A DNA stretch of 64,000 nt, taken from positions 6,249-70,248 of the forward strand of contig JAVJSW010000060.1 in the NCBI GenBank assembly GCA_040219255.1, in the 5' to 3' direction. This document shows, in pieces, positions 1 to 64,000 of the stretch. The notes beneath the pieces are model-generated. The model was not told where the DNA came from. It was given only the letters and a program-made list of their open reading frames with translations, and did no database searches. Positions within the stretch are counted from its first letter, which is position 1. Each line of letters opens with the position of its first letter. The stretch is from Sumerlaeia bacterium (lineage in GTDB: Bacteria > Sumerlaeota > Sumerlaeia > SLMS01 > JAHLLQ01). The translations under genes were made by a program, and so were the position numbers.

Positions 1-891
1 AAGCCCCGCGCCGAGGAAATGCTCTGCACCAACGAAGGCGGCGAAGACCGCTGGGTGGAAACGACTTACAGTCCGGTCAAGAATGACAAGGGGCAGGTTG
101 AGTTCGTCATCGGCGTGATGCGCGACATCAACGAACGCAAGATCCTGGAAGAGCGCCTCAGCCAGACGGAAAAGCTGGCCGCGCTGGGTCAGTTGACCGC
201 TGGTATCGCCCATGAAATCAAGAATCCGCTGGGGATCATGCTGGCCTCCTGCGAAATTCTGACGGACCCCAGCCGCCCCCGGGAAATGCAGATGGAGGCG
301 GCCCAGTACATCAAGGAAGAGGTGCAGCGGCTCGACGCGCGGTTGCGTTCGTTCCTGGCCTTCGCGCGGCCCCAACCCCTCCATCCCGAGCCCTTCGTGC
401 TGAACGGGCTGGTACGGCGGACGCTGACGACCTTCCAGGCGGCACGGCCGCAGATCGAGATTTCTCTCGAACTCGAATCGCCCGAAGTGATCGTTCACTT
501 CGACATGGATCAGCTCCAGCAGGTGCTGACGAACCTGCTGCTGAACGCCTCGGACGCGATGGACGGCCACGGGAAAATCCGCCTGATCACGCGCAGCACC
601 AAGGACGGTGAGGTGTTCCTGGAAGTCCACGACACCGGCCCCGGCATTCCCGAAACCCACCGCAAACGGATTTTCGATCCGTTCTTCACCACGAAAGCGC
701 ACGGCACAGGGCTTGGCCTGTCGATCAGCCACCGCATCATCACGGCCCACGGCGGCGCGTTTTCCGTGAAGCGCTCGCGGCTGGGCGGGGCGCGGTTCAT
801 CATTCAACTGCCGCTGGCGGGGGTGAAGCCGAACAATGGGAGCGGACTGCCGATGGAGGGCCGCGAGGCGGAGCAGGCTGGTGACGCCTGA
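1..891 (+). CDS. Sensor histidine kinase, C-terminal HisKA+HATPase part; the 5' end lies before the window
   Basis: Frame-1 ORF open from position 1; the H-box 'AHEIKNPLG' and the G-box region 'HDTGPGIPE...GTGLGL' match the two-component kinase core; stop at 889-891. Confidence 0.8.
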   Translation, partial: KPRAEEMLCTNEGGEDRWVETTYSPVKNDKGQVEFVIGVMRDINERKILEERLSQTEKLAALGQLTAGIAHEIKNPLGIMLASCEILTDPSRPREMQMEAAQYIKEEVQRLDARLRSFLAFARPQPLHPEPFVLNGLVRRTLTTFQAARPQIEISLELESPEVIVHFDMDQLQQVLTNLLLNASDAMDGHGKIRLITRSTKDGEVFLEVHDTGPGIPETHRKRIFDPFFTTKAHGTGLGLSISHRIITAHGGAFSVKRSRLGGARFIIQLPLAGVKPNNGSGLPMEGREAEQAGDA

Positions 892-2112
892 TCAGCGAGC
901 CCCCACCCCGGAACCCGCCTCGATGCGATGAAGTTTGCGCCAGGCCCCCGGCGCCAGGCCGGTTTCCTGGGAAAAAATCCCCGACAGGTAAGACGCACGC
1001 CGGAAGCCGCAAGCTTCCGCCACTTCGTCCAGCGGCCATTCGGTGCGGCGCAGCAAGTCCTTGGCTTTGCGCAGGCGCTGCTTGCGGATGCTGTTGTTGA
1101 TCGAATCCTTCACCGTGTGGCGGAAGCGCTGCTCCAGCGTCCGCCGCGACACGCCGGTGGCGTGGGCGATGTCGTCCACGCTCAACGCCGTTCCCAGGTT
1201 CTCGCCAATGTAGGCCAACGCGCGCTGCACCGCTTCGTCCTCCACGGCGGTCACTTCCGTGGACATGCGGGTGACAACGCCTTTGGGCGGGACTTTGCGG
1301 ATGGCGCGGTCGGGGGTTTTGCCTTCCAGGACCTGATGCAGCAGGGCGGCGGCCTGAAAGCCGACGGCTTCCGGGTTGGGTTCGACGCTGGAGAGCGTGG
1401 GGAGTTGGGACTCGCAGATGATCGTGTTGTTGTCCACGCCGAGGATTGCCACATCCGTCGGCACGGCGAGGCCGAGGGTCTCGCAGGCTTCGAGCAGGTG
1501 GAGCGCCCGGCGGTCGTCCGACGCCATCAGGGCCAAGGGCTTGGGGACGGCGTCGAGCCACTCGAGCAAGCGCTCGGCGGTGACGGCGTCCTTGCCATGC
1601 CAGCCGAGGAGGCGGGGCGCGGGGTCGTAGTCGAAGGGTTCGAGGACCTGGGCTCCGGCGGCTTCGGCGGCCCGCTTCAGGCCCTCGAAGCGGCGCACGT
1701 CCCAGGCGTTGCCGAAATGGCCGGCGTAGGCCACGTAGCGGAAACCGCGCTCGAGGAAGTGCTGGGCGCCCATGCGGCCCACTTCCACATCGTCGGTGAC
1801 GACGGCGTGAAATGGTTCGCCGGGGTGCAGGTCGAGGAGCTTGACGGTGGGGGTGTTGGACTCGATGGCGGCGTTGGTGATGGCCGGGTTGTCGGTGGCC
1901 AGGACAATGCCCGCCACGCCCATCTCCGACAGGTTGTCGAAGGAGAAGATGCGGCTGGAGAGGGACAGGCAATCGCCATGGAACATCAGGCGCCAGCGCG
2001 TGTGGCGGCGGGCGTAGTGAATCACGCCGTAGAAGGCGCGGCCTCGGTAGACGTCGGCGAAGCGGTCGTTGTTGGCAATATCCAGGACAATTACAGGGGC
2101 GGCGTCGGTCAT
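892..2112 (-). CDS. XylR-type transcriptional regulator (periplasmic-binding-like sugar-sensing domain plus C-terminal AraC HTH)
   Basis: C-terminal 'SVDDIAHATGVSRRTLEQRFR...RKQRLRKAKDLL' is an AraC-type HTH; N-terminal resembles an LacI/PBP-like domain; ATG (cat on +) verified at 2110-2112; the longer 509 aa ORF start is rejected. Confidence 0.75.
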   Translation of the reverse strand: MTDAAPVIVLDIANNDRFADVYRGRAFYGVIHYARRHTRWRLMFHGDCLSLSSRIFSFDNLSEMGVAGIVLATDNPAITNAAIESNTPTVKLLDLHPGEPFHAVVTDDVEVGRMGAQHFLERGFRYVAYAGHFGNAWDVRRFEGLKRAAEAAGAQVLEPFDYDPAPRLLGWHGKDAVTAERLLEWLDAVPKPLALMASDDRRALHLLEACETLGLAVPTDVAILGVDNNTIICESQLPTLSSVEPNPEAVGFQAAALLHQVLEGKTPDRAIRKVPPKGVVTRMSTEVTAVEDEAVQRALAYIGENLGTALSVDDIAHATGVSRRTLEQRFRHTVKDSINNSIRKQRLRKAKDLLRRTEWPLDEVAEACGFRRASYLSGIFSQETGLAPGAWRKLHRIEAGSGVGAR

Positions 2113-2287
2113 GGATCGTCCTTTCAGGGAGTTCTTTTCTCCGGGATGATTATGACTCTGCAATCTGAAATCGGGATATTGGACAAAAAATGCGCGATTC
2201 CATAATTGAACCGCGTCGCAATTCCGAGTTGTATGGCCGCGTCTCGCGTTTGACGCGAGATCGATACACACTTTCTGGAGTCCCTCT

Positions 2288-4189
2288 ATGATCTCCCACC
2301 ACACATCCCACCGCCGGAAAAGCCGCCGCCTGGCGCTTTCCTTCGCCGCCGCGTTCGGGTTGCTGGCCCTGGTTCCCCTTGCCGCCCAGGTTCCCAGCAC
2401 TCGTGGCGGCATGGGCGTCACGCCCTACAGCAACGGCACCACCTTCCGCGTCTGGGCGCCCGGCGTGGACTCGGTCCACGTCGCCGGTTCTTGGAACAAC
2501 TTCAGCAGCACGGCCCACCCGATGGCCTATGAGGGCGACGAGAAGTGGTCCGTGGACATCGACGGCGCCGTGATCGGCGACCGCTTCAAGTACGTCATCC
2601 GCAACAACGGCGGCGTCCACTGGCGCCAGGACCCCTACTCGCTGGATGTGGTCAGCGACAGCGACGACTCGATCATCGCCGACATGGGCTACAACTGGCA
2701 GAACGGTTTCAGCATGCCGAGCTGGAACGAGTTGGTCATCTACGAGATGCACATCGGCACCTACAACGATACGACCACATGGCAGAACGGGAATGGAACC
2801 TTCGACAGCGCCAAGGACCGACTCGATCACCTGCAGTCGTTGGGGATCAACGCGGTCAAGCTGATGCCCGTGATGGAGTTCCCGGGCCAGACCAGCTATG
2901 GCTACAACCCGCACTCGCAGTTCGCGCCGGAGAGCGACTATGGCACGCCGCGCGATCTCAAGGAATTCGTGGATGCGGCCCACGGCCGGGGCATCGCGGT
3001 CATTTTCGACGTCGTTTACAACCACTTGGGCAACTCGCCGAGCGAGTCCACCATCCCGCTCTGGTGCTTCACCGGGGATTGCCTGGGCAATGGCGGGCAT
3101 TACTTCTACACCGACTGGAAGAAGGAAACGCCGTGGGGCTGGGCGCGGCCGGATTATGGCCGGGGCCAGGTGCGCGAATGGCTGCGCAACAGCGCCTTCG
3201 TCTGGCTCAGCGAATACCGGGGCGACGGCCTGCGCTGGGACTCGACCTCGAACATCCGGGCCAAGACCAACGGCGGCGGCGGGTATATCCACGACGGCAA
3301 AACCCTGATGCAGTGGATCAACAACGACATCGACGCCATCAGCGGCTGGAAGATCTCCATCGCGGAGGATTTGCAGGGCAGCGCGGCCATCACCCGCGAC
3401 ACCAACGATAACGACGGCTACGGCTTCGACAGCCAATGGGACGCGGGCTTCGCCCATGCGATCCGCGACGCCGCCAAGGCGCCCTCGGACAGCGGCCGCA
3501 ACATGGACGCGCTGCGCGACGTGCTCTACGGGCGCTACAACGGCGATGCCTATCAGCGCGTCATCTACACCGGCAGCCACGACGAGGATAAGGAAGGCTA
3601 CGGCCACGGCCGCCTGCCCAGCCTGATCGACGGCGGCAACAGCGAGTCCTTCTTCGCCAAGAAGCGCGGCACGCTGGCCAATGCGTTCATGCTGACGGCC
3701 CCCGGCATCCCGATGATCTTCCAGGGCCAGGAATTCCTGGAAGACGGCCAGTGGGGTGACCGCCAGCCCTTGGATTGGGACAAGCGCAACCGCCTGAGCG
3801 GCATCAACAATATGACCCGCGACCTGATCCGCTTGCGCCGCAACTGGTACAACAACACGCGCGGTCTCCGCGGCCAGAACATCAACGTCCACCACGTGAA
3901 CAACAGCGGCAAGGTCATCGCCCATCATCGTTGGCAGAACGGTGGCAACGGCGACGATGTGATCGTGATCGCCAACTTCTCGAACAATCGCTATTGGAAC
4001 TACGAAGTCGGCTTCCCGAGCGGCGGCGAGTGGAAGGTGCGCTTCAACAGCGACTGGAACGGTTACGACTCGTTCTTCGACAACCACCCGACGGGCAGCG
4101 TCTGGCCGAGCTGGGGTTCGAAGGACGGCATGAGCCACCGGGGCAACGTCAGCATTGGCCGCTACAGCCTGGTGATTCTGTCCAAGTAA
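2288..4189 (+). CDS. Secreted GH13 alpha-glucan-active enzyme with N-terminal CBM48-like domain (branching-enzyme/isoamylase-like)
   Basis: Signal peptide; GH13 regions 'VIFDVVYNH', 'GLRWDSTSNI', 'ISIAEDLQG', 'YTGSHDE'; ATG at 2288. Confidence 0.8.
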   Translation: MISHHTSHRRKSRRLALSFAAAFGLLALVPLAAQVPSTRGGMGVTPYSNGTTFRVWAPGVDSVHVAGSWNNFSSTAHPMAYEGDEKWSVDIDGAVIGDRFKYVIRNNGGVHWRQDPYSLDVVSDSDDSIIADMGYNWQNGFSMPSWNELVIYEMHIGTYNDTTTWQNGNGTFDSAKDRLDHLQSLGINAVKLMPVMEFPGQTSYGYNPHSQFAPESDYGTPRDLKEFVDAAHGRGIAVIFDVVYNHLGNSPSESTIPLWCFTGDCLGNGGHYFYTDWKKETPWGWARPDYGRGQVREWLRNSAFVWLSEYRGDGLRWDSTSNIRAKTNGGGGYIHDGKTLMQWINNDIDAISGWKISIAEDLQGSAAITRDTNDNDGYGFDSQWDAGFAHAIRDAAKAPSDSGRNMDALRDVLYGRYNGDAYQRVIYTGSHDEDKEGYGHGRLPSLIDGGNSESFFAKKRGTLANAFMLTAPGIPMIFQGQEFLEDGQWGDRQPLDWDKRNRLSGINNMTRDLIRLRRNWYNNTRGLRGQNINVHHVNNSGKVIAHHRWQNGGNGDDVIVIANFSNNRYWNYEVGFPSGGEWKVRFNSDWNGYDSFFDNHPTGSVWPSWGSKDGMSHRGNVSIGRYSLVILSK

Positions 4190-4199
4190 CTCCTCACCC

Positions 4200-4268
4200 A
4201 AGGCGGCAAGGGCCGCCAAAAAGGAAGCGCCCCCCGCTCTTACGAGACCGGGGGGCGCGCCATTTTAA
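4200..4268. terminator. Bidirectional rho-independent terminator between the convergent GH13 and TPR genes
   Basis: GC hairpins 4202-4217 and 4227-4258, flanked by a T-run on + (gccatttt) and a T-run on - (ttccttttt). Confidence 0.5.
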
Positions 4269-4299
4269 GGCTGATCGGCTTCAGGGAACCACGTTCGCC

Positions 4300-4722
4300 T
4301 TAGGCTTCGAGTTCGGCGACGTGGCTTTCGATGCGCGAGCGCTCGTCCTCGTTGTCCGATGCGCTGAGGTAAACGTTCCAGGTGGCTTTAGCTTGGGGAA
4401 CGTGGCCGGTTTTCTCGTAGCAGAGGGCGAGATTGTAGTAGGCGGCGGTCATGTCGGGGTCGATATCGACGGCGCGCTTGAAGTGAACGATGGCTTCGCT
4501 CCAGTTTTCTTCCGTGGCGGCGTGGCAGCCGAGGTTGTAGAAATCGATGGCGTCGTTGAGTTCGAAGCCAATGTCGCGAAGGGTGGCGGCACGCTCGGCG
4601 GGGTTGAGGGAATTGAGGAGGGTGAAGCCGTAGCGGTCGAGAGCGGTGGCGGCGCTGGAGCGCAGGGTTTCGCGATAGCGCTCGAGTTCGTAGTTGTAGA
4701 GGTCCTTGTCGTCCTTAGCCAT
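4300..4722 (-). CDS. TPR-repeat protein
   Basis: TPR-like 'AIVHFKRAVDIDPDMTAAYYNLALCYEKTG'; internal ATG at 4722 chosen over the GTG at 4794. Confidence 0.55.
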   Translation of the reverse strand: MAKDDKDLYNYELERYRETLRSSAATALDRYGFTLLNSLNPAERAATLRDIGFELNDAIDFYNLGCHAATEENWSEAIVHFKRAVDIDPDMTAAYYNLALCYEKTGHVPQAKATWNVYLSASDNEDERSRIESHVAELEA

Positions 4723-5135
4723 AGCGAGCTGGTGGGGGTCCTTGGGGAAGAATTCGCCTGCCTTGGAGATAGGGCAGAAACAATGGTTTCCCACCGCGGC
4801 GGGAGCATCGTCGCGGACGGTGTGTCAGAAGGGGGCCTCTGAATGCAAGGGAAGAAGAAAGGCTTGTGTTTTGAGCCAACTTTGGAGATTATGACGCTTG
4901 CTTGTGGGAAGGTGGCCCGGGGCGGGGTTGGAGCCGGGGACGCAGCCGTGACCTTTCTTCGCCTTGACCCAGCCCCCGCTAGCCCATTGGCTGGAGTCGT
5001 ATCCAAGGGTGGTGGGTTTCCCGCCGGCGTTACGGAGTTCCGTCCGGCGGCCGCTTTCCCACCCCATATCGGCTTGGGACCGCGTGTTCCGGCCGTGCCG
5101 ATGCACTGACTCATTGCTTTTCTGGAGAGCACCCC

Positions 5136-8090
5136 GTGATGACCGGTAAGACGTCGAGGGTCTTCAAACCAACCATCGCCGCTTTCGCAGCCCTCGGGCT
5201 CGCTCTATCGCTGCTCGCGGCGTCTGTCATGGCCCAGGGCACGGGCGATGTCCTCTTCCGCGAGGACTTCCAGTCCTTCAGCAATGGCTCGCGCCCCTCG
5301 CAGGAGGACTGGGTCACTGTCGGGGCGACGGCGGACAATTACTGGTACATCGCCGACGGGCGGTTCGACACCGGCGACGCGGATCAATTTCCGTTCCTGG
5401 CCTGGGCCGTGATCGACGCGCCGGACTCGCGCTCCTGGTCCGAAATCTCCGCCAAGGCCGATTTCCTGATGCTGCAGCCCGCTGGCGAGGTCAACCTCGC
5501 GGTGCGCTGGCGCAGTCCCGCCAACTTCTATTACGCCAGCCTGTACGCCACCACCACCCCGGCCTCGCCCCGCGGCGTGGAATTCATCAAGGTGGTCAAT
5601 GGCATTGAGCAGACGCTGGCCCGCGCCGTCCATCCGGCCGATGTGAGCCTGCCGGCCTTTGAATCGAAATCCAATTTTTCGTCCCCGGACACGCTGGAAG
5701 TGCGCGCCGTCGGCAATCAGTTCGCCGTGCTGGTGAACGGCCGGACCGTTCTGACCGCCACGGACTCCGAGTTTTCTTCCGGCCAGGTGGCCATCGGCCA
5801 GCAGCGCAACCAGGTCCAGTTCGACAATATCGTGGTTTCCCGCACCTCCAGCATCGGCAGCAATCTGCCGCCCGGCGGCGGTTCGGCGCCACCCACGGGC
5901 GGCAACTTCTCGCTCCTGGTGGGCTCGGGACTCAATTCTTCCAAGGCCCGCACCCTCGAGAGCCAATTGGTCGGCATTCCCGTCCAACTGGAAGAAACCA
6001 GCCCCGGCACGTACTCCGTGTTTCTCGGCTCCTATCCGACGGCCGCCGCGGCCCAGAGCGCCATCTCCGATTACGAGCAGCAGGGGTTGTTCTTCCCCTA
6101 TGGCTATGAGGTGGTGGACCGGTCGCTGACGCGGCGCAGCCCCTCGGTGGCGAGCGCGGGCAATCAGCCCGCCCCATCGGGCGCGGTGTACCGCGTGGTG
6201 GTGGGCGAGAGCGACGACAAGTCCCTGGCCGATCAGTTGGCGGGCGACTTGCGCAACACGTCCGGCCTGAGCAACGTGGACGTCGCGGAGGTCGACGGCC
6301 GGCATCTGGTTTTCGTTGGCGAGGCCTTTCCCAACGAGCAGGCGGCCCAGCCCGTGGTGGACCAGATGCAGAACGAATACGGCCTGATCGCCGTGCGGTC
6401 CCAGCGCTTTGAGACCGATCCCTTGAACCGGGGCGGGAGCGGCGCGGGAGTGCGGGTTTCGGCTCTGATGAATTCTTTCGAATCGGCACTGGCGCAGAAT
6501 AATTTCGCCGTGGCCGAGAATCTGGCTTACCGCATCGGACGCGAGGACGCGGGCGCGGATGTCGGGGCTCTGATTGAACGCGTGCGGCAGCAGCGCAATA
6601 AGATCGAGCAGGGGGAAAATGAGAGGCGCGAGCGCATCAACAGCTTGAAGAAGGAAGCGGATATCGCGGAGACCGGGGGGAACTACGAGAGCGCGCAGAA
6701 CTACTATCAGCAGTTGGCGCGTCTGGCGGAAGAAGGCTCCGCCGATTACCAGTTGGCGCAGGCGGGTATCGATCGCACCGCGGCATTGATTCGCGGCCGG
6801 GCGGCGCAAGGCGCCACGGAAGGCGGCGGGGGGAATTTCCTGCTGATCGCCGGAATCGGCGCCGGAGTCCTGTTGCTGCTTGGCATCGCCGGTTTCGTGC
6901 TGGTCAGCCGCAAGAAGAACGCGCCGGCGCCCGTCGCCACGCCGATGATGCAGTCCACCAAGCCCTCCACGCCCGCCAAGCCCGCGGCGCCGAAACCCGA
7001 TCGCGCCGCCGCCAAGGCCGCGGCGGCAGCGGCGGGGGGCAACGCCGCCTCCTCCAGGAAGCAGGCCGCTCCTTCGGAAACCCCGGGTGGCCCCGTTCCC
7101 GCGATGTCTTCCGAGGAAAGCGGCAACCCGCTGCGGACGGTCACCGACAACGATCGCATCCGGCCGGGGTCGATCGCTCCGGCGGCCACGCCCGCCGGCA
7201 GCGAAACGGTGGCTCTGCCGCCCATCGGCGCACCCCGCAAACCCTCGTCCCGTGCTGCCAGAGCGCCTCAGGAAGCGGCCGCTTCGGGCGAAGGCAACGA
7301 GTTGGATCTGAAACTGGACTTCCTGACGGAGGAGCCGAAGGCCGAACCGGCGAGGGCTCCGAGCGGTCCGGCGGACGAGTCGGGCGACGCGGTGTCGCAG
7401 GAATTCGAGATCCCGCCGTTGCCGGATCTGGAGCCGGAAGCGAAACCGGCCGATCCGCGCCGCTCGAGCGAAGTGGCTTTGCCGACCGCGACGGTGCATA
7501 AGGCCAAGGCCGATCCGGATGTTTTCTACTTCCAGGATTTCGAGGACGAATCGCTCGGCCAGGCTCCCCAAAACTGGCGCGGCCAGTACGATTACGCCTC
7601 GCTGGAAGTCACCAACGGCGTGGCCGCCCAGGGGTCGTCGAAGTGCCTGCGCTTCGAGAAGAAGCAGGGAGTGGGCAGCGCCCTTTATTCCTGCAAATTC
7701 CCCGACGCGCGCGGCCGTATCGGCGTCGAATTCGACATTCGCTGCGATGACAAGAACAAGTACCTGCTCGGGGTTTACATCGAGAAGGACGGCGATTTCC
7801 GCCAGTCCATCAGCACCATCGTGCACCGCACGAACTCAAACTCGAACCCGACCCTGCGGGTGCAGAACGAGCCGGTCGCCTACGACTTCGGAACGTGGAA
7901 GCGCATCCGCTACGAGATTGATCTGCAACGGCAAATCGTCGACGCGTTCGTCGATGAGCAATCGATCATCATCGGCGCCCGCATGCCTCCCAACGGGCCG
8001 AAGGTCGTCAACACGTTGTCGATCCGCGACAACTTGGCGACGACCGGCATCCTGATGCTGGACAACATCAAGATTTTCCGGCGGAAGTAA
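5136..8090 (+). CDS. Large secreted/membrane protein: signal peptide, N-terminal beta-sandwich (LamG/DUF1080-like) domain, two SPOR-like repeats, one TM helix, Pro/Ala-rich disordered region, C-terminal second beta-sandwich domain
   Basis: 984 aa ORF with GTG at 5136 and ATG at 5139; hydrophobic N-terminus; TM 'FLLIAGIGAGVLLLLGIAGFVLV'; low-complexity 'PAPVATP...AAAAAGG' tract. Confidence 0.7.
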   Translation: MMTGKTSRVFKPTIAAFAALGLALSLLAASVMAQGTGDVLFREDFQSFSNGSRPSQEDWVTVGATADNYWYIADGRFDTGDADQFPFLAWAVIDAPDSRSWSEISAKADFLMLQPAGEVNLAVRWRSPANFYYASLYATTTPASPRGVEFIKVVNGIEQTLARAVHPADVSLPAFESKSNFSSPDTLEVRAVGNQFAVLVNGRTVLTATDSEFSSGQVAIGQQRNQVQFDNIVVSRTSSIGSNLPPGGGSAPPTGGNFSLLVGSGLNSSKARTLESQLVGIPVQLEETSPGTYSVFLGSYPTAAAAQSAISDYEQQGLFFPYGYEVVDRSLTRRSPSVASAGNQPAPSGAVYRVVVGESDDKSLADQLAGDLRNTSGLSNVDVAEVDGRHLVFVGEAFPNEQAAQPVVDQMQNEYGLIAVRSQRFETDPLNRGGSGAGVRVSALMNSFESALAQNNFAVAENLAYRIGREDAGADVGALIERVRQQRNKIEQGENERRERINSLKKEADIAETGGNYESAQNYYQQLARLAEEGSADYQLAQAGIDRTAALIRGRAAQGATEGGGGNFLLIAGIGAGVLLLLGIAGFVLVSRKKNAPAPVATPMMQSTKPSTPAKPAAPKPDRAAAKAAAAAAGGNAASSRKQAAPSETPGGPVPAMSSEESGNPLRTVTDNDRIRPGSIAPAATPAGSETVALPPIGAPRKPSSRAARAPQEAAASGEGNELDLKLDFLTEEPKAEPARAPSGPADESGDAVSQEFEIPPLPDLEPEAKPADPRRSSEVALPTATVHKAKADPDVFYFQDFEDESLGQAPQNWRGQYDYASLEVTNGVAAQGSSKCLRFEKKQGVGSALYSCKFPDARGRIGVEFDIRCDDKNKYLLGVYIEKDGDFRQSISTIVHRTNSNSNPTLRVQNEPVAYDFGTWKRIRYEIDLQRQIVDAFVDEQSIIIGARMPPNGPKVVNTLSIRDNLATTGILMLDNIKIFRRK

Positions 8091-8120
8091 ATCCGTTTGG
8101 GGCGGTGCCCCAGGCAGCGC

Positions 8121-9389
8121 TCAATCGAGGCGCCCGGAGCTGACGGCTTCGAGCGCCTTTTCTTTGTCGTAGCCTGTCAATTCCAGGAGGCGTGCCACCA
8201 CATCGCCGATGGCGCGGTTGGGGGTGCTGGCGCCGGCCGTGATGCCGACGATCATGTCGCCACCGGTGCCGCGGGGCGGCAACCAATCGGATGTGACGAT
8301 CTGATCGTGGCGGGCGCTGGGCTGGTGACGGATGGCGCGGTCGGAGTGCATCTCGGCCACATCGTCGATGTGAAAGGCGCGGGGGCAGTGGGCCTCGGCG
8401 ACTTCCAGCAGATGGCGCGTGTTGGAGCTGTTGTAGCCGCCGACCACGAGGGCCAGGTCCAGGGCGTTGTCGCGCAGAAGGGCCTTCATGGCGTCCTGGC
8501 GGTCTTGCGTGGCCGAGCAGATCGTGTCGAAGCTGCGAACGTTTTCCGCGCCCCGTTCTTCGCCGTCGCGGCGCTGGATCGATTCGGCCAGTCGGCGCCC
8601 GATGGCCAGCGATTCCGTCGCCAGCATCGTTGTCTGGTTCGCGACGCCGATTTTCCGGAGGTGTTTCTCGGGGTCGAAGCCTTCCGAAAAAGCGCCAGGA
8701 TCGAAATCCGCCATCAAGTCCGAGGCGGGCAGCCGCCCCTCGATAAAGTCGCACACGCGCTCGGTCTGGGCCATATTGCGCACCACCAGGAAATGGCCAC
8801 CGTTCGATGTGGCGTTGGAAACGGTGGCGATGGTTTCCTCATGATAGGCTTTGCCGTGGACGACTGAGGTGTAGCCCTCGCGGGCGTAGCGCTCGACGCG
8901 CTTCCAGACGTGGATCACGCTGCCACAGGTGGTATCGACGACGACGCAGCCGATGTCTTTCAGGCGCTGGAACAGCGGATGGGCCGCGCCAAAGGCGGGG
9001 ATCAGCACCACGTCCTCCGGGACGATGTCCTCGATGGTGAGTCCGTCGGCCTGCTGGCCCGAGAGGAAGCGGATGCCGAGTTCGCGCATGCGCCGGTTGA
9101 CGCGTGGGTTGTGGATGATTTCCGTCAGCAGAACGATGCGCCGATCGGGGAATTTGGCGAGGGTCTCGTACGCCATGTCGACGGCCTTGTCGACGCCGTA
9201 GCAGAAGCCGAAGTCCTTGGCCAGTCGGAGCTTGAGGCCGGGGAGGTCGAGGACGCCGCCGTTGGCGCGAATGGCGTCGACGAGGGCGCTGCTGTATTCC
9301 GCCGCCACGATGGGGGCGACGTCCTTCTTGAGGCCGAGGCTGGACTTGTAGTAAGTTTTTTCGCCTTTTGGCGTGGCGCTGGTGGTCAT
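8121..9389 (-). CDS. ispH: 4-hydroxy-3-methylbut-2-enyl diphosphate reductase (IspH/LytB), long form with a C-terminal extension
   Basis: 'FGFCYGVDKAVDMAYE', 'VHGKAYHEETIAT' and 'ANQTTM' match IspH motifs; ATG at 9389 verified; the 624 aa upstream extension is Arg/Pro-rich junk. Confidence 0.85.
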   Translation of the reverse strand: MTTSATPKGEKTYYKSSLGLKKDVAPIVAAEYSSALVDAIRANGGVLDLPGLKLRLAKDFGFCYGVDKAVDMAYETLAKFPDRRIVLLTEIIHNPRVNRRMRELGIRFLSGQQADGLTIEDIVPEDVVLIPAFGAAHPLFQRLKDIGCVVVDTTCGSVIHVWKRVERYAREGYTSVVHGKAYHEETIATVSNATSNGGHFLVVRNMAQTERVCDFIEGRLPASDLMADFDPGAFSEGFDPEKHLRKIGVANQTTMLATESLAIGRRLAESIQRRDGEERGAENVRSFDTICSATQDRQDAMKALLRDNALDLALVVGGYNSSNTRHLLEVAEAHCPRAFHIDDVAEMHSDRAIRHQPSARHDQIVTSDWLPPRGTGGDMIVGITAGASTPNRAIGDVVARLLELTGYDKEKALEAVSSGRLD

Positions 9390-9475
9390 CCGTGTCCCTT
9401 TGATCCGCAAAGCGTTGCGCTCTGGGTCCGGTTGCAAGGGCCGCGCCCGCCGGCGCCCCGGGTGGGGCTTTCGGT

Positions 9476-10042
9476 TTAGAAAACGCCCGAGTCTTCGTCG
9501 CTCTCGTAGGTCACGGCCACCGGCGGAGTAGCGAGGAAGAGGTTGGCCGTCAAGAGGCCGATGAGGTCGTACTGGCCCGATTCGAGGTTTTCCCGCGCGG
9601 AGGGCGGAAAGGCGATCTCGACGGTTTCGGAGATCTGCTGACCGGGATCGAGGCGCACGCGGCCAGTGGCCAGGGTGAACAGGCGTTCGTTGCTCCAGCG
9701 GTGGACCTCGACGCCGCGCACCGTCTGGACGATGACGTCGAAGCGCTGGCCGCTGTTGAAGACCAGGTCCGTGGGACCGGTGGAGACGTTGTCGAGAACG
9801 AGATCGATCTTCACGGTGTCCCCCGCATCGACGTCCGTCTGGTGAACGGTCATGCGCAGTTCGAGGCCCTTCTCGGCGCTCTTGAAGCGTGTGGTGCGGG
9901 CGTCGGACAGTTGGCTGCCGACGTTCTTGACCTGGCAGGCGGTCAGGGAGGCCATCAGGGGAAGGGCGGCCGCCAGAAGGGCCGGAATGAGCCATCCGCG
10001 GCGCGGGCGGATGGCGGAAAAATCGGATCGAAGCGTTCTCAT
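9476..10042 (-). CDS. Lipoprotein with a BsuPI-like (intracellular proteinase inhibitor) beta-sandwich domain
   Basis: Lipobox 'LMASLTAC'; 'DTVKIDLVLDNVSTGPTDLVFNSGQRFDVIV' resembles the BsuPI fold; ATG at 10042. Confidence 0.5.
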   Translation of the reverse strand: MRTLRSDFSAIRPRRGWLIPALLAAALPLMASLTACQVKNVGSQLSDARTTRFKSAEKGLELRMTVHQTDVDAGDTVKIDLVLDNVSTGPTDLVFNSGQRFDVIVQTVRGVEVHRWSNERLFTLATGRVRLDPGQQISETVEIAFPPSARENLESGQYDLIGLLTANLFLATPPVAVTYESDEDSGVF

Positions 10043-10310
10043 AGGGAAAGGGTCCTCCGCGTCATGGCCGGCATCGGCAGTCTTCGGATTGCCGGAGCGA
10101 TGGGTGAATTGGAGCCTTTCCGGGGGCCGGGGGACAAATGGAGTTTTGGTTTCCGGTGGCGAAAAATCCCGCCGCGATAAGCCTTGTGGAAACCCAATTC
10201 GGTTCTGTATCAACTGGCAATCCTTTTCAGGCCGGTCTGAGTCGGCTTGAAGGCGCCGGGTTCGTCCTTGGACTTTCCGGCGTCAGACCCGATGCATCGG
10301 AGGCATCCGC

Positions 10311-13300
10311 ATGTCCCTCAAATCCCGGCCCCTGGCGCTTCCCGGCGCCGCGGCCTTTGTCCTGGCTTCGGCTCTGGCACTGCCCGCCTGGGCTTCCAAC
10401 GAAGAAACGGCCGCCATTCCGGACAACCTGAAGGCCGCCATCGGCGCCATCACCTCCTCGGGCGGTTCTGACAAAGGCAACGATTTCGAAAACGCCGTCA
10501 AAGACCTCGAGAAGCGCGAGGGCTTCATCAACCTGTATATCAGCGAGGAGAAGAACCAGCTCCTGGCGGAAATCCCGGGCAACCTGATCGGCAAGGACCT
10601 GCTCCTCAGTTCTTCCATTTCCCGCGGCCCGAACCAAGGGTTCCAGTGGGGCAGCCTCATGATTCGCTTCGAGAAGCTCGAGGACGAACTCATCGTCGTG
10701 GCGCCCGATCCCTTCTACACCGCGAGCGGCACGCTGAAGGACGTGGTGGAACGGACCTATCCAGACCCGGTGGCGACGACTGTGCGGGTCCGGGCGGAGA
10801 AGGGAAAGAACGTCCTCATCGACCTGATGGATCTGTTCGGCAACAAGGCGTCGGCCCTTGCGGGAACGCGCCCCGCCGCCACGATCATGCAGCCGGGCAA
10901 GGCGAAGGCCTTCCCCAACAACGTCGTGGTGGAAATCGTTTTCCGCAATTCCCGCGGCGCCACGGGCATCACCTACAGCCTGGATCAGTTGCCCAACACG
11001 GGCTACAAGCCCCGCCAGGCGGACCAGCGCATCGGCTACTTCCTGACGGCGCAGAAGGATTTCTCGAAGGACGAGGAACAGCCCGACATCTTCGATCGCT
11101 ACATCAATCGCTGGCATCTGGAGAAAGCGGACCCGAGCCTTAAGCTCTCGCCGCCCAAGGAACCGATCGTCTTCTACCTGGAGGACTCAATCCCGGTACG
11201 TTACCGGCGCTGGGTGCGCCAGGGCGTCGAGGACTGGAACAAGGCCTTCGAGAAGATCGGCATCGTGGATGCCATCGTTGTGCGTCAGCAAACCAGCTCC
11301 AACGAATTCAAGGATCTGGATCCGGAAGACGCGCGCTACAACTTCATCCGCTGGATCACCAGCGAGTCGGCCTTCGCCATGGGTCCGAGCCGCGTCGATC
11401 CCCGCACGGGCCAAATCTACGACGCCGACATCATCTTCGACGAGAGCATGGTGCGGTACTATGTGGACAGCCATGAACTGTTCATCGAGAGCGTGCCGAA
11501 CAGCGCCTCGCTCTCGCCGAGGCTCCGGCACTGGTTGGCGTCCAATCCGTCGGCGCACCCGAATTGGTCGATGGTGCGGCCGGATCTGGCTTTGCGGATT
11601 CAGAACGATGCGGAGATGGCGGCGGCGGGCGTAACGCCGGAAGAACTCTTCGCGCGCGAACTGATAGGGAACCTGGATGGTTTCAAGAACCCGCACTACT
11701 GCTCGCTGGGCGAGCACGTCCGGGGCGAATTGGCGTTGGCCCGCATGGCCGCCATGGGCCGCGACTTCATCGTCTTTGAGCAGATGAAGGACGCGGCGAA
11801 GAAGGAAAAGGAAGCGGAAGAGAAAGCCGAAGCAGCCGCCGAGGACGATGCTTCCAGCAAGACCGTCGAAGTCGCGGAAGAGCTGATCGAGGAATTGGAA
11901 GAAGCCGCGGAAGCCGCGGAGGAAGAAGACGGCGAGGAAACCGCGGACGCCGAAGAGAATGGCTCGAACGGCAAGAAGCCGGAGAAGCGCAACCTGGATG
12001 AGTGGCCCGAGGAATTCATCGGCCCGCTGGTGCGCGAAATCATGGCCCACGAAGTGGGTCACACGCTCGGCCTGCGGCACAACTTCAAGGCCAGCACCTG
12101 GAAGAGCTACGAGGAAATCGTCAACACCGACGATCCGACCACGGCGACCATCGCCTCTGTGATGGACTACAATCCCTATGCGCTGAAGCCCGATGGCTCA
12201 CAGCCCGCGATGTGGATCACGCCGACCATCGGGCCCTACGATTACTGGGCCATCGAGTACGGTTACGCGATCCCCGGTTCGAACGATTATCCGCGCAACG
12301 AGGACAAACTCCTCAAGCAAATCACCGACAAGGTCGCTCAACCCGGTCATGACTACGGCACGGATGAGGATACCTGGGGGCCGGACCCGATGACGGTGCG
12401 GTTCGACCTGGGCAGCGATCCGCTGACCTTCGCCGCGGCCCGCGTGGATCTGGCGGATAAGATCCTCAACAACCTGATCGAGGCGGTCCTTCAGGAGGAC
12501 GATCCCTACAGCAAAGCCCGCGACGCCTTCGATGTGCTGTTCTACCAGCGGTTCAGCGCGGCCTACGCGGCGGCGCGGTTTGTGGGCGGGTACCACATCC
12601 GGCGCGACCAGCGCGGAGACACCGACGCCCGCCAGCCCATCGAAGTGGTGGACGCGGAAACGCAGCGCCGCGCCTTCAACATGCTTCTGGAGAAGGTTTT
12701 CGCCAAGGACGCCATCCAGGTGAAGCCGGAACTGCAGGTCTACCTGGCCGCCGACCGCTGGAGTCACCGCGGTTCCTCTGGCTGGTACCAGCCTTTGACC
12801 TACCCGATTCAGGACCGCATCCTGATGACGCAGAACAATATCCTGTTCATGCTGACCAACCCGGAGCGCGTGCAGTGGATCTACGACTCGGAGTTCACCT
12901 CCGAGGCGGAGGACCTGTTCACGCTGCCGGAAATGATGTCGGGCCTGACGGATTCGATCTGGAGCGAAGTGTTGCAGGCCGAAGGCGAGGGATCGCAGGA
13001 GAAGTACACGACGCGCAAGCCCTTCGTGGACAACCTGCGGCGCAACCTCCAGCGCAGCTACCTGGGCCAGCTGATCAAGATCGCCACCGGGGGCGACGAC
13101 AGCATGTATCCTGCGGTGTCGCGGACGCTGTCGCACGGCGAACTGGCGAAAATTGGCGACGCCATCGGCGGCGTGATGGAAAGCCCGCTGGCTTCTCAGC
13201 TGGACCCCTACACGGCGGCGCACCTGCGCGAGTCCAAGGCGCGGGTCGACGCGGCCCTCGACGCCCAGATCACCGTCGGCGGCAACCGGGGCGGCGGCTC

Positions 13301-13394
13301 GATCATCCTGATGCTGGGCCAGGAGGGGAACAGCGATCCCTCCGCCGGCGCGACCTTCACCGGCGACGCCCCCATGCCCCGCATGCGGCGCTAA
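10311..13394 (+). CDS. Secreted zinc metalloprotease of the DUF5117/DUF4953 family (HEXXH), with an internal acidic low-complexity tract
   Basis: Signal peptide; 'MAHEVGHTLGLRHNF' zincin motif; acidic stretch 'EEKAEAAAEDD...EEEDGEETADAEENG' at about 11800-11990. Confidence 0.8.
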   Translation: MSLKSRPLALPGAAAFVLASALALPAWASNEETAAIPDNLKAAIGAITSSGGSDKGNDFENAVKDLEKREGFINLYISEEKNQLLAEIPGNLIGKDLLLSSSISRGPNQGFQWGSLMIRFEKLEDELIVVAPDPFYTASGTLKDVVERTYPDPVATTVRVRAEKGKNVLIDLMDLFGNKASALAGTRPAATIMQPGKAKAFPNNVVVEIVFRNSRGATGITYSLDQLPNTGYKPRQADQRIGYFLTAQKDFSKDEEQPDIFDRYINRWHLEKADPSLKLSPPKEPIVFYLEDSIPVRYRRWVRQGVEDWNKAFEKIGIVDAIVVRQQTSSNEFKDLDPEDARYNFIRWITSESAFAMGPSRVDPRTGQIYDADIIFDESMVRYYVDSHELFIESVPNSASLSPRLRHWLASNPSAHPNWSMVRPDLALRIQNDAEMAAAGVTPEELFARELIGNLDGFKNPHYCSLGEHVRGELALARMAAMGRDFIVFEQMKDAAKKEKEAEEKAEAAAEDDASSKTVEVAEELIEELEEAAEAAEEEDGEETADAEENGSNGKKPEKRNLDEWPEEFIGPLVREIMAHEVGHTLGLRHNFKASTWKSYEEIVNTDDPTTATIASVMDYNPYALKPDGSQPAMWITPTIGPYDYWAIEYGYAIPGSNDYPRNEDKLLKQITDKVAQPGHDYGTDEDTWGPDPMTVRFDLGSDPLTFAAARVDLADKILNNLIEAVLQEDDPYSKARDAFDVLFYQRFSAAYAAARFVGGYHIRRDQRGDTDARQPIEVVDAETQRRAFNMLLEKVFAKDAIQVKPELQVYLAADRWSHRGSSGWYQPLTYPIQDRILMTQNNILFMLTNPERVQWIYDSEFTSEAEDLFTLPEMMSGLTDSIWSEVLQAEGEGSQEKYTTRKPFVDNLRRNLQRSYLGQLIKIATGGDDSMYPAVSRTLSHGELAKIGDAIGGVMESPLASQLDPYTAAHLRESKARVDAALDAQITVGGNRGGGSIILMLGQEGNSDPSAGATFTGDAPMPRMRR

Positions 13395-13421
13395 GCCCTC
13401 CACCGTCTCCGACAGGACAGT

Positions 13422-13473
13422 CCCCGCCGGCCCCCGCCACTCCGAACCGAGTGGTGGGGGCCGGTTCTTTTTA
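13422..13473 (+). terminator. Rho-independent terminator after the metalloprotease gene
   Basis: Hairpin ccccgccggcccccgccactc...gagtggtgggggccgg followed by ttctttttatt. Confidence 0.6.
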
Positions 13474-14760
13474 TTCCGCCCCCTCCCGGCCACGCATCAT
13501 CCGGATTTTCAGGGGCGAGAGCGTGTCCAGGTGCACGTCGCGTTGCGGGAATGCGATGGTGATGTTGGCTTCCTTGAACAGTTCGTCGATGCGGAATCGG
13601 ATATCGCTCTGGATTTGGCGCTGCTCCATGAAGGATTTCACCCGGGCCCAGAAGAAGCAGGTGAAGCCCAGGGCATTGTCGCCAAAGTCCTCGAACAGAA
13701 CGATCGGCGTGGGAGTTTTGTCGACGCGCGGGTGTTCGTCGATGGCCTGGCGCAAGAGGCGTTCGGCGTCGCGGGTGGGGGAACCGTAGGCGATGCCGAC
13801 CTTGACTTCCGTGCGGACTTGATCGTCGCGGCCGTAGGTCCAGTTGATGAGCTTGTTCTCCACCAACTGCCGGTTCGGCACCAGCATGTCCACATTACCC
13901 GGCAGGCGGATGCGGGTGCGGCGGGCGCCGATTTCTTCGACGCGGCCTTGCTCGCCATCGAACTCGATCAGGTCGTTGGGGCGGATCGGTTTCTCGAACA
14001 GCAGGATCAACCCGCCGATGAAGTTGGCGAGGATTTCCTGGGCGCCGAAGCCCACCGCCAAGGCGACCGCGCCACCGAGGAAGGCGAAAATAGAAAGCGG
14101 AATGCCTGAAAAATCGAGCGCGAAGAACGCGATGATCACCACCAACAGAACCCGCACGAGGCGTTCGAGATAGTCGGACGACGCCCTGTTGAGGCGGAAC
14201 TTCTTGAAAACGCGCTTGCGGGCCCACGCCGACGTCAGCCTGGCCAGCAGCAATCCGATGACGAAAATCAGCAGGGCGATCAGCAGCTTGAACAGCGTGA
14301 TTTTCGAACCGTTCACCACCAGCCCGATGTCGAAGAAAATGTACGCCAGCCAACCGAGGCCGAAGCGTTCGGCGAATTCCTTGACCTCCATCTCGGTTTT
14401 CAAGACCGAGCCTTCCAGAGCCTCGAGGACCGCCGGCCTGGTCGTTCCCAAATCCACCACAAGGGCCGAAGGTGGCAGGGTGGCGGCCGGCGATGCCGTG
14501 GGCGTGGGCGACGGCGGGGCTGTGGCTGTTGGGGTCGTGGGAGCGCTGTCGGTGGCGGCGGGGGCGCCGGCTGGGGCGGCGACGGTCGGGTCCGGCTCAG
14601 CCCGGGGCGCGGGGCTGTCCGGTGGAGGCGCCGCGGCCGTCTCGCTCGATCCGCTGGAGCGGACGGTCTGTCCGGCTTCGTAGAGGGCGCTGTCGGCGAA
14701 GGCCGCGGCGGTCAGCAGGAGGTAAAGGGTGGCGGGAAAAACAAAACGTAGGAGGGGCAT
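13471..14760 (-). CDS. Mechanosensitive ion channel, MscS family, with signal peptide and Pro/Thr-rich N-terminal region
   Basis: MscS core 'GAQEILANFIGGLILLFEKPIRPNDLIEFDGEQGRVEEIGARRTRIR'; ATG at 14760. Confidence 0.8.
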   Translation of the reverse strand: MPLLRFVFPATLYLLLTAAAFADSALYEAGQTVRSSGSSETAAAPPPDSPAPRAEPDPTVAAPAGAPAATDSAPTTPTATAPPSPTPTASPAATLPPSALVVDLGTTRPAVLEALEGSVLKTEMEVKEFAERFGLGWLAYIFFDIGLVVNGSKITLFKLLIALLIFVIGLLLARLTSAWARKRVFKKFRLNRASSDYLERLVRVLLVVIIAFFALDFSGIPLSIFAFLGGAVALAVGFGAQEILANFIGGLILLFEKPIRPNDLIEFDGEQGRVEEIGARRTRIRLPGNVDMLVPNRQLVENKLINWTYGRDDQVRTEVKVGIAYGSPTRDAERLLRQAIDEHPRVDKTPTPIVLFEDFGDNALGFTCFFWARVKSFMEQRQIQSDIRFRIDELFKEANITIAFPQRDVHLDTLSPLKIRMMRGREGAE

Positions 14761-14915
14761 CTTCCGTCCAGACAATCGAAGTCCCTCGAGTTACAGCAAA
14801 ACCCATTCTTGGCGAAGGCGAGGCTTGACGGGACGGGCCGCCTGACGCTTGCTGCTACGCGCTTCGCGGGCGTGAATCCTTACCCAAAAAAACACCGCCG
14901 CCCGCCAGATCGATC

Positions 14916-17444
14916 ATGGATTTCTCCACGCGCGACGCCCTCGGGCTCGACGCCGTTCTCGAACAACTCGCCGATCACGCCGCCTCCACCCTCGGGAGCG
15001 ACTGGGTGCTCGCGCGCGAACCCGCTTCGGATTCGGACGCCGCGCGGGAGCAACTCGCCCTGACGGCCGAGGTCCTCGATCTTATCGATCGGGGCCAGAA
15101 ACCGCCGCTGGGCGGCCTGAGCGACGTCGGCGAGAGCCTGGCCATCGCGGCCCAGGCGCACTCCTCCCTGCCGCCGGAGCGCTGGATGCCTCTCGCCCGG
15201 CACTTGCAGGCGGTCGAGGCGCTCTCGCAATTCGGCGCCAACCGGGCCGAATCGGCGCCGCTGTTTTCCAAGATTTGCGAGCGCCTGAGTACCGAACCAG
15301 ATCTCTCGAGCGCCATCGAACGCACCTTCGATCACGACGGCCGCATCCGCGATAACGCCTCGCCGGGGCTCAGCCGGGCACGCTCGGACCTGCGCCGCGC
15401 GGAAAGCCGCGTCTTCTCGGAAATCAACGGCGCCCTCGGCCGCCTGCGCGGCGACAGCATTCTACAGGACGATTACTCGACGGTGCGCAACGGCCGCCAC
15501 GTGGTTCCTGTGAAGGCCAATTTTCGTGGCCGCGTCAACGGCATCGTCCACGGCTCCTCGTCCAGCGGCGAAACGCTTTTCATCGAGCCGGCCAACGTGG
15601 TCGAGGCCGCCAACGACGTGGAAATCGCCCGCGAGCGCGAAGCCGAGGAAGTCCGCAAAATCCTGGAAGCGCTCACCGCCCAACTCCGGCCCTTCGCCCC
15701 CGTGGCCAAAGCCGATTTGCCGGCGCTGGCTCTCATCGATGGCACGACAGCCCTGGCCCGCGCGGCGGCCGAGCACGGTTGGCGCATCCCGACCCTGACC
15801 GCCGACGGCAGACCGCTGGCGCTGCTCTCGGCCCATCACCCTCTGCTCCACCTGAGCCAGCGAGATAAGAGCGTCCCCATCACGGTGGAACTCTCGCCCG
15901 ACGACTATTGCGTCATCCTGAGCGGCCCCAACGCCGGCGGCAAGACGACGGCCATGCGGACCCTGGCGTTGAGCGCGGCGCTGGCCCAGTGTGGTTCGGC
16001 GATCCCCGCGGCGATGGAATCGGAACTGCCGGTCTTCCGCGGTTTCTACGCCGACATCGGCGATCAGCAAGACCTCGGCGAAGGCGTCTCCACCTTCAGC
16101 GGCCACATCCGCCGCATGCGCGAAATCCTGGAGGAAGCGGACGATCAATCGCTGGTACTGCTCGATGAACTCGGCACCGGTACGGACCCGACGGAAGGCG
16201 GCGCGCTGGCGCAGGCGATCCTGGAAGAATTGATGGCCCGCGCCCGCCTGACCATCGCCACGAGCCATCTGCAGCCCATCAAGCAGTGGGCCGCCGACAC
16301 GCCTGGCGCCCGCAACGCCAGCTTCACCCTGGACCCGCAGACGCACCGGCCCACGTTCCGCCTGCGGCTCGACCTGCCGGGGGCCAGCGAGGCGTTCTTC
16401 ATCGCCGAGAACGAAGGCTTGGACGCGGTGCTGCTCAAGCGGGCGCGGTCCCTGGTCGGCGAGCAGCAGGTCCGCATGAGCGAGTTGATCGCCCAGGTTC
16501 AGCAAATGGAGCAGGACTTGGCCCGCGAGCGCCGCGACGCGGCCGAACGCGCCGAACGGCTCCGCACGCAGCTCGAAATGGCCGAACAGCGCGCCAACGA
16601 TCTGATCGAAGAGCGCAAGCGCGTGCGGCGCATGGCGCTGCAAGAGCGCGACTCCGCCGCCCGCGAAGTGCGCGAGCAGTTCGAGCGCTTGATCGCCGAG
16701 CTGCCCAGCGAGGAAGCCCTCGAGCAGCGCAAGAAGCTGCTCTCGGAAGGCCGCCGCACCATCGCCGGCGAGCAGGAGCGCGTCCGCGGCGAGCTGCGCG
16801 CCATCGAGCAAGGCGAAGGCGACCCGGTGGAGGAGCTGGCGGAGGGCCAGAAAGTCTTCGTGCGGGCCTTTGGGCGCTGGGGCGTTGTCGTCGATGTGGC
16901 GCACGACGGCAGCAAGGCCCGGGTCGACGTCGGCGGCATCAGCGCCTTCGTCCCCGCCGAGGGATTGCTCGACGCCGAGCCGAAGAAAGTCCTGCCCTTC
17001 GAGCCGGACCCGGAACCGCAGGCCGCCGCCGCCCTGAGCAAAACAAAGAAGAAGCCGAAAAAGAGCAAGAAGCTCAAAGCCGCCCTGGAAAACGCGGAAA
17101 CGCTGCCCGATCCCGAGCCGGTGCGCCGCCCCGTTTCCACCCTCTCGCAGCGCTTTCCCACGAAAGCCACCCAGCGAAAGAAAACCGGTTTCCGCCGCGA
17201 ACCGGTTCCCATGTACCTGGATCTGCACGGCTTCCGCGCCATCGAAGCCATCGAAGCGATCGACCGCTACCTCGACCGCGCGCTGCTTTGCGACTACCCC
17301 TACGTCCGCATCATCCACGGCGTCGGCGAAGGCCTCCTCTACAAGACCGTCCGCGAATTCCTCAACGGCTACCCCTCGGTCAAGAGCTGGCGCCCGGGAA
17401 CGCCGGAAGAAGGCGGGGGCGGGGTGACGGTGGTGGAGTTTTAG
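14916..17444 (+). CDS. mutS2: Endonuclease MutS2 (MutS domain III/V ATPase plus C-terminal Smr domain)
   Basis: Walker A 'GPNAGGKTTAMRTLAL', 'LLDELGTGTDPTEG', and C-terminal Smr 'LDLHGFRAIEAIEAIDRYLD'; ATG at 14916. Confidence 0.85.
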   Translation: MDFSTRDALGLDAVLEQLADHAASTLGSDWVLAREPASDSDAAREQLALTAEVLDLIDRGQKPPLGGLSDVGESLAIAAQAHSSLPPERWMPLARHLQAVEALSQFGANRAESAPLFSKICERLSTEPDLSSAIERTFDHDGRIRDNASPGLSRARSDLRRAESRVFSEINGALGRLRGDSILQDDYSTVRNGRHVVPVKANFRGRVNGIVHGSSSSGETLFIEPANVVEAANDVEIAREREAEEVRKILEALTAQLRPFAPVAKADLPALALIDGTTALARAAAEHGWRIPTLTADGRPLALLSAHHPLLHLSQRDKSVPITVELSPDDYCVILSGPNAGGKTTAMRTLALSAALAQCGSAIPAAMESELPVFRGFYADIGDQQDLGEGVSTFSGHIRRMREILEEADDQSLVLLDELGTGTDPTEGGALAQAILEELMARARLTIATSHLQPIKQWAADTPGARNASFTLDPQTHRPTFRLRLDLPGASEAFFIAENEGLDAVLLKRARSLVGEQQVRMSELIAQVQQMEQDLARERRDAAERAERLRTQLEMAEQRANDLIEERKRVRRMALQERDSAAREVREQFERLIAELPSEEALEQRKKLLSEGRRTIAGEQERVRGELRAIEQGEGDPVEELAEGQKVFVRAFGRWGVVVDVAHDGSKARVDVGGISAFVPAEGLLDAEPKKVLPFEPDPEPQAAAALSKTKKKPKKSKKLKAALENAETLPDPEPVRRPVSTLSQRFPTKATQRKKTGFRREPVPMYLDLHGFRAIEAIEAIDRYLDRALLCDYPYVRIIHGVGEGLLYKTVREFLNGYPSVKSWRPGTPEEGGGGVTVVEF

Positions 17445-17590
17445 GCAGATGGTTGAGTGTGGCTTTTTGGTCACAAAATCTAGCGATTTTTGGCGTCATA
17501 ATGCGTTGTTTTCCATTGTCTCGCAAATCGATGTTAAATTTACTCCGTCCAGCGTTTTCAATGCCCTAACCTTTTCACCCGGAGTTCATC

Positions 17591-18079
17591 ATGAAGTTCC
17601 AGAACATTCTCTTGGCCATGGGTTTCCTGGCAGCTACTTCCATCCCTAATATGACCACCGCTGAGTGCGATACCTGCGGCGGCAAGTGCGAAAAGTCTGT
17701 GTCGGCCAGAGATTACAAGGCTTGCACCAATTGGCTGGGAGGTGGTGGTCAGGTCTACATGACCCGTCACGCGAGCTATCGGTGCGACCGAAACAAGCAG
17801 ATTGAGGGCGGATGCAGCGGCACCACCCCAAGTGGTCCAGCCTATACGATTTTTGGCTACGCCCACAATATCAACGAAAACGAATGCGTCGTGCGCTTCG
17901 AACTGAACGGCACGGTCTCGACGATCATTTCCGATTCAGCCTCGCCCTCATTGCCCGAAGGTTCCGTGGTTCTTTCGGTGACCTGCTATGACCGTGATCA
18001 ATGCATCGTGATCAGTTATGAAGAGCCAACTGAAAGCGGCACTGCGAACGAATGCGCCTACCCGTCCTGCAGCGCCTAG
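17591..18079 (+). CDS. Small secreted cysteine-rich protein (12 Cys), unknown function; low-GC gene
   Basis: Signal peptide 'MKFQNILLAMGFLAATS'; GGAG RBS at 17581; about 54% GC versus about 66% in flanking DNA. Confidence 0.55.
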   Translation: MKFQNILLAMGFLAATSIPNMTTAECDTCGGKCEKSVSARDYKACTNWLGGGGQVYMTRHASYRCDRNKQIEGGCSGTTPSGPAYTIFGYAHNINENECVVRFELNGTVSTIISDSASPSLPEGSVVLSVTCYDRDQCIVISYEEPTESGTANECAYPSCSA

Positions 18080-18174
18080 CCGCCTGCAAGCTTCGGCAAA
18101 TAAACAATGCTTCCATCTCAAACCCCTTGGCTCTCCTATGCCAAGGGGATCTTATCATCTTTAAGGACCGCTTC

Positions 18175-19533
18175 ATGTCATTCAGATACTGGGTCGTCTT
18201 ATTCATCTTTTTATGTCCCCTGATCGCATTTTGTCAAGAGCCTGACATTCGTGATTTTCCCCCTTTGGAAGCCGCAATCGCATGGCCAATCATCGAGCAG
18301 GGGACGTTCGAAGGCGTCGTGGAATCTTCCGGACCTCCTCCGATGACGTCACGCGAGGTGGAAGCAAGTCTAATGGATGTCGAAACCGACTTTCTTGCGA
18401 CTTTAGCGGAGAGTGGTGAGGAGCTGTCGGCGGATTACCGGGAGATACTGGACGAATTCCTTGAGGAGCAAAGAGGTATATTGGAAAAGCTGCTTCTGCC
18501 TACGAATTCAAAAAAGAATTTTACGGTGTCGCTTTCCGGTCACCAGATGCGGCTTGAGTCGAGGATTTACGAGGATGATAGTTCCGTTTCCGAAGAGACG
18601 ATGACGGTGATTGGTCCAGAGGGGAAAAAGATCCTCACATCGAATATCCGATATTCCCGCCCAAGTGCCTACATATTTTTGGACGATGCCAAGAACGCTC
18701 CGGAAGACGCTATTTACGGCAACATCCTGGGTACGATCGGGACGGAGTTAGCCAAGGCGTCCACCCTGAATTTGTCGAGCAAGGATCTGGAAGGCGACAA
18801 GGTCTATTGGTTCGAGGCCACGGACATCAAGACAGACTTTTTCGACATTTACAGGGATGGCGCGGTTTCCTTCACGCGTATTGGCGTACGCTCTCAACAC
18901 GGCAACCGCCTCTCCGTCTATTTCAGCCAAGTTGGCGAAACCTTTCGACTCATCAATCGATATGACGACTTCCGAGAGGTTCCTGGATGGGGGTGGTATC
19001 CGCATGAAATCACGCTCATAACTCAGAATGGCGTCTTTGACAAGGAGGTTCTCCAGCGTATCCGCTCCGGGGCTCTGGCCCCCAACACCGACGAAGCGAT
19101 CGCCGCCTTCGCCCCTCAAGTAGAGAATGTGAAGACGATTACTTTGAGCAAAGTGGACATCGAAACACCGGTGGAAAAAGACGTTTTCGATTTCGAAATT
19201 CCAGTCGGCACCGTAGTCAAAGTCTACACCGGAGATGAGTCCAGCACCTACGTTCAGGGGGACTTTTCCGCGAGAGATGTTGTTACCGGCAGAAAGGTTG
19301 ACATGGCGGCGGGTCTGGAATTGGCCGAGGGAACTTCCCAGACTAAGGAGGAGATTGCCGAAACGCCTACACGTGAAATTGTTTCCGATACGCCCGCCAA
19401 GGTGGAACAGAAGGTAGAACCGCATGTCGTCGAACCAGCGAAGTCCAAGCGAAATGGAATGATCTTCGGCCTTCTTGCCGTTTCCTTCGTTATTGGCTTG
19501 GGACTTGTATTCAAGGTCTTTCGTAAGAAGTAA
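18175..19533 (+). CDS. Secreted protein with a C-terminal TM anchor, unknown function (possible LolA/RseB-like fold); low-GC gene
   Basis: ATG at 18175 with N-terminal signal peptide 'MSFRYWVVLFIFLCPLIAFC'; C-terminal 'GMIFGLLAVSFVIGLGLVFKVFRKK'; about 48% GC. Confidence 0.55.
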   Translation: MSFRYWVVLFIFLCPLIAFCQEPDIRDFPPLEAAIAWPIIEQGTFEGVVESSGPPPMTSREVEASLMDVETDFLATLAESGEELSADYREILDEFLEEQRGILEKLLLPTNSKKNFTVSLSGHQMRLESRIYEDDSSVSEETMTVIGPEGKKILTSNIRYSRPSAYIFLDDAKNAPEDAIYGNILGTIGTELAKASTLNLSSKDLEGDKVYWFEATDIKTDFFDIYRDGAVSFTRIGVRSQHGNRLSVYFSQVGETFRLINRYDDFREVPGWGWYPHEITLITQNGVFDKEVLQRIRSGALAPNTDEAIAAFAPQVENVKTITLSKVDIETPVEKDVFDFEIPVGTVVKVYTGDESSTYVQGDFSARDVVTGRKVDMAAGLELAEGTSQTKEEIAETPTREIVSDTPAKVEQKVEPHVVEPAKSKRNGMIFGLLAVSFVIGLGLVFKVFRKK

Positions 19534-19679
19534 TTTCCCTATCTCCACAGCGAATCTCAGTCTCCACAACGATCCAAATCTGCGCGGCCTTTCCCACGGC
19601 CCCCACCTCCCACTGCCTTTTGCAACGCATCGAAAACGTTGACACCGAAATGTGGTGCAATTAGGAATGCGTTTGGATT

Positions 19680-19985
19680 TTGCGGGCGTACAAAGGAGAA
19701 GTGGAAGGCTATTCCGATCAGCGAATCCTCGCCGACTGCGATCATTTCGGTTTCGAACTCGCCTCGCCTCCGACCCCTTGGCTGCGGGCGATGGCCTCGC
19801 GAACCGTCCGCGAATGCCAAGATGCTCTCCGCGTGGAAGCCACCGCCCAAGGCTGCTCTCCCGAAGTCGTTGAGGAGGAGATCGGCTGGGAAGTGCTCGC
19901 CCAGAAGAACCCGAATCGCTCCGTCCTTACCCAGCCTCCCGATTGGGTTGAGAATGTTTGCGGGCGGTACTTCGGGTCCCGCTGA
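19680..19985 (+). CDS. Possible small protein (101 aa), TTG start; hypothetical
   Basis: GC3-rich codon pattern consistent with host coding; aaaggag motif overlapping the start; no recognisable domain. Confidence 0.3.
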   Translation: MRAYKGEVEGYSDQRILADCDHFGFELASPPTPWLRAMASRTVRECQDALRVEATAQGCSPEVVEEEIGWEVLAQKNPNRSVLTQPPDWVENVCGRYFGSR

Positions 19986-20383
19986 ACTCTGTCAGCCCCG
20001 CACCCGCCACCCCCGACCAAATTAGACCGTGATTTTCAAACGCCTTGGGTCTCGCTCGCCAGGTTACAAAAGTTTTCTTCGCTTTTTGGCGGAATAACGA
20101 GAAGCTGTCCCCGAAGCCGCGTGCCTCATTGCAAGCCCAAAGTGCCAAGATCGGACGGCTTTATCAAAATCTAACCCACGGTCCAGGCTTTCGTAAGACT
20201 CGAAAACAGAGCGTATTGCACCTGTCTCCGAACCGACCCGGGATAAAAACCCATCGGGCCCCCGCAAGCCACCAAGCAACTTTTTGTACTCTCCAAAGCG
20301 AAGAGCTGGATATTTTCGATTTTTTTCTCAATTGTTCACCATTGATTCCTTGCCAACATCCCCCACAAGGCGCCCACCCAACC

Positions 20384-22267
20384 ATGAGATTGAATCGGAC
20401 CATTACCCTCCTTCCCACCCTCTGTTTCGCGCTCGGAGCCCTGCCGGCTCTGGCGATCACCAGCGAATCGGAAAACAACGGCACCATTTCCCAGGCCGAT
20501 GGCCCGGTGAATTCCGGCGTCAACGTGACCGGCTCGATGGGAAGCGGTGACTCCTATGACACCTTCTATTTCGACACGACGTCGAACGGCACGATCAGTC
20601 TCACCCTGACCGAAGCACGCAACAACGCAGACTACGACCTGTTCCTCTACAACAGCTCGGGGAGCCTTCTGACGTCCGCCGAGACCGGCGCCAACCCGGA
20701 GACGCTGTCCTATTCCGGCGCCTCCGCCGGGCGCTACTATGTCGAACTCTATCGCTACAGCGGCAGCGGCAACTATACCCTCCGCGCCACCTTCCCCACC
20801 GGCGGAGCCAGCCCGACCCCGACCCCGACGCCCACGGCAACCCCCACGCCGACCCCGACCCCGACGCCTACGCCCACTCCGACTCCGACTCCGACTCCGA
20901 CGCCGGTGCCGGGCATCACGCCTTTAACCTCGGGCGTTCAGGTCAGCGGCACCGTCGCCCAGGGGGAATGGGACGATTACTCGATCCTCGTCGCCTCTGG
21001 CGCCACGCGGCTCGACATCGTTCAGGGCGGCAGCAGCGGCGACGCCGATCTTTATGTCCGCTTCGGCGCCCAGCCTTCCTCCACCGTCTACGACTATCGC
21101 CCCTACTTGAACGGCAACAACGAGTCGGTCACCGTCAACAACCCCTCGGCCGGCACGTGGTACATCAGCTCGCGGGGCTACTCGGCGGCCAGTTATACCC
21201 TCGTGGCGACAGTCACAGGCTCATCTCCAACCCCAACTCCAACCCCCACCCCCACCCCCACGCCGACGCCCACAGCGACCCCGACGCCGACCCCGACGCC
21301 GGGCGGATGCAACGAAGGCGCACGCCCGTCGAAACCCGGCGGCTTCACCAACTACCTGACGGGCAACGCAGCGGACGTCTGCGTGTCGCCGATGTCGGGT
21401 CCGGGCGTGATGCTGATGGGCGGCAATTTCGACATCGATGAAGCCTTCACCACCCACGTTTCGCCGATCCTGGCGGGCGGCGACGTGGTGGTTCTGCGCA
21501 CCGGCGCGAGCAACGGCTATCAGGATTACCTGTTCGGCCTGCTGGCTCCCGACTCGGTGGAAACGCTGGTGATCGACACGGTGACCAAGGCCAATTCGGC
21601 CTATGCCAGTTGGGTCATCCGCACCGCGGAATTCGTCTACATCGCCGGCGGCGATCAGGCCGAATACCTCAACGCCTGGAAGGGCACCGCCACGGAAGAC
21701 GCCATCCGCTACGTTTACGATAAGGGCGGAGTCGTGGGCGGCATTTCCGCCGGCTGCGCCATCATGGGCGAAGTCATCTACGACCCGGACGGCGTATCGG
21801 GCATCCTGGCCAGCGAGGCGCTGTCGAACCCGTGCCACCCGAACATGGTGCTCAGCAACGACTTCCTGAACTTCCCGCTGACGAACAACATCATCACCGA
21901 CACGCACTTTGCCCAGCGCGACCGCATGGGCCGCCTCGGCACCTTTATGGCCCGCATCGGCCAGTCCGGTTTCACACCCTTCTCGAACCCCATCGTGGGC
22001 GTCGGCGTGGACGAAGACACCTCGATGTTCATCAACAAGAACGGCGTCGGCTTCGTCCAGGGCGACGCGGCGGTGTACGTTCTGAGCGACACCGGCTCGA
22101 CCGTGCGCCAGCGCGTCCAGTGCGGCCAGAGCCTGCAATACCTCAACGTTCAGCGCATCAAACTGACGGTGGGCGACACCTACAACTTCACCAACGGATC
22201 GCACACCGGGGCCTCGGCGACGCTGAGCTTCAGCAACGGCGCCATCACGCCAAGCAACCCGTACTAA
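20384..22267 (+). CDS. Secreted peptidase S51-like (cyanophycinase/dipeptidase E fold) with two N-terminal PPC (pre-peptidase C-terminal) domains joined by Thr-Pro repeat linkers
   Basis: Signal peptide; 'GGDQAEYLNAWKG...GGISAGCAIMGE' S51-like; TP repeats; ATG at 20384. Confidence 0.65.
   Translation: MRLNRTITLLPTLCFALGALPALAITSESENNGTISQADGPVNSGVNVTGSMGSGDSYDTFYFDTTSNGTISLTLTEARNNADYDLFLYNSSGSLLTSAETGANPETLSYSGASAGRYYVELYRYSGSGNYTLRATFPTGGASPTPTPTPTATPTPTPTPTPTPTPTPTPTPTPVPGITPLTSGVQVSGTVAQGEWDDYSILVASGATRLDIVQGGSSGDADLYVRFGAQPSSTVYDYRPYLNGNNESVTVNNPSAGTWYISSRGYSAASYTLVATVTGSSPTPTPTPTPTPTPTPTATPTPTPTPGGCNEGARPSKPGGFTNYLTGNAADVCVSPMSGPGVMLMGGNFDIDEAFTTHVSPILAGGDVVVLRTGASNGYQDYLFGLLAPDSVETLVIDTVTKANSAYASWVIRTAEFVYIAGGDQAEYLNAWKGTATEDAIRYVYDKGGVVGGISAGCAIMGEVIYDPDGVSGILASEALSNPCHPNMVLSNDFLNFPLTNNIITDTHFAQRDRMGRLGTFMARIGQSGFTPFSNPIVGVGVDEDTSMFINKNGVGFVQGDAAVYVLSDTGSTVRQRVQCGQSLQYLNVQRIKLTVGDTYNFTNGSHTGASATLSFSNGAITPSNPY
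20809..20912 (+). repeat. Coding tandem repeat (Thr-Pro linker 1) inside the S51 gene
   Basis: Imperfect ccgac(g/c)cc(c/g)ac repeats encoding TPTPTP... Confidence 0.7.
21223..21305 (+). repeat. Coding tandem repeat (Thr-Pro linker 2) inside the S51 gene
   Basis: Same repeat class encoding SSPTPTPTPTPTP... Confidence 0.7.
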
Positions 22268-22298
22268 AGCGCCGCCTGGAAACCCCAAGGCACCTCTC

Positions 22299-22340
22299 GC
22301 CCCCGGCCCGCCCCAGCGCAGGCCGGGGGCGGATTGCTTA
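22299..22340 (+). terminator. Putative terminator hairpin after the S51 gene
   Basis: gcccccggcccg...cgggccgggggc hairpin; weak U-tract. Confidence 0.35.
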
Positions 22341-22696
22341 AAGGTAGCACGGGCGTCCCGCCCGTGACCCGCCAGCCGCCTGCCACGCCCTATTCTGTTA
22401 TCGCAAACGCACTGTTCGCAGAGGAAGCCGAGAGTCGGCTCTCGGAGAAAAAGCGCTGCTGGGCACGGGCGGGACGCGCCGTGCTACACAGAAATATTAA
22501 ACCATGGTATTACCGAGATAAGAAACACATCCTCCACCACATGGTTGCAACCACCCTCATCCGCGCCATCCGCGCGATCCGCGCGATCCGCAGCAAAAAA
22601 TCCCCCTCCCTCTTGCCAAGCCCCCGCCCCCTGTGCCAGCGTCCCCCGCTCGGCGCGCTTGCGCTTTACACCACAGGACTTACGCCACCGATCCTC

Positions 22697-24319
22697 ATGA
22701 CCACCCTCCAAGAAGAAATCGCCCGCCGGCGCACCTTTGCCATTATCAGCCACCCGGACGCGGGCAAGACGACCTTGACGGAAAAGTTCCTGCTCTATGG
22801 CGGGGCGATTCACCTGGCCGGTGAAGTCCGCGCCCGCCGCACGCGCCGCCACGCCACCAGCGATTGGATGAGCGTGGAAAAGGAACGCGGCATTTCCGTG
22901 ACGACGTCCGTGATGCAGTTTCCCTATGGCGGCCGGCTGTACAATCTGCTGGATACGCCGGGGCACCAGGACTTCAGCGAGGACACCTATCGCACCCTGG
23001 CCGCCGCCGACTGCGCGATCATGTTGATCGACGCGGCCAAAGGCGTCGAGGCCCAGACGCGCAAGCTCTTCGAGGTCTGCCGCCTGCGGGCGATGCCGAT
23101 TTTCACGTTCGTCAACAAGATGGACCGCGAAGGCCGCGAGCCTCTCGATCTGATGGACGAGGTCGAGAAGCTCCTGGGCATTCATTGCGTGGCACGCAAC
23201 TGGCCCATCGGCCAGGGCCCGACCTTCAAAGGCGTTTACGACCGCGACAAAGACATCGTCCACCGCTTTGAACGCGGCACCGACCACGGCTCCACCAAGG
23301 TGATGACCAACGTGACCGGCGGTGCGAAAGACAAGCTGGCGGAGCTGATCGGCGTGGACGGCTCGGCGCGGTTCCGCGACGAACTGGAATTGCTCGACAT
23401 GGCGGGCGAGCCCTTTACGCGCGAGGAATTCCTGACGGGCGAAGTGACGCCGGTGTTCTTTGGCAGCGCCCTGACCAACTTCGGCGTCGAGCCCTTCCTG
23501 GAAGCCTTTGGCGAGTTGGCCCCCACGCCCCGCAGCCGCACCACCAGCGAGGGCGAGGACCGCGAGCCGGAGAACGAAAAGTTCAGCGGCTTTATCTTCA
23601 AAATCCAAGCCAACATGGACAAAAACCACCGCGACCGCATGGCGTTCCTGCGCGTGGTCAGCGGCCATTTCGAACGCGGCATGAACGCCAAAATCGCCCG
23701 CAACGGCGATACCGTGCGGCTCAATAACGCCACGACGTTCTTCGCCCAGGAACGCACAGTGGTGGAAGAAGGCTATCCCGGCGACATCATCGGCCTCTAT
23801 GATCCGGGGATTTACGCCATCGCGGACACCCTGACGGAACCCGCCGAGCAGTTCGAGTTCGAGGGCATTCCGCGCTTCTGCCCGGAACTCTTCAGCCGCG
23901 TCCTCGCGCCGAACCCGATGAAGCGCAAGCGGCTCGACAAAGGCCTGCAGCAGCTCAGCGACGAAGGCACGATCCAGGTTTTCTACCCGGCCGACAACAT
24001 GACGTCGCCCGAGCCCGTGTTGGCGGCCGTCGGCAAACTGCAACTCGAAGTGGTTCAGCAGCGCATGCTGGAAGAATACGACGTCGAGATCAAGCTGGAG
24101 CCGCTGCCCTACACGGCGGCGCGGTGGCTCGACGCGGACCGCGACGAAGTGAACTGGCAGCAGTTCCGCCGCTCCGGCATCAGCGACGTCATCGCCGATC
24201 CGCGCGGGCGGTTGCTCGTCGTCTTCCGCGACGAGTGGACCCTGCAATACGCCATCCGCAACGCCACGGAAAACATCGTCTTCCGCACCACCGCGCCCGA
24301 GCCGAAGGCCATAAAGTAA
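22697..24319 (+). CDS. prfC: Peptide chain release factor 3 (RF3 GTPase)
   Basis: 'RRTFAIISHPDAGKTTLTEKFLL', 'DTPGHQDF', 'NKMDREG'; ATG at 22697; the upstream in-frame extension from 22334 is rejected. Confidence 0.85.
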   Translation: MTTLQEEIARRRTFAIISHPDAGKTTLTEKFLLYGGAIHLAGEVRARRTRRHATSDWMSVEKERGISVTTSVMQFPYGGRLYNLLDTPGHQDFSEDTYRTLAAADCAIMLIDAAKGVEAQTRKLFEVCRLRAMPIFTFVNKMDREGREPLDLMDEVEKLLGIHCVARNWPIGQGPTFKGVYDRDKDIVHRFERGTDHGSTKVMTNVTGGAKDKLAELIGVDGSARFRDELELLDMAGEPFTREEFLTGEVTPVFFGSALTNFGVEPFLEAFGELAPTPRSRTTSEGEDREPENEKFSGFIFKIQANMDKNHRDRMAFLRVVSGHFERGMNAKIARNGDTVRLNNATTFFAQERTVVEEGYPGDIIGLYDPGIYAIADTLTEPAEQFEFEGIPRFCPELFSRVLAPNPMKRKRLDKGLQQLSDEGTIQVFYPADNMTSPEPVLAAVGKLQLEVVQQRMLEEYDVEIKLEPLPYTAARWLDADRDEVNWQQFRRSGISDVIADPRGRLLVVFRDEWTLQYAIRNATENIVFRTTAPEPKAIK

Positions 24320-24486
24320 CATGGCCGTCCCGGCCCTGCCGGCACTCTGGACGCCCACCCGGCTTGGATAATCTAAGCCGCTCGCCCGTGGGCTGGCGGG
24401 TCTGGCCCGCACGGAAACGACTTCGCCGGAACGCCTCCGCCGGCGGGTGAGGACTGACGAATCGATTCGTTCAACGCAAGCACGCT

Positions 24487-24590
24487 CATGGTTCGGGGCT
24501 CCGGTGAGGATGGGGAGAGCCTAGGCGAAGGCATGGCGAAAAGTCAAGCCTCATTCGCAAAAAATTCGCCTTGCGCCGCCGGGGCCGGGG
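24487..24590 (+). repeat. Conserved intergenic motif, copy 1 (about 100 nt, candidate structured RNA)
   Basis: Shares the GGGCTCCGGTGAGGATG...CTAGGCGAAG...GGCGAAAAGTCAA...TTCGCC core with 59583-59680. Confidence 0.4.
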
Positions 24591-24634
24591 TGGGAAGAGT
24601 GGGTTCCTCCTAATCTTCGCGTGAGACCCCAGCC

Positions 24635-26191
24635 ATGCACTCTCGCCTGCCCACCTTCGCCGTTCTCGGGATCGATGCTTTGCCCATCGATGTGGAGGTC
24701 GATTGCCAGGACGCGAACAGTATGGACACGGCGGTGTGGACGATCGTGGGGCTGGGCGACGCGGCGGTGAAGGAAAGCCGCGAGCGGGTGAAGGCGGCTC
24801 TTAAGAACAGCGGGTTCAGCGTTTCACAGCGGCGCGTGACGGTGAATCTGGCGCCGGCGGATGTGCGGAAAATGGGGGCGCATTACGATTTGCCGATCGC
24901 GCTGGGGGTGTTGACGTCGACGGCGCGCATCCCGCCCGAGCGCGCGGCGCGCTACGCGGCGGTGGGCGAACTGGGGCTCGATGGCGGCATCAAAGCGGTG
25001 CCGGGGGCGTTGTCGATGGCGGTGGGTGCGGCGCGGGCGAGGCTGGATGGGCTGATCGTGCCGGAGGACAACGCGCAGGAGGCGGCCTTCGTGGCGGAGA
25101 CGGCGGTCATTCCGGTGCGGTCGCTGGTGGAGGCGGTGGGTTTTCTGCGGGGCGAGCTGGAGATCGCGCCGGCGCGGCCGGCCCCGGCGGCGGAGGGCAA
25201 CGGCGCCCGCGATCCCTGGAACGGGGTGGACATGCGGGATGTGCGGGGCCAGGAAAACGCCAAGCGGGCGCTGGAGATTTCGGCGGCCGGCGGGCACAAT
25301 CTGCTGCTGATCGGCGCGCCGGGCAGCGGCAAGACGATGCTGGCGAAGCGGCTGCCGACGATCCTGCCGGAAATGACGTTTGGCGAGAGCCTGGAGACGA
25401 CGAAGATTTTTTCCATCGCGGGCCAGCTCGACCGGCGCGAGGGCCTGATCCGCCGCCGGCCGTTTCGCTCGCCGCACCACACCGCGTCCTCGGCGGCGAT
25501 CATCGGCGGCACGGCGTCGCCGCGCCCGGGCGAGGTGAGCCTGGCGCACAACGGCGTGTTGTTTCTCGACGAGTTTCCCGAGTTCGACCGGCGGGTGCTC
25601 GAGGTGCTGCGGCAACCGCTCGAGGACGGCGTGGTGCAGATCAGCCGGGCGCAATTGTCACTGTCCTTTCCGGCGAACTTCATCCTCTTCGCGGCGATGA
25701 ATCCGTGCCCCTGCGGGTACTTCGGGGCGGAACGGGGCGAGCGGCGCTGCACCTGCAATCCGATGCAGATCACGCGCTACCGGGGCAAAATCAGCGGCCC
25801 GCTGCTCGACCGCATCGACCTGCACGTGGATGTGGCGCCGGTGGCCATCGAGGATCTGCACCGGCGTGCCGAGGGCGAGCCCAGCAAGACGGTGCGCGCC
25901 CGGGTGCAATCGGCCCGCGCGCGCCAGCAGGAGCGCTTTCGCGACCGCGAGAGCCTGCACTGCAACGCGCAAATGCTGCCCGCCGATATGCGGCGGTTCT
26001 GCGAGCTGGATGGGCCGAGCGAGGCGCTGCTGGAGCAGGCGATGAAAGCGCTCGACCTCTCGGCCCGGGCCTACGACCGCATCCTGAAAGTCGCCCGCAC
26101 CATCGCCGACCTGGACGGCCGCGACGCCATCGCCCCCGAACACATCAGCGAGGCGGTGGGGTACCGGACGTTGGACCGGGGGGTGGGGTGA
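24635..26191 (+). CDS. comM: YifB/ComM family Mg-chelatase-like AAA+ ATPase
   Basis: N-terminal Lon-like subdomain, 'LLLIGAPGSGKTMLAKRL' Walker A, and C-terminal 'ARAYDRILKVARTIADLDG'. Confidence 0.85.
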   Translation: MHSRLPTFAVLGIDALPIDVEVDCQDANSMDTAVWTIVGLGDAAVKESRERVKAALKNSGFSVSQRRVTVNLAPADVRKMGAHYDLPIALGVLTSTARIPPERAARYAAVGELGLDGGIKAVPGALSMAVGAARARLDGLIVPEDNAQEAAFVAETAVIPVRSLVEAVGFLRGELEIAPARPAPAAEGNGARDPWNGVDMRDVRGQENAKRALEISAAGGHNLLLIGAPGSGKTMLAKRLPTILPEMTFGESLETTKIFSIAGQLDRREGLIRRRPFRSPHHTASSAAIIGGTASPRPGEVSLAHNGVLFLDEFPEFDRRVLEVLRQPLEDGVVQISRAQLSLSFPANFILFAAMNPCPCGYFGAERGERRCTCNPMQITRYRGKISGPLLDRIDLHVDVAPVAIEDLHRRAEGEPSKTVRARVQSARARQQERFRDRESLHCNAQMLPADMRRFCELDGPSEALLEQAMKALDLSARAYDRILKVARTIADLDGRDAIAPEHISEAVGYRTLDRGVG

Positions 26192-26218
26192 TGGGCGGTT
26201 GGTCGGACTCTGGAGCGA

Positions 26219-26728
26219 TCACCCCCGGCCCATCCAGCCTTCCACTTCGGCGCGCCACAGTTCGGCGTCGAGGCGGATGGGCAGGAAGGCTTCGAAGAGG
26301 TCGTTGATAAGCATGGCGAGGTGCTGGATGGCCTGGACGCGGAGAGCCATGTATTCGTCGGCGTCGGCGACTTTGGGTACGGGGAGCTTCATGGACTTCA
26401 TGTCGAAGGTTTCGCCGTCGAGGGTGAAGTTCCAGACGGCGTCCTGGGCTTTCATTTCGACCTTGCCGCGGATGAGGCGTTTGCCTTGGCGGAGAGCGGC
26501 TTCGACTTCCGGGGCGGCGCTGGCTTCGTCGCCGGCGAGGGTGACTTTGGTGGCTTCGCCGGTGTCGCTGGCGAAGACCATGGGACCCATGAGGGCGAGG
26601 GTGAGGCCGGGTTCGCTGGCGGGGGGATCGAGAGTGCCCTGGGATGAGCGCACGCACAGATAGGTGAGGAAGTCGGGGCCGAGCGTGGCGTAACGCTCCA
26701 TCACTTCGAGGTTGGACATTTGAGCCAT
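26219..26728 (-). CDS. Hypothetical protein (169 aa)
   Basis: ATG at 26728; coding-like composition; no domain recognised. Confidence 0.45.
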   Translation of the reverse strand: MAQMSNLEVMERYATLGPDFLTYLCVRSSQGTLDPPASEPGLTLALMGPMVFASDTGEATKVTLAGDEASAAPEVEAALRQGKRLIRGKVEMKAQDAVWNFTLDGETFDMKSMKLPVPKVADADEYMALRVQAIQHLAMLINDLFEAFLPIRLDAELWRAEVEGWMGRG

Positions 26729-26780
26729 GGGGAGGGTTTTCGCCTTCTTGAACTGCGGTGGGTGTGACGCCGGGGGCCGG

Positions 26781-28415
26781 CTACTGTCTCGGGTAACCGG
26801 TGACGCCGGTGTTCTTGGGGGGAGTGGGGGCTTCCGGTTCTTGATAGACGGGGAAAAGGAATTGGAGGATGGCGGGAAAGCGGTCGGCCCAGGCGTTTTC
26901 GTTGTGTTTGGCGTGATAGGCGACGTGGTGCTGGAAGCCGGGGCCGATGGCGTAGCCGTTGGCGATCAGGGCGTCGCGGGCTTCGTAGGTTTCGTCCACG
27001 CCGTCGTCCTTGATGTCGGGCGCGGGGAATTGAAATTCGCTGACGGTGCCGCTGTCCATGTAGATTCGGATGTCGCGGGGTTCGTCGTATCGCAGACGGC
27101 GGAGCGTTTCGCCGTCGCCGCGCGAGCCACCGGCCTGGGTGATCCAGTAGGCGGGTGAGACGAAGGCGTGGTGCTTGGCGAAGTCCGGGTGCTCCCAGGC
27201 GAGATAGGTGGAGAAGAGGCCGCCCATGCTGCTGCCGCAGGTGGCGACGTGTTCGCGGCCTTCGAGGAGGCGGTAGTTCTCACGCATATAGGCCATGACG
27301 GTGTCCTGATAGAAGGCGGCCATTTTGTCGGCTTCGCCCTGGCCGATCACGAGGCTGGCGTAGGGAGGCAGGTAATCCTGGAGGCGGCTGGGGCCGCTGC
27401 GCACGCCGACGATGATGCATTCGCGGATAAGGCCGTTGCGCATCAGCCAGTCGGCGGTCTTGTCCGCCTGCCAAGAGGTGCCGGAAATGCCCTCGACGAA
27501 CCAGGTGAAGCTGTTCTCGCCATCGTGCATGAAGAGAACGGGATAGTGTTTGCCGGTGTTTTCTTGGTAGCCGCGGGGTGTGTAGATGTACAGGGGGCGT
27601 TGCAGACCGGGGCGGAAATCGGGGAAGTCGGCGACCTTCGCGACGTGCGACGGGGAAACACTGGCGGGGGGCTCGTAGTTGAAGATCTGGCCGTCCTGGA
27701 GCCAAAGGCTGGCCAGAGCGGTTTCATACCAGCTTTCGCCGGGGGGCGCGTCCATGTTGGCGCCGTCGTTGAGTTCGATGAAGAAGCGCCAGGTCTGACC
27801 GACGGGTGGAAGATCGCGGAGGTGGGCAGTCCAGAGGCGTTCGCCGTCGTGCCGTCCGGGGCCGGAATCGGTCATCTGGATTCGCATCACGACGGCCCCG
27901 CGGCTGTTGAGAATGGCGAGCGCGGGGGACTTGGCGCCACTGTGGTAGCGCAGAAACCCGTCGCGCTTGGCTGGCAGCGGACCCTCGACGGTCATGGCGC
28001 GGGGCCGTCCGTCGAGGAAGGTGGAGTTGCTGCCCTCATAGAGGGACTGCGGTCCTCCGTCGAGGCGCAGGTAACGGTAACTCAACTGCTGCCCGGGCTC
28101 GACCTCGAGTTCGACGAACCAGAGCGGATCGGAGGGCGTATAGCTGGTGGGGGAGAGTTTGAGGGCCTTGAGGAATTCGCCGCCGCCGAGTTCGGGGATG
28201 TTGCCCAGGACGTAGATATTCTGGCCGTAGTCGGTCAGGAAGCGGGCTTCGAGGCGGACGGGCTCGGTGGCCGGGCCGCGGGAATCGGTGGTGGACGTCT
28301 TCGGGGCCGGTGCCTCGGCGGCCGGCGTTTCAGCGGGCGCCAGGCTCGCCAGTGCCAGAAAAAAGAAAACGATCAGTGGGCTAAGGGGAAAGTGCTGCAT
28401 GGGTAAGTGCGTCAT
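26781..28415 (-). CDS. Secreted esterase (PF00756-type alpha/beta hydrolase) with N-terminal CBM20/CBM48-like starch-binding domain
   Basis: 'YPVLFMHDGEN' and 'GSSMGGLFS' nucleophile elbow; N-terminal 'YVLGNIPELGG...WFVELEV...YRYLRLDGG'; signal peptide after the ATG at 28415. Confidence 0.7.
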   Translation of the reverse strand: MTHLPMQHFPLSPLIVFFFLALASLAPAETPAAEAPAPKTSTTDSRGPATEPVRLEARFLTDYGQNIYVLGNIPELGGGEFLKALKLSPTSYTPSDPLWFVELEVEPGQQLSYRYLRLDGGPQSLYEGSNSTFLDGRPRAMTVEGPLPAKRDGFLRYHSGAKSPALAILNSRGAVVMRIQMTDSGPGRHDGERLWTAHLRDLPPVGQTWRFFIELNDGANMDAPPGESWYETALASLWLQDGQIFNYEPPASVSPSHVAKVADFPDFRPGLQRPLYIYTPRGYQENTGKHYPVLFMHDGENSFTWFVEGISGTSWQADKTADWLMRNGLIRECIIVGVRSGPSRLQDYLPPYASLVIGQGEADKMAAFYQDTVMAYMRENYRLLEGREHVATCGSSMGGLFSTYLAWEHPDFAKHHAFVSPAYWITQAGGSRGDGETLRRLRYDEPRDIRIYMDSGTVSEFQFPAPDIKDDGVDETYEARDALIANGYAIGPGFQHHVAYHAKHNENAWADRFPAILQFLFPVYQEPEAPTPPKNTGVTGYPRQ

Positions 28416-28445
28416 GGGCGACCTGCCGAGAGTGTGGAGTGCCAA

Positions 28446-29381
28446 TCACTGGGACGAAAAATCGCGCAGCCGTTCGGCCCGGGCGAGGCCTTCGATGACA
28501 GCGGGATCGACGTCCGGAGCCAATTGTTTCGCCAACCGGATTTCGCGGGCCATATCGAGATCTTCGTTGCTGGCCAGACTGTCCGTTCCCAAGTACACCG
28601 GAACGCCGGCACGAAGCAATCGGGACAATGGAAATTCTTCGCGGCCAAAATAAATGTGCGTTCCCGGGCACAGTACCACGCGGCACCGCGACCGCCTGAG
28701 CACCATGATGTCCATTTCGGAAAGGTCGTTGCAGTGGACCAGCAGGGTGCGCGCCCCGAGCAGCCCGAGCGTCGCCAGATAGCGCACCGGCGACAGCCCC
28801 GGTGGCCTCCACCCGGGAGGCAGCAGATTGCGGTCCGACAGGAATTCGTAAAGCGGCCCGGTGCCGAAGAGGAGCATTTCGGTTTCCTCGGCCGTTTCCG
28901 CGCAGTGGATGCAGATCCATTCGCGCAGCATGGAAGCGGTGGAGAGAGCGCCGAGCAGCAGGGGTTCGGTGGTGGTGTAGGGGGCGTGGGGCGAGAGGCC
29001 GAAGCGCAGACCGCGCGGCAATGGGCCGTGGGCGCGGCGCTTGACGAGCACGTCGCTGAGGTGATGATCCGCGCGGGCGGGATCGAACTGAATTAGTTCG
29101 CGGAAGATGATGCCGGGGATCGGGTCGGCGCGTCGGGCGGCTTCACTGGTGCCCATGCTCTCGATATCCAGCAGGGCCGTGGTGCCGGTTTCGCGGAGGC
29201 GTTTGAGGCCGAACGCCGCTGCGCGCTCGCTTTCGGCCGGCGGGCGTTTGCGTTTGGCGTCGACGATGCGGTCGAGCCATTCGACAAAGTCGAGCCCGGG
29301 GGGAATGGCTCCTCTCAGATGACCAAGCTCCAGGTGGCAATGGGCGTTGAGGTAACCGGTTGTGTCGTTTTCGATAGCCAT
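28446..29381 (-). CDS. Metal-dependent amidohydrolase (aminofutalosine/nucleoside deaminase-like)
   Basis: 'NAHCHLELGHL' metal-binding HxH motif; 'LVHCNDL'; ATG at 29381. Confidence 0.65.
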   Translation of the reverse strand: MAIENDTTGYLNAHCHLELGHLRGAIPPGLDFVEWLDRIVDAKRKRPPAESERAAAFGLKRLRETGTTALLDIESMGTSEAARRADPIPGIIFRELIQFDPARADHHLSDVLVKRRAHGPLPRGLRFGLSPHAPYTTTEPLLLGALSTASMLREWICIHCAETAEETEMLLFGTGPLYEFLSDRNLLPPGWRPPGLSPVRYLATLGLLGARTLLVHCNDLSEMDIMVLRRSRCRVVLCPGTHIYFGREEFPLSRLLRAGVPVYLGTDSLASNEDLDMAREIRLAKQLAPDVDPAVIEGLARAERLRDFSSQ

Positions 29382-29477
29382 TGGCGCTTGCTTTTGTCAT
29401 AGGGTGGTGACGACAGTGAGTTGCAGCAACGAGTTCCGCTTGCCCCGAACTGACACCATGCCTGAACAGAAGCCGTT

Positions 29478-31007
29478 ATGATGACTTCCCACCTGTCACT
29501 TTGTCGCGGCGGCCTTGGCCTGCTCGCAAGCCTTACTCTCATCACAGGAGTATTTGCGACCTTGGAGCCGGAAGAAGAGATCGTTCCCGACGCGCCCGCG
29601 CCGCTGCTCGACCGGCCCACGCCGCCGGGCGCGCCATCGCTACGCGAGTGGTCCGGCAAGAGCATCTACTTTCTGATGATCGACCGATTCGCCGATGGCG
29701 ATCCGACGAACAACGCGGCCCACGGATTCGGGCCTGAGCCCGACAACCCGCGAGGCTGGCGGGGGGGCGATCTGCGAGGCCTCATCGATAAGCTGGATTA
29801 CATCGAGGGCATGGGCTTCGACGCGATCTGGATCACGCCCATTTACCGCCAGAACAAGCCGCAAAGCTACCATGGCTACTGGGCCTGGGACTTCTACGAT
29901 GTCGATGGGCATTTTGGAACCATGCGGGACGTGGTGGAATTGCGCGAGGCGATGCACAAGCGCGGCATGGCGCTGATGATCGATGTGGTGGCGAACCACA
30001 CGGGCGATTTCCGCTACCTGCCCGGCGATTACGAGGAGGGCGCGGCGCCGCCCTTCGACAAGCGCGAGTGGTTCAATCTGAACGGACCGATCAAGGATTT
30101 CAACAATCAGGCGGATGTGGAGAGCGGCGAACTGTCCAGCCTGGACGACATCAACCAGAATCACCCGGAGGCCCGGGCCGAACTGCTCAATACGGTTCGC
30201 TGGCTGCGAGAGCAAACCGGGGCCGATGGCTTCCGCATCGATACAGTGAAGCATGTCCCCAAAGACTTCTGGGCCGAGTACAACGCGGCCGCCGGGGTTT
30301 TCTGTCTGGGCGAAGTGCTCCATGGCGACGCCCGGTATGTGGCGCCCTATCAGGACGTTCTCGATGGGCTGCTGGATTTCGCGGTGTACTACGCCTCCGA
30401 CCGGGTTTTTGGGCGGGATGCTCCGATGACGGATCTCGCGCACGAGTTGTCGAAGGACGAATTGTACCGCGAGCCGCGGCTTCTGGCGCCATTCCTGGAC
30501 AACCACGACGTGCCGCGCTTTTTGTCGAAGGTGCATGCGGAGAAGTCGGAACAGTTGAGACGATTGAAGTTGGGCCTTATGTTCACCTTCACCGTACGCG
30601 GTATGCCCGTATTGTACTATGGGACCGAGCAAGCGTTCTCTGGCGGGATGGACCCCTATAACCGGGAAATGATGGTCTTCGATCCCACTCATCCGGTTTA
30701 CGGGTTCGTGGCGCGGCTCAATGAAACCCGCCGCAAGGTGCCGGCGCTGCGCTGGGGGTCGACAAAGGTGCTGGTGGCGACGGAAACGACGATGGTGATC
30801 GAGCGCGTCACGGACCAGGGAGAGTCCGCCTATGTGGTTCTGAACAACGGCGACACGGAGGCGAGGGTGGCCTTTCCGGTCAAAGTGGCCAATGGACAGA
30901 CGCTCTACGACCACTTCGGCAACGCAACGCCGGCGCGGGTCGAGTACGGGTTCGTGCGGGTCGGCGTGGATCGGCGCTGCGGGGCCGTGTTCGCGCCGGG
31001 AAATTGA
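29478..31007 (+). CDS. Secreted alpha-amylase (GH13)
   Basis: 'IDRFADGDPTNN', 'GFRIDTVKHV', 'LGEVLH', 'FLDNHDVPRF'; signal peptide. Confidence 0.85.
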   Translation: MMTSHLSLCRGGLGLLASLTLITGVFATLEPEEEIVPDAPAPLLDRPTPPGAPSLREWSGKSIYFLMIDRFADGDPTNNAAHGFGPEPDNPRGWRGGDLRGLIDKLDYIEGMGFDAIWITPIYRQNKPQSYHGYWAWDFYDVDGHFGTMRDVVELREAMHKRGMALMIDVVANHTGDFRYLPGDYEEGAAPPFDKREWFNLNGPIKDFNNQADVESGELSSLDDINQNHPEARAELLNTVRWLREQTGADGFRIDTVKHVPKDFWAEYNAAAGVFCLGEVLHGDARYVAPYQDVLDGLLDFAVYYASDRVFGRDAPMTDLAHELSKDELYREPRLLAPFLDNHDVPRFLSKVHAEKSEQLRRLKLGLMFTFTVRGMPVLYYGTEQAFSGGMDPYNREMMVFDPTHPVYGFVARLNETRRKVPALRWGSTKVLVATETTMVIERVTDQGESAYVVLNNGDTEARVAFPVKVANGQTLYDHFGNATPARVEYGFVRVGVDRRCGAVFAPGN

Positions 31008-31079
31008 GTTGGCGCGGCCCGAGGGCTTCGCAATCTTCTTGATTCGAACCAGCTTTGGGGCTCATAGTCGTCCAACCGA

Positions 31080-31164
31080 GCGAGCGTGGCGGAATTGGCA
31101 GACGCACCAGGTTTGCGTCCTGGCGGGGAAACCCGTGGGAGTTCGAGTCTCCCCGCTCGCACCA
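31080..31164 (+). tRNA. Class II tRNA (Leu-type body, 13-nt variable arm, A73, encoded CCA) whose anticodon loop reads UUUGCGU, giving anticodon UGC (Ala) as read
   Basis: Manual fold: acceptor GCGAGCG/CGCTCGC; D-arm GGCGGAATTGGCAGACGC (near-identical to bacterial tRNA-Leu); anticodon stem CCAGG/CCTGG; T-arm GGGAG-TTCGAGT-CTCCC. Confidence 0.7.
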
Positions 31165-31179
31165 TGGCTTCTCGATGTC

Positions 31180-31836
31180 ATGTATTTTGAACTTCCCGGA
31201 CTCTACACGCCGTCCCTCGAGTCGCTCGTTTTCAAGGCGCTGGAGTCCTGGCATTTCGCGGCTCATTATCTCGGTCTGGGCCTGATCGTCTGGCTTTTTG
31301 TACAAGCCGTCCAGCGGGGCTATGACTGCTTGCGCTCGGACGAAGCGCTGGTCACTCCGGCCCACCCCTCGCGTTTTTTCTTTCACGGTTTTCGCCGCGG
31401 ACCGCTGTGGCAACTGGGGCTGCTCTGGCTGCTGATGGTTACTGTCGCCCTCACTCTCCACCAGACCGCCATTGAGCACCAGGACACGACCCGGACCAAG
31501 GACTTGCTGTGCGCGGCCTGGAACGTAGTCCACATGGGCTCGATGCTCCTGTGGGTTCTGGCGGCGGGCATGGTTCTGGTGCCGCGCGTGACGAACCGCT
31601 GGAAGTTGCTCCTGCCGCTGTGGACTGGCATTCCAATTCTGGATATTCTGACGGATCTGATCTTCTGGTATGTTCGGCACCGTGCGCTGGTATTCATCGC
31701 GCCGGACGATCGCGCGGACACGTGGGCCCTCGCCTACAATCCGGCGCTGTTGCTATGGATGGCGGCGGCCGCGGTGACGCTCTTGCTGGCCGTCGCGCGC
31801 CTGAAGCGCATCCCGCCCACGCAGTGGCCACGCTAG
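31180..31836 (+). CDS. Hypothetical polytopic membrane protein
   Basis: ATG at 31180 just after the tRNA; several hydrophobic segments; the upstream part of the 314 aa ORF overlaps the tRNA and is rejected. Confidence 0.4.
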   Translation: MYFELPGLYTPSLESLVFKALESWHFAAHYLGLGLIVWLFVQAVQRGYDCLRSDEALVTPAHPSRFFFHGFRRGPLWQLGLLWLLMVTVALTLHQTAIEHQDTTRTKDLLCAAWNVVHMGSMLLWVLAAGMVLVPRVTNRWKLLLPLWTGIPILDILTDLIFWYVRHRALVFIAPDDRADTWALAYNPALLLWMAAAAVTLLLAVARLKRIPPTQWPR

Positions 31837-33077
31837 CTCTGGTGGGATTTCCTTAGTCTCCGCCACCACCCCCGGTTCCTCCCGAACAGGTAGCTGTGGA
31901 ACAGGAAGATGCCGACGAACACGGCGGTCAGCAGGTCGACGCAGACCGTCAGCAGGATCACGATGACCTTGGTGCCGCTCTTGTGGCGGGGCATCTCGCG
32001 CAGGCGCAGCAGCGTCTTCCAGTCCATGATAGACAGTCCCACCTGGAGCAGCACCGCCGCGAGCACCGCGTTCGGGATGCGGCTGACGATGGGTCCGAAA
32101 CCGATGAGGATGACCAGCAGGATGAGGGCGTGGCTGGCCGCGGCGAGGCGTGTGCGGGCGCCGGAGGTGATGTTGACGACGGTGCAGCTTGTGGTGCCGG
32201 CGCAGGGGACGCCGCCGAAGAGTCCGGCCATCAGGTTGCCAAGGCCTTGGCCCGCGAGGACGCGATTGGGCTGCTGATGGCTGTCGGTCATTTCGTCGGC
32301 GATCAGGGAAGTGATGAGACTGTCGAGGGCTCCCATGAGGCCCAGGATGCTGGCGGAGAGGAGAACCTCGGCGAGGCGGAGGCCGGTCATGGCCTCGGGC
32401 CAGGGAAAGTGCGGCGTGGGAAGGCCGCGGGGGATGGCGCCCACGGTTTCGACGTGGAGACCGAAGCCGATCGCCACGCCGGTTCCCACGATCACGCCGA
32501 GGAGCGGGCCCGGGATCCAATCGGTGACGCGCTTGGGGAAGAAGTAGATGGCGGCGAGGGTCACGAGTCCGAGGACGATGGCGGGAGTGAAGGGATCGGC
32601 GAGCCAGGAGGGCAGGGTGAGAAGGGCGAGGAGGGGCCTGCCCGGTGAGGCGTGGCCCAGGAGCGGGCCGATCTGAAGAAGGACGATGATAAGGCCGATG
32701 CCGGACATGAAGCCGGAGACGACTTCGTGAGGGACGAAGCGAAGGAGGTTTCCGGCCCGGCCGGCGGCCAGAAGCATTTGAATCAAACCGGCCAGCACGA
32801 CGATCAGGAAGCCGATGCCGGGTTTATCCGAGTAGGGGGTGAGGACGGCGAGGAGGACGACGGTCATGGGGCCTGTGGGGCCGGTGACGAGGGTCGGGCA
32901 GCCTCCGACGATGGCGGAGAAGAATCCGGCGGCGATGGCGCCGTAGAGGCCGGCCTCGGGGCCGAGGCCGGAGGCGACGCCAAAGGCGATGGCGAGCGGC
33001 AGGGCCACGACGGCGGTGGTCAGGCCGGCGGTGAGATCGGCTCTGAGCGTTTTCCAGGAGTACGAAAAGGCCAACAT
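31833..33077 (-). CDS. SulP-family anion permease (sulfate/bicarbonate transporter core, no STAS domain)
   Basis: 'LTAGLTTAVVALPLAIAFGVASGL' SulP signature region; ATG at 33077. Confidence 0.75.
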   Translation of the reverse strand: MLAFSYSWKTLRADLTAGLTTAVVALPLAIAFGVASGLGPEAGLYGAIAAGFFSAIVGGCPTLVTGPTGPMTVVLLAVLTPYSDKPGIGFLIVVLAGLIQMLLAAGRAGNLLRFVPHEVVSGFMSGIGLIIVLLQIGPLLGHASPGRPLLALLTLPSWLADPFTPAIVLGLVTLAAIYFFPKRVTDWIPGPLLGVIVGTGVAIGFGLHVETVGAIPRGLPTPHFPWPEAMTGLRLAEVLLSASILGLMGALDSLITSLIADEMTDSHQQPNRVLAGQGLGNLMAGLFGGVPCAGTTSCTVVNITSGARTRLAAASHALILLVILIGFGPIVSRIPNAVLAAVLLQVGLSIMDWKTLLRLREMPRHKSGTKVIVILLTVCVDLLTAVFVGIFLFHSYLFGRNRGWWRRLRKSHQS

Positions 33078-33127
33078 GTGTCCTTTGGAAAGACGGGGTT
33101 GGCTGGCGATTTCCCGGCGGCGCGTGA

Positions 33128-35080
33128 TTACCCGTTCGACAAAGCGGCGATGCCTTGTCGTTTGTAGCGGCAGAGAGCCTGCACGAGAGAGGCGCTTGTG
33201 GGCTGAGAAGCCACCACCTGCGCTTCCACGCCGAGCGTTCCCAATGCCTGGGCGACACCGTCGCTGATCGCGGCCAGCACGACGCCCGATAGCAAGTCAC
33301 GTGCGTCTTCTTCCTCTAAGACACGGGCGAAGGCGTCGACGGCGGAGATGGAGAAGAAGGTGACGGCGTCGACCTCCTCGTCGCGCAGGGCGTGGGCGAG
33401 GCGCAGGGCCTGGGAAGCGTCGGGAACGCTCTCGTAGAGGGGAAGAATGAGGACGCTGGCGCCACGGTTTTCGAGTTCCTCGGCGAGGTCGCCGTGCTCG
33501 CCGACACTTTCCACGATGGTGACGCGGGAGACGGACAGATCGGGGCCGAAGATGTCGCGCATGGCTTTGGGGGTGAAGGGCGGGTGGATCGCATGGGCCA
33601 CCACGTTGCGTTCGCGCAACGCGTCGAGGGTCGCTCCACCGGCGGCGAGGATGCGGGCGCGGGAGGAAAGAACGCGCAGGTCGAGGCCGACGCTCCAGAG
33701 GGCGTCGAAGAAACTCTGTACCCCACGGGGACTGTTGAAGACCAAGTGTGTCGATTGGGCCAGGTCGTCCTGGAGGGCTTCGAGTTCGGAGGAGAGGCCC
33801 GCCACGGGGCTGTGGGTGGTCAGGGGGAAGGCGCGGGCTTCAGCGCCGCCTTCGCGCAATTGGAGCAGGGTTTCCTCGGCTCGGTGGCGCGAACGGGTCA
33901 CGGCCACGCGCCATCCGAAGAGGGGTTGGCGCTCGAAAAAGTTGAGTTCTTCGCGCAGGTTGACGACTTCGCCGACGACGAGGAGGGCGGGGGCTTCGAC
34001 GCCTTCGCCGCGGATGCGTTCGGGAAAGTCGGCGACGGTGGCGACACAGACGCGCTGGCGGCTGGTGGTGCCCCATTGGATGCAGGCGACGGGCTGGCCC
34101 TGGGGCCGGCCGCCGGAGAGCAGGCCATCGCGGATGTCGTCGAGAGTCGCCATGGGCATGAGAATGACGAGTGTATCGGCGGCGGCGCAGACCGCTTCCC
34201 AGTCGACCTCCGAGGTGAAAAGGGCGCCTTGGGGGGCGTCGACGCGGGCGGCGCCGAAGGGGGCGCTGGTGCCGGTGTCTTCGTTGGTGGTTAGAATGGG
34301 GGTGGGGGGTCGCTCGGTGGCTTCCTCCACTTCCACGTTTTCGTTGGAGAGAAGGCGCATGATGGCGCTTTCGCCCGATTCGTGGTCACGGGCGTGGCGG
34401 CGGCGGATTTTGATACCGGGTTTGCGGCGCTTCATCATCTCGGCGGTCCGGGCGCCCGACGCCATGGCCTCCATGATGGCGGCGTGGGAGATCTTGGAGG
34501 TCGCCCGCGAGCCGTCTTCCTCGTGCATGCGGGGCGAGGAATCGGGCGCGCCCGGGCGTTGCGGCGTCAAAGCGCCGGAGGGGGGGAAGTCTTCGCCGTG
34601 TGGCGCCTGCTGGTGGCGAGGCAATTTGTGAACGGGTTCGACGCGGCCGTGGAGGACGAGGACGCTGCCGGCGAGGCCCCGCTGAAGGACGGGGATTCCG
34701 GCGTAGGCGGGGACGGCGAGGACGCTGCTGATTCCTGGGACGACCTCGACGGGGATGCCGGCTTCGCGGCAGGCGAGGGCTTCTTCGCCGCCCCGGCCGT
34801 AGAGGTAAGGATCGCCGCCTTTGAGGCGGACGGTGCGTTTGCCGCCGCGGGCGTGCTGGATCAGAGCCTCGTTGATTTCCGTCTGGCTCATGGAGGGTTT
34901 TCCGCCGCGCTTGCCAACGTAGATGCGCTCCGCGTCAGGGGGCGCGAGATCGAGCAAGTCCTGGCCGATCAAGGCGTCGTAGAGAACGACGTCGGCACCG
35001 ACGAGGATGTCGCAGGCTCGGCGTGTGAGAAGACCCGGATCGCCGGGACCTCCTCCCACAAGAAAGACTTTTCCCGCCAT
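33128..35080 (-). CDS. cobA: Uroporphyrinogen-III C-methyltransferase / uroporphyrinogen-III synthase fusion (CobA-HemD) with an unusual low-complexity insertion of about 140 aa in the methyltransferase domain
   Basis: 'VFLVGGGPGDPGLLT' and 'GGDPYLYGRGGEE' match CobA; 'QWGTTSRQRV' also matches; C-terminal HemD-like; insertion maps to about 34211-34645; ATG at 35080. Confidence 0.8.
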   Translation of the reverse strand: MAGKVFLVGGGPGDPGLLTRRACDILVGADVVLYDALIGQDLLDLAPPDAERIYVGKRGGKPSMSQTEINEALIQHARGGKRTVRLKGGDPYLYGRGGEEALACREAGIPVEVVPGISSVLAVPAYAGIPVLQRGLAGSVLVLHGRVEPVHKLPRHQQAPHGEDFPPSGALTPQRPGAPDSSPRMHEEDGSRATSKISHAAIMEAMASGARTAEMMKRRKPGIKIRRRHARDHESGESAIMRLLSNENVEVEEATERPPTPILTTNEDTGTSAPFGAARVDAPQGALFTSEVDWEAVCAAADTLVILMPMATLDDIRDGLLSGGRPQGQPVACIQWGTTSRQRVCVATVADFPERIRGEGVEAPALLVVGEVVNLREELNFFERQPLFGWRVAVTRSRHRAEETLLQLREGGAEARAFPLTTHSPVAGLSSELEALQDDLAQSTHLVFNSPRGVQSFFDALWSVGLDLRVLSSRARILAAGGATLDALRERNVVAHAIHPPFTPKAMRDIFGPDLSVSRVTIVESVGEHGDLAEELENRGASVLILPLYESVPDASQALRLAHALRDEEVDAVTFFSISAVDAFARVLEEEDARDLLSGVVLAAISDGVAQALGTLGVEAQVVASQPTSASLVQALCRYKRQGIAALSNG

Positions 35081-35302
35081 GCTCCACAAACCTCGGCGTA
35101 GGGATCTCGCTCGTCCCGATGGATGACGAGGTTTGACATAGAAGAAGACGCGCATGTGCGCAAGAGGCATCCCGGGGCTTTGCGAGCCTTTCGGAAGCGG
35201 TGCGGCGCGCGCGGCGCATGGACCGCCGAAAAAGCTCGCGCGGGTCTGGCCTTTGCTGTAGGAAGACAGGCAGATGATTCTTCGAAAAGGACCCGACCCA
35301 AC

Positions 35303-35545
35303 ATGACCAGTGAGACCCCGCCCCAAGGCTATACCCTGATCCATGTGGCCGAGATGCCGGAGATGGCCCACCTGTTCCGCGATGTTCTGTCGTCCCAGGG
35401 CTTCGACGTGTACGAGACGGACAATGACAGCAACGGACTCTTCCGGACGGAATGGGGATCGCGGATTTACGTGCGCGACGCCCAGGCCACCAAAGCCACC
35501 GCGGCTCTGGACGAGTACCGTAACGAGAATCAGCCGAGCGCCTGA
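35303..35545 (+). CDS. Small DUF2007-like protein (80 aa), hypothetical
   Basis: ATG at 35303; about 80 aa, in the size range of DUF2007 proteins. Confidence 0.4.
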   Translation: MTSETPPQGYTLIHVAEMPEMAHLFRDVLSSQGFDVYETDNDSNGLFRTEWGSRIYVRDAQATKATAALDEYRNENQPSA

Positions 35546-35580
35546 GACGAAGAAAACCCCGCTCTGGAGAGAGCGGGGCG
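35546..35580 (-). terminator. Rho-independent terminator downstream of rplY
   Basis: Hairpin ccccgctctggagagagcgggg followed on the minus strand by gttttcttcg. Confidence 0.5.
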
Positions 35581-35617
35581 AAAAGAGGCTTAAGCGATTT
35601 GGAGGAGGGCTTGGGGT

Positions 35618-36262
35618 TTAGGCTTCGCCCTCGGTGCCCAGGCCCGCCTGGCCCGTCTCGGGAGAGGCGGCTGTGGCGGTGTCTTTGTCCTTGGGAACGA
35701 CAGAGATCACGGTGGCACTGGCTTCGTTGATGTAGGTAACGCCCTCGAAGCGAGGCAAGTCGCTGACGTGGATCGCCTGATTGAGCTGGATGTCGGTCAT
35801 GTCGATTTCGATGTGACCGGGAATGTCGCGGGGGAAGCCGGAGACTTCGACTTCGTGGAGGACCTGCTCGATGAGGCCGCCGGCCTTGACGCCAGCGCAC
35901 TTCTGGCGGTTCTCGATGTGGATCGGAACGGACAGGTAGATGGTCTCGCCGCGGGTGATGCGGAGCAAATCGACGTGAAGGATCTTGTTCTTCACGGGTT
36001 CGCGTTGAACGTCCTTGATGTAGGCCTCGGCGGATTCGCCGCCTTCGACTTTGACGTCGATGACGGAGGTGTCGCCATGGAGCGCCTGGAGGAGGACGAC
36101 CATCTCATGCTCACTGAGGGTGAGGGAGACGGGCTCGGCGTGCCCGCCATACATGATGGCGGGGACTTCCCCGGCGGCGCGGAGTTTCTTTGCTTTTTCT
36201 TTGCCCGTATTCTGGCGAAGCGTGGCGTTGAGAGTGAAACTTTGGGTGGCGGTTGCGGCCAT
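35618..36262 (-). CDS. rplY: 50S ribosomal protein L25 / general stress protein Ctc (long form)
   Basis: 'LRQNTGKEKAKKLRAAGEVPAIMYGG' L25 N-terminus; ATG at 36262. Confidence 0.85.
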   Translation of the reverse strand: MAATATQSFTLNATLRQNTGKEKAKKLRAAGEVPAIMYGGHAEPVSLTLSEHEMVVLLQALHGDTSVIDVKVEGGESAEAYIKDVQREPVKNKILHVDLLRITRGETIYLSVPIHIENRQKCAGVKAGGLIEQVLHEVEVSGFPRDIPGHIEIDMTDIQLNQAIHVSDLPRFEGVTYINEASATVISVVPKDKDTATAASPETGQAGLGTEGEA

Positions 36263-36356
36263 ATCCTCTTGTCCTTTCCCCTGCACGGAGCCGGTTCGGT
36301 TCCGTTTGACACATGCTGGATTCAGTCAGCGGCCGTGGGCCGTTCGCGGAAATCGC

Positions 36357-37322
36357 TTAGCCGATTTCGTCGCGGAACAGGGCGCTGACAGAAGTGTGCC
36401 GATGGATGCGGTCGATCGCCGACGCGAGGAGCGGAGCGATGTTGAGCAGTCTCACCTTCCCGGACAGGGCGCTCTTGTCTTGAGCGATGGAGTTTGTGAC
36501 AATCACTTCCTTGAACGGGGCTTCCGCCAGACGCTCAAGAGCGGGGCCGGAGAACACGCCGTGGGTCGCGATGGCGTACACGTCGCGGGCACCGGCGTCC
36601 CGCAAAGCCCGGGCTGCATTACAGATTGTGCCCGCCGTGTCAATCATATCGTCGAAGATTACCACGTCGTTGTTTTCCACGTACACCTTGCCGATGATCG
36701 CCATGACCTCGCTCTCGTTGGGGCGGGGCCTGCGTTTGTCGATAATCGCCAGCGGCGTTTTGATCATGTCGGCGAAGTTGCGGCTGCTCTTCACGTTGCC
36801 CACGTCGGGGCTGACGACGCAGGCGTTCTTGAGACCGAGTTCGCGGATGCACTTGACCAGAATCGGGTCCGCTTCCAGGTGATCGAGGGGCAAATCGAAG
36901 AAGCCCTGAATCTGGGCCGAATGCAGGTTTAGCGCCAGCACGCGGTCGGCGCCGGCGGTGGCGATCATGTTGGCGACGAGCTTGGCGGAGAGGGCGACAC
37001 GGCCCTGGCTCTTGCGATCCTGACGCGCGTAGCCGTAGTACGGGATGACCGCCGTGATGCGGTCGGCGCTCGCGCGGCGGGCGGCGTCGATGGTCAGCAG
37101 CAACTCCATCAGGTTTTCGTTCACCGGGTTCGAAGTGCTCTGGACGATGAACACGTCGCGGCCGCGCAGGTTGTTGCCGATCTTGACGAATGTTTCGGCA
37201 TCGCTGAAGCGTTCCACCATCAGATCGCCCATGGGAACCGCCAGTTCGTGGCAGATATCCATCGTCAGCGACCGGGAGGCGGAACCCGGCAGGATTACGG
37301 GGGGATCGTTGTAGGTGCTCAT
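36357..37322 (-). CDS. prs: Ribose-phosphate pyrophosphokinase
   Basis: 'VIPYYGYARQDRK' and the 'DDMIDTAGT' PRPP-binding loop; ATG at 37322. Confidence 0.9.
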   Translation of the reverse strand: MSTYNDPPVILPGSASRSLTMDICHELAVPMGDLMVERFSDAETFVKIGNNLRGRDVFIVQSTSNPVNENLMELLLTIDAARRASADRITAVIPYYGYARQDRKSQGRVALSAKLVANMIATAGADRVLALNLHSAQIQGFFDLPLDHLEADPILVKCIRELGLKNACVVSPDVGNVKSSRNFADMIKTPLAIIDKRRPRPNESEVMAIIGKVYVENNDVVIFDDMIDTAGTICNAARALRDAGARDVYAIATHGVFSGPALERLAEAPFKEVIVTNSIAQDKSALSGKVRLLNIAPLLASAIDRIHRHTSVSALFRDEIG

Positions 37323-37423
37323 AATAACCGCTGGCGCCCATCGCCTGAAGTCGAAGTCCGGGAGGGACGCCACCACGACCGCGCGCCGGTGCGCAATGGG
37401 GCTTTTTGAGTTTTTCGTTACTT

Positions 37424-37737
37424 GGATGAACCACAGAGATGACACAGAGGAGCGAGGTTGCACAGAGGTCGGGTGCAGTCAGGATCGGAGCATTCCAGAA
37501 AACGGACACACAGCTCAAAGAATCGCGAAGGCTGAGGGTGGATAGAATCAGTGGTTCGCGGGTAAGGAACGGGATTTGACTTGTTATCCAAAAACCAAAG
37601 AAAACTCCTGGTTTGTTCCTTGTAATCTGCGTGAGCTTTCTGATTTCCGAGTTTTTTCTCTGAAAAAGCAGCCCGTAGGCTCCGAAGGTTTTCTGATTTT
37701 CTGCGAAAACTCTATCCTCTGCGTCCTCTGTGGTTAT
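37424..37737. repeat. Intergenic element of about 310 bp with imperfect terminal inverted repeats (CACAGAGG-repeat arm), copy 3, upstream of prs
   Basis: Left arm 37424-37475 (ccacagagatgacacagaggagcgaggttgcacagagg) and inverted right arm 37700-37737; AT-rich interior; related copies at 60884-61197 and 63594-63903. Confidence 0.45.
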
Positions 37738-38693
37738 GCCGGGCGCCGGCCCAGGAAGTCGAACTGGTGTGCGATATAGACCAGTTCGCCGCGGTCGAGC
37801 TGGGCGTGGCGCTCGGCCATCCAGCGCGCGAGCCGGTCGGGCGGAAAGACGTCCGAGCGCTTTGCCAGTTCGCTTTCGAGATAATGCAGGATGCAGCGGA
37901 TGAAGTAGGCTTCCTCCGCCGGATAGGCGCCACCGGCGCCGGCATAGACAATCCAGTCGCTGCTCTCCGCCGCCAGGATTTCCGCCCCGGCGCGGCGGGC
38001 CTGGGCGAAGAAATGGCGCCCGGCGCGGCTGTCGCCTGACAGACGTCCCGCGATCCGGCGCTGGTCCATGGATTCGTGATAGAGGCGGATCGCGAGGGTG
38101 TCGTCCTCGGGGTCGCTGGTGGCGGGCTCGAGGGCCGTCTCGCCATCGAAGGTGATGGGGAAGTAGAAAAACCAGCCGGGCTCGAGCAGCTCGAGCCACC
38201 GGGGCAGCACCGCGTCCACATCGAAGAGGTCGAGCACGGCTTGCCCCATCAGGCCATGCACTCGGGGCGCGTTCGCGGGCCGGGCGGCGATCCAGTCGAG
38301 GATATCGACCTGGTGGAACTCGACTTCGACGCGCTTCATCTCGTGGCGATTTTCGAAGAGAACGAGCGTTTCGTCAAAGGGGCAGACACTCCAGCCCTCG
38401 CCGCGAGCCCAGGCCATGAGGCCTTCGCGCCCGGCGGCCAGGGCTTCGCCATCGATTTCCACCACCGTATAGTGGGCGTTGATTCCGGGCAGGGCCATCA
38501 CGCGGCGCAGCAGCGCCCCCGTGCCGCCGCCGATTTCGAGCAGGCGCCGCAAGCGGCCTCCGCCCTGGGGCCCGAAGATTTCGCCAACGAACCGGCCCCA
38601 GACGGCACGGCTGAGCGCGCGGTTGTCCACCGTCCGTTTGGATTCGAGGTAGCGGGGAAAAGAGAATTCGAAGGACGCGGCGGCGGCGGACAT
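37734..38693 (-). CDS. Class I SAM-dependent methyltransferase
   Basis: 'LLEIGGGTGALL' motif I; ATG at 38693. Confidence 0.65.
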   Translation of the reverse strand: MSAAAASFEFSFPRYLESKRTVDNRALSRAVWGRFVGEIFGPQGGGRLRRLLEIGGGTGALLRRVMALPGINAHYTVVEIDGEALAAGREGLMAWARGEGWSVCPFDETLVLFENRHEMKRVEVEFHQVDILDWIAARPANAPRVHGLMGQAVLDLFDVDAVLPRWLELLEPGWFFYFPITFDGETALEPATSDPEDDTLAIRLYHESMDQRRIAGRLSGDSRAGRHFFAQARRAGAEILAAESSDWIVYAGAGGAYPAEEAYFIRCILHYLESELAKRSDVFPPDRLARWMAERHAQLDRGELVYIAHQFDFLGRRPA

Positions 38694-38761
38694 GGGAAAG
38701 GGTTCCGAGGGAGAAATGGCGTACCCACCCTGAGCAAAATGGGCACCGGACGCCGCGGCGG

Positions 38762-39499
38762 CTAGACGACCGGTTTGGGGTGAACCAGCAGGAGGTTGGC
38801 GTCGTAAGTGACGATTCCCAGCAGAATCGCCGCGATAGCGTGTTCCGTGGCGACCCAGTAGAAGTGGTCGTTTTCGGCGTAGGGGTTGGTATGGAGGGGA
38901 TCGGCGACCAGGACGCGGCGGCGTTCGCTGTCCATGCCGCAGAGGACGACGAAATGGCCGGCGACTTCGCCGGCGACGTCGTCGAGAATCGCGACGCGGC
39001 CCTCGAAACGCTCGCGCGCCGAACGATACAGGAACGTCGCGTTCAGGCCCGTGAGCAGCGGCATGCCATCCTCGACGATGTGCTCGGCGAGGAGTTCGTG
39101 GGAGAGGTCGCGCATGCGCAAGCGGCCGCCCATGGTGAGAAACTTCAGGTAGCCGGCGGTGGCATCGAGAAGTCTCTCGTTATTGGACTTGGAATCGCGC
39201 TGCTGACGTAGTTTTTCGCCGATGTCGACCTGGGGGCGATGGTTTTCGCCGAACCAGGTGGGGTCGAAAACGTGGACGTTGTGGGTATAGATGGTCGCGT
39301 CGTAGCCGCGTTCGAGCGCATGGCAGCCGAGAAAGACCGCCAGGGTGCCGCCCTCGGGGAATTGAGGGGCCTGCGCGATCACGTCCTTCAAACTGATTTC
39401 GTCGCCGTGATAGGCGTAAATGGCCTGGAGGCACGTCGGACCACAGGTCACGTCGTCTGGTTGGCGGTGGATTTTGAGGGGACGGGGAATAACGAGCAT
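38762..39499 (-). CDS. Papain-like cysteine peptidase domain protein (C39/BtrH-like)
   Basis: 'DDVTCGPTCLQAIYAYHG' resembles the C39 Cys active-site motif; ATG at 39499. Confidence 0.45.
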   Translation of the reverse strand: MLVIPRPLKIHRQPDDVTCGPTCLQAIYAYHGDEISLKDVIAQAPQFPEGGTLAVFLGCHALERGYDATIYTHNVHVFDPTWFGENHRPQVDIGEKLRQQRDSKSNNERLLDATAGYLKFLTMGGRLRMRDLSHELLAEHIVEDGMPLLTGLNATFLYRSARERFEGRVAILDDVAGEVAGHFVVLCGMDSERRRVLVADPLHTNPYAENDHFYWVATEHAIAAILLGIVTYDANLLLVHPKPVV

Positions 39500-39794
39500 C
39501 TCGGCGGTTTCTCCTTAGAAACCAACCAGAGAGGATGGCGCAGCCAGGCGCCGAAAATCAAGCACTTGTATGAGGGCTTGATAAAACCTTGGAGCGCAGA
39601 GGGGAAAAGTGGCCGGGAGGACAAAGTTGCCACGGATCGGCACGGATGGGGATTCAGATAAACAGAACTAAATGAATATTCTCCCGCATCCGTGCCCCGT
39701 TCAGGATCGAGAGACCCAGGCGGCTCCAAGCCGCGCCGGAGCGATCCCCCTCAGTGAAGCCTCTCTCCTCTGTACCCTTCTGTGGTTATTGAGT

Positions 39795-40217
39795 TTACCC
39801 CACCAGCTCCGCGTCCGAGAACCAGAGCGCCAGTTCGCGCGCGGCGCTTTCCGGGCTGTCGCTGCCGTGGACGATGTTTTCGGTGACTTCGGTGCAGTAG
39901 TCGCCGCGGATGGTGCCGGGCAGGGCGTCGGCGGGCTTGGTGGCGCCCATCATCTTGCGGGCCAGCGAAATCGCGTCCGGGCCCTTGACCGCCAGGGCCA
40001 CCAGCGGGCTGCCGGTCATGAAGGCCTTCAGGTCGGCGAAGAACGGCTTGCCGACGTGCTCGGCGTAGTGCTTGTCGGCCAGTTCGCTGCTCATTTTCAT
40101 CATCTTCAGGCCAGCGATGGTGAGGCCTTTGGCCTCGAAGCGGCCGATGACTTCGCCAATCAGGCCGCGCTTCACGCCGTCGGGCTTCACAAGAATCAGG
40201 GTGGTTTCAACTGCCAT
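39795..40217 (-). CDS. ndk: Nucleoside diphosphate kinase
   Basis: 'TLILVKPDGV' and 'NIVHGSDS' active-site His region; ATG at 40217. Confidence 0.9.
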   Translation of the reverse strand: MAVETTLILVKPDGVKRGLIGEVIGRFEAKGLTIAGLKMMKMSSELADKHYAEHVGKPFFADLKAFMTGSPLVALAVKGPDAISLARKMMGATKPADALPGTIRGDYCTEVTENIVHGSDSPESAARELALWFSDAELVG

Positions 40218-40383
40218 GGGTCGGGGTCTCCCGGGTATTCGGTAAGGTGCTCAAATGCGGTGGGAGCTTGCCCGGGGCCGGGGGGCGCGGGTCAACCTTG
40301 TCTTTGGGGGCTGCGGGGGATGAGAGGCGCCTCGACAGGAGAAGGATGCGCGTGGACGAGCGCTTAGCACAAAACCATTTTAT

Positions 40384-41139
40384 CTAGTTGTAAATAAACA
40401 GTCCTGCTTGACATCTCGGATTTTGTGGGAAATCCTTCAGCCATGCTCCCCTTGCGGTAGAACCGCAGGGCTGACGTCCGCCTCTTCGGAGGCGGCGTCT
40501 TTTTTTTAGCGCCACTTTGCCGGCTTTGAAATCGAGACACCAGGAACCAGGAGCGACCTGGATAATATCGGGCATCTGCGACGCCTTCAGTGTGGATTTC
40601 CAGATATCTCTCTTAGAGTCAGCAACCTGCTCGAGGTCGAAAGATTTCCTCTTCGGTGGAAAAGCGACTCGAATCTCTTGTTCGATTTTTCGGCGCTTGA
40701 TGAAACGAATTGGAGGAACCAAATCGCTATCGGCGGAGATCAAGAGTGTCACATCGCACTCTTCGTCGTATGCATCGGTCAGCATTTGCACTGCGATGTT
40801 AACATCCGTCATTTTCTCTTCCGCCCGAACAAAGGGGTAAGAACAGCGAAAGCACTTGCTCTTCTTGTGAAGAAAGTTGCCGTAAACCACAGTACAATCC
40901 CGCAAGGTCTCCACAGCCTCCAAGTAGGCGTTTTGCCTTCGCTCCTTTTGCGGATCAGCGGCAGAGGCGGAAACTCGCGATGTAAAATAATATGTGTGTG
41001 ACAGAGCTTCGTCGGATTTGACGAAGGCGGACGCCAACTTCACAAAATCCAACCAATAATACCTGCGAAATGAAGCACTCTTCATTCCGTAGTACAGGTT
41101 GAATCCATCGATGTATGCAATAACCCTTTTCTGTTCCAT
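40384..41139 (-). CDS. NYN-domain (LabA/DUF88-like) predicted ribonuclease; low-GC gene overlapping the nrdJ stop (TGATG)
   Basis: 'VIAYIDGFNLYY' NYN N-terminus and 'LISADSDL' acidic motif; about 50% GC; ATG at 41137-41139 shares its A with the nrdJ TGA. Confidence 0.6.
   Translation of the reverse strand: MEQKRVIAYIDGFNLYYGMKSASFRRYYWLDFVKLASAFVKSDEALSHTYYFTSRVSASAADPQKERRQNAYLEAVETLRDCTVVYGNFLHKKSKCFRCSYPFVRAEEKMTDVNIAVQMLTDAYDEECDVTLLISADSDLVPPIRFIKRRKIEQEIRVAFPPKRKSFDLEQVADSKRDIWKSTLKASQMPDIIQVAPGSWCLDFKAGKVALKKRRRLRRGGRQPCGSTARGAWLKDFPQNPRCQAGLFIYN
40473..40508 (+). terminator. Orphan plus-strand intrinsic terminator, antisense to the 3' part of the NYN ORF
   Basis: Hairpin gacgtccgcctcttcggaggcggcgtc followed by T9; a TTGACA hexamer lies at 40408-40413. 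Confidence 0.55.
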
Positions 41140-44100
41140 CAACTACACCCCGTCGTCCCCCCGCACGTTTCGCATTTCAGGCAGGTGCCGTTGCGCACGA
41201 GGGTGAAGCTGAAGCAGGACGGGCAGGGGTCGCCTTCGTAGCCTTTCAGGCGGGCGATGCGGATTTGTTCGTCGCGGGTCATGGAGGGCTCCTGGGTGGC
41301 GGCCGTCGAGGCGGACGGCGCGGCGGCGGCCTTGGGGCCTTGGGGCTGGCGGGCGGAGTCGCCGTGGTTCACGGAGGCAGGACTCGGCGAGCCGGGGCGG
41401 AAGTGCTCGCTGACTGGCGGGCGGGCTTCCGAAGGCCGCGGCGTGTCGATGGAGACGACCCGTTCGCTGACGAATTCTTCGCCGTCGAAGTCCGGCGCGG
41501 CCTGGGCCGCCGAGCCCATGGCGTCGTGGCGCAGGTCCTCGGGGCTGACGTGGGCCAGATCGTAGCGGCCCAGGTAGCTGATCGCCAGCTCGCGGAAAAT
41601 GTAGTCGATGATCGACGTCGAGCGTTTGATGTGCGGGTTGCCGCGGACGACGCCGCTGGGCTCGAAGCGCGTGAAGACGAAGCTCTCGACAAACTTCTCC
41701 AGCGGCACGCCGTGCTGCAAACCCATGCTGACGGAAATGGCGAAGCAGTTCATCAGGCTGCGGAAGGCGGCGCCTTCTTTGTGCATATCCACGAAGATTT
41801 CGCCCAGGCTGCCGTCCTCGTATTCGCCGGTGCGCAGGAAGACCTTGTGGCTGCCGATGACGGCGCGCTGGGTATAGCCGCTGCGGCGTTCGGGCAGCCG
41901 GCGCCGGCGGCTGATGTAGCGGTAAATCAGGCGCTCGGCGATCTGCTGGGGCGAGGCGTCGGCGGTGATGGGCGCGAGCGATTCCTCGGCCACTTCCTCC
42001 GCCTCTTCCTCGTCGAGGAAGGCGAGGTCGCTGGCGGAAATGTTGAGCGGCTGGCTGAGCTTCGAGCCGTCGCGATAGAGCGCGACGGCTTTGGTCATCA
42101 GCTTCCACGCCGACATGTAGGCGTTCTTGATGTCGTCCACGCCGACTTCGTTGGGCATGTTGATGGTCTTGCTGATGGCGCCGCTGATAAAGGGCTGGGC
42201 CGCGGCCATCATCTTGATATGGCTGGGATAGGACAGGAAGCGCTTGCCGTACTTGCCGCATTTGTTCGCGCAATCGAACACCGGCAGGTGCTCGTCGCGC
42301 AGCTCGGGTGAGCCTTCGACGGTCATGCGGCCGCAGATGTGATCGTTGGCGGCGGCGATTTCTTCCTTCGTAAAGCCAATGCCCTCAAGGACGCTGAAGC
42401 TCCAGTCGTTGAGCTGCTCGTCGCTCAGGTGCAGGTACTTGCGGCAGTTCTCCTCGCCCAGCGTCCACTTGTTGAACACGAAGGCGATGTCGAACGCCCC
42501 GTGCAATTGGGCCTCGACGGCGTCGAGCATGGCGGGCGTGAAGCCTTTTTCCTCCAGCGTGGCGCGATTGACGAAGGGCGCGCCCTCCAGCGTCAGCGAC
42601 CCCCGCGCGAAAGCGATGATGCGGTCGATCTGGCGGTCGGTATAACCCAGGTGGCGCAGCGCCGCGGGCACGCTCTGGTTGATGATTTTGAAGTACCCGC
42701 CACCGGCCAGCTTCTTGAACTTCACCAGGGCGAAGTCGGGTTCGATGCCGGTGGTGTCGCAATCCATGACGAGGCCGATGGTGTTGTGAGAAATGAACCC
42801 GTTGGCGATGTAGGTGACGTTCTCCGGCACGGAAATGTCGTAGGTCAGTTGCTCGCCGCCGTCTTCGTTTGTGGCGACGGCGTCGTAGAAGAATTGCAGC
42901 GCATGGCCGAGGCGCGGGTCGCCGCTCTCGCGGTAGAGGGTTTCCGCCGCGCGGCGCGTGATGGCGCCGCCGTGGCGCTTGCGCGCGAGGGCGATGGCGT
43001 TCTTCAGCCCGGCGCCGGCGGCCACCGGCGCCAGCTCTTCCAGGACCTCGGGGGCGACGAAAACGTAGTCTTTGCGCGCGGCTTGTTCGTTGTCGGCGGA
43101 GCGCACGGCGGCGGACTTGCGTTGGCCCATGAATCCGATCCAGCGCTGGAACGCCGCGTTGTAGGACAGGTTGCGCAGGCGGCTGACGAACAGATCGCTC
43201 TGGCCCCAGCCGCTCGTGTCCACCTTGGTGGTCGTCGGCAGGCCGAGCGTCAGCAACAGCGTCTTCACCTCTTCGCAGAACTCGCGGTGCGACGTGCTCC
43301 AGCACGGAACGTCCTGGGTCACGGTGCCATCGGCCTCATAGAGCCCGCGCAGGAACGCGCCGTAAACCAACGGATCGTTCGCGCCCAGCACGGCATCGGG
43401 GATGCGGGGCAGGTAGCCTTTGCCGGAATGGCCGGCGCTGGGGGCGGCCTTGGTGAACCCGCAGGCTTCCCACCAGAGCGTCAGCGGCACGCTGTGCAGC
43501 GAAACGCCGGTGTAGCCCTTTTCCTGGGTCACGATGGCGTCCAGGTTGAAGAGGCTCTTGGCGAGGGCGCAGAGGCGCTCGGCGACGTCCCTGTCCCCGG
43601 GCGCGACGCACAGGCGCAGGCCCTTGGCGTGGAGCGACCCATCGCCCATGAAGTACCCGACGAATTCCGCCAGATCGGCCGACATGTGGCGCGGCACGCG
43701 CGTCGTGTAATCGCCGGTCCAGTATTCCTCGCCCAGCGGCGGCAGGTTCACCGCCACCGGATCGCCCGCCAGCGCCCCCATCATCAGAGGCACCACATCG
43801 CCCGGCTGCACGTCGGCGAACCGGCGCCAGACGTGCTCGCCGGTGGCGGCGTCCACGACTTTGATGCGGTGCTTCAGGGTGCCCTGAATCGCGTAACCGG
43901 CGTCGGTGCGCAGGCGCCGCGTGTCCTCGACGCCGTTGACGAAGAACTTCGTGGCGTCGCGCTCGCCTTCGTCGGTCATGACGCTGAAGTCCGCGTCCTG
44001 CCAGCGGTCGCCGTTCACATCGCCGAGACGATTCAGCCGCATCAGGCCGCGATTGGTCGAAACCATCGATCCCGCCACCAGGCATCCTGTCGGCGCGATC

Positions 44101-47100
44101 ACCGTGGTCTGCGCGTTCCGGTATCCGTGCCGCTCGCCCATGTCCAGGGCCTGGTCCCAGGCTTCGCGGGCGGCTTCCAGGAGGGGGGCGGGGCAGTGCT
44201 CCGCCGCGATGCCCATGGGCGTCACGGTCAGGTCCTCGTAATCCGAGGTGTGGGCGTCGTAGGCGGCGCGGCGGTGGTTGCGCATGACGCGAAGCATGGG
44301 CTCGCGGTTGGGGGCGAAGCTGGGGAAGGGGCCCTTCTCGGCGGCGATTTCGGCGCTCGTGGCGTAGGACGTGCCGGTCATCAGCGACGTGATCGCGCCG
44401 CAGACGGCGAGGCCCTGGGGGCTGTCGTAGGGAATGCCGCTGACCATCAGCAGCGTCCCCAGATTCGCGTAGCCCAGGCCCAGCGTGCGGAACTCATAGG
44501 ACAGGCGGGCGATGTGCTCGCTCGGGAATTGGGCCATCATCACGCTGATTTCCAGCGTCAACGTCCACAGCCGGCAGCCGTGGCGGAAGTCCTCGATGGC
44601 GAAGGCGCCGGTTTCCGGATCGCGGAATTTCATCAGGTTGAGCGACGCGAGGTTGCAGGCGGTGTCGTCGAGGAACATGTACTCCGAGCAATTGTGAACC
44701 ACGATGCCGTTGGCGACGAAGTGGCTGGAGACGGGCTCGGTGAGGTCGAAAACGTCCTCGGTGCCGCAGGGGGTGAGGGAGGCGACGCGGTCGTAAGGCT
44801 TGTCTTCGTAGGCTCTCACGGTGGCATTCAGCTCTTTCAGGCGCGCGTTCTTTTCACTGCCTTCCAGGAAGCCGATTTGCTCCTGGAAAACGACACGCGA
44901 GGACCGCGAAATCCGCATCGAATGCATTTGCGCGACCGCGTATTCCTTCAGCCCGCCCTTACCATCGGGCAGAAGTGCGGTCTCCTGACCGAGGGCGCGG
45001 CGGTTCTCGTAGATCTTGGCCTTGATGCCAAAACCGAGCAGAATCATTTGGACTTGGCGCAGCAACTCCAGGCTCGTGCTGTCGAGCGCCACGTACTGGC
45101 TTTTGTCGCCATAATTCGCGACAGTGCCATCGGCCGTGAAGAGGCCCCGCAGAATGGCGGCCTGGCTGATGCTGTCGAGGGCGTAAACCTGATCGGTGAA
45201 AGCCTTGGCGGCGGAGCCTTGATCGAGGTGGGCGTACTTGCGCAATTCCTTCAGCACCGCGCTCACCGACGTTCCGACGCGCAGGCCAGTCTCCGTCTTG
45301 GTGATGAGGGCCTGTCGCACTCCGCGCTGATCGCCGGTGCTCAAGGTTTCCTTTGCCTCGCTCAGCGCGGCGTTCAGGTGGGCCGCGACCCGCTCTTCCG
45401 CCTCGCCGACGGTCAGGAACAGGAACTCCTGGCCTTTCGCGCCGGTGGTGATGCAGCCATCGCCGACCGCGGCACCGAGCACCTCGCCTAGGCAAACCGG
45501 CAGCGCCTCCCTTCCAAACCCGCTCCCCTCCAGAATCACCCGGTCATCCGCCGTCAGCTCGCACGCCGGCACATCGCCGCGGTTCGCTGTCAGGACCTTG
45601 TGGTCGGCGGTCAGGCGGAGGCGATAGCCGCTCGCCGTCTTCAATTCGTAGATCGGCTTGTGGCCCGTGGGGAAAATCTTGTCCACCCAGACCGCGTCGC
45701 CGTTGCCGTTGATGATTTCCGCGCGCTCGCCCACCATGTCGGCGATGCGGCGCAGACCGCTCGTGGTGGCGACGAGGGTGTCGCCGGTGACGCACGGGTT
45801 ACTCGCATTGATCCGCCCGCTCGCCGGGCAGGTGTGCCATTCGTTGATGGTGGTGTCGTACTGCACGCCGGGATCGGCGCAGGACCACGCGGCGTAGGCG
45901 ACTTTGTCCCACAGCTCCCCAGCCGGGACGGTGCGCGCCGTTTTGCCGTTCGTGCGGTTGATCAGCGCCCAGTCCGTCTCCGCTTCCACCGCTTCCAGGA
46001 AGGCGTTCGAGAGGCGGACGCTGTTGTTGCTGTTCTGGCCCGACACCGTGAAGTACGCTTCCGAGTCCCACCCCGTGTCGTACTCCTGGAATTCGAGCTT
46101 GGTGTAGCCCTCGCGGGCCAATTGGATGACGCGCTGGATGTAATTGTCCGGCACTCCAGCGTCGCGGGCGTCGCGCACGGCGCGGCGCAGAACCTTGTTC
46201 TCGCGGGGGTTGTAATTGTCGCCGAAGAGATCCGCGTCGGCGTCGTTGCACGCCGTCATGACGGCGTTCAGGTGGCGGTTGCACAGGCGCGAGCCGCTGA
46301 CCAGGGCGGCGACCTTTTGCTCCTCGCGGACCTTCCAGTCGATGAAGGCTTCGACATCCGGATGGTCGATATCCAGGACCACCATCTTGGCGGCGCGGCG
46401 GGTCGTGCCGCCACTCTTGATGGCCCCGGCGGCGCGGTCGCCGATTTTCAGGAAACTCATCAGCCCACTGGACTTGCCGCCGCCCGAGAGCGGTTCGCCC
46501 TCGCCGCGGATGCGCGAGAAATTCGACCCCGTGCCCGACCCGTACTTGAACACCCGCGCCTCACGCGTCCACAGGTCCATGATGCCGCCGTCGTTGACGA
46601 GGTCGTCATCCACCGATTGGATGAAGCAGTTGTGGACGAGGATGCCGTTGGCAAGGAAATAGTGGTCAGCCGTGGTCAGATCATAGACCTCGTGCTCACC
46701 ATCCAACTCCAATATACCTCTAACCTGTCGAACAGTGAAGTCTTCAGAAATGTCCTCATAGCCGGAGATTTCTTGACCAAAGTATAGATTTCTGGTATTT
46801 CGCAAATACTTTGCAGCGCACAAATAGTGGCCCACTTGCAGCGACTTTGCTTGGCAATCGTGGCGTACGTTATTTTCATAGGTCTGAACCACGTGGTCGT
46901 GAGTGACTCTTACCTTGCCAAAGTTTTCTGTTGCTATAACTTCATGAGAAAATGTTATTTCAACAAGCCGCTTCTTTGTAGGTTGCTTGACTACGTATCT
47001 AATATCTTGGAGCACCCGCTGATCACGAGAAGCTATTTTGTATTTGCCAATTGGCAGTTTGATGCCTCCTTTTTCATCTACATGAGTTGAATGCTCTTGA

Positions 47101-47807
47101 ACGCAATAAGCATAAAACTGATCTATGCGAATTCCACTGTGCTCGGCGGTCGAATCATCTTCGGCTCTCAGTTGCTCCCAACGTGAAGAGTTAGTGGGCT
47201 GAACATATATCTGTACATACGTATCCCCCGCCACACACGCGTGCGGCTGCGGGTGCTCGTAGGCGTTCGCCGACTTCTCCAACTCGCCCGTGAAGGGATT
47301 GACGAAGCTGTGGCCTTGGGCCGGGCCGGTGATGCCGTAGGCCCAGTGGAGCCCCGTGTTGAACCATTGGGGCGAGTTCGGCGCCGCCTTCTGAGCCGCC
47401 AGCATGTGGCACATTTCGTCGTAGTAGGCGCGGGCGTCGGCTTCGGAGGCGAAGTAGCCGCCGCGCCAACCCCAATAGGTCCAGCAGCCCGCGAGGCGAT
47501 GGAAGACGGCGCGGGCGTCGCGCTCGCCGCCCATGGCGGTGCCGGGGGCGGGCACGCGGCGTTGCAGCCATTCGGGCACGCCGTCCTCGGCCACGGGCAC
47601 CGATTCGGCGGGGATGCCGGCTTTGCGGAAATACTTCTGGGCCAGGATGTCGACGGCGATCTGGCTCCAATGATCGGGCACGGCGATGTCCTTGGCCTCG
47701 AACACCACCGAGCCGTCGGGGTTCACGATGCGGCTGGTGCGGGTGGAGAAGGGAATGGCGGCGTAGGGGTCGTTACCGGCGTGGGTGAAGCGGCGGGTGA
47801 TGTTCAT
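41139..47807 (-). CDS. nrdJ: Adenosylcobalamin-dependent ribonucleoside-triphosphate/diphosphate reductase (class II, NrdJ) interrupted by three in-frame inteins; C-terminal Cys-rich tail
   Basis: Extein motifs '[10 protein letters not shown]', 'GGGKSSG', '[11 protein letters not shown]', '[22 protein letters not shown]' and 'CPSCF...CLKCETCGG'; ATG at 47807; 2222 aa, of which about 1217 aa is extein. Confidence 0.9.
42783..44084 (-). mobile_element. Intein 3 (434 aa) with LAGLIDADG homing-endonuclease domain, inserted at APTG|TIGL of NrdJ
   Basis: Starts 'CLVAGSMV', ends 'NGFISHN' followed by the +1 Thr; '[10 protein letters not shown]' and '[11 protein letters not shown]'. Confidence 0.8.
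44691..45794 (-). mobile_element. Intein 2 (368 aa) with LAGLIDADG homing-endonuclease domain, inserted at NPC|SEY of NrdJ
   Basis: Starts 'CVTGDTLVA', ends 'NGIVVHN' followed by the +1 Cys; LAGLIDADG-like '[10 protein letters not shown]' and '[11 protein letters not shown]'. Confidence 0.8.
46629..47237 (-). mobile_element. Intein 1 (203 aa mini-intein) inserted before the Cys of the ACFI motif of NrdJ; AT-rich
   Basis: Starts 'CVAGDTYV', ends 'GILVHN' followed by the +1 Cys; DNA is visibly AT-rich relative to its flanks. Confidence 0.8.
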
Positions 47808-48425
47808 GGTCGGGGTCCTTGCGGCGGAGTGGGAGTGGATCGGAGCGGCGTGCGGGGACGGCCATGCCTTCGCTTTTCGTTCGTCGAGGCCAATGGGCCT
47901 CCGGCGGCTGGTTTGGCGGCGGAAGTTCCCATTTGGTTTTTGGAAAAGAGGGGAGGGATACCCCGGACTTTTCCACAGCTTCCAGCAAAATCGGCACAAC
48001 GCGGGGATCAGACGCGTTCCCCTAGATGTTGTACCGTGGTTGTGTAGAAGCGCTAGATATGGCGACTGCTGCAAACAAAAAAACGCCTCGCCAGCAACCC
48101 GAGTGAACTCAGAGGGATGGCGTTTTTTCGGATTTCCGATAGAAATGGTGTGGAAAACTGGAAGCCTTGAAATCCTTCGCTTTGCCGCCCAAGCCAGCGG
48201 ACCGCCCGGCTTCTGTCAAGGAGCAATAAATTTCCGATTTTTGGAACGTGAGGGACCGCGACGGGGGGCCGGCCGCCGTGGCCACGACCGGCGGCGCCAT
48301 TTCTTCAAGAGCCAACCTTCCTCCCACGCCCCCGCAAGTCCGCTCAAACCGGAAACCCGGAGCCGCCGAACTCAACGGCCCCGGTCTTTCAAGAGACGCC
48401 GCGGGTCACGGGCGGGACGCCCGTG

Positions 48426-50192
48426 TTACCTTTCGGCTTCCAAGTCGTGGGGCGCCAGTCGTCCCTCCGCCCAGGCCACCAGCCGCTCCTTGCGCCACGT
48501 GACGACGACCGCCACCGCGAACACCGCCAGCGCCGCCGCCACCATCAGCAGCGACGCCGGGACCTCGCGGACGAGGCGCCACGTTCCCCAGCCCGCCACG
48601 AGCAGTGCCTGCGCCGCGCCGGCCGTCTTCAGCGCCATCTCGTGGCGCCAGAATCCGATGACGAGGAACCCGGCGATTTCCGCCGCCAGGAACAGGCCGC
48701 CGACCCAGCCGGGGTGCGCCGCCGCCTGCCACAACCCCAGCCCCGCCAGGACCCAGGCCCCGCACCATCGCTCGGCGTCCGGGCGGTCTTGGAACACGAA
48801 CAGGTCCATCAGCAGGTAAATCGCCAGCGCCGCCTGCATCAGCTCGGGAATGTGGGTCCGGTACGGCCCCGGCAGCCATGAGCCCGCCAGGAAAACCGTC
48901 AGCCACGCCGCGCCGGTCCAGGCCCAGAACGTCTGCCGGAACGCCGCCACCGCCAGCCACAGGACCCACACGCCCCAGACCAGGGCCAGCGGATGGCCCA
49001 CGACCCACAGGAACACGCGCTCGAGGGCATCGATCACCACCGCCCACGTAAAGCCTGCCGCCCCAGTCGTGTACAAACCACCCACGACCGCTAGCCCACC
49101 CAGGACCGCGAGGCGCTTGAGGAACAGCGTCTCGCGCCAGCGCAGCCACCCCGCGATGTACGTGACGCAGACCGCCGCTCCGCACGCGATCAGCGGCAGA
49201 CTGCCGGCCAGCACCGGCGGCGCGGCCAGGGCGCTGTGGCTCGACATCTTGCCTGTCACGTCATAGGGCCCGCCCGAGACGATCAATGCCCCGACCGCCA
49301 GCGCGTCCAACGCGAACACGCGCCCGGCGAGACCTTCGCGATCGCGGGCCGTGTTCACCAGGAACCAACCGAGCCCCAGCAGCGCCGGCGCCACATAGAG
49401 CGCGTAGAAGTAGATGTCGTGGATCTTCGCCGACTCGACGTGGTGGGCGATCATCAGGGCGAAGGGCACCAGAGCGATCCAGCGCGGCAGCCACCATTGC
49501 TGGGCCCTGGTGGCGTAATCGGGGCGGCCGTCGCCGATCTTGAGAACGCCGGTCAGTGCCGGCATCGCCAGCATGTAAAGCAAAGGAATCCAACCGATGG
49601 CGTAGTAATACTCGACCCGCGGGAATTCGCGGCCGCGGTTCAGGGACTCGGGCAGCAGATAGATGAACGCCGCCGCCATCACAAAGCCGAGGAACGCCCT
49701 CGGCGACAGCCGCAACTTCACCAGCATCATCAGGATGAAAAGTTTCAGCGGCGCCGCCAGGAAGCAGAACACCGCCCAGCGCAGCGTGTCGCCCCGCTCG
49801 AAGGTCAGCAGCGCGTTGGCGAAAAAGGTGGGGTCGAGAAGGAGCAGCACCTCGATCTGAAAGAGCACGTAGGCGTCACTCAGCTTGCGGAATCGCCGCA
49901 CGATGGCGATGGCTGTCGCGATGACCAGCAATTCGTACAGGTGCAGGATGCTCATGGCCTGCAACGTCGGCCCCGGGTCCTGGTTCTCGAACGTCGTGGC
50001 GGCCATGATCTTGTAGCAGCCGACGATGATCAGCAGGGCGCTGATGGGGTAGAACACGTTCTGGCGCAGGGCTTCCGCCGTGGATTTCCAGAACAGTTCG
50101 CGGACGTTCGAGGGCGGCGGGGCTTGGGGCTGGAAGACGGTGGAAGTGGGGTCTGGGGGGAATTCGGAGGCGGGAGAATTCGTTGTGCTCAT
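48426..50192 (-). CDS. Hypothetical polytopic integral membrane protein (over 12 predicted TM segments)
   Basis: ATG at 50192; long hydrophobic segments throughout; no domain recognised. Confidence 0.6.
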   Translation of the reverse strand: MSTTNSPASEFPPDPTSTVFQPQAPPPSNVRELFWKSTAEALRQNVFYPISALLIIVGCYKIMAATTFENQDPGPTLQAMSILHLYELLVIATAIAIVRRFRKLSDAYVLFQIEVLLLLDPTFFANALLTFERGDTLRWAVFCFLAAPLKLFILMMLVKLRLSPRAFLGFVMAAAFIYLLPESLNRGREFPRVEYYYAIGWIPLLYMLAMPALTGVLKIGDGRPDYATRAQQWWLPRWIALVPFALMIAHHVESAKIHDIYFYALYVAPALLGLGWFLVNTARDREGLAGRVFALDALAVGALIVSGGPYDVTGKMSSHSALAAPPVLAGSLPLIACGAAVCVTYIAGWLRWRETLFLKRLAVLGGLAVVGGLYTTGAAGFTWAVVIDALERVFLWVVGHPLALVWGVWVLWLAVAAFRQTFWAWTGAAWLTVFLAGSWLPGPYRTHIPELMQAALAIYLLMDLFVFQDRPDAERWCGAWVLAGLGLWQAAAHPGWVGGLFLAAEIAGFLVIGFWRHEMALKTAGAAQALLVAGWGTWRLVREVPASLLMVAAALAVFAVAVVVTWRKERLVAWAEGRLAPHDLEAER

Positions 50193-50309
50193 CGGGGGGA
50201 ACTCCTACGGTTGGGGTCGAGGGTTCGGAGCCATTTACCGAGGTGGGTATTTTCCTGCCGCATCGGTGCAACGAAACCGGACGTGTCTGCATCGCGGAGG
50301 CGGGGTTGA

Positions 50310-51416
50310 ATGACTTCAGGGATAAATAAATCACGGATCGGGCCAGATTACGCCCCGGAGCCACCGCCCGCGTCGAATTCCGCGCCGCGCTATGTAATCT
50401 TCTTCACAGGCCTTACCGCCGCCGCTTCGGCGATCCTTGCGGCGGCCTATCTTATCGTTAGCGACCGCACCGCCTGGGGCGAGTTCCTGACGATCTGGCC
50501 GCCGGTGCTGTGGCTGTTCGGCTTGCTGCCGCTGGCGTTGCTTTCGTGCCACCGGCGCCGCGGACGCCTCGGTGTTCTCGCTTTCGCCTGTCCGATCCTG
50601 TTCCTCGCCCTCGCCGGCGAGTGGCGGTCTTTAGTGAATCTTGTCTATTTTGCTCCCGAAGCGCCTTTTGTCTTACAAGTCGGGACATGGAACATGGGTT
50701 CGGGGTACAGTGATTCCACCAAACAGCTCCGCGAAATGGCGGCACACGAGGTGGACCTATGGCTCTTACAGGAAACTCCCGATCATTCCGATGCGTTCAG
50801 CTCGGAAACCCTGACCCAGGCTGGCTTGGCCGGCTTTCACGCGATCGACGCGGGCGATTGCGCGGTGCTCTCGCGCTGGCCGGTGCGGCGGCTCGAGAGC
50901 CAGCGCGTTGGCCCATGGGAGGCGCCGCTCGCCGTGGCGGTGGATCTGTCCGCCAGCCGGACGCTGGTGGTCGTGAACGCGCGGCTGATGCTGCCCTCGC
51001 TCGAACTCAACCCATTTTCATCGCGCGCGAGGGACCGCCTCGCCGCGGACCATGCCCAGCGCATCGCCCAATTCCCCCGCCTGGTGGAGTTGGCGAACCG
51101 TCACGCCGAAAAGGAAAACGCCCAGGCGGCGATCGTGGGCGGCGATTTCAACACGCCGGGCCGCATGTGGTCCGTGCGCGCCCCCCTGCGCGGCGCGGGT
51201 TTCCGCGATGTCTGGCGCGAGGCCGGCGCGGGCTGGCCCGGCACCATGACCGCCGATTTTCCCGTGGCCCGCATCGACCAGCTCTGGGCGCGGGGTGCCC
51301 TGCGCCCCACGCTCGCCCGCGTCCACCCGGCCGATGGCCTCTCCGACCACCGCCCGCTGCTCGCCGAGCTTGCCTGGGAGGGCGAAACCTCGGCATCCCC
51401 CGCGCCCCAGCGGTGA
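50310..51416 (+). CDS. Membrane-anchored endonuclease/exonuclease/phosphatase (EEP) family protein
   Basis: N-terminal TM helices; 'VGTWNMGSG', 'GGDFNT', 'SDHRPL' EEP catalytic motifs; ATG at 50310. Confidence 0.65.
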   Translation: MTSGINKSRIGPDYAPEPPPASNSAPRYVIFFTGLTAAASAILAAAYLIVSDRTAWGEFLTIWPPVLWLFGLLPLALLSCHRRRGRLGVLAFACPILFLALAGEWRSLVNLVYFAPEAPFVLQVGTWNMGSGYSDSTKQLREMAAHEVDLWLLQETPDHSDAFSSETLTQAGLAGFHAIDAGDCAVLSRWPVRRLESQRVGPWEAPLAVAVDLSASRTLVVVNARLMLPSLELNPFSSRARDRLAADHAQRIAQFPRLVELANRHAEKENAQAAIVGGDFNTPGRMWSVRAPLRGAGFRDVWREAGAGWPGTMTADFPVARIDQLWARGALRPTLARVHPADGLSDHRPLLAELAWEGETSASPAPQR

Positions 51417-51493
51417 TTTAATCGAGCCCCCGCCGCCCCAGTCCGAAAACCCGCTTGTTCTCGCGCGGTCGAATCAGGCAGGACTGCGGCGCT

Positions 51494-51829
51494 ATGGCGA
51501 CGGAACGGTTCTCTACACTGCCGAAGGGCGACGACGTGCGATGGGTGACGCTGCCGGTGACTCTACCGGCGGAGTGCATCCAACGCGTCTGCGTTCTGAT
51601 GGAAGGCTACGACAACCTGGCCGTCGTCCGCACGCCGGTTCCCGGCGTGGGCCTGCTGCACGTTTACGTGTGGAGCGGCCACGAAGCCCTTGCGCGGCGG
51701 GTCCTGGCGGACATCGGCCGCGAATTTCCCCTCCACATCGGCGAAGCCATCGCCGGCATGGTGGGCCAGGATGAAACCTGGATCGATCACGACAAGAAGC
51801 CGAACCGATCGGCTGCGGATACCCCATGA
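51494..51829 (+). CDS. Small hypothetical protein (111 aa)
   Basis: ATG at 51494; ends overlapping the start of the next gene at 51826. Confidence 0.35.
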   Translation: MATERFSTLPKGDDVRWVTLPVTLPAECIQRVCVLMEGYDNLAVVRTPVPGVGLLHVYVWSGHEALARRVLADIGREFPLHIGEAIAGMVGQDETWIDHDKKPNRSAADTP

Positions 51830-54513
51830 GCGATCACGACCTGAGAGAAAACGAACGCGAGCCCCAGGATGCGGAGGCAACCGCCAGCGAGGACGGCTTC
51901 TGCGAAGACCGCCTGCCGACAAGAACGGTCATGGCGTCCAGTCTGCTCCTGGGCGCGTTGGCGTTGGCGCATTTCCTGGCGCTGACGCCTTTCACGCACA
52001 ATCTGGACGACGTCAAGTACCTGACGATGTGGAGCGGGGGCGCCATCGCGCTGATGGTTTATTGCGCGATGGTGGCCTTTGGCCGCGCGGCGCTTCCGCC
52101 CCGGATCATCTTCATCCCCTACGTCGGCTACGTTCTGACCCTCGTGGTCTCGACGCTTTTCGCCTCCGAGTCCTACTCGAAATGGATCGGTTGGGAGATG
52201 GTGACATTCCACACGTCGCTGGCCGGGTGGTTCCTGCTGGGAACCGCCACCGCCGCCACGATGCGCTCCGCCCGCTGGACGGCCCGCTATTGGGTCGTGG
52301 TGGCTCTGGTCACTTGCGGCTTCGGCATCTTCCACTTCTTCGGGGGGTTGGAGTGGATTTACGACAAGCTGCCGCCGTTGACGCCGGGGCAGGAATCGCC
52401 CCCCATGCGCGCCTTGATCTTCACCTTCGCCCAATCGCGGGACATGCTCTCCACGATCCTCAACAAGCAGTTCTTCGCCAACTTCCTGGCGGTCATGTTG
52501 CCCGTCTGCCTGGCGGCGGTGGTGCTCAATTTCCACAGCCTGAACGAGAACCTGCGCAAGGGATTGCCGATCACCAATCCGGCAGCCTGGGTCCTGGCCT
52601 CCAGCCTGGGCGTCGTCTTCTGCGCGTTCTGCATTTTCCAGACGTTCTCCAAGGCGAGCCTGTTCGGCCTGCCCCTGGTCTTCCTGGCCTTCGCGATCCT
52701 GGTGCCGCTCTGCACCAGCTATCGCATCCGCATTCCCGCCTGGCCCTTGGCGGCGAGCTTGCTGGCGATCATGATTCTGTCCACGCTGGCGGTGGCCTGG
52801 GCCGAACTGGTGGATCAGTTCCGGTCCGTTTCCACCTCCATGGAATCGCGCGAGATCATCTGGCAGGGCGCCATCAACATGTGGAAGGACAACCCGATTC
52901 TGGGCGCCGGCCCCGGCTCCTTCCGCCTCGAATTCCCCAAGTACCGCTCGCCCGACTACCACCTCTACGACATCAGCAACGTCACCCTCTACGCGCACAA
53001 TCGCTTCCTCGATCTCCTCGCGGAAAACGGCATCGTGGGCTTCGGCTTCTATGTCGCCTTCCTGGGGGCCATCGGCTGGCTCGGTTTCCGGGTCATTCTC
53101 CGCTGCCCATCCCAGAACATGCGCGTTCTGATGATCGGGTATCTTCTGGGTCTGGGGTATTTCTATCTGGGCAATCTGGCTACGCCGATGATGCGCTGGC
53201 CCGTGGGCGCCGTAACGGCGCACCTGGTGCTGGGTATCACGACGGGTCTGATCATGACGGGTCTGCGGGGCAATCTGCCGCCGCCGCAGGAAATGCCAGG
53301 CGTCGCCGTACCCGGTCCGCAGCGCCAGAACTTCCAATGGACTCGCCTAAGCATCGCCGCCGCCACCGCCGCGGTTCTGGCTTTCGGCTATCTGCTCTAC
53401 ATCCACGATCGCGGTAAGCACTACTTCGCCGCCAGCGTCGCCAACAACCAGGGCGTCCTGATCATCAGCCGCACGCCGATGAGCGAAAAGGGCCTGGGCA
53501 TTTCCAAGGCGCAGTTTATCAACTACGCGGGCAACGAGATGGAAAAGGCTCGCAAGCTGTTCGATACGGCGATGGAAGAAAATCCGAATTTCATCACATC
53601 GTACTATAAGCAGGCGCACGTCTATAACCGGCTGGCAAGCCTCTACGAAGCCGCCGGCAATCGGGAAAAGAGCGAGGAGATGCAGCTCAAGGGGCTGGAG
53701 GTCTACGCCGACCTGCGGGAGCTGGCGCCCGATTATTCGGAGATTCACTACAACCTGGCAGTCATCAACGCGGACCTGGCGGACGACTACAAGCAGCAGG
53801 CGCAAGCGATGCCGGCGGGCTCGGAGCAGCGTCAGGCCATGATGGAGAAGGCCCGAGCCACGATGGAGGAAGCCATCGTCTCCGTCGACCGCGCCGCCGA
53901 ACTGAGCAACAAGATCAACGTGTACTACATCCGCGGCCTGTTCTACGAACGGCTTGCAGCGATGCACCCAGAGGGCTCGGAGAAGTATCTGACCGCCATC
54001 GCCAACGCGGCCCGGTCCTATGAAACCGCTCGCGACGCTCCCTTCGCCCGAGTGTTGCAGGACGAAAATCAGCGCGAAACGGAAGAGGCGCAGAAGCGCC
54101 TGGCCGCGGGGAAGGCCGCCGGCCTCTACAACCTGGCCAAAATGTATCCGGAAGCGGGCGAGGCGTACTGGAAAGTGTACCAGGAAAACCCGAACGACAG
54201 CCAGCCCCTCAATCGCGCCATCGTGTCCTTTGTGTTGGCCAAGGACCTGGATCGCGCCGAGGAATTGGTGAAGGAAGGTTTGCGCCGCAACCCGCTCAAC
54301 CCCGATTTCCAACTGGTGTACGCCGAGCTGTTGGCCGAGCAGGCGGCCTCGCGGGAGAATCAGGACCTGGCCTGGAAGGCGCTCGAGCAGGCCCTGTTCG
54401 TCAGCGAAGTGGCCGAGCGCGTTCCCGATTACCTCGACAAGCAGCAGCAAGAACGCCTGACCCGTATCATTCAGCGGGGCCATGGATTGGCCCGCCAATT
54501 GAACCAATCTTGA
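51826..54513 (+). CDS. O-antigen ligase/polymerase-like (Wzy_C) polytopic membrane protein with C-terminal TPR-repeat domain
   Basis: 'YAHNRFLDLLAENGIVGFGFYVAFL' Wzy_C signature region; C-terminal TPR-like repeats; ATG at 51826. Confidence 0.7.
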   Translation: MSDHDLRENEREPQDAEATASEDGFCEDRLPTRTVMASSLLLGALALAHFLALTPFTHNLDDVKYLTMWSGGAIALMVYCAMVAFGRAALPPRIIFIPYVGYVLTLVVSTLFASESYSKWIGWEMVTFHTSLAGWFLLGTATAATMRSARWTARYWVVVALVTCGFGIFHFFGGLEWIYDKLPPLTPGQESPPMRALIFTFAQSRDMLSTILNKQFFANFLAVMLPVCLAAVVLNFHSLNENLRKGLPITNPAAWVLASSLGVVFCAFCIFQTFSKASLFGLPLVFLAFAILVPLCTSYRIRIPAWPLAASLLAIMILSTLAVAWAELVDQFRSVSTSMESREIIWQGAINMWKDNPILGAGPGSFRLEFPKYRSPDYHLYDISNVTLYAHNRFLDLLAENGIVGFGFYVAFLGAIGWLGFRVILRCPSQNMRVLMIGYLLGLGYFYLGNLATPMMRWPVGAVTAHLVLGITTGLIMTGLRGNLPPPQEMPGVAVPGPQRQNFQWTRLSIAAATAAVLAFGYLLYIHDRGKHYFAASVANNQGVLIISRTPMSEKGLGISKAQFINYAGNEMEKARKLFDTAMEENPNFITSYYKQAHVYNRLASLYEAAGNREKSEEMQLKGLEVYADLRELAPDYSEIHYNLAVINADLADDYKQQAQAMPAGSEQRQAMMEKARATMEEAIVSVDRAAELSNKINVYYIRGLFYERLAAMHPEGSEKYLTAIANAARSYETARDAPFARVLQDENQRETEEAQKRLAAGKAAGLYNLAKMYPEAGEAYWKVYQENPNDSQPLNRAIVSFVLAKDLDRAEELVKEGLRRNPLNPDFQLVYAELLAEQAASRENQDLAWKALEQALFVSEVAERVPDYLDKQQQERLTRIIQRGHGLARQLNQS

Positions 54514-54527
54514 CGAACGAGCCCTCC

Positions 54528-55517
54528 ATGACCTTCTCCGCCACCCAAGGCGCGCTTCACATCCGCGTCCCCGCTTCCACCTCCAACCTCGGCCCCGGCT
54601 ACGATGTGCTGGGCTGCGCGTTCCAGCTTCACAACGAGTTCCTCGTGCGCCTCCTCGAGGGCGAAGGGGACTCGGAGATCGCCTTCACCGGGCCCCAGGC
54701 CAAGGGGCTGACGCCGTCGCCGGACAACGTGTTCTTCACCAGCGCGGCCCGGCTGTTCCAGTTTCTCGGCCGCCCCGTGCCCCGGCTGGAAGTCACCGCC
54801 GTCTGCCACGTGCCCAACGCGCGCGGCCTGGGCAGCAGTTCCACCGCCGTGGTGGCGGGCTTGCTAGCGGCGGATGCGATTTGCGGGGGGATGCTGGAGG
54901 ACGGCGGCCAATCGTTTTTCGCCGCGGCTCCGGTCGGCGTCTCCGGCTTGCTGGACCTGGCCAGCCAGATCGAAGGCCATCCGGACAATGTGGCCCCGGC
55001 GCTGCTCGGCGGATTGACCTGCGCGATGATGGCGCCCGACGGCCATGTGGTGGCCAGCCGCTCGCGCCCCCACCCGGCGCTGGGTTTCGTCGTCTACTCG
55101 CCCGATTACGAGGTCCGCACGGAAGACGCCCGCAACGCCCTGCCCAAGACCATCGCCCACAGCGACGCCGTGGCGAACCTGGCGCGGTTGCCTCTCCTGA
55201 TCGACGCGCTGACCCGGGGCGACGCCAGCGAGTTGGCGCTGCTGACCATCGACCGGTTGCACGAACCCTATCGCAAGCCCCTCTATCGGCAGTTCGAGGA
55301 ATTGAAGGCGGTGGCGCGGGAAGCCGGCGCGGCGGCCGCGTGCCTCAGCGGCGCGGGGCCATCGATGTTGGCCATCGGCGTGGTGGAGGACCTGCCGCGG
55401 GTGGCCCAGGCATGGAAAAAAGCCGCCGAAGACTTCGGTCTCGGCGGCGAGGTGCGGGTGTTGGAGGTGGAATACGAAGGCGCTTCGGTTCAATCCTACG
55501 AAAGCGCCCCGTCCTGA
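54528..55517 (+). CDS. thrB: Homoserine kinase
   Basis: 'VPASTSNLGPGYDVLG' GHMP motif and 'GSSSTAVVAG'; ATG at 54528 preferred over the TTG at 54510. Confidence 0.85.
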   Translation: MTFSATQGALHIRVPASTSNLGPGYDVLGCAFQLHNEFLVRLLEGEGDSEIAFTGPQAKGLTPSPDNVFFTSAARLFQFLGRPVPRLEVTAVCHVPNARGLGSSSTAVVAGLLAADAICGGMLEDGGQSFFAAAPVGVSGLLDLASQIEGHPDNVAPALLGGLTCAMMAPDGHVVASRSRPHPALGFVVYSPDYEVRTEDARNALPKTIAHSDAVANLARLPLLIDALTRGDASELALLTIDRLHEPYRKPLYRQFEELKAVAREAGAAAACLSGAGPSMLAIGVVEDLPRVAQAWKKAAEDFGLGGEVRVLEVEYEGASVQSYESAPS

Positions 55518-55559
55518 CGAAAACTCAGGACCTGATCGAGAGCAGCCCCCCGGAAGTCT

Positions 55560-56255
55560 CTAGCCGGTGATGCGGCTGGCCACCTCCATGCCACAGGGAA
55601 CGGGCGGAGCCTCGCCGCCGTAGCGGCCGATGTCGCCTCCGCTGATGGCGCCGTTGGTGGGATCGTAAACGCTGTTCACGCCGAGGTAGTCGGGCTGGAT
55701 GGTGGCGCATCCGGCGCCGTCCCAGCCGTACATGTGGATGTAGCCGAAGAGCTGGTCGGGTCCGGCGCTTTGCAACATGAAGGCGCGGCGGTAAGGCGTC
55801 CCCGGCCCGAAGGCGTTGCGCGAGGCCCAGGTCAGGGGCTCGCCCGGGTTCGTGGACTCGGCGTAGTTATAGAAGAAAATGCTGCCTTCCCACGATCCGA
55901 TCGTCGTGCCGTCTTCCGTGACGAGCTTCGTTTCCTTGCCGAGGAAAGGATCCTGCCAGGGAATGGTGCTGAGGTAAACGGTCGGTGTGGTCAACGCGTG
56001 CAGGCCGTTGCGCGCTTCCACGTCGCGATTGTCGACCGGGTACCGGTTGTGATCGACGACGTAGGATTCCAGGGCGACGGCGATGGTGCGGAAATCCATC
56101 TTGGCGCGGCTGACCTTGGCCCGGGTCTGCGCCTGCAGGAAATTGGGAACGGCAATGGCCGCCAGAATGGCGATGATCGCCACGACGATGAGCAGTTCGA
56201 TCAATGTGAATGCGGGGGCAATACGGCTGAATTTCTGAATTCTGGAAGGGCGCAT
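55560..56255 (-). CDS. Prepilin-type N-terminal cleavage/methylation domain protein, DUF1559 family
   Basis: 'FTLIELLIVVAIIAILAAIAVPNF' type IV pilin-like N-terminus; ATG at 56255. Confidence 0.75.
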   Translation of the reverse strand: MRPSRIQKFSRIAPAFTLIELLIVVAIIAILAAIAVPNFLQAQTRAKVSRAKMDFRTIAVALESYVVDHNRYPVDNRDVEARNGLHALTTPTVYLSTIPWQDPFLGKETKLVTEDGTTIGSWEGSIFFYNYAESTNPGEPLTWASRNAFGPGTPYRRAFMLQSAGPDQLFGYIHMYGWDGAGCATIQPDYLGVNSVYDPTNGAISGGDIGRYGGEAPPVPCGMEVASRITG

Positions 56256-56464
56256 AATCGTCACCTGGAAAAATTGTTTCGCGGTGATCTTTATTGTTAC
56301 CAGACCTGTGCCACTTCTTGACGCTCTTCCAAGTCGAGTCATACCAGTGCGGAACATTTCACTGGTCAGGGCGTCTTGAGTAAGGCCGTTCTCCCTCTTG
56401 TCTCGATTGGAGACTGGGTGTGAAACGGAGTTTCCCTATTATACGGGGGAAAAGACTATTCGCT

Positions 56465-56528
56465 TTAAAATAGAAAATCCCCCGGAGTGAGGGCGCGGCG
56501 ATCCGCAACCATTCTCACTTCCGGGGGA
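56465..56528 (-). terminator. Rho-independent terminator downstream of the O-methyltransferase gene
   Basis: Hairpin tcccccggagtgag...ctcacttccggggga followed on the minus strand by ttttctattttaaag. Confidence 0.5.
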
Positions 56529-56543
56529 ATTCGGCTGTATTTC

Positions 56544-57617
56544 TTACTTGGTGGAAACGTACCAGTAATTCTGAATGTCGTGCTCGAGTTCGTGCACCTC
56601 GGTGCCGAGGAAGCCGGCGTCCTCGAGCATTTCCACGGCCAGTTCCTTGCCCCACGCGGCGCCCAGTCCCATGCCGCCTTGCGCCAGCGAAACGCTCATG
56701 CAGTGCAGGCAGGAAATGGCGTAGATGAACGGGGCGACGGGGTGGTCGAGGTTGTTTTCCAGGTGGCTGCTGGCGCGGATGTCCTGCATCAGGAAGGTCC
56801 CGCCGGGCTTGAGCGCGCGGCGGATGTTCGCCAGCACCAGGTCCGGCCGGGCCTGATCGTGGATCGCGTCGAAAGCCGTGATGACATCGAAGGCGTCTTC
56901 TTCGTCCCAGGCGGCGGCGTTGCGTTCCGCGAACTCGATGTTGGTCAGGCCGCGGGCTTCGGCGGTGGCGCGGGCGCGCTCGACCGCTTCCTCGCACAGG
57001 TCGTAGCCGGTGAAGTGGCTGGCGGGGAAAAGTTCGGCCAGACGGCACAGAGTCAGGCCGCTGCCGCATCCGACGTCGAGGAGGCGGACGCCGCGCTCGA
57101 GGTCGCGCACCAATCCGGGCACGAGCGGCAGGATGTGCTCGGTCAGGGCCGAGCCCACGGTCTGGCTGCTTTCCTCGGCCATGACCGGGTGAAAGCGGGC
57201 GTAGCGTTCGTAGGGAACGCCGCCGCCCTCGCGGAAACAGCGCACGATTTCGTCCTCCACGCCGCCGAGAACGGCGAAGAACTGCATCGGCGAGGCGAAG
57301 TTGTTGGGCCCGGCGGCACGGGTCAGGTAAGCGGCGTGCTCGGCGGGCAGGCGATAGGTCTTGGAAAGCGGTTCGTAATCCACGATGCCGGCGGTGACGA
57401 AGCAGCCGAGGGCTTCGCGGACGTAGCGTTCATTGAGGCGGGCGGCTTCGGCGATTTCCGCCGACGTGCTGTGCGAAAGGTTGGCCATCGTGTCGAACAG
57501 GCCGGTGCGATGGGCGACGGAGATCATGAGGGCGATGGAGCCATGGTTCAGGACGGAAAGCATCTGGCCGGCGAAGGCTTCGGCTTTATCGGTGTTGACG
57601 GTGCATGCGGTACACAT
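56544..57617 (-). CDS. SAM-dependent O-methyltransferase with N-terminal winged-helix/dimerisation domain
   Basis: 'LLDVGCGSG' motif I; about 350 aa, typical of plant-type/bacterial OMTs. Confidence 0.75.
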   Translation of the reverse strand: MCTACTVNTDKAEAFAGQMLSVLNHGSIALMISVAHRTGLFDTMANLSHSTSAEIAEAARLNERYVREALGCFVTAGIVDYEPLSKTYRLPAEHAAYLTRAAGPNNFASPMQFFAVLGGVEDEIVRCFREGGGVPYERYARFHPVMAEESSQTVGSALTEHILPLVPGLVRDLERGVRLLDVGCGSGLTLCRLAELFPASHFTGYDLCEEAVERARATAEARGLTNIEFAERNAAAWDEEDAFDVITAFDAIHDQARPDLVLANIRRALKPGGTFLMQDIRASSHLENNLDHPVAPFIYAISCLHCMSVSLAQGGMGLGAAWGKELAVEMLEDAGFLGTEVHELEHDIQNYWYVSTK

Positions 57618-57942
57618 AGTGAAGGAGTCCTCTGAAGTATAAGAGAAGTAGGAGAGAAGTGAAAGGAAATGTAGGGAAACAATAGGGTCCCGGCGTCTCT
57701 GGTCTCGGGCCGGGCCGGAGCGGGGGAGAACCGGCCCCCGCGGTGAAGGGCGGGAGCATAGTCAGGACGGCTCGCCGGTAAAGTGGAAATGGTTGCAGGC
57801 AACGGAAGTGTCCGCTGGCGGACAAGGCCCGGCGCCTTCGGGCTTGAAATCCCGCGGGCCAGGCCTTACCCCAACGGGCCGGCCGGGCGGGAGGCTTCTT
57901 GCGCCCCCGCCGGCAATCCGCTCCGAAGAGCCCCCACGCCCC

Positions 57943-58575
57943 ATGTCCGCACCCCTCGCCACGAACGATCTTTGGTACGAAACATTCCCCGAATTGGTCG
58001 CCCGATGGTTCAACGCCAAGAGTTCGGCCGAGCGGCTGAGGCTGGTGAACAGCGCCCGCATTTCCATCGCGGCGGAGGAGCGATCCCGCACCCTGATGGA
58101 GCACGCGCGTGTCAAGCCGCTGCCGAAGCTGACCACGGCCCGCCAATGGGATGTGCGATGGGAGCCGAAGGCGGCCTGGGAGCACGTGCGCAAGGGCATC
58201 CGGCGCTTCAACTGGGACTGCAAACGCACGAGAACCAGCGTGGTGCGTCAGGAAATGATGATCGCGGCGCAGGAACTCGATACGGGAACGGGGGGGGCGC
58301 CCTTGGTGCTGGTGGAGGACCGGGTGCTGGAGACCCTGGCGGCGAAGGCGAAAGCGGGCGGGCTTCTGTTGAAAGCGTCGCCGGCGGACCTGGCGCCGCT
58401 GGTGCTGGCGCGCGAGTTATTCTGGCTCGCGGCGGAGGCCAAGCCCATGGCCGGCGCGGGCGAGTACCTCGATGAACTCGCCTGCCACGATTTCGTGGAA
58501 CGGCTGCTCGGTCTGCCGTTCAGCCCCATGGTGTTCGATTTTCTGCCCGATCCGCCCCGCCCGCCCCGCGCATGA
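57943..58575 (+). CDS. Hypothetical protein (210 aa); overlaps the tsaC start by 4 nt
   Basis: ATG at 57943; its stop overlaps the tsaC ATG (ATGA). Confidence 0.45.
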   Translation: MSAPLATNDLWYETFPELVARWFNAKSSAERLRLVNSARISIAAEERSRTLMEHARVKPLPKLTTARQWDVRWEPKAAWEHVRKGIRRFNWDCKRTRTSVVRQEMMIAAQELDTGTGGAPLVLVEDRVLETLAAKAKAGGLLLKASPADLAPLVLARELFWLAAEAKPMAGAGEYLDELACHDFVERLLGLPFSPMVFDFLPDPPRPPRA

Positions 58576-59513
58576 CCCGGCTGCTCGACGCGGACGCTGG
58601 CGGAATCGCCGAGGCCGCCGCCCTGCTGCGTGCCGGAGAGGCGGTCGCCATCCCCACGGAAACGGTCTATGGGCTTGCCGCGGACGCCACCAATGCGGCC
58701 GCGGTGGAACGGATTTACGAGGCCAAAGGCCGCCCCGCCAACAATCCCCTGATCGTCCACGTGCCGGGCGCGGAGGCGGCCGCGAGATGGGCGGGCGCTT
58801 GGTCCGAGGACGCCGCCCGCCTCGCCGGGCGGTTCTGGCCGGGACCGCTGACGCTCGTGGTTCCGGCGGGCGAGGGGCTGGCCTCGAACGCCTTGGCCGG
58901 AGGGGCGACGGTGGGTTTGCGGGCCCCGGATCATCCGGTGGCGCTGGAGTTGCTGCGTGCCTGCGGATTGCCCTTGGCGGCACCGAGCGCCAACCGCAGC
59001 GGGTCGCTGTCGCCGACGCTGGCCCGGCACGTCGTCGAGGGCCTGGGGGGCCGTATCGCGGCGGTGCTCGATGGCGGACCGTGCCGGGTCGGGATCGAAT
59101 CGACGGTTCTGGACCTGGCGAGCCCCCAGGCCCCGCGCGTCCTGCGCCCGGGGGACATATCGGCGGAGGCTATCGCCCAAGTCCTCGGGCGCGCCGTGGG
59201 GCGGCTGGCGGCGGAGGCTCCCGCGTCCGGGCCGCTGCTGTCGCCGGGTTTGCTCACACGCCACTACGCCCCCGCGGTTCCGCTGCGGATCGTGGCGGGG
59301 GAATTGCTGGGCGGGGCGCCGGGGGACGCGGCGGTGTTGCGGCTGGGGCGCGACCTGCCGGAGGACCCGCAGGCCTTCGCCAGCGAACTCTATCGCCGGC
59401 TCTGGCTGGCACAGGCGGCCGGCGGGCGCGAGATCTGGCTGGAGAAACCGCCGGAGACGCCGGAATGGAACGCCGTCTGGGATCGGCTGCGGAGGGCCGT
59501 GGCGCGGGATTGA
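58572..59513 (+). CDS. tsaC: L-threonylcarbamoyladenylate synthase (Sua5/YrdC/TsaC family)
   Basis: 'VAIPTETVYGLAADA' and 'KGRPANNPLIVHV' YrdC motifs; ATG at 58572. Confidence 0.85.
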   Translation: MTRLLDADAGGIAEAAALLRAGEAVAIPTETVYGLAADATNAAAVERIYEAKGRPANNPLIVHVPGAEAAARWAGAWSEDAARLAGRFWPGPLTLVVPAGEGLASNALAGGATVGLRAPDHPVALELLRACGLPLAAPSANRSGSLSPTLARHVVEGLGGRIAAVLDGGPCRVGIESTVLDLASPQAPRVLRPGDISAEAIAQVLGRAVGRLAAEAPASGPLLSPGLLTRHYAPAVPLRIVAGELLGGAPGDAAVLRLGRDLPEDPQAFASELYRRLWLAQAAGGREIWLEKPPETPEWNAVWDRLRRAVARD

Positions 59514-59582
59514 GGGAAGACTTGGGCTGGCCGGCCCGCTGGCGGGGGAGGGCGGGCAGGTCGACTCGCTCCAGGAAAAGGC

Positions 59583-59680
59583 GTTCATCGGTCAGGGCTC
59601 CGGTGAGGATGCGCGGAGTCTAGGCGAAGAGAGGGCGAAAAGTCAATGGGTTTTCGTGAAAATTTCGCCCTTTGAGGCCA
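59583..59680 (+). repeat. Conserved intergenic motif, copy 2 (about 100 nt, candidate structured RNA)
   Basis: Homologous to 24487-24590 with a compensatory stem GGGCGAA/TTCGCCC. Confidence 0.4.
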
Positions 59681-59728
59681 ATCGTTGGACCATGGAGGTT
59701 CAGAGAGCGCTCCGGAGGACCGAGCTTT

Positions 59729-60766
59729 CTAGTGCTGGCGCACGAGAATTTCGTCCACCAGTTTGCGCATGATTTGGGCGGCGCGGTTGCTGGGGGGGAA
59801 GTCTTCGAGGGCGGCGATGGCTTGGGTGGAGAAATCGGCGGCCACTTCGAGGGAGGTGTCGATGGCCTTGTATTTGTGGACATAGCCCTGGACAGTGGCG
59901 AAATCGCGGCCATTGCCCAGCACGGCGCGCAGGGCTTCGCGGTCCGGGGCGTCGGCCACGGCGAGGGTTTGAAGGAGCGGAAGGGTCTGCTTGCCTTCCT
60001 TGAGGTCGGCTCCGACGCGTTTGCCCCAGTTGTCGGTCTGGGCTTCGTAATCCAGGGTGTCGTCGGTGATTTGATAGGCCATGCCGAAGGAGAGGCCGTA
60101 TTGGGCGGCGCGTTCGACGTCTTCGTATTCGGCGCCGGCGATCATGGCGCCGAGGCCGGAGGCGGCGCTGAAGAGAATGGCGGTTTTGCGCTCGATGATG
60201 GTCATGTAATCGTCGACGGTGAGCCAATCGCCGCGGCGCTCGATCTGGAGCATTTCGCCCTCGGTCATTTTTTGCGTCGTCTGGGCCAGGAGGCGGAGCG
60301 TGGCGGGGTTGAGCGTCGAGAGGGCGAGGTCGAAACTGGTGGCGTAGAGGAAATCGGCCATGAGGATGGCGACGTCGTCGCCCCACTTGGCGTTGACGGT
60401 TTCGCGGCCTCGGCGCAGGGGGGCTTTGTCGATGACGTCGTCGTGCAAGAGGGTGGCGACGTGGAAGAGTTCGATGGCGGCGGCGAGGGCGATGTGGCCG
60501 TCTTCGCGGTCGGCGTCGTAGCCGTGGGCGCGGGCGGCGAGGCAGACGAGGGCGGGGCGGAGCATTTTGCCGCGGCCTTGGCGGACGTAGGCGGCGACAT
60601 CGCGCATCAGGTCGCCCTGCACGTCATAAGCCCGGTCGATGGCGCCGCGGACGCGCTCCAAATCCGCACCGATGTAGTCGTACAAATAATCCACGAGGTG
60701 AAGGCTCTCCGTCTGCTCCGTTCCGGCGATTGTGCTTTTTTTCACAAGCCCGCCGGTCTCGAGCAC
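59729..60766 (-). CDS. ispB: Polyprenyl diphosphate synthase (octaprenyl/heptaprenyl-type trans-isoprenyl diphosphate synthase)
   Basis: 'LLHDDVIDKAPLRRG' first DDxxD and 'DDTLDY' second DDxxD; GTG start at 60766. Confidence 0.8.
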   Translation of the reverse strand: MLETGGLVKKSTIAGTEQTESLHLVDYLYDYIGADLERVRGAIDRAYDVQGDLMRDVAAYVRQGRGKMLRPALVCLAARAHGYDADREDGHIALAAAIELFHVATLLHDDVIDKAPLRRGRETVNAKWGDDVAILMADFLYATSFDLALSTLNPATLRLLAQTTQKMTEGEMLQIERRGDWLTVDDYMTIIERKTAILFSAASGLGAMIAGAEYEDVERAAQYGLSFGMAYQITDDTLDYEAQTDNWGKRVGADLKEGKQTLPLLQTLAVADAPDREALRAVLGNGRDFATVQGYVHKYKAIDTSLEVAADFSTQAIAALEDFPPSNRAAQIMRKLVDEILVRQH

Positions 60767-60883
60767 CGGAGCCGAATCCGGGCCAATCCCGAGCGAGCGC
60801 TTCCGCGCCGCCAGTCTCGGACAATTCAGAGCGAAAACCGGGCGCGGTCAAGCGCATCATTTCCGCCACCGCCACTCCTTGCG

Positions 60884-61197
60884 ATCCTTCACCACAGAGG
60901 ACGCAGAGGACAGAGGTTTCACAGAGGTCAGTTGGAAGGGGTGGTTGGAATAGAGGCTTTCTCCAGGCAAGTCCATGAAAATAAGTGATCTGTCAGTCTG
61001 GTGATGATCTCTCGTTCTTGTGAATGAACAAGAAGGTGCGGTGATCTTGGCGACTTGACGCCTTGCTGATCTCTATTCTGAACGAACGAGTTGTCATTTC
61101 GCAGCCAGCGAGCCCGGGATCGGGACTTGCCGATGGGTGCCGTTGACTTGAAACCCAGTGATTCTCTCAGCGTTCCGTGCGCCTCGGCGGTGATTTC
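60884..61197. repeat. Intergenic element of about 310 bp with imperfect terminal inverted repeats, copy 1, upstream of ispB
   Basis: Left arm ttcaccacagaggacgcagaggacagaggtttcacagaggt (60886-60930); inverted right arm cgtgcgcctcggcggtgat (61176-61194). Confidence 0.45.
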
Positions 61198-61224
61198 TTG
61201 AACCCTCAGGCGCCTCTCTCCGGT

Positions 61225-61275
61225 TCAAAAAGAAAAGGGACCCCGCCGCACCCAGCGAGGCCCCTTTCTTCCGGA
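61225..61275. terminator. Putative bidirectional terminator downstream of the 61308-62714 gene
   Basis: A-run, then GC hairpin (gggaccccgccgcacccagcgaggcccc), then a T-rich tract. Confidence 0.4.
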
Positions 61276-61307
61276 TGGCGCCAGCGGCGGACGGAGCCCT
61301 GCTCCGC

Positions 61308-62714
61308 CTACTGTGCCGTCACCCGTAAGAAGTATGGCAGCGACGCCGTGCCCAGCACCATGGTGCGCAGGCTGACAGTTTTCGATTCGCCGGGTTCGAG
61401 CGTCAGGGGCCCGGCGGCCTCCAGCATCGATTCGTCGTAGTCCGGCTCGACGGAGCCTTCCGCCGACTTGCCGGCCCAGCCGATGATCGTGGGCAGCTTC
61501 TCCAGTTCGGTGAGCGGCATCGCTTCGTCCGCCACCGCCATCTGCCAGACGAGGCCAACGCGGGCGTCTTCCTTGCCGTAACGAAGGTCGACGGTCTTTG
61601 GCTCGGCTCCGCCGTTCATCAGCGTCATCGTGACGTAGTATTCCATGTGATAGTTGCCGATGGAATCGGGCCGCACATAGGGCGGATGGAGCAGCAGGGG
61701 CAGGGTCTGCTGGGCCTGGCGGCAGCCGGCCGACTGGATTTCCGGCAGCGTCATGGGGAACGTGACGCGGCCGCCGTCCTTTTCCGGCAGCGCGGCCACA
61801 TCGATCACGACCGGGTCGCTCTGCCAGAGGACGTTGCGGGCCGTGCCGACGACGCGCCGCAGGTGGCAGTCGGGCGGCGGAATGAGCAGGTCCATGTAGG
61901 TCTCGCCCGAGTCCGCGCCGGTCCCCATCAAAGCCGCCACGGCGTCATCGTAACGCGCCGGGTCGGTGCTGCCGGGCAGGGAGAGCACGGTCACTTCAAG
62001 CTTTGGCCGCCGGTGCACGCCCTGCGGGGCCGACACATCGGCGCGGACGATACCGGTGACAAAGGTGGCGGCGGTATTGTTGTCGTCCTGCAGTTTGCTG
62101 TTCAGCTTTTTGGTCATGCCGATGACCGCGCCCTGGCCGGGCTCCAGGGTCAGTGATCCGACCGGCGTGTCCCAGTCTTCTTCGAAGACGGCGCGGCCCA
62201 GTTGGCTTTCCACGCTGGTTGGCGTTCCCGCGTTCCCGCCGTGGAACATGGCCTGGCGGGGTTCGATGCGGGCGGCGATATCCCCGATGTTCTCGACATA
62301 GACGACGATGCGGCGGGTTTCGTCCGGCGAGAGTTGCTTGGCCAGATGGTAGAGGAACACCTCGAAGGAGTCGTCGATCCCGCGAAAGCCCTTGTTGACC
62401 TGGGTTCGCATTTCCTCGGGCACCGGCTCGCCCTTGTCCGTCTTGAACGGGGGCAGGACCGTCTTGGTCGAGTAGAGGACACCGTTGGTGTAGTAGATTT
62501 CGGGCAGGTCCGAGTCGATGCGGTAGTAGGTGCGGGGGCTGTTGACATGGCGGCCGGGCAGCAAATGACCCACGCAGCGCTCGCAGTCTTCCTCGCTCGC
62601 GAGGGGTTGGAGCGGGGTCGGTTCCGCCGTGGAAAGGGGGGCAAAGGTGAAGAGGTTCAGGAAGGCGCAAAGGCCAATCCAAGCGGCGGACCGGGCAATG
62701 GGTCGGGGGGGCAT
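61308..62714 (-). CDS. Secreted hypothetical protein (469 aa)
   Basis: Signal peptide 'AAWIGLCAFLNLFTFAPLSTA'; ATG at 62714. Confidence 0.55.
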   Translation of the reverse strand: MPPRPIARSAAWIGLCAFLNLFTFAPLSTAEPTPLQPLASEEDCERCVGHLLPGRHVNSPRTYYRIDSDLPEIYYTNGVLYSTKTVLPPFKTDKGEPVPEEMRTQVNKGFRGIDDSFEVFLYHLAKQLSPDETRRIVVYVENIGDIAARIEPRQAMFHGGNAGTPTSVESQLGRAVFEEDWDTPVGSLTLEPGQGAVIGMTKKLNSKLQDDNNTAATFVTGIVRADVSAPQGVHRRPKLEVTVLSLPGSTDPARYDDAVAALMGTGADSGETYMDLLIPPPDCHLRRVVGTARNVLWQSDPVVIDVAALPEKDGGRVTFPMTLPEIQSAGCRQAQQTLPLLLHPPYVRPDSIGNYHMEYYVTMTLMNGGAEPKTVDLRYGKEDARVGLVWQMAVADEAMPLTELEKLPTIIGWAGKSAEGSVEPDYDESMLEAAGPLTLEPGESKTVSLRTMVLGTASLPYFLRVTAQ

Positions 62715-62979
62715 AGTATCGTCTCCTCCGGCAATATGAGTCGCTTTCTGGACTCTAAGAGTCATAACGTAGGAGAGCGGATTGGCCATGACAAGAGTTT
62801 TCGGCAAGTAGTTGCGCCGGAAAGTCGAATCGGTGCAGGAAACTGTGTAAAGAGTGACAGGCCCGGATATGGGAGGTCGCATTTCTCTCGAGGTTCGGGC
62901 GCAGAAAAAAGGGCCGGGAGAGCATACGCCCCCGGCCCTTCGACTGATTCTTCGCTGCCTGTTTGGCCGAACGGGCCTC

Positions 62980-63450
62980 TTAGCCCGCCGCCGCTCCCGC
63001 CATGGCGGGCTCGGCTTTCCTGGCCTTCTTCTTGGAGCCGCAGGACCCGCAGCCGCCGCAGCTCTTGATCTTTTCGGTCAGCACGGCGATCTTGAGTTGG
63101 CCGATGAATTCGGTGCCTTCGGTGTCGCAGGTGATGGATTGGGCGACGCATTCGCTGCCGATGCTGCCGCATTCCCGGCCGGTCAGCACGGCGAGACCCG
63201 CGCGCACGGCGAAAAAGTGTTTCAAGTACAGGAATTCGAGCGTTTCATCCTCGTTCGGATACGCTTCCAGGAATGCCTCCACATCGTCGTTGAGAAGGTC
63301 GTCTGCCCGCCGTCCGCGAATCCAGGAGAGGATCAGTGAGCGCTCGCCCACGGCTTTGCCGCAGGAGCGCTTGATGAGGGAATAATCGAGGACGTTGTCG
63401 TCCAGGTCGAGCACGAGACGCACGGTCTCTGTGATGTCATTGCAAGGCAT
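62980..63450 (-). CDS. Small Cys-rich hypothetical protein with C-terminal CGGCGSCG motif
   Basis: ATG at 63450; 156 aa; C-terminal CxxC cluster. Confidence 0.45.
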   Translation of the reverse strand: MPCNDITETVRLVLDLDDNVLDYSLIKRSCGKAVGERSLILSWIRGRRADDLLNDDVEAFLEAYPNEDETLEFLYLKHFFAVRAGLAVLTGRECGSIGSECVAQSITCDTEGTEFIGQLKIAVLTEKIKSCGGCGSCGSKKKARKAEPAMAGAAAG

Positions 63451-63593
63451 AAAGGAGGAAAAGAATCCTTCTGAGAATGATGTCGCATCCCGCGCACCCC
63501 CCGGTTTCCGGGACTGCCGAGACGCACCGAAGAGGAGCACAAGGCGCGCCAACTGGCAAACGATTTCGCACGGCGTAACGGAAAGCTGTTGGA

Positions 63594-63903
63594 TTCTTCA
63601 CCACAGCGGGCACAGAGGACAGAGTTTGCACAGAGGTTGCCAGAATAGCGGTTGAGGGGGATAGCAAGAAAAGCAGTAAGTCCAGTGGGGAGAATAATCG
63701 GTCGCTGCTTCTGGATTTTTCAACTTCCTGTTCGTCAGAAAAGGAGTCTCGATCTTCGAGGATGTGTCTCGAACTTTTGGGAATATCAAGAAAAACCAGG
63801 CTCCCGCGTTCCGTACGCGAAGAATTCGACAAACGCCAGAATCCCTGTGCAACCTCAAGAACTCCAAACTTCTCAGCGCTCTCCGCGTCTCTGCGGTGAT
63901 CAC
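63594..63903. repeat. Intergenic element of about 310 bp with imperfect terminal inverted repeats, copy 2, upstream of the Cys-rich protein gene
   Basis: Left arm ttcaccacagcgggcacagaggacagagtttgcacagaggt (63596-63640); inverted right arm ctctccgcgtctctgcggtgatcac (63877-63903). Confidence 0.45.
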
Positions 63904-64000
63904 TTAGAGGAACCCCGGGCCGCCAGCGCCGCCTCGTACACGGCGATCATTTCCCGGGCGAGGCGTTCGGGGGCGTAGGTTTCGGCGACGGCGGCGCGGG
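63900..64000 (-). CDS. 3' end of a minus-strand CDS that extends beyond the window (unidentified)
   Basis: Open frame ending '...ERLAREMIAVYEAALAARGSSK*' with TGA at 63902-63900. Confidence 0.3.
   Translation of the reverse strand, partial: RAAVAETYAPERLAREMIAVYEAALAARGSSK

Follow-up and report, generated by a model that had tools for sequence, protein, structure and literature searches.

Three predicted inteins at the active site of a class II ribonucleotide reductase from a Sumerlaeia bacterium, the smallest of them rich in AT

In the genome of a Sumerlaeia bacterium (GCA_040219255.1), a single long reading frame for a ribonucleotide reductase (RNR), nrdJ, is interrupted three times at its active site. 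The locus lies in a stretch of 64,000 nucleotides (the window, from whose first letter all positions are counted) and raises two questions: whether the interruptions are inteins whose removal would leave a functional enzyme, and how each of them came to be there. The original prediction had answered the first question with a 2222-residue precursor containing one mini-intein and two LAGLIDADG inteins at conserved catalytic-site positions. Both the reading frame and three splicing domains are recovered here (Table 1), and we consider it very likely that these are three genuine inteins within a functional NrdJ.

The nrdJ gene and its product after excision

The reading frame lies on the minus strand, which had not been specified before. 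Its longest possible version starts from a TTG at 48074 and encodes 2311 aa; the alignment with PDB 7b9q, an intein-free solved NrdJ, begins at Met1 of the ATG at 47807 (MNITRRFT versus MKIERKFT), which makes this ATG the likely start. The count behind the residue numbers first proposed for the inteins (280-482, 761-1128 and 1331-1764) began at the TTG, so that in the 2222-aa numbering these are 89 too high and have to be corrected.

With its inteins still in place, the precursor scores 1953 bits against NF005736 (cutoff 1737). Pfam and NCBIfam profiles also find Ribonuc_red_2_N, Ribonuc_red_lgC and TSCPD domains, the class II-specific N-terminal domain PF08471 (E = 1.6e-39), three intein splicing domains and two LAGLIDADG_3 domains, so that the Hint and LAGLIDADG domains expected from the original prediction are both present. 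Removal of the inteins in silico leaves an extein of exactly 1217 aa, where a class II RNR of about that length with its hallmark motifs had been proposed. The spliced extein aligns with 7b9q over residues 1-917 (1314 bits) with zero gaps at the three junctions, and the sequence flanking the junctions is identical in the two proteins, which confirms the insertion sites. Since excision restores a gap-free match, lineage-specific NrdJ insertions lacking Hint blocks A, B, F and G can be rejected.

Table 1 Features of the nrdJ precursor gene, with inteins and motifs as predicted (positions in the window)
Feature	Position	Strand	Residues (aa)	Remarks
nrdJ precursor gene	41139-47807	-		2222 codons plus stop; ATG at 47807, stop codon 41139-41141
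Extein segment 1	47238-47807	-	1-190	Ribonuc_red_2_N; ends ...HPQPHA; GC3 0.905
P-N-S-P apical phosphate loop	47364-47384	-		Within extein segment 1
Intein 1	46629-47237	-	191-393	203 aa; CVAGDTYV...ANGILVHN; Hint-only; +1 Cys = T. maritima C134
Intein 1 block B	46881-46913	-		11 residues; THDH (T112/H115), invariant in intein alignment
Extein segment 2	45795-46628	-	394-671	CFIQSV at start, ...INASNP at end
Intein 2	44691-45794	-	672-1039	368 aa; CVTGDTLV...ANGIVVHN; +1 Cys of NPCSE
Intein 2 block B	45588-45614	-		LTADHKVLT (TADH)
Intein 2 LAGLIDADG motif 1	45453-45479	-		LGAAVGDGC; catalytic Asp at intein residue 112 (GDG from 111)
Intein 2 LAGLIDADG motif 2	45126-45152	-		LRGLFTADG; Asp at intein residue 222 (ADG from 221)
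Extein segment 3	44085-44690	-	1040-1241	Second redox Cys (T. maritima C333) near start; ends ...VIAPTG
Intein 3	42783-44084	-	1242-1675	434 aa; CLVAGSMV...ANGFISHN; +1 Thr
Intein 3 block B	43857-43883	-		GTLKHRIKV (TLKH)
Intein 3 LAGLIDADG motif 1	43638-43664	-		FVGYFMGDG; Asp at intein residue 148 (GDG from 147)
Intein 3 LAGLIDADG motif 2	43326-43352	-		LRGLYEADG; Asp at intein residue 252 (ADG from 251)
Extein segment 4	41142-42782	-	1676-2222	TSCPD domain and six-Cys C-terminal domain
TSCPD domain	41583-41876	-		Extein segment 4
Six-Cys C-terminal domain	41142-41225	-		Extein segment 4; C-x2-C-x10-C-x2-C-x2-C-x5-C

The PNSP motif in the apical loop is a mark of NDP reductases (PMC8365446) and predicts NDP substrates for this NrdJ. 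At the C-terminus, the six cysteines are spaced in a similar way to those in the CRD of NrdJd (PMC5704485). Judged from its sequence, the nrdJ product is a long, dimeric-type, NDP-reducing class II (adenosylcobalamin-dependent) RNR with a C-terminal Cys-rich domain.

Mapping to the T. maritima NrdJ (1xje) places all three insertions at the catalytic site, as had been proposed. Intein 1 precedes the redox cysteine C134 (ACF after splicing), and TACN of the query corresponds to C333, the second cysteine of the redox pair. Intein 2 precedes the finger-loop radical cysteine C322, the spliced NPCSE (NPCGE in T. maritima) aligning with N320-C322-E324 of the N-x-C-x-E finger loop; the finger-loop cysteine carries the thiyl radical in every characterised RNR (PMC9531940). 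Intein 3 lies within the APTG/TIG loop, between G492 and S493. Given that the +1 cysteines of inteins 1 and 2 are catalytic and that intein 3 splits an active-site loop, the unspliced NrdJ cannot be active.

Anatomy and predicted splicing of the three inteins

All three inserts start with Cys1, contain a TxxH block B and the block F Asp, end in His-Asn (LVHN/C, VVHN/C and ISHN/T for inteins 1, 2 and 3, with the slash at the splice junction) and score above the TIGR01443 cutoff. The junctions (PHA/C..HN/CFIQSV, NP/C..HN/CSEYMFLDD and APTG/C..HN/TIGL), the intein lengths, the Cys-first and HN-last ends of all three and the +1 residues Cys, Cys and Thr are exactly as originally given. With blocks A, B, F and G present, the inserts are, by these sequence features, bona fide class 1 inteins.

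Intein 1 is the mini-intein of the three. It scores 49.3 bits against PF14890 (cutoff 35.8) and 26.5 bits against TIGR01443 (cutoff 15.6), no endonuclease family was found in it with Pfam and NCBIfam profiles, and a linker of only about 40 aa leads from the strand after block B to block F. Its N-terminal lobe is unusually long, blocks A and B being separated by about 95 aa. The AlphaFold model (pLDDT 78, pTM 0.77) is a single Hint domain with the same horseshoe as the solved mini-inteins Aes123 PolB1 (9hth), Pho CDC21-1 (6rpq), Mvu TFIIB (5o9i), Pho RadA (2lqm), the NrdJ-1 split intein fusion (8ubs) and Npu DnaB (4o1r), at a Foldseek probability of 1.0 and a target-normalised TM of 0.6-0.8. 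Identity to these is only 14-20%, and unlike them intein 1 has about 35-40 additional residues in the N-terminal lobe, modelled at lower confidence as helices 18-26 and 38-49. A sequence search of the PDB with intein 1 gave zero matches, no homologues beyond the splicing blocks were detectable in about 1.8 billion representative proteins, and only the terminal blocks are shared with other inteins. The frame is stop-free over its 203 codons (P = 6e-6 from base composition; 1 of 20,000 shuffles was stop-free) and the five other frames of the segment contain 3-16 stops. That so AT-rich a frame stays open indicates that the pattern is not due to chance.

The two LAGLIDADG-like blocks reported for each of inteins 2 and 3 hold up as paired motifs with conserved Asp, the second motif lying inside the PF14528 match (cutoff 22.5 bits) in both intein 2 (72.9 bits, intein residues 211-308) and intein 3 (59.1 bits, intein residues 241-317). 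Intein 2 further scores 57.2 bits against PF14890 and 42.5 bits against TIGR01445. Intein 3 scores 25.8 bits against TIGR01443 and, scanned alone against PF14890, 28.8 bits (E = 1e-6), which is under the cutoff. Of 74 aligned large inteins at site 468, at least 90% keep the GDGC of intein 2, and the same holds for motif 1 of intein 3 (FVGYFMGDG) among 63 aligned inteins at site 670; the ADG of the second motifs is likewise kept in at least 90% of homologues. Both inteins have sequence matches to DnaB, GyrA and VMA intein chains. They carry predicted LAGLIDADG homing endonucleases that have kept the catalytic Asp and are presumably active.

Excision would begin with an N-S acyl shift at Cys1, helped by the Thr and His of block B, and continue with an attack of the +1 Cys, Cys or Thr on the thioester. 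Cyclisation of the terminal Asn, assisted by the penultimate His, would then free the intein, and the exteins would be joined through a peptide bond. Three such autocatalytic reactions would be required before NrdJ can work, and selection on the RNR enzyme would enforce precise splicing; we expect that all three predicted inteins do splice.

A three-intein NrdJ is a common and well-known arrangement, and the earlier view that three inteins are at the high end has to be given up. Every one of the best 120 homologues has at least one intein and 24 have three or more (three in 18, four in 3 and five in 3). A published precedent for several inteins per polypeptide in a bacterial RNR gene is that of Trichodesmium erythraeum, with four inteins according to Liu, Yang & Meng 2003 (J Biol Chem), as cited in PMC2874743. 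Compared with the Trichodesmium RNR, no introns were seen in the nrdJ described here. Related intein-bearing long NrdJ proteins (NF005736/PRK07562) are found in environmental Sumerlaeota, Chloroflexota and Planctomycetota genomes, and 15 of the best 120 homologues are filled at the same three sites (190, 468 and 670), with site-190 inteins of the CLPYH/CQPW type that are unrelated to intein 1. In MBX3730396.1 (P0001), which belongs to the same extein family (72% extein identity) and has the same domain order, the allelic LAGLIDADG inteins at sites 468 and 670 are 68-69% identical to those of the query, whereas site 190 is unoccupied. The Pyrococcus class II RNR (NF006207/PRK08332), which we take to be the home of the Pfu/Pab RIR1 inteins, e.g. 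PI-PfuI, also combines a class II enzyme with LAGLIDADG inteins, and intein 2 matches its intein-bearing part (positions 940-1241, E = 1e-28). It is, however, an archaeal short NrdJ, and the whole query protein scores 312 bits against NF006207, for which the cutoff is 2400 bits.

The inserts could instead be NrdJ insertions particular to this lineage, or remnants of inteins that have decayed and no longer splice; the gene would then be a pseudogene or encode an enzyme with large permanent insertions. The missing sequence relatives and long A-B lobe of intein 1 would fit this, as would the PF14890 score of intein 3 alone, but all catalytic intein residues are kept in three of three inserts, excision is exact to the residue, and a permanent insert in the finger-loop NPC or the redox Cys region would destroy the active site. 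The 6.7-kb frame is moreover unbroken, its AT-rich 609 nt included, and allelic inteins occupy the same sites in dozens of homologues, all of which makes this explanation extremely improbable.

Residence and arrival of the inteins

Inteins 2 and 3 are long-term residents, given that their GC3 is host-like (0.826 and 0.892, with 0.885-0.921 in the exteins) and that their divergence from relatives is about equal to that of the extein. Identity to the nearest relatives is 64-73% for intein 2 (site 468) and 62-72% for the exteins; between intein 3 and the inteins that relatives carry at site 670 it is 64-70%. Intein 1, with a GC of 0.450 and a GC3 of 0.448, is the lowest-GC 600-nt stretch in the window. 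Together with the lack of homologues beyond the splicing blocks, this low GC3 makes it look like a later, foreign arrival from a lower-GC source, which we think it probably is. About 6 codons at its start and 12 at its end are host-like in usage, and the flanking extein has no low-GC co-conversion tract, a combination not predicted by simple one-step homing from a low-GC donor.

Had intein 1 instead been resident for long and inherited, as inteins 2 and 3 were, it could have become AT-rich through relaxed constraint and AT-biased mutation after endonuclease loss. Three homologues (P0008, P0016 and P0025) have site-190 inteins of 230-273 aa with the same end sequences, nearly identical terminal DNA and interiors that are likewise AT-enriched (GC3 0.52-0.58 versus 0.80-0.92) and fast-diverging (about 28% identity where the exteins have 73-79%), and GC3 within intein 1 is 0.59 in conserved blocks versus 0.36 elsewhere (Fisher p = 0.0015). 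However, GC3 is independent of conservation in intein 2 (0.82 versus 0.87) and intein 3 (0.91 versus 0.87), the variable NrdJ linker at aa 2105-2175 is unconstrained and still not AT-rich (GC3 0.873), and site 190 is empty in the nearest relatives (P0001, P0015, P0019 and P0021). At site 190 of a Chloroflexia MAG (L073), a LAGLIDADG intein of full length is AT-rich as well, ends included (GC3 0.49 versus 0.76-0.82), which fits an AT-rich mobile pool, and we regard inheritance of intein 1 as unlikely. An assembly artefact, in which the nrdJ genes of two organisms were joined at conserved intein ends, would account for the absence of the exact protein from a 15-billion-protein collection (best match 70% identical), and the up to 35 nt of identity between the intein ends and the alleles of other organisms could seed such a join in graph assembly. 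Yet both joins are in frame, the resulting Hint fold is complete and confidently modelled, the GC3 shift at the C-terminal end is gradual with no sharp breakpoint, and GC-rich flanks are not expected in a native low-GC host. Three independently assembled MAGs likewise combine a low-GC intein interior with a high-GC host, and an artefact is very unlikely.

For the foreign arrival of intein 1, timing and route can be suggested. The proteins searched included neither a donor nor a close relative, so that composition is the only basis on which a recent transfer is proposed. Intein 1 may have replaced the inside of an intein that occupied site 190 before it; alternatively, recombination or a trans-acting endonuclease may have brought it in.

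The sole unusual part of this nrdJ is thus foreign-looking, AT-rich DNA without close relatives, confined to the smallest intein. One possible, if doubtful, extension is that intein 1 belongs to a so far unsampled mini-intein lineage, free of endonucleases, that circulates from a lower-GC pool through nrdJ genes rich in GC. Lacking a homing endonuclease of their own, its members would enter either by recombination at the conserved ends of a resident site-190 intein, with replacement of the interior only, or with the help of a free-standing, trans-acting endonuclease that cuts the empty site. The interiors are mutually unalignable in four separate lineages (the query, P0008, P0016 and P0025). 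If true, the existence of this mini-intein lineage would jointly explain why the interiors are AT-rich and fail to align with one another and why the termini are host-like.

Reading frame, splice junctions and identity of the NrdJ precursor

A plus-strand reading of the nrdJ interval was rejected, as its translation contains no ORF; on the minus strand the interval is a single unbroken reading frame. The mechanical ORF reaches back to a TTG at 48074, giving 2311 aa. Because alignment to solved NrdJ begins at the first methionine (MNITRRFT, aligned with residue 1), the start is probably the ATG at 47807. In the original prediction of three inteins, the junctions, lengths and flanking motifs were all as found here, whereas the residue numbers were offset by +89 because counting had begun at the TTG and not at the ATG. 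The predicted host protein without inteins (extein) of 1217 aa was recovered exactly by concatenating the extein segments.

Features of nrdJ, its inteins and the rest of the window (slashes mark splice junctions)
Feature	Residues	Window position	Strand	Details
nrdJ, probable ATG to stop	2222 aa	41139-47807	minus	stop 41139-41141
Intein 1	aa 191-393, 203 aa	46629-47237	minus	PHA/CVAGD...LVHN/CFIQSV
Intein 2	aa 672-1039, 368 aa	44691-45794	minus	NP/CVTGD...VVHN/CSEYMFLDD
Intein 3	aa 1242-1675, 434 aa	42783-44084	minus	APTG/CLVAG...ISHN/TIGL
C[CA]A[TC]ATCTAG pair		48022-48058	minus	two copies
NYN-domain ORF	252 aa	40384-41142	minus	PF01936, E = 2.5e-11
Fused uroporphyrinogen-III methyltransferase / HemD ORF		33128-35371	minus	TP_methylase + HEM4
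tRNA		31080-31161	plus	Rfam
Third low-GC island		17451-19750
ORF in third island		17591-18079	plus	no Pfam match
ORF in third island		18052-19533	plus	no Pfam match

Pfam matches in the precursor comprise Ribonuc_red_2_N, the RNR barrel in three pieces, TSCPD, three intein splicing domains and LAGLIDADG_3. The NCBIfam intein N-terminal and C-terminal models match as well. With the inteins unremoved, the NCBIfam equivalog for long B12-dependent RNR (NF005736) reaches 1953 bits, above its cutoff of 1737. The extein spliced in silico aligns with the vitamin B12-dependent RNR of PDB 7b9q/7b9p over residues 1-917, and the residues flanking the intein junctions are identical. Because this alignment is gap-free at each junction, the three inserts are, on sequence grounds, excisable elements and not NrdJ loops peculiar to one lineage, the outcome that was to count against the original prediction.

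In T. maritima NrdJ (1xje), the residues aligned with the +1 Cys of inteins 1 and 2 are C134 and C322, respectively, the latter in the N-P-C-x-E finger loop; the insertion point of intein 3 falls in the APTGS loop, between G492 and S493. We take C134 and C333 (T. maritima numbering) to be the redox pair. In every RNR characterised, the thiyl radical is located on the finger-loop cysteine (PMC9531940). A P-N-S-P apical phosphate loop, typical of NDP reductases (PMC8365446), is also present in the extein, as is a C-terminal six-cysteine tail with a spacing like that of the NrdJd Cys-rich domain (PMC5704485).

All three inteins have a block A Cys1, a block B TxxH (THDH, TADH and TLKH in inteins 1, 2 and 3, respectively), blocks F/G with a His-Asn end and a +1 nucleophile. 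The LAGLIDADG motifs of intein 2 (LGAAVGDGC and LRGLFTADG) and intein 3 (FVGYFMGDG and LRGLYEADG) each include the acidic residue and are kept in at least 90% of the allelic inteins (n = 74 and n = 63, respectively). Conservation runs on through the endonuclease domain of both, which suggests that these endonucleases are under selection. No endonuclease domain is found in intein 1. Its AlphaFold model (pLDDT 78, pTM 0.77, from a 17-sequence alignment) agrees with the solved structures of mini-inteins and with Hedgehog Hint domains at a Foldseek probability of 1.0. Approximately 35-40 additional residues between blocks A and B are modelled, at lower confidence, as two helices.

Multi-intein NrdJ proteins

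The best 120 hits to the precursor are all long NrdJ with inteins, from MAGs of Sumerlaeota, Chloroflexota, Planctomycetota and others, a sample biased to intein carriers because the query itself bears inteins. Mapping inserts of at least 90 aa on the extein gave nine insertion sites in these homologues (190, 222, 261, 265, 468, 469, 479, 670 and 875). The sites of inteins 1, 2 and 3 are occupied in 44 (site 190), 85 (site 468) and 62 (site 670) of them, and 15 of the 120 have all three filled. Of these proteins, 60 carry a single intein, 36 carry two and 18 carry three; four inteins occur in 3 of them and five in another 3, and the longest protein (P0009) has 3228 aa. Three inteins had been thought to lie at the high end for one RNR gene. 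These counts speak against that, as does an RNR with four inteins published in 2003 (cited in a passage of PMC2874743). Among bacterial proteins, only one is richer in inteins than RNR, for which 211 are recorded (PMC4760082). Given the homologue counts and the published multi-intein RNRs, three inteins at these positions are ordinary for this enzyme family.

The three five-intein homologues (P0009, P0026 and P0057) have sites 190, 222 or 261, 468, 479 and 670 filled, and exceed the published RNR with four inteins, that of Trichodesmium. Three other homologues (P0020, P0023 and P0034) contain a distinct 447-aa intein with HNH-type endonuclease domains (PF13392, PF07460) at extein position 469, one residue downstream of site 468 (NPC/C...FIHN/SEY, +1 Ser); two separate insertion points thus lie on either side of the radical-Cys codon. 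Among GTDB species representatives, site 190 is empty at 63 loci and occupied at 7, and the junction motif was not found in the remaining 10. The N-extein reaches a top identity of 75% in this collection, among Chloroflexi, Sumerlaeota and Planctomycetota MAGs.

Composition and history of intein 1

Intein 1 has a GC content of 0.450 and a third-codon-position GC (GC3) of 0.448, compared with a GC3 of 0.885-0.921 in the exteins, 0.826 in intein 2 and 0.892 in intein 3. It is the lowest-GC 600-nt stretch of the 64-kb window (0.453 vs a mean of 0.637, SD 0.046), and its GARP amino-acid fraction is 0.19 vs 0.29-0.37 elsewhere. The frame is open, with a chance of about 6e-6 for 203 codons without a stop and 3-16 stops in the other five frames. 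Relaxed constraint was rejected as the source of the low GC, given that an unconserved NrdJ linker (aa 2105-2175) has a GC3 of 0.873 and that GC3 in inteins 2 and 3 is equal at conserved and variable positions.

A word-indexed search of 5.8 billion clusters returned no relatives of intein 1, and when 1.84 billion representatives were scanned in full with HMMER, six hits came up, all weak; five of them cover nothing but another intein's C-terminal splicing block. The best-scoring of the six (P0121) is spurious, a repeat protein in which a weak 63-aa match occurs six times and so inflates the score. Scans of GTDB, IMG/VR and JGI contigs were negative or, at most, matched 25 aa of block G on a giant-virus contig, and no PDB entry is related by sequence beyond the terminal splicing blocks. 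Across all collections scanned, sequence relatives of intein 1 are limited to these terminal blocks.

For inteins 2 and 3, identity to the alleles in the nearest relatives is 64-73%, about the same as for the exteins (62-72%). On our reading, inteins 2 and 3 would be residents of long standing whose composition has been ameliorated, and intein 1 is a putative later arrival from a lower-GC source. Intein 1 could instead be an old resident that underwent AT drift, but the composition controls stand against this. An assembly chimera, though possible, is likewise disfavoured, given that intein 1 is in frame with a complete Hint fold in the model and that a like pattern occurs in three independent assemblies. 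That the inserts do not splice, or that nrdJ is a pseudogene, is very unlikely: none of the intein catalytic residues is lost, the inserts can be removed exactly, and left in place they would destroy the NrdJ active site.

Three homologues (P0008, P0016 and P0025) have short site-190 inteins of 230-273 aa with the same ends (CV[AT]GD...GILVHN) and terminal DNA nearly identical to that of the query (GCC AAC GGC ATC CTC GTC CAC AAC/TGC TTC ATC CA). Their interiors are AT-enriched (GC3 0.52-0.58 vs 0.80-0.92 in the exteins) and only about 28% identical to each other, compared with 73-79% for the exteins. Within intein 1, GC3 is 0.70 in the terminal 20 codons vs 0.42 in the interior, and 0.59 in the conserved blocks vs 0.36 in the rest (p = 0.0015). 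No low-GC co-conversion tract was found in the flanking extein. Such host-like ends are not predicted by one homing event from a low-GC donor; possibly a resident intein recombined within its conserved ends and had its interior replaced, or intein 1 has a mosaic history. At site 190, a Chloroflexia MAG (locus L073, JBBRDO010000080.1) has a 405-aa LAGLIDADG intein with a GC3 of 0.49 (vs 0.76-0.82 in the host gene) and AT-rich ends, which shows that this site does get invaded by AT-rich inteins with a predicted endonuclease. A related full-length LAGLIDADG intein of 362 aa occupies the site in a Chloroflexota MAG (locus L058, JAGWYZ010000031.1), and both have terminal motifs in common with intein 1.

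Genomic setting and significance

Rfam models, run over the whole window, gave no riboswitch (cobalamin riboswitches included) or other RNA upstream of nrdJ; the tRNA is the sole hit at gathering threshold. Promoter and terminator consensus scans around nrdJ stayed at chance level. The two C[CA]A[TC]ATCTAG copies lie approximately 215-250 nt upstream of the nrdJ ATG, 31 nt apart (ccATATCTAGcg...caACATCTAGgg), and no other ATCTAG-N(20-30)-ATCTAG arrangement occurs in the 64-kb window, the expected number in shuffles being 0. In spacing and AT-rich palindromic core the pair resembles tandem NrdR operator boxes as we take their consensus to be, and is putative as such.

The NYN-domain ORF begins within the nrdJ stop codon and, with a GC of 0.49 and a GC3 of 0.55, is a second low-GC island, adjoining nrdJ; no link between it and the inteins was found. 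The third low-GC island has a minimum GC of 0.49 over 600 nt and a GC3 of 0.60-0.66. Approximately 6 kb from nrdJ is the fused uroporphyrinogen-III methyltransferase / HemD ORF, a tetrapyrrole/corrin pathway gene. A candidate insertion of about 80 aa in the prfC ORF (22334-24319) was rejected, the ORF start being over-extended and the real start, near residue 123, giving a normal length.

The three-intein NrdJ was thus correctly reported and well described, yet it is one more case of a known pattern, in which the inteins of ribonucleotide reductase cluster at its catalytic residues, positions where losing one imprecisely is lethal. The gene is best annotated as an NrdJ with inteins, whose mature enzyme has 1217 aa after excision of three segments; to label it a 'LAGLIDADG endonuclease', or a protein of 2222 or 2311 aa, would be wrong. 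The research value lies in intein 1, an orphan mini-intein of foreign composition. Being compact and unique in sequence, with Cys at positions 1 and +1 and a Hint fold modelled with confidence, it could be a candidate splicing tool, and its GC contrast with two ameliorated neighbours in one gene would serve as an internal clock for successive intein invasions.

What the first reader, a model, noticed from the sequence alone, without database searches (positions are those of the whole stretch)
40384..41139. AT-rich NYN-nuclease gene translationally coupled to nrdJ (TGATG overlap), with an internal reverse-strand terminator
The NYN (LabA/DUF88-like) ORF starts with an ATG that overlaps the nrdJ stop codon, so it is co-transcribed with an essential gene. 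Its GC is visibly lower than the host's, suggesting acquisition. Its 3' region contains a strong hairpin plus T9 on the opposite strand. NYN domains are predicted RNases that recur in mobile and defence contexts.
Basis: partly seen in the sequence, partly recalled or inferred. Interest (0 to 1): 0.55.

Follow-up and report, generated by a model that had tools for sequence, protein, structure and literature searches.

The report
Frameshifted foreign NYN nuclease gene behind nrdJ
A small predicted-RNase gene of a type usually found in bacterial anti-phage defence islands was recently acquired directly behind the ribonucleotide reductase gene. A 7-base duplication has since shifted its reading frame, so the ORF runs on through a terminator that used to lie just after its stop codon; this is an ordinary case of gene capture and early decay.

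Summary
The minus-strand ORF 40384..41139 encodes an NYN protein (Pfam E 2.5e-11), its ATG shares one base with the nrdJ stop (TGATG), and its GC (0.49; GC3 0.55-0.57) is the lowest of any credible gene in the window (neighbours GC3 0.80-0.88).

The "internal reverse-strand terminator" is explained by a frameshift. A perfect 7-bp tandem duplication (TCCTGGT x2, 40539..40552) shifts the frame after Gly198. Removing one copy gives a 208-aa protein ending ...KPAKWR*. This protein matches the family profile end to end, and its stop (TAA, 40506..40508) abuts the hairpin plus T8 (not T9). The 53-residue tail of the actual ORF has no homologue and is predicted disordered.

The protein belongs to PADLOC candidate family HEC-09 (E 1.4e-70). 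Five of eight homologue contexts are defence or mobile (type I RM, Hma, Dnd/IS, CRISPR), and the family occurs on 410 plasmid records. None of 80 nrdJ loci from other lineages carries it.

Best reading: a recently acquired defence-island-type NYN RNase gene, now expressed only through nrdJ and starting to decay. No close relative of the host is available, so no empty site could be examined. It is a new member of a known kind, of low to moderate interest.

The parts
41137..41141 (-). TGATG junction: the nrdJ stop TGA (41141..41139) overlaps the NYN start ATG (41139..41137) by one base. A GGGG Shine-Dalgarno-like run lies 9-12 nt upstream of the ATG.
   Evidence: Read directly from the sequence. 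nrdJ ends ...TTGCS*, and 107 of 120 homologues also end in GCS, so nrdJ is neither truncated nor extended.
40546..41139 (-). NYN-domain coding part in the ancestral frame (residues 1-198). All 24 family-invariant residues are present, including D11, N14, E108, D112 and D137.
   Evidence: Pfam NYN E 2.5e-11. PADLOC HEC-09 E 1.4e-70, residues 4-198. Alignments A1/A2. AlphaFold pLDDT above 90 over most of residues 1-198. Best PDB match is 2qip, a LabA-like NYN protein, E 7.4e-10.
40539..40552 (-). Perfect 7-bp tandem duplication TCCTGGT|TCCTGGT, a +7 nt frameshift directly after the Gly198 codon.
   Evidence: It is one of only two perfect 7-bp tandem duplications in the 64 kb window. The region is identical in an independent Logan assembly.
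40506..40538 (-). Ancestral C-terminal codons VSISKPAKWR plus the TAA stop, now out of frame.
   Evidence: Deleting one repeat copy gives a 208-aa protein that matches the family HMM over positions 2-208 of 208, at 281.6 bits against 270.0 bits for the actual ORF. W207 matches 117 of 119 homologues, and 113 of 119 stop one residue after that W. The repaired model has pLDDT 92.2 with an ordered C-terminus.
40384..40545 (-). Out-of-frame read-through tail of the actual ORF (53 residues, Arg/Lys-rich, plus TAG stop).
   Evidence: None of the 119 aligned homologues has a matching extension. pLDDT is below 50 for residues 219-251. GC3 of 0.47 is below GC1 and GC2, which is not coding-like.
40473..40507 (+). 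Intrinsic-terminator-like element oriented for the + strand: hairpin GACGTCCGCCTC-TTCG-GAGGCGGCGTC followed by T8. On the minus strand it reads A8 plus hairpin with no U-tract, directly after the ancestral TAA.
   Evidence: (unique in the window). No + strand ORF lies upstream of it and there is no Rfam match.
40450..40471 (.). Second stem-loop (CCTTGCGG-TAGAA-CCGCAGGG) immediately 5' of the terminator hairpin on the + strand.
   Evidence: Fold.
40370..41147 (.). Low-GC block of about 0.78 kb containing the NYN gene and its 3' flank. The right edge lies at or a few nt inside the nrdJ 3' end, and the left edge near 40370.
   Evidence: 100-bp composition profile, GC3 values, and the T-ending last two nrdJ codons.
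41139..48074 (-). nrdJ: class II B12-dependent ribonucleotide reductase interrupted by three inteins. It is the upstream gene to which NYN is joined.
   Evidence: Pfam Ribonuc_red_2_N, Ribonuc_red_lgC, TSCPD, Intein_splicing x3 and LAGLIDADG x2.
39795..40217 (-). ndk (nucleoside diphosphate kinase), the next gene downstream on the same strand.
   Evidence: Pfam NDK E 2.1e-55.

Best explanation
The locus holds a recently and horizontally acquired single-gene cassette of the HEC-09 family. Members are roughly 206-aa NYN (LabA/COG1432-like, MARF1-like) metal-dependent nucleases, predicted to be RNases. They circulate on plasmids and sit in or beside defence systems.

Here the cassette landed directly behind nrdJ. 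Its ATG overlaps the canonical nrdJ stop and it has no upstream region of its own. It can therefore only be transcribed with nrdJ, and is most likely translated by termination-reinitiation or from the weak GGGG Shine-Dalgarno sequence.

After acquisition, a 7-bp tandem duplication behind codon 198 shifted the frame. This removed the conserved C-terminal beta-strand and the L-x-R-P-x-x-W motif. The ORF now runs 53 extra codons across its former 3' flank, which contains two hairpins and a T8 run oriented for the opposite strand. The 'internal terminator' is thus a flank element uncovered by read-through, probably carried in with the cassette as the terminator of a convergent donor gene.

The catalytic core is intact, so the protein may still cut RNA. 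The copy looks like an early-stage pseudogene or a C-terminally altered variant.

Shown here: domain, family, overlap, composition, duplication, restored frame, contexts of homologues. Inferred: RNase activity, defence role, co-transcription and coupling, origin of the terminator, loss of function.
For: Family and fold:
- Pfam NYN and PADLOC HEC-09 E 1.4e-70 over 2-193/203 of the profile.
- Best solved-structure match is 2qip, by sequence profile and by Foldseek.

Foreign origin:
- GC 0.49 and GC3 0.55-0.57, against GC3 0.80-0.88 in the neighbours; lowest of the credible ORFs in the window.
- The compositional block has sharp edges.
- Homologues elsewhere match their own flanks in GC.
- The best homologue in a database of 5.8 billion proteins is only 53% identical.
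- 0 of 80 nrdJ loci have an NYN gene. The closest nrdJ relative has a histidine kinase downstream.
- 410 plasmid records and 3 phage or prophage records carry the family.
- 5 of 8 homologue contexts are defence or mobile: type I hsdM-NYN-hsdS, helicase-NYN-DUF1156-DUF499 (Hma) twice, DndB/IS3/HNH, and CRISPR I-C/TIR/transposases.

Frameshift:
- Perfect TCCTGGT x2 at exactly the point where homology stops.
- The repaired 208-aa protein matches the HMM end to end and scores 11.6 bits higher.
- P204 becomes invariant. W207 is shared by 117 of 119 homologues, and 113 of 119 stop one residue after it.
- The repaired model has pLDDT 92.2 with an ordered C-terminus, while the tail of the actual ORF has pLDDT below 50.
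- The duplication is identical in a second assembly.

Junction:
- nrdJ ends at the canonical GCS*.
Against: - No close relative of the host exists in any collection searched (best nrdJ 63%, best neighbouring gene 57% identical). No empty nrdJ-ndk site could be examined, and the timing and extent of the insertion rest on composition alone.
- No target-site duplication, terminal repeat or integrase marks the block, so the insertion mechanism is unknown.
- The two assemblies may derive from the same reads, so an assembly artefact for the 7-bp duplication is unlikely but not excluded.
- HEC-09 gave no protection against any phage tested in E. coli (bioRxiv 10.1101/2024.01.29.577857), so a defence role is only guilt by association.
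- 3 of 8 homologue contexts were not defence-related.
- The + strand terminator has no + strand gene to terminate. Calling it a relic is an inference.
Confidence: 0.75

Rival explanations
1. The 251-aa ORF is the true functional product, and the opposite-strand hairpin plus T-run inside it is a regulatory element. For example, it could end an antisense RNA that controls the nuclease.
For: The ORF is open through to 40384 and is annotated as a 251-aa protein in NCBI. The hairpin plus T8 is strong and unique in the window.
Against: The last 53 residues have no counterpart in 119 homologues, of which 113 stop one residue after the conserved W. The tail is predicted disordered and has non-coding-like GC3. 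A 7-bp perfect duplication sits exactly at the divergence point, and removing it restores the canonical end and stop.
Confidence: 0.07
2. The 7-bp duplication is a sequencing or assembly artefact. The organism carries an intact 208-aa HEC-09 gene whose stop abuts the hairpin.
For: The repaired gene is perfect in every other respect: all invariant residues are present and there is no other lesion. Both assemblies could come from the same read set.
Against: Two different assemblers give the identical sequence here, and their only differences lie about 9 kb away. Perfect 7-bp tandem duplications are not a typical short-read error.
Confidence: 0.12
3. The NYN gene is an ancestral housekeeping partner of nrdJ and ndk (for example an RNA-processing enzyme of the nucleotide-metabolism operon), not an acquired gene.
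For: It overlaps nrdJ tightly and lies between two genes of dNTP synthesis on the same strand, with no minus-strand terminator predicted in between. Some NYN proteins are linked to tRNA/rRNA processing operons (PMC5499597).
Against: GC3 is 0.25-0.3 below all neighbours. None of 80 nrdJ loci has NYN or ndk nearby. The family matches a defence-candidate profile at E 1.4e-70 and is common on plasmids. Other family members have their own upstream regions of 127-865 nt. The gene is frameshifted.
Confidence: 0.04
4. The two-hairpin plus T8 element is the 3' end of a small convergent + strand RNA. This RNA pairs with the NYN mRNA 3' region and acts as an antitoxin-like regulator, as in type I toxin-antitoxin systems.
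For: The architecture fits: two stem-loops with the second a canonical terminator, a TTGACA hexamer at 40409, and no protein gene upstream. The element lies inside the low-GC block, so it probably arrived with the gene.
Against: The scan found no promoter consensus and there is no Rfam family match. Homologue loci show no comparable element after their stops, and several are followed within 1-14 nt by the next gene. No covariation test is possible because no related sequences exist.
Confidence: 0.1

Closest known systems
HEC-09 (Hma-embedded candidate 9; PADLOC-DB v2 profile PDLC04163)
   Same: Full-length profile match (E 1.4e-70, profile positions 2-193 of 203). Single-gene NYN protein of about 206 aa with conserved aspartates. 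Homologues found here sit inside Hma and type I RM operons, as described for the family (paper).
   Different: This copy is not embedded in or next to any recognisable defence system. It sits between nrdJ and ndk. It has no upstream region of its own because its ATG overlaps the nrdJ stop. It also carries a 3' frameshift that removes the conserved C-terminal motif.
LabA-like NYN proteins (NYN.COG1432 group of the PIN-like superfamily; structure 2qip, VPA0982)
   Same: Pfam PF01936 above threshold. Best solved-structure match by sequence profile and by fold (TM 0.70-0.71 normalised to the target).
   Different: Only 19-20% identity to 2qip. The HEC-09 clade has an extra beta-hairpin insert with two conserved Cys (C96, C99) and a C-terminal beta-hairpin plus PxxW motif that extend beyond the 162-residue 2qip core.
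MARF1 NYN domain (eukaryotic RNase, PDB 6FDL)
   Same: The HEC-09 paper reports structural similarity and three shared active-site aspartates. This is the basis for predicting Mg-dependent RNase activity.
   Different: The similarity was not recovered among the top Foldseek PDB hits here. The protein has no OST-HTH or RRM partner domains.
PIN-domain toxins of type II toxin-antitoxin systems (VapBC)
   Same: Same superfamily of small metal-dependent RNases. Both are frequent in defence islands and linked to RM systems (PMC5499597).
   Different: There is no adjacent antitoxin gene. The NYN branch is distinct from the VapC branch.

Membership tests
NYN domain (Pfam PF01936, PIN-like superfamily) | Profile match above the curated gathering score | tested here: met
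   44.7 bits against a cut-off of 24.2, residues 6-174.
NYN domain (Pfam PF01936, PIN-like superfamily) | Conserved acidic active-site residues | tested here: met
   D11, D112 and D137 are invariant and D139 nearly invariant across 120 sequences, and all are present in the window protein. Their equivalence to MARF1 D358/D426/D452 is taken from the paper and was not superposed here.
NYN domain (Pfam PF01936, PIN-like superfamily) | PIN-like alpha/beta fold | tested here: met
   AlphaFold models have pLDDT 84.9 (actual ORF) and 92.2 (repaired). The top PDB hit is 2qip at E 7.4e-10 and 2.1e-9.
NYN domain (Pfam PF01936, PIN-like superfamily) | Nuclease (RNase) activity | not testable with these tools
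   Requires biochemistry.
HEC-09 (PADLOC candidate defence family) | Match to the PADLOC HEC-09 profile over nearly its full length | tested here: met
   E 1.4e-70, 235 bits, profile positions 2-193 of 203.
HEC-09 (PADLOC candidate defence family) | Canonical length (~206 aa) and C-terminal L-x-R-P-x-x-W-x-stop | tested here: not met
   The actual ORF is 251 aa and lacks the motif. The motif is encoded out of frame and is restored by deleting one copy of a 7-bp duplication.
HEC-09 (PADLOC candidate defence family) | Embedded in or adjacent to a defence system (Hma, RM, BREX and similar) | tested here: not met
   The neighbours are nrdJ, ndk, a C39-like peptidase, a methyltransferase-like protein, prs and L25. 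Homologues elsewhere are embedded in such systems.
HEC-09 (PADLOC candidate defence family) | Anti-phage activity | not testable with these tools
   The source paper saw no protection against the phages it tested.
Translationally coupled gene pair | Stop of the upstream gene overlaps or abuts the start of the downstream gene on the same strand | tested here: met
   TGATG at 41137..41141. The start is supported by the homologues' N-termini.
Translationally coupled gene pair | Downstream translation depends on upstream translation | not testable with these tools
   Needs reporter fusions or ribosome profiling.
Rho-independent terminator | GC-rich hairpin followed by a U-tract | tested here: met
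   On the + strand only: an 11-12 bp stem, a 4-nt loop and T8.
Rho-independent terminator | Located at the 3' end of a co-oriented transcription unit | tested here: not met
   No + strand ORF or Rfam RNA lies upstream. All flanking genes are on the minus strand.
Type II toxin-antitoxin (VapBC-like) | Small adjacent antitoxin gene in the same operon | tested here: not met
   There is no candidate ORF between nrdJ, NYN and ndk.

The most novel reading that the evidence does not exclude
The cassette may not be a decaying passenger. It could be a domesticated sentinel: an NYN RNase wired by stop/start overlap to the ribonucleotide reductase operon, so that its dose follows nucleotide-synthesis demand. 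The co-acquired convergent two-hairpin RNA would act as its antisense brake, in the manner of a type I toxin-antitoxin system, and the reversible 7-bp duplication would act as an on/off switch.

A related reading is that the T-ending final two nrdJ codons mean the donor already carried an nrdJ-NYN fusion point. The gene would then travel by recombination at nrdJ, much as inteins and homing genes do.
Probability: 0.06. Interest if true: 0.65.

Novelty: new member of a known kind. Interest (0 to 1): 0.25.

Why it matters
The main value is corrective. The deposited 251-aa annotation is a frameshift product, and the puzzling 'terminator inside a gene' has a simple explanation.

There are two lesser points. 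First, this is a clear example of a defence-island-type single-gene nuclease landing in a housekeeping operon and being expressed only through its neighbour. None of the eight homologue contexts examined, and no locus in the metagenome scan, showed coupling to nrdJ. Only one scanned locus, L130, had a sizeable upstream open frame (201 aa) ending in the overlap. Second, the locus shows how quickly such orphan copies start to decay. It does not open a new question in nuclease or defence biology.

Tried and rejected
- Rfam scans of 39000-42000 at E<=1 and of the whole window at gathering scores found no RNA family for the hairpin region. Only the tRNA was found.
- The sigma-70 promoter scan found nothing in 39500-41600.
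- A search for a small + strand ORF ahead of the terminator found none credible.
- NCBIfam gave no hit.
- The synteny test in close relatives failed. The genome scan with the nrdJ C-extein returned only relatives at 63% identity or less, from many phyla. The protein searches with nrdJ and with the C39-like neighbour also found nothing above 63% and 57%. Two contexts of the C39-like relatives show no shared synteny. No empty site was available.
- The search for flanking direct or inverted repeats that would mark a mobile element found only chance-level 9-15 nt matches.
- The hairpin is not a dispersed repeat in the window.
- A metagenome pattern scan looked for NYN genes whose ATG lies in a TGATG. 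53 of 120 loci carry family members, but the upstream frame is almost always under 100 aa, so the overlap is a chance stop. None follows nrdJ.
- A programmed frameshift and a bidirectional terminator were considered and set aside. No slippery or stimulatory context was examined in detail, and the minus-strand side has an A-tract before the hairpin and no U-tract after it.

Full report
**What is at the coordinates**

The minus strand carries an ORF at 40384..41139 (251 aa from the ATG). Its ATG (41139..41137) shares one base with the TGA of the upstream ORF (41141..41139), giving TGATG.

The upstream ORF is a class II, B12-dependent ribonucleotide reductase (nrdJ) interrupted by three inteins (Pfam Ribonuc_red_2_N, Ribonuc_red_lgC, TSCPD, Intein_splicing x3, LAGLIDADG x2). 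It ends ...TTGCS*. Of 120 nrdJ homologues, 107 end in GCS, so the junction lies at the canonical end of nrdJ.

The next gene downstream on the same strand is ndk (39795..40217). The ORF product has a Pfam NYN domain (PF01936, 44.7 bits against a cut-off of 24.2, residues 6-174). The exact protein is deposited as 'NYN domain-containing protein [Sumerlaeia bacterium]'.

**Composition**

- The window averages 63.7% GC, while the ORF is 49.1%. That is the 2nd lowest of 1265 sliding windows of the same length, z = -3.4.
- GC3 is 0.55-0.57, against 0.80-0.88 for nrdJ, ndk and the genes further down. It is the lowest of the credible ORFs in the window.
- A 100-bp profile puts the low-GC block at about 40370..41140, with a sharp right edge at the nrdJ stop.
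- Homologues in other organisms have the GC of their own flanks: 0.55 vs 0.55-0.57, 0.41 vs 0.45, 0.59 vs 0.58-0.66, and 0.57 vs 0.57-0.59. Low GC is therefore not a family trait.

**The 'internal terminator' and the frameshift**

The + strand has a hairpin at 40473..40499 followed by T8 at 40500..40507. A second stem-loop lies just before it at 40450..40471. The 73-nt stretch folds at -35.6 kcal/mol (z -3.9), and the hairpin is unique in the window.

Homologues of the protein are almost all about 206 aa long and cover only about 78% of the query. In alignment they all stop where the query goes on for roughly 45 more residues.

Translating the other frames showed that the -1 frame encodes ...PGVSISKPAKWR*, which is the family's C-terminal pattern. 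The cause is a perfect 7-bp tandem duplication, TCCTGGT|TCCTGGT, at 40539..40552, directly behind the Gly198 codon. Deleting one copy has these effects:

- It yields a 208-aa protein that matches an HMM built from 13 homologues over positions 2-208 of 208, at 281.6 bits. The actual ORF scores 270.0 bits over positions 2-198.
- AlphaFold gives the repaired protein pLDDT 92.2 and pTM 0.87, with an ordered C-terminal beta-hairpin.
- In the actual ORF, confidence falls after residue 198 and is below 50 for residues 219-251. The tail has GC3 below GC1 and GC2, which is not coding-like.

Only two perfect 7-bp tandem duplications exist in the whole window. The ancestral stop, TAA at 40506..40508, abuts the A/T-run. 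The hairpin element is therefore the gene's former 3' flank, entered only because of the frameshift.

An independent Logan assembly of run SRR26147846 has the identical sequence here. Its only seven differences from the window lie at 31036..31129.

**What family it is**

- The protein matches the PADLOC profile HEC-09 at E 1.4e-70 over positions 2-193 of 203.
- HEC-09 is an 'Hma-embedded candidate', a single NYN-domain protein structurally similar to the MARF1 RNase domain with three shared aspartates. It gave no protection against the phages tested in E. coli (bioRxiv 10.1101/2024.01.29.577857).
- All 24 family-invariant residues, including D11, D112 and D137, are present in the window protein.
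- The best solved-structure relative, by sequence profile and by fold, is 2qip. This is the LabA-like NYN.COG1432 representative.

**Contexts of homologues**

I examined eight contexts.

- One lies between hsdM and hsdS of a type I RM system.
- Two lie between an SNF2 helicase and DUF1156/DUF499, which is the Hma arrangement. One of these also sits beside MazEF.
- One lies beside DndB, an IS3 transposase, an HNH protein and an AAA ATPase.
- One lies among transposases, a TIR/Mrr protein and type I-C cas genes.
- Three are solitary or uninformative.

All eight have their own upstream intergenic region of 127-865 nt. The family also occurs on 410 plasmid records, most of them mobilisable or conjugative, and in three phage or prophage records.

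**Is the nrdJ linkage conserved?**

No. None of 80 nrdJ loci from the species-representative genome collection (52-63% identical, many phyla) has an NYN gene or an ndk within 6 kb. The closest relative has an intein-less nrdJ followed by a PAS histidine kinase.

A metagenome scan looked for family members whose ATG lies in a TGATG. It returned 53 loci with NYN homologues. The upstream open frame was under 100 aa in all but one, and none followed nrdJ.

The host lineage has no close relative in any collection. The best nrdJ match is 63% identical and the best match to the C39-like neighbour is 57%. An empty site could therefore not be found. This is the main gap in the analysis.

**Mechanism**

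Shown here: an NYN/HEC-09 gene with foreign composition sits directly behind nrdJ, has no upstream region of its own, is frameshifted near its 3' end, and has a + strand terminator-like element just past its ancestral stop.

Inferred:

- The gene was acquired recently, given how little its GC3 has drifted towards the host's.
- It is transcribed only with nrdJ. It is translated by reinitiation, or from the GGGG run 9-12 nt upstream of the ATG.
- Its product is a metal-dependent RNase of the kind carried in defence islands.
- The 7-bp duplication is a recent lesion that removes a conserved, ordered C-terminal element. It probably weakens or inactivates the protein.
- The hairpins arrived with the cassette, for example as the terminator of a convergent donor gene. 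Now they at most block antisense transcription or stabilise the minus-strand RNA.

No minus-strand terminator is predicted between NYN and ndk. The host does use canonical terminators at some other gene ends.

**Rivals**

- The 251-aa protein with a functional internal antisense element is contradicted by the frameshift evidence.
- An assembly artefact is unlikely, given two concordant assemblies, but only read mapping can settle it.
- An ancestral housekeeping role is contradicted by composition, by the absence from other nrdJ loci, and by the family's distribution.
- A convergent small regulatory RNA ending at the T8 run cannot be excluded. It has no support from promoter scans, Rfam or homologue loci.

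**Unexplained**

- The last two sense codons of nrdJ are TGT AGT. nrdJ otherwise uses TGC 39:2 over TGT and AGC 57:9 over AGT, and only 5.3% of C-extein codons end in T. The compositional break may therefore lie a few bases inside nrdJ. Possible reasons are that the incoming DNA supplied those codons, that selection favoured an AU-richer reinitiation site, or chance (about 0.003).
- No target-site duplication or terminal repeats mark the block.

**Verdict**

This is a real feature and it is now largely explained. It is a new, damaged member of a known candidate-defence nuclease family in an unusual place, behind a housekeeping gene. Interest is low to moderate.

Noticed in passing
window 41142-41147 (- strand): The last two sense codons of nrdJ are TGT AGT. 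nrdJ otherwise uses TGC 39:2 over TGT and AGC 57:9 over AGT, and only 5.3% of its C-extein codons end in T. The compositional break may therefore lie a few bases inside nrdJ rather than at its stop.
   Followed up: partly
window 41139-48074 (- strand), especially 46300-47300: nrdJ is interrupted by three inteins, two of them with LAGLIDADG homing-endonuclease domains. One segment, about 46300-47300, is as GC-poor (0.49) as the NYN gene, which suggests a recently arrived intein. The listed ORF also has a long, probably spurious, N-terminal extension before MNITRRF.
   Followed up: no
window 17300-19600 (+ strand ORFs 17591-18079 and 18052-19533): A second low-GC island (GC 0.50-0.54, GC3 0.60-0.66) lies just downstream of a mutS2/Smr gene. 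Its two ORFs (162 and 493 aa) have no Pfam or PADLOC match, so this is another probable foreign insertion.
   Followed up: partly
window 31036-31164: All seven differences between the window and the independent Logan contig cluster at 31036-31129, around a tRNA-Ala(TGC) that is unusually long (85 nt by ARAGORN; the Rfam match spans 82 nt for 71 model positions). This could reflect strain variation or a multi-copy region.
   Followed up: no
window 40473-40507 (+ strand): A strong + strand terminator-like element lies in a stretch where every flanking gene is on the minus strand. No + strand ORF or known RNA precedes it. A TTGACA hexamer sits at 40409 but has no acceptable -10 element.
   Followed up: partly
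L083/L084 about 6622-6670: In one homologue locus the NYN stop is followed within about 20 nt by a sequence ending ...GTGGATTGAAAC. From memory this resembles a type I-C CRISPR repeat. Cas3, Cas5d and Csd1 genes lie about 3 kb away.
   Followed up: no
window 37734-38693 (- strand): A 319-aa methyltransferase-like protein gives a partial PADLOC hit to mad2 (MADS system) at E 1.9e-9, over the methyltransferase region only. There are no other defence genes nearby, so this is probably just domain similarity.
   Followed up: no
window 13426-13465: A very strong 17-bp-stem terminator sits between convergent genes (10311-13394 on + and 13471-14775 on -). It shows that this organism does use canonical intrinsic terminators.
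   Followed up: no

Follow-up and report, generated by a model that had tools for sequence, protein, structure and literature searches.

The window, by which we mean the whole stretch of 64,000 nucleotides (64 kb) analyzed here, belongs to a Sumerlaeia (BRC1) MAG. The feature under study is a hairpin followed by a run of T on the plus strand, next to a gene encoding a protein with an NYN domain. The NYN and Ndk proteins of this locus have been deposited as MEQ8821536.1 and MEQ8821535.1, respectively, and are encoded by the same 332-kb contig. Every gene adjoining the plus-strand terminator (nrdJ, NYN, ndk, and the gene for a C39-like peptidase) is carried by the minus strand (Table 1). The initial annotation of the locus, made from the sequence, had stated that the terminator is not preceded by a coding sequence on its own strand. 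This proved to be the case, as no credible plus-strand coding sequence was found upstream from the terminator and the only ORFs present there on that strand are antisense to ndk.

Table 1. Features of the nrdJ–NYN–ndk region. Coordinates are those of the window.
Feature	Coordinates	Strand	Basis or remark
C39-like peptidase gene	38762-39499	-	
ndk	39795-40217	-	
ndk upstream region with TTGACC -35-like hexamer	40218-40309	-	Conserved with L001
Strain-specific segment with NYN and three hairpins, 828 bp	40310-41137	-	Absent from L001
Annotated NYN ORF, 251 aa	40384-41139	-	
Non-native NYN tail, KKRRRLRRGGRQPCGSTARGAWLKDFPQNPRCQAGLFIYN then stop	40384-40505	-	Frameshift product
Putative sigma-70-type promoter, TTGACA (40408-40413), 17-nt spacer, AATCCT (40431-40436)	40408-40436	+	Matches of 6 of 6 (-35) and 3 of 6 (-10)
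Hairpin 1, GGATTTT/GTGG/GAAATCC	40418-40435	+	Inside putative promoter spacer and -10 region
Hairpin 2, CCTTGCGGT/AGA/ACCGCAGGG	40450-40470	+	9-bp stem including one G.U, AGA loop
Rho-independent terminator, GACG-T-CCGCCTC/TTCG/GAGGCGG-CGTC then T8	40473-40507	+	Sequence and folding
Native NYN coding region (PADLOC HEC-09 family)	40506-41139	-	Repaired 208-aa protein compared with 206-aa homologues
7-nt tandem duplication, TCCTGGT|TCCTGGT	40539-40552	-	Three-frame translation
nrdJ, class II ribonucleotide reductase with intein and LAGLIDADG domains	41139-48074 (listed ORF)	-	Start probably nearer 47807

The annotated NYN ORF extends beyond the end of the native gene. Three-frame translation of its 3' end revealed the C-terminal motif of the family (...SKPAKWR), followed by a TAA codon, in another frame. 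The change of frame is caused by the perfect 7-nt duplication of TCCTGGT, which sits in GCTCCTGGTTCCTGGTGTC, 11 codons ahead of the native stop, and which generates a 251-aa ORF running to position 40384. Removal of one copy of TCCTGGT led to a 208-aa protein ending in QVAPGVSISKPAKWR (...KPAKWR, then stop). The repaired protein could be aligned without gaps to the very end of the 206-aa family, including the terminal motif GFxLxRPxxW[KR] and its stop, and recovered the invariant residue P204. About 6,500 NYN homologues were found, and the best 120 that were listed typically comprised 206 residues and covered ca. 78% of the 251-aa ORF. The 45 extra codons (KKRRRLRRGG...FIYN) result from translation of the A-run and the hairpins out of frame, and such a tail was absent from every NYN homologue examined. 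We also analyzed 38 homologous NYN loci obtained from viral contigs and from three close homologue contexts. The stop codon was located 1-10 codons from the end of the alignment in 36 of these loci, the stop having been mislocated by the script in the other two (L039 and L042). Thus, the deposited 251-aa protein MEQ8821536.1 is a frameshifted form of a 208-aa HEC-09-type protein, and the main value of the analysis lies in this correction of the annotation, together with the identification of a strain-specific HEC-09 cassette.

The position of the native stop has a direct consequence for the feature on the opposite strand. The TAA codon (40508-40506) is located at the edge of the T-run, and an RNA ending at the terminator would therefore face the 3' untranslated region of NYN rather than its native codons. 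The initial annotation had proposed that an antisense transcript overlaps the C-terminal codons of NYN. This overlap is an artefact of the frameshift introduced by the 7-nt duplication, since the native TAA abuts the T-run.

The repaired NYN protein matched the PADLOC profile of the HEC-09 family (PDLC04163) with an E-value of 1.8e-74, over profile positions 2-203 of 203, and the Pfam NYN domain with an E-value of 2.5e-11. The protein contains the residues that are invariant in the NYN alignment (D11, D112, D137, and D139) as well as the C96/C99 pair. HEC-09 has been described as a candidate single-gene defence system consisting of a MARF1-like NYN RNase embedded in Hma systems, and one representative expressed in E. 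coli did not confer protection against phages (bioRxiv 10.1101/2024.01.29.577857). Homologues displaying ca. 50% identity with the NYN protein of the window adjoin genes for DndB and a transposase in one context and for HD, TIR, and Cas3-like proteins in another, or are located between tyrS and folD, a pattern expected for a mobile accessory gene.

Comparison with a related strain indicated that NYN and the three hairpins belong to one strain-specific segment. A metagenome contig, designated L001, encodes an identical Ndk and displays 97.4% identity with the window over positions 38723-40309 and 95.7% over positions 41135-41226, at the 3' end of nrdJ. Nothing in this contig could be aligned to the intervening segment, 40310-41137. 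The corresponding slot is occupied by ca. 200 unrelated nucleotides that are predicted to fold as one extended hairpin whose arms comprise 36 bp (-93.7 kcal/mol, z = -5.0). The right junction of the segment lies one base past the TGA codon of nrdJ, so that the ATG codon of NYN (41139-41137) shares a single base, the A of TGATG, with the stop codon of nrdJ (41141-41139). The left junction is located 14 nt upstream from the TTGACC hexamer in the conserved upstream region of ndk. It follows from these positions that the two strains differ over the entire spacer separating nrdJ from the ndk promoter region. The GC content of the segment is 47-50% for flanks of 60-74%, which points to a recent acquisition. 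Judging from these features, the NYN gene has apparently been acquired horizontally and the segment is apparently foreign; absence of the element from the closest relative indicates that it is not a core gene. Neither a target-site duplication nor terminal (inverted) repeats were visible at the ends of the cassette. An integron attC site was also considered and rejected, since attC would be a single long imperfect palindrome whereas the segment contains three distinct hairpins, and since a GTTRRRY core was found at neither junction. The locus offers a clean case of a candidate defence gene that is placed right at the stop codon of nrdJ, a gene laden with inteins, in one strain and is missing from a 97%-identical relative.

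The segment contains a terminator located on the plus strand. Its stem (40473-40499) comprises 11 base pairs with one bulged U and is closed by a C(UUCG)G tetraloop. The hairpin and T-run reported by the initial annotation are thus both present, although the run that begins right after the stem, at 40500-40507, consists of eight rather than nine T residues. Scanning 5 kb with a lenient tool, which records the stem as 7 pairs including 6 G-C pairs, led to the detection of 8 terminator-like sites for 5.4 expected, the site at 40473-40507 heading the list; this count is uninformative as evidence over chance. We therefore rely on strict criteria, namely a run of at least seven T abutting a hairpin of -15 kcal/mol or lower, applied to both strands (128 kb). 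The site at 40473-40507 was the only one retained in the 64-kb window on either strand, and none was retained in 30 dinucleotide-preserving shuffles. In addition, the window contains a single run of at least eight T, which is the run of this terminator. The terminator is clearly more than a chance occurrence.

The orientation of the terminator is also well defined. The hairpin has a calculated energy of -17.0 kcal/mol on the plus strand versus -16.4 kcal/mol on the minus strand, and each of the three hairpins of the segment is more stable on the plus than on the minus strand. The cUUCGg loop is present in the plus-strand reading. In the minus-strand reading, eight A residues come before the hairpin, and the sequence that follows it, ACGUCAGCCCUG / ACGUCAGCCCUGCGG, contains no U-tract. 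The presence of the U-run on the plus strand only, the UUCG loop, the G.U pairs, and the folding energies together indicate that the element is a plus-strand device rather than a bidirectional terminator serving nrdJ-NYN. The initial annotation had envisaged, as an alternative to an antisense RNA, that the terminator simply acts in both directions for ndk and NYN; a bidirectional intrinsic terminator is not supported, as the U-tract is missing on the minus side of the hairpin. Two further clear terminators were detected in the 64-kb window, at 62910 and 55421. Both are unidirectional and lie on the minus strand, each 3' of the stop codon of an ORF of the same strand, in the sense orientation, according to a crude map based on ORFs with a high GC3. 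This normal location indicates that the organism employs canonical terminators in the ordinary way. We are thus highly confident that the strain-specific NYN cassette contains a real plus-strand terminator. As far as can be predicted from its sequence, this terminator is strong and strand-specific, and it has no plus-strand gene to serve; a short transcript converging on NYN can reasonably be inferred from this arrangement.

The three hairpins might alternatively act on the minus strand, by giving the nrdJ-NYN message a structured 3' end that shields ndk from read-through. They would then be a terminator devoid of a U-tract or one working in both directions, or would block 3' exonucleases. The element does fill the slot that separates the nrdJ-NYN unit from the ndk promoter region, the same slot in L001 holds the other very stable hairpin described above, and a stable fold is also predicted for the minus strand of the 116-nt region (-46 kcal/mol, z = -4.6). 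Against this role, the hairpin of the terminator is followed on that strand by ACGUCAGCCCUG, its eight A residues being upstream and not downstream, every single hairpin is weaker on the minus strand, and the other terminators of the window have normal U-tracts in the sense orientation. A function on the minus strand is therefore unlikely.

We next consider where transcription ending at the terminator might start. The TTGACA hexamer reported by the initial annotation is present on the plus strand and matches the -35 consensus at 6 of 6 positions. The initial annotation had not considered a -10 hexamer; the best one at a distance of 17 nt, AATCCT, matches at 3 of 6 positions, with A2 and T6 retained. 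Promoter prediction had been proposed as a check on the antisense transcript. A scan with consensus promoters called nothing at 40408-40436, because the -10 hexamer has only three matches, and on this point the prediction did not support the initial proposal. TTGACA is infrequent in the 64-kb window, with 7 occurrences on the plus strand and 5 on the minus strand (12 in 128 kb). By an estimate made after the fact, the probability of finding it by chance less than 100 nt upstream from the terminator on the correct strand is ca. 1-2%. The hexamer is directly preceded by a stretch containing 32% GC (40370-40407). Elsewhere in the window, a sigma-70-like sequence, TTGATT-18-CATAGT, can be read just upstream from the tRNA gene, which suggests that promoters of this type are plausible in the lineage.

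If the putative promoter were active, transcription would start near A40443 and produce an RNA of ca. 65 nt (40443-40507) comprising a 5' tail (AUGCUCC), hairpin 2, a short linker, and the terminator. The predicted RNA folds at -35.2 kcal/mol. Its length is in line with the antisense transcript of 60-70 nt initially proposed, as the position of the hexamer does lead to ca. 65 nt; the proposed pairing with native NYN codons is not retained, the codons concerned being those of the frameshift tail. A stem-loop had been noted ca. 35 nt past the hexamer, and hairpin 2 indeed begins 37 nt after it. Its energy is -13.5 kcal/mol on the plus strand versus -9.6 kcal/mol on the minus strand, on which the G.U pair becomes a C/A mismatch.

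Hairpin 1 did not appear in the initial description. It is weak as an RNA structure (-2.9 kcal/mol on the plus strand versus -0.6 kcal/mol on the minus strand, where a G.U pair is again replaced by a C/A mismatch), these energies having been obtained by folding positions 40419-40436, with an offset of 1 nt relative to the coordinates of the hairpin. The same sequence can also be read as a 6-bp DNA palindrome (GGATTT n6 AAATCC), and a role as an operator would be a matter of speculation. Since hairpin 1 would lie in the promoter rather than in the RNA, it is left unaccounted for by the reading based on a ca. 65-nt transcript.

The region was also searched for small proteins. None of the small ORFs in 40310-40510 is hydrophobic or preceded by a ribosome-binding site. 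On the plus strand, the candidates were a 5-codon ORF starting with ATG and a 28-codon ORF starting with TTG and running through the terminator. Both lack a ribosome-binding site, and the start of the latter lies upstream from the predicted transcription start. On the minus strand, an ORF of 26 aa (MAEGFPTK...) was rejected because the sequence GGGGAG is only 1 nt from the ATG codon.

Further copies of the element were sought in several collections. Inside the window, no further match to the element longer than 14 nt was found. Pattern scans led to no match in the genome contigs, no match in two scans of the viral contigs, and two matches in the metagenome contigs, both of which were chance hairpins without flanking similarity. 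A blastn search with positions 40300-41145 against plasmids and phages was also negative. Scanning the genome contigs with the C39-like neighbour led only to Bacteroidota, Pirellulaceae, and Spirochaetales (42-50% identity), and not to any Sumerlaeia; the nearest other Ndk proteins from Sumerlaeia are at most 79% identical, and their loci are not syntenic. Exact look-ups of the NYN and C39-like proteins retrieved no record. Rfam searches of the whole window at gathering thresholds detected only a tRNA, and permissive E-values applied to positions 40200-40620 added chance-level matches only, none above the gathering threshold. Neither a homologue of the element in the collections searched nor an Rfam match was thus found, and comparative support for a functional RNA is therefore absent.

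The surroundings of the homologous NYN genes were inspected for the same purpose. A sense terminator was found within 250 nt of the stop codon in 9 of the 38 loci. Two loci contained a terminator in the antisense orientation, in both cases together with a sense terminator, and none had an antisense terminator only within this distance. In each of the three close homologue contexts, the NYN gene is followed after 18-137 nt by a gene of the same orientation. The convergent arrangement of the terminator is therefore unique among the 38 loci sampled.

The reading that we tentatively favour, at somewhat less than even odds, combines these observations as follows. The element would be a plus-strand terminator with a preceding 9-bp hairpin, located directly 3' of the native stop codon of an acquired NYN gene, which stops antisense transcription and may end a convergent RNA of ca. 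65 nt. Polymerases travelling along the plus strand would be halted at 40500-40507 and would not reach NYN and nrdJ in the antisense direction. Transcription would originate from a dedicated promoter, TTGACA-17-AATCCT, following the stretch of low GC content, and the resulting RNA would be complementary along its entire length to the 3' untranslated region of the nrdJ-NYN message. The weakness of the -10 hexamer, the failure to find the element elsewhere, and its absence from L001 argue against this explanation. Production of a dedicated ca. 65-nt RNA from the TTGACA promoter, taken on its own, is a possibility that we hold with slightly more reserve.

The terminator could also be a passenger from the donor genome devoid of any present function. 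According to this explanation, a plus-strand gene of the donor converged on NYN, the last codons, the 3' untranslated region, and the terminator of this gene were kept, and TTGACA occurs by chance. At most, the terminator would passively block stray antisense transcription coming from the ndk side. Such a relic would fit a segment that is strain-specific and still low in GC, as expected for a recent acquisition, an element that is conserved nowhere in the collections searched, a weak -10 hexamer, and a frameshift in NYN, a sign that selection on the cassette may be relaxed. At the left edge of the segment, 58 nt (40310-40367) are GC-rich and one plus-strand frame, which might represent the last codons of the donor gene, is open up to a TAG codon (40365-40367), ca. 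110 nt before the terminator. However, an open frame of 19 codons in GC-rich DNA does not amount to evidence for a gene, and its length is insufficient for homology searching. A relic also leaves to chance the perfect TTGACA hexamer, its optimal spacing, and the AT-rich sequence upstream, the hexamer being expected here with the probability of ca. 1-2% estimated above. On balance, we prefer the dedicated RNA, the relic terminator being a serious contender that appears nearly as likely.

The initial annotation had gone further, comparing the arrangement with type I toxin-antitoxin systems or with antisense control of a nuclease gene. The NYN nuclease would then be toxic, and the RNA would be a cis-acting antisense sRNA that serves as its antitoxin or dedicated regulator. 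This proposal can point to a convergent promoter-like hexamer and a terminator beside a nuclease gene in the same mobile segment, and to the assignment of the NYN protein to a candidate defence family of predicted RNases. Several observations speak against it. The RNA would have no overlap with native NYN codons, the partner is a soluble protein of 208 residues rather than a small hydrophobic peptide, and antisense-only terminators are found at none of the 38 homologous loci, nine of which have ordinary sense terminators. In the close homologues, the gene of the same strand located 18-137 nt further on leaves too little space for such a unit. Expression of an HEC-09 representative in E. coli (bioRxiv 10.1101/2024.01.29.577857) also counts, weakly, against the need for an antitoxin RNA. 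We consequently regard an antitoxin, or a dedicated regulator of this kind, as highly improbable.

The most far-reaching reading would be an NYN/HEC-09 cassette provided with its own convergent RNA of ca. 65 nt; by pairing with the NYN message at its 3' end, this RNA would control how much of a potentially self-harming RNase is present. We consider that there is little chance that this is correct. If it were, the locus would be an RNA-controlled single-gene defence module, similar to type I systems except for a large enzymatic effector, and the frameshift would correspond to a secondary inactivation of the nuclease. If the sRNA is real and regulates NYN, it could plausibly provide a first indication of the way in which HEC-09 genes are restrained.

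The element can finally be compared with known systems. It shares with canonical Rho-independent terminators a GC-rich stem closed by UUCG and directly followed by U8. The preceding hairpin and the short single-stranded 5' segment are shared with orphan small-RNA genes and correspond to the usual anatomy of short bacterial sRNAs. In contrast to a typical sRNA gene, the -10 hexamer is weak, conservation was not found in the collections searched, and the segment is strain-specific and apparently foreign. The CU-rich 5' single strand (UGCUCCCC) followed by a hairpin and by a terminator hairpin with a U-run is reminiscent of the Betaproteobacteria toxic small RNA (RF02278) and of Hrs1 (RF02628). 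The resemblance is limited to the architecture, and membership of either family was rejected because the cmscan scores are at chance level, with 12.7 bits for RF02278 (gathering threshold of 50) and 22 bits for RF02628 (gathering threshold of 56.4), the latter on the opposite (minus) strand.

Type I toxin-antitoxin systems with a convergent 3' overlap include txpA/RatA and bsrG/SR4, and their toxins are usually hydrophobic peptides of less than about 60 residues. The locus shares with these systems a small convergent unit adjoining the 3' end of a gene that might be harmful, both being carried by the same mobile segment. It differs from them in three respects, since the partner is an NYN-domain protein of 208 residues instead of a membrane peptide of less than 60 residues, pairing would involve the 3' untranslated region only, and the homologues of NYN lack an antisense partner (0/38 for antisense-only terminators). 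The neighbouring gene, once repaired, matches HEC-09 (an NYN/MARF1-like RNase with a Zn-ribbon) over its full length, although the gene present here is frameshifted near its end and joined to nrdJ by a start/stop overlap. Taken together, these comparisons place the element among ordinary predicted intrinsic terminators, with the possible addition of an orphan cis-antisense sRNA gene, rather than in a new kind of element.

The ATG codon of NYN, a predicted nuclease gene, shares one base with the TGA stop codon of the class II ribonucleotide reductase gene nrdJ (TGATG, positions 41137-41141, minus strand). NYN is absent from the closest relative, the metagenome contig L001. In the latter, the slot occupied by NYN (positions 80-300 of that contig) contains a hairpin of about 180 nt, the arms of which measure 36 bp; its folding energy is -93.7 kcal/mol (z = -5.0). 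The presence of NYN in the window and of a long hairpin in L001 at the same place indicates that the spacer between nrdJ and the next gene, ndk, is a site of exchange between strains. Within NYN, tandem duplication of a 7-nt motif shifts the reading frame 11 codons ahead of the native stop codon. Thus, the deposited 251-residue protein MEQ8821536.1 is the frameshift product of a 208-residue protein of the HEC-09 type, a candidate single-gene defence family.

Comparison of nrdJ with Pfam revealed three Intein_splicing and two LAGLIDADG stretches. NYN, a mobile nuclease gene, directly adjoins this intein-rich gene. The TTGACA hexamer and the hairpin followed by T7 present in the nrdJ leader region are both located on the minus strand, upstream from the likely start of nrdJ. 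The region possibly functions as an attenuator or as a leader resembling a riboswitch; no match to Rfam was detected for it, even at E ≤ 1.

Coordinates and strands of the features discussed
Feature	Position	Strand	Remarks
Longer ORF in the 17475-20045 stretch	17591-18079	+	
Longer ORF in the 17475-20045 stretch	18052-19533	+	
Sigma-70-type promoter	31039-31068	+	TTGATT-18-CATAGT; readable in the sequence
tRNA called tRNA-Ala(UGC)	31080-31164	+	Sole tRNA within the window
Tandem 7-nt duplication	40539-40552	-	TCCTGGT x2; within NYN
nrdJ	41139-48074	-	About 2,220-2,310 codons
nrdJ leader region	48075-48430	-	TTGACA at 48219; hairpin + T7 near 48083

The stretch extending from 17475 to 20045 may be another foreign island. 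It is devoid of any ORF that reaches a GC3 of 0.72, which was the minimum value applied in the crude gene map of the window, and contains four of the twelve TTGACA hexamers of the window, at positions 18237 (minus strand) and 19037, 19298, and 19639 (plus strand).

The sigma-70-type promoter ends about 11 nt upstream from the tRNA gene and is a useful standard for predicting promoters in this phylum, which has been little studied. The tRNA itself (85 nt) harbors a long variable arm of class II, with a stem of 4 bp and a loop of 3 nt. Its D stem comprises 3 bp, and its D-loop is of the Leu type. A73 and G37 are present, and positions 3 and 70 form a G3-C70 pair in place of the G3:U70 pair required by AlaRS. 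On the basis of these sequence features, the molecule looks like a Leu-type tRNA body harboring an alanine anticodon, in which case it would be a candidate mistranslating or recoding tRNA.

Follow-up and report, generated by a model that had tools for sequence, protein, structure and literature searches.

How did an AT-rich, 609-bp intein come to lie in the high-GC nrdJ gene of a Sumerlaeia bacterium, and how long has it been there? Ribonucleotide reductases (RNR) often contain inteins, and atypical base composition is a textbook sign of horizontal acquisition. A sequence-only reading of this DNA had proposed a recent horizontal intein invasion. The gene lies in a 64,000-nucleotide stretch of contig JAVJSW010000060.1, hereafter the window, to which all coordinates refer. 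It carries three inteins, and the first of them is the subject of this analysis. The relevant features are as follows.

41139..47807, minus strand: nrdJ, B12-dependent class II ribonucleotide reductase; precursor of 2222 aa, spliced product of 1217 aa
46629..47237, minus strand: intein 1, an AT-rich class-1 mini-intein extending from Cys1 to His202-Asn203 (translation, Pfam, NCBIfam, GC, predicted HINT fold)
47214..47237, minus strand: block A of intein 1 (CVAGDTYV), bearing the Cys1 nucleophile (translation; C1 invariant in a seven-sequence alignment)
46893..46904, minus strand: block B of intein 1, T112-H-D-H115, the TxxH motif (T112 and H115 invariant with six other mini-inteins)
46629..46688, minus strand: blocks F and G of intein 1, the sole part with recognisable relatives; GC3 intermediate
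46653..47225, minus strand: low-GC3 tract, residues 5-195 of intein 1 (maximum-likelihood change points)
46626..46628, minus strand: Cys+1 codon TGC in the C-extein, encoding the Cys that is conserved in NrdJ motif PHAC-FIQS
44691..45794, minus strand: intein 2, 368 aa, LAGLIDADG, before the Cys of NPC-SEY; a comparator that is host-like in composition
42783..44084, minus strand: intein 3, 434 aa, LAGLIDADG, in APTG-TIGL; likewise a host-like comparator in composition
Intein 1 junctions as they stand in the gene (intein-plus): CCGCACGCG / TGTGTGGCGGGG and GTCCACAAC / TGCTTCATCCAA
Intein 1 site joined in silico (intein-minus): CAGCCGCACGCG / TGCTTCATCCAATCG

On translation, intein 1 is an open frame of 203 aa (CVAGDTYV...ANGILVHN) followed by Cys+1. 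It is inserted in frame between PHA and CFIQS of NrdJ, directly before a conserved Cys. The spliced NrdJ sequence matches the solved NrdJ 7b9p (E=2.9e-255) and is colinear with it at all three intein sites, with a gap-free alignment across the intein 1 site. Because of this colinearity, the intein 1 borders are exact. At the base composition of intein 1, the chance of meeting no stop across 203 codons is 5.7e-6. Searches at its borders returned no terminal repeats, target duplication or integrase. Rfam gave no family apart from a distant tRNA, and promoter-like or terminator-like sites are not in excess.

As a class-1 mini-intein, intein 1 is complete: Cys1, TxxH, blocks F and G with their His-Asn end, and Cys+1 are all present. 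Alignment with six mini-inteins shows C1, T112, H115, H202 and N203 to be invariant. Pfam Intein_splicing (PF14890) matches residues 97-203 (E=6.2e-13; 49.3 bits against a cutoff of 35.8), and the NCBIfam model TIGR01443 (intein_Cterm) also matches intein 1 (E=5.5e-6). A single-sequence AlphaFold model was not usable (pLDDT 34). The seven-sequence alignment gave a model with a pTM of 0.60 that is usable for its confident core only, residues 12-82 and 145-165 being of low confidence. Each of the top 42 PDB matches of this model is an intein, HINT or hedgehog domain, and intein 1 is thus predicted to adopt the HINT fold. Judged by its intact catalytic residues and open frame, it is probably able to splice.

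The sequence-only reading saw no endonuclease motifs in these 203 aa, and our searches agree. Pfam, NCBIfam and PHROGs gave intein-splicing matches alone; neither Pfam and NCBIfam at E<=1 nor PHROGs at its 0.01 cut-off reported a nuclease family. The same Pfam search detects LAGLIDADG_3 in inteins 2 and 3. The linker that joins block B to block F of intein 1 is only about 25 aa long. A PADLOC 'HEase' match on intein 1 covers the C-terminal splicing motif only.

The base composition of intein 1 is far from that of its gene. Its GC is 0.450 (GC1/GC2/GC3 of 0.571/0.330/0.448), compared with 0.649-0.686 in the four nrdJ extein segments, where GC3 is 0.885-0.921. The AT-richness that had been claimed for this element, at the very borders reported here, is therefore real, and the AT-rich string cited as an example is present (77 nt, 47059-47135, plus strand). 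Inteins 2 and 3 had been called host-like in GC, and they are: GC is 0.639 and 0.677, and GC3 is 0.826 and 0.892, respectively. In 609-bp windows over the whole 64 kb, mean GC is 0.637 with a standard deviation of 0.046. The lowest such window starts at 46616 with a GC of 0.442, about 4.3 standard deviations under the mean. The sliding-window check proposed with the original claim thus shows that GC is non-uniform across the gene and that no dip in the window is deeper than the one at intein 1.

Codon usage departs from the host in the same way. A CAI-like index computed against the genes of the window is 0.289 for intein 1 and 0.74-0.82 for the exteins; among 418 reference windows of 203 codons, the lowest value is 0.428. 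Intein 1 contains six ATA and five AGA codons, neither of which occurs among the 1217 extein codons, and TAT/TAC counts are 10/3 in intein 1 versus 7/32 in the exteins. The diagnostic codons of intein 1 are ATA, AGA, TAT, GAT and TTT. Codon usage had been described as foreign on the strength of many AAA, AAT and TAT codons. The description stands, and so does TAT, while the appeal to AAA and AAT is only weakly true (AAA/AAG 4/6; AAT/AAC 3/5). The amino-acid make-up is likewise of AT type, with a G+A+R+P fraction of 0.19 versus 0.29-0.37. Given this low fraction and a GC2 of 0.33, we conclude that AT-rich DNA was the setting in which the intein 1 protein itself evolved. Both in composition and in codon usage, intein 1 falls outside the range of the host, and it does so at synonymous as well as non-synonymous positions.

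This anomaly is sharply bounded. Maximum-likelihood change points in GC3 fall at intein 1 residues 5 and 195, with a GC3 of 0.419 inside and 0.894 outside, and the compositional edges lie within 4 to 8 codons of the intein borders. Extein codons flanking intein 1 are fully host-like, with no donor-type codons and no co-conversion tract.

Could the AT-rich block be a chimeric join produced by metagenome binning or assembly? The source is a metagenome-assembled genome (MAG), and Logan contigs break within nrdJ. Such an artefact is nonetheless exceedingly improbable: the block is exactly in frame, it has canonical intein residues at both ends, and its excision restores a universally conserved motif. 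Moreover, the Logan contig L085, an independent assembly, shows 100% identity along 13.6 kb, extending from host genes that fill 13 kb upstream across both intein 1 junctions. The Logan breaks fall in the extein motifs DGGIM/DLW and GLV/MDCD, away from the intein edges. We rejected these breaks as a sign of intein-minus alleles because they fall, 51 and 15 nt in, within extein motifs of the highest conservation, and 31-mers there may be common to several species. Their positions also differ from those of a presence/absence bubble.

It had been suggested that a search with the intein alone would reveal the donor lineage; no such lineage emerged. A word-indexed search of 5.8 billion proteins, scans of IMG/VR and the JGI metagenomes, and tblastn against phage and plasmid sequences each returned no full-length homologue of intein 1. 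Nor did an exhaustive phmmer search of 1.84 billion representatives, a library clustered at 50% identity in which intein homologues could hide behind intein-free representatives. It gave six matches, all confined to block F/G apart from that to P0001; this protein has a six-fold repeat that inflates the score, and we regard the match as spurious. Matches of intein 1 to other inteins are limited to its last 20-55 residues (block F/G), the best being to an NrdD intein with 80% identity over 20 aa. A giant-virus match (L081) was also set aside: it is an RNA-polymerase intein that has only 25 C-terminal residues in common with intein 1. Inteins 2 and 3 served as a positive control and gave full-length homologues of 48-61% identity by the same method. 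Same-site homologues of intein 2 occur in two other bacteria (L030, 50% identity; L042, 48%), and one of intein 3 occurs in L030 (61%).

The insertion site is empty in the relatives we examined, a point that the sequence-only reading had proposed to check. No insert is present at PHA/C in any of the 80 genomic loci or 120 proteins nearest to this NrdJ; 117 of the latter read P[HQ]AC then (F/V)I(Q/L), and the remaining three are equally uninterrupted. With these sites empty and no full-length homologue found, the AT-rich intein is not a conserved feature of the clade. This absence says little about recency, because the closest NrdJ with sequence at the site, from an uninterrupted Sumerlaeota MAG, is only 77% identical. 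A much closer relative, ERZ926297, has 97% nucleotide identity, and its contigs for the neighbouring genes (1.3-1.9 kb) end short of the intein 1 site. Exact-protein look-ups of nrdJ and its fragments for this relative gave no match. The split from this relative corresponds to only about 2.6% third-position divergence per lineage. Since it is present in public read sets (ERR1739696, PRJEB15706), the timing of the insertion is directly testable. Neighbouring genes in the 64-kb window have no synteny in common with the 80 NrdJ loci. In the literature, we found no map of rir1/NrdJ insertion sites on which to name PHA/C, and no usable earlier report of intein GC anomalies.

Together, these results are best explained by a mini-intein, probably able to splice, that was acquired horizontally, is still unameliorated, and entered by homing followed by endonuclease loss or with help in trans. 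We assign this joint explanation a probability of about 0.7. We infer transfer from composition alone because neither a donor nor a sister intein was found. The intein 1 DNA would derive from a donor genome of roughly 40-47% GC, and its residence in the 64%-GC Sumerlaeia lineage would have been too short for amelioration. A rough two-state amelioration model places this residence at no more than about 0.1 host substitutions per third-position site. Our data thus support the horizontal acquisition originally proposed, with 'recent' bounded only by this crude model. The NYN/HEC-09 gene adjoining nrdJ is missing from the relative of 97% identity and is a local precedent for recent AT-rich gain.

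A mini-intein cannot home unaided. Most likely, intein 1 either arrived by endonuclease-driven homing as a larger intein whose endonuclease was lost later, or had help from an endonuclease acting in trans. It would now be retained because NrdJ is produced only when the intein splices. Splicing would follow the four standard steps, namely an N-S acyl shift at Cys1, transesterification to Cys+1, cyclisation of Asn203 and an S-N shift. In published opinion, mini-inteins are mainly inherited vertically or travel with the host gene (PMC4071816). This opinion counts against the explanation favoured here, and so do the exteins, which are native in composition and lack a co-conversion tract.

Insertion of uniformly AT-rich DNA in a single step would not predict one feature of intein 1: its last 24 codons are intermediate, with a GC3 of 0.75 (18/24) versus 0.41 elsewhere in the intein. 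This raises the prospect of a mosaic, in which an older, ameliorated resident had its interior (roughly residues 5-180) swapped for a foreign AT-rich allele, or had its 3' end converted from intein 2. Crossovers would lie in the conserved end blocks, with a donor intein of the same allele, and no endonuclease acting on an empty site would be required. In a permutation test, the intermediate codons have a P of about 0.003 as a terminal window, but the signal is not significant (P about 0.08) if any window is allowed. A search for ectopic conversion from other inteins gave a single match, in which the last 29 nt of intein 1 share 83% identity with the intein 2 end. However, shared host-preferred codons for F-x-A-N-G-I-x-V-H-N would give similar DNA identity without conversion. 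The N-terminal edge is sharp, spanning only 4 codons, and is not significant, and the resident allele is seen in no relative examined. We consider a mosaic origin unlikely.

Transfer without its own endonuclease is also conceivable, the mini-intein having entered in its present form by recombination in conserved extein motifs or through a trans-acting nuclease. The unameliorated composition would leave little time for a clean endonuclease deletion, which favours such an entry. Yet neither extein flank carries donor-type codons, a 45%-GC donor and a 66%-GC recipient would have to share flanking identity in order to recombine, and there is no candidate trans-acting homing endonuclease nearby, all of which makes this route very unlikely. 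The NYN gene was considered for that role and rejected for want of support: its match is to the defence candidate HEC-09, it is 5.5 kb away from the site, and its GC3 is different. A related and quite unlikely idea is that intein 1 represents an endonuclease-free mini-intein that is itself mobile, through a trans nuclease or motif-confined recombination. It would have gone precisely into a native, GC-rich nrdJ and left the flanking extein free of co-conversion, and it would belong to an unsampled lineage, at a catalytic-Cys site of NrdJ that had not been occupied before. More improbable still is a long-resident intein whose AT-rich, rare codons are kept by selection, for example to slow translation for folding of the intein or NrdJ. 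Intein 1 is intact and in frame, its 11 ATA or AGA codons are never used in the exteins, and no donor was found, all of which speaks for this origin. However, GC2 and amino-acid composition are of AT type too, beyond synonymous sites; inteins 2 and 3 function in the same gene with host-like codons; and no relative examined carries the intein. We know of no precedent for selection-kept AT-rich composition in an intein.

A horizontally acquired intein 1 that is endonuclease-free, unameliorated and sharply bounded bears on how quickly an endonuclease is lost after invasion, and on whether mini-inteins can move without one. As a 203-aa orphan with Cys1 and Cys+1, it is also a possible new scaffold for protein engineering. 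Our main result is confirmatory: intein 1 is a clean and ordinary example save for its lack of an endonuclease and of any recognisable relative.

Intein 1 resembles the class-1 mini-inteins of Mvu and Mja TFIIB, Pho CDC21-1, Pho RadA, the Mtu RecA splicing domain, and Ssp and Npu DnaB in its Cys1, TxxH, F/G His-Asn end, Cys+1 and lack of an endonuclease. Its predicted HINT fold matches theirs (Foldseek E of 1.7e-5 to 1e-3, probability 1.0), and the TFIIB mini-inteins give weak sequence matches. Identity to this group is only 16-27%, host protein and insertion site differ, and intein 1 has some 35-45 extra residues between blocks A and B (about 13-82, a part of low model confidence).

RNR is the second most intein-rich bacterial protein, with 211 inteins (PMC4760082). 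Intein 1 sits in RNR directly at a catalytic motif, as do inteins 2 and 3, the NrdJ-1 split intein and the rir1 alleles. It has no full-length similarity to them, and its match to the NrdJ-1 split intein (8ubs) covers 22 C-terminal residues (E=0.91). Inteins 2 and 3 differ from it in having LAGLIDADG domains, host-like GC and same-site homologues elsewhere. Lawrence and Ochman reportedly provided the amelioration framework for compositionally atypical, horizontally acquired DNA. Like such DNA, intein 1 differs from its host in GC1, GC2, GC3 and codon usage, with sharp edges that coincide with a mobile element. Unlike a genomic island, it is a 609-bp, in-frame splicing element within an essential-type gene.

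The window holds nrdJ, the gene for a B12-dependent class II ribonucleotide reductase (RNR), with three inteins, the first of which differs sharply in composition from the rest of the gene.

Features and composition of nrdJ
41139-47807, minus strand: nrdJ precursor, B12-dependent class II ribonucleotide reductase, 2222 aa
46629-47237, minus strand: intein 1, 203 aa, in frame; GC 0.450, GC3 0.448
44691-45794, minus strand: intein 2, 368 aa, in frame; GC 0.639, GC3 0.826
42783-44084, minus strand: intein 3, 434 aa, in frame; GC 0.677, GC3 0.892
Four extein segments: GC 0.649-0.686, GC3 0.885-0.921

Spliced NrdJ without the three inserts is 1217 aa long, and it aligns to the solved NrdJ 7b9p over 557 residues without a gap (E=2.9e-255), spanning all three junctions (EHPQPHA/CFIQSV, SNP/CSEYMF and APTG/TIGLVMD). 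The intein borders proposed in the sequence-only reading are therefore exact. The cysteine after insert 1 would correspond to one of the redox-active pair (E. coli R1 Cys225) and that after insert 2 to the thiyl-radical cysteine. The product of this nrdJ was not found in the protein collections searched; in the source record, a gene with several inteins may have gone unannotated or been flagged as a pseudogene.

Intein 1 had been described as AT-rich, with foreign codon usage and with inteins 2 and 3 host-like in GC, and recomputation bears out that description. The lowest-GC 609-bp window in the 64 kb (0.442; mean 0.637, sd 0.046) starts at 46616 and is intein 1; the string quoted earlier as an example of AT-richness lies at 47059-47135. 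Maximum likelihood places the GC3 change points at intein residues 5 and 195, a compositional block that matches the intein borders within 4 and 8 codons, and the 30 extein codons on either side are host-like. Codon fit to the genes of the window is 0.289 for intein 1 and 0.74-0.82 for the exteins, with a minimum of 0.428 among 418 reference windows of 203 codons. Intein 1 has six ATA and five AGA codons, neither of which occurs among the 1217 extein codons, and its TAT/TAC ratio is 10/3 versus 7/32 in the exteins. The make-up of an AT-rich genome extends beyond synonymous sites to the intein protein itself, because GC2 (0.330; GC1 is 0.571) and the fraction of G+A+R+P (0.19 versus 0.29-0.37) are also shifted. 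Intein 2 has a GC3 slightly under that of the exteins and a mildly GC-poor endonuclease part (44800-45200, minus strand; 0.585-0.62), and may be an older, mostly ameliorated acquisition. An 87-aa antisense ORF inside intein 1 (46827-47090, plus strand) has no supporting evidence and is most likely a chance ORF.

Two other parts of the window are also GC-poor. A 251-aa NYN-domain gene (40384-41139, minus strand; GC 0.49, GC3 0.55), likewise foreign in composition, has a start codon that overlaps the nrdJ stop codon (TGATG); its matches are the PADLOC defence candidate HEC-09 (E=1.4e-70) and phrog_7929. A relative with 97% identity (assembly ERZ926297, locus L084, 1-400) has about 200 bp of unrelated GC-rich spacer in place of the approximately 826-bp stretch that contains this gene, which therefore reflects a recent gain or loss beside nrdJ. 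The second low-GC island of the window (17400-19600, 609-bp GC down to 0.49) holds a 493-aa ORF (18052-19533, plus strand; GC3 0.60) with an N-terminal hydrophobic segment, a C-terminal membrane anchor and no match in NCBIfam, Pfam, PHROGs or PADLOC.

A chimeric join at intein 1 is very unlikely, because a 17-kb Logan contig from an independent assembly of run SRR26147846 (L085) is 100% identical to window positions 60192-46578, through upstream host genes, the N-extein, the whole of intein 1 and 51 nt of the C-extein. Logan coverage stops at 46578 and resumes at 42768 in a second contig (L086). These breaks, 51 nt past intein 1 and 15 nt past intein 3, could be taken for traces of intein-minus alleles, a reading we reject since both fall inside the most conserved extein motifs (DGGIM/DLW and GLV/MDCD); they are probably de Bruijn branch points at k-mers common to nrdJ genes of other species. 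All 7 mismatches between L086 and the window over 12.4 kb lie within 94 nt (31036-31129), at and just upstream of a tRNA-Ala(TGC) gene (31080-31164), and reflect local differences either between strains or between assemblies.

Intein 1 is a complete mini-intein. Pfam Intein_splicing covers residues 97-203 (E=6.2e-13, over the gathering score), while the C-terminus is recognised by TIGR01443. When intein 1 is aligned with six mini-inteins drawn from its weak matches, C1, T112 and H115 (block B TxxH), V184, Y185, G198, H202 and N203 are invariant; the residue after N203 is Cys+1, the first of the C-extein. An AlphaFold model based on the mini-intein alignment has a confident core (pTM 0.60), and each of its 42 top PDB matches is an intein or HINT domain, including Pho CDC21-1, the Mvu TFIIB mini-intein, RadA, RecA, DnaB and NrdJ-1. 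As in the earlier reading, no endonuclease motif is evident in intein 1: no endonuclease family was detected in the Pfam run that finds LAGLIDADG_3 in intein 2 (E=2.5e-20) and intein 3 (E=5.4e-16), and only about 25 linker residues separate block B from block F. With this composition, 203 codons would stay open by chance with a probability of 5.7e-6, so the frame has been maintained, and intein 1 is predicted to be splicing-competent.

The nearest NrdJ in a one-genome-per-species GTDB set is from a Sumerlaeota MAG at 77% identity. PrfC of the window is 100% identical to a protein from a Sumerlaeia bacterium MAG, and its next-best matches, including one from a Sumerlaeota MAG, are 74-76% identical. 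An insert at site 1 occurs in none of the 80 best NrdJ loci, although a few of them carry inteins at sites 2 and 3 and at an additional site. Nor is site 1 interrupted in any of the 120 best NrdJ proteins from a set of 5.8 billion: in 117, P[HQ]AC runs straight into (F/V)I(Q/L), and 3 are uninterrupted variants. All of these are distant relatives whose synonymous sites have long been saturated; the absences show that intein 1 is sporadic, not that it is young. The nrdJ of an uncultured Alcaligenaceae MAG (L030, ~9430-13500) has at least three inteins, two of them full-length homologues, in matching positions, of inteins 2 (50%) and 3 (61%), and a third after spliced residue 877, a further site identical to that of an insert in locus L066.

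A rough upper bound on the age of the insertion can be inferred from amelioration. Under a two-state model (host equilibrium GC3 0.89, donor GC3 0.10-0.40, present 0.41-0.45), each third-position site would have accumulated no more than about 0.10-0.11 host-type substitutions since arrival. L084, from ENA assembly ERZ926297, is a close relative (97.4% nucleotide identity); in ndk and the adjacent gene, 5.2% of third positions are different from those of the window, which amounts to 2.6% per lineage. Set against the substitution bound, this suggests that arrival could be slightly older or younger than the L084 split; the contigs of ERZ926297 are 1.3-1.9 kb, none tied to the intein 1 site. On the same model, arrival appears to postdate by far the divergence from every NrdJ relative examined.

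The donor was not found in any collection searched. No full-length homologue of intein 1 emerged from a word-indexed search of 5.8 billion proteins or an exhaustive phmmer scan of 1.84 billion representatives, a library clustered at 50% identity, so that homologues could hide behind intein-free representatives. The scan gave six matches at E<=1e-3, of which five are C-terminal stretches of 25-54 residues only; we rejected the sixth (P0001) as a homologue, since this protein consists of a six-fold repeat that inflates its score. Viral and JGI metagenome contigs yielded just one 25-residue C-terminal match, and phages and plasmids none. The best local match (16/20 residues) is to an intein that an AT-rich organism carries in its anaerobic RNR (NrdD). 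As a control, the same tblastn approach recovered from other bacteria full-length homologues of intein 2 (50%, 48%) and intein 3 (61%), in matching positions.

Horizontal invasion by intein 1, as first proposed, is the best explanation of these data, although its timing, donor and mode of entry call for caution. In the published view, inteins that bear an endonuclease spread through cleavage of empty alleles (PMC4760082), and mini-inteins lacking a functional one pass mainly by vertical descent or travel with the host gene (PMC4071816). Extein composition is native as far as either junction, so intein 1 did not arrive with nrdJ. The simplest account would be that a full-length ancestor homed into nrdJ and that its nuclease was then cleanly lost; alternatively, entry may have occurred through a nuclease acting in trans or through recombination confined to the conserved motif.

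A uniform one-step insertion does not fit the 3' end of intein 1, where the last 24 codons (46629-46700, minus strand; blocks F and G) have a GC3 of 0.75 versus 0.41 elsewhere. This shift, and the 83% identity of the last 29 nt to the end of intein 2 (44692-44720), may stem from a recombination joint in block G, from a small conversion templated by intein 2, or simply from chance. The permutation P for the GC3 shift is 0.003 for a terminal window and 0.08 when any window is allowed. We regard a mosaic origin as a minor rival explanation.

Inteins usually lie at catalytic motifs, and a horizontal origin is commonly argued from atypical composition. RNR ranks second among intein-rich bacterial proteins, with 211 inteins (PMC4760082). 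Intein 1 shows no detectable relationship to inteins 2 and 3 or to the NrdJ-1 split intein (22 residues at E=0.91). Compared with minimal inteins, it has about 35-45 extra residues between blocks A and B, in a region that is poorly modelled and without a family match. It is not a homing (bifunctional) intein; in every feature of sequence and fold that defines the class, it is a class-1 mini-intein.
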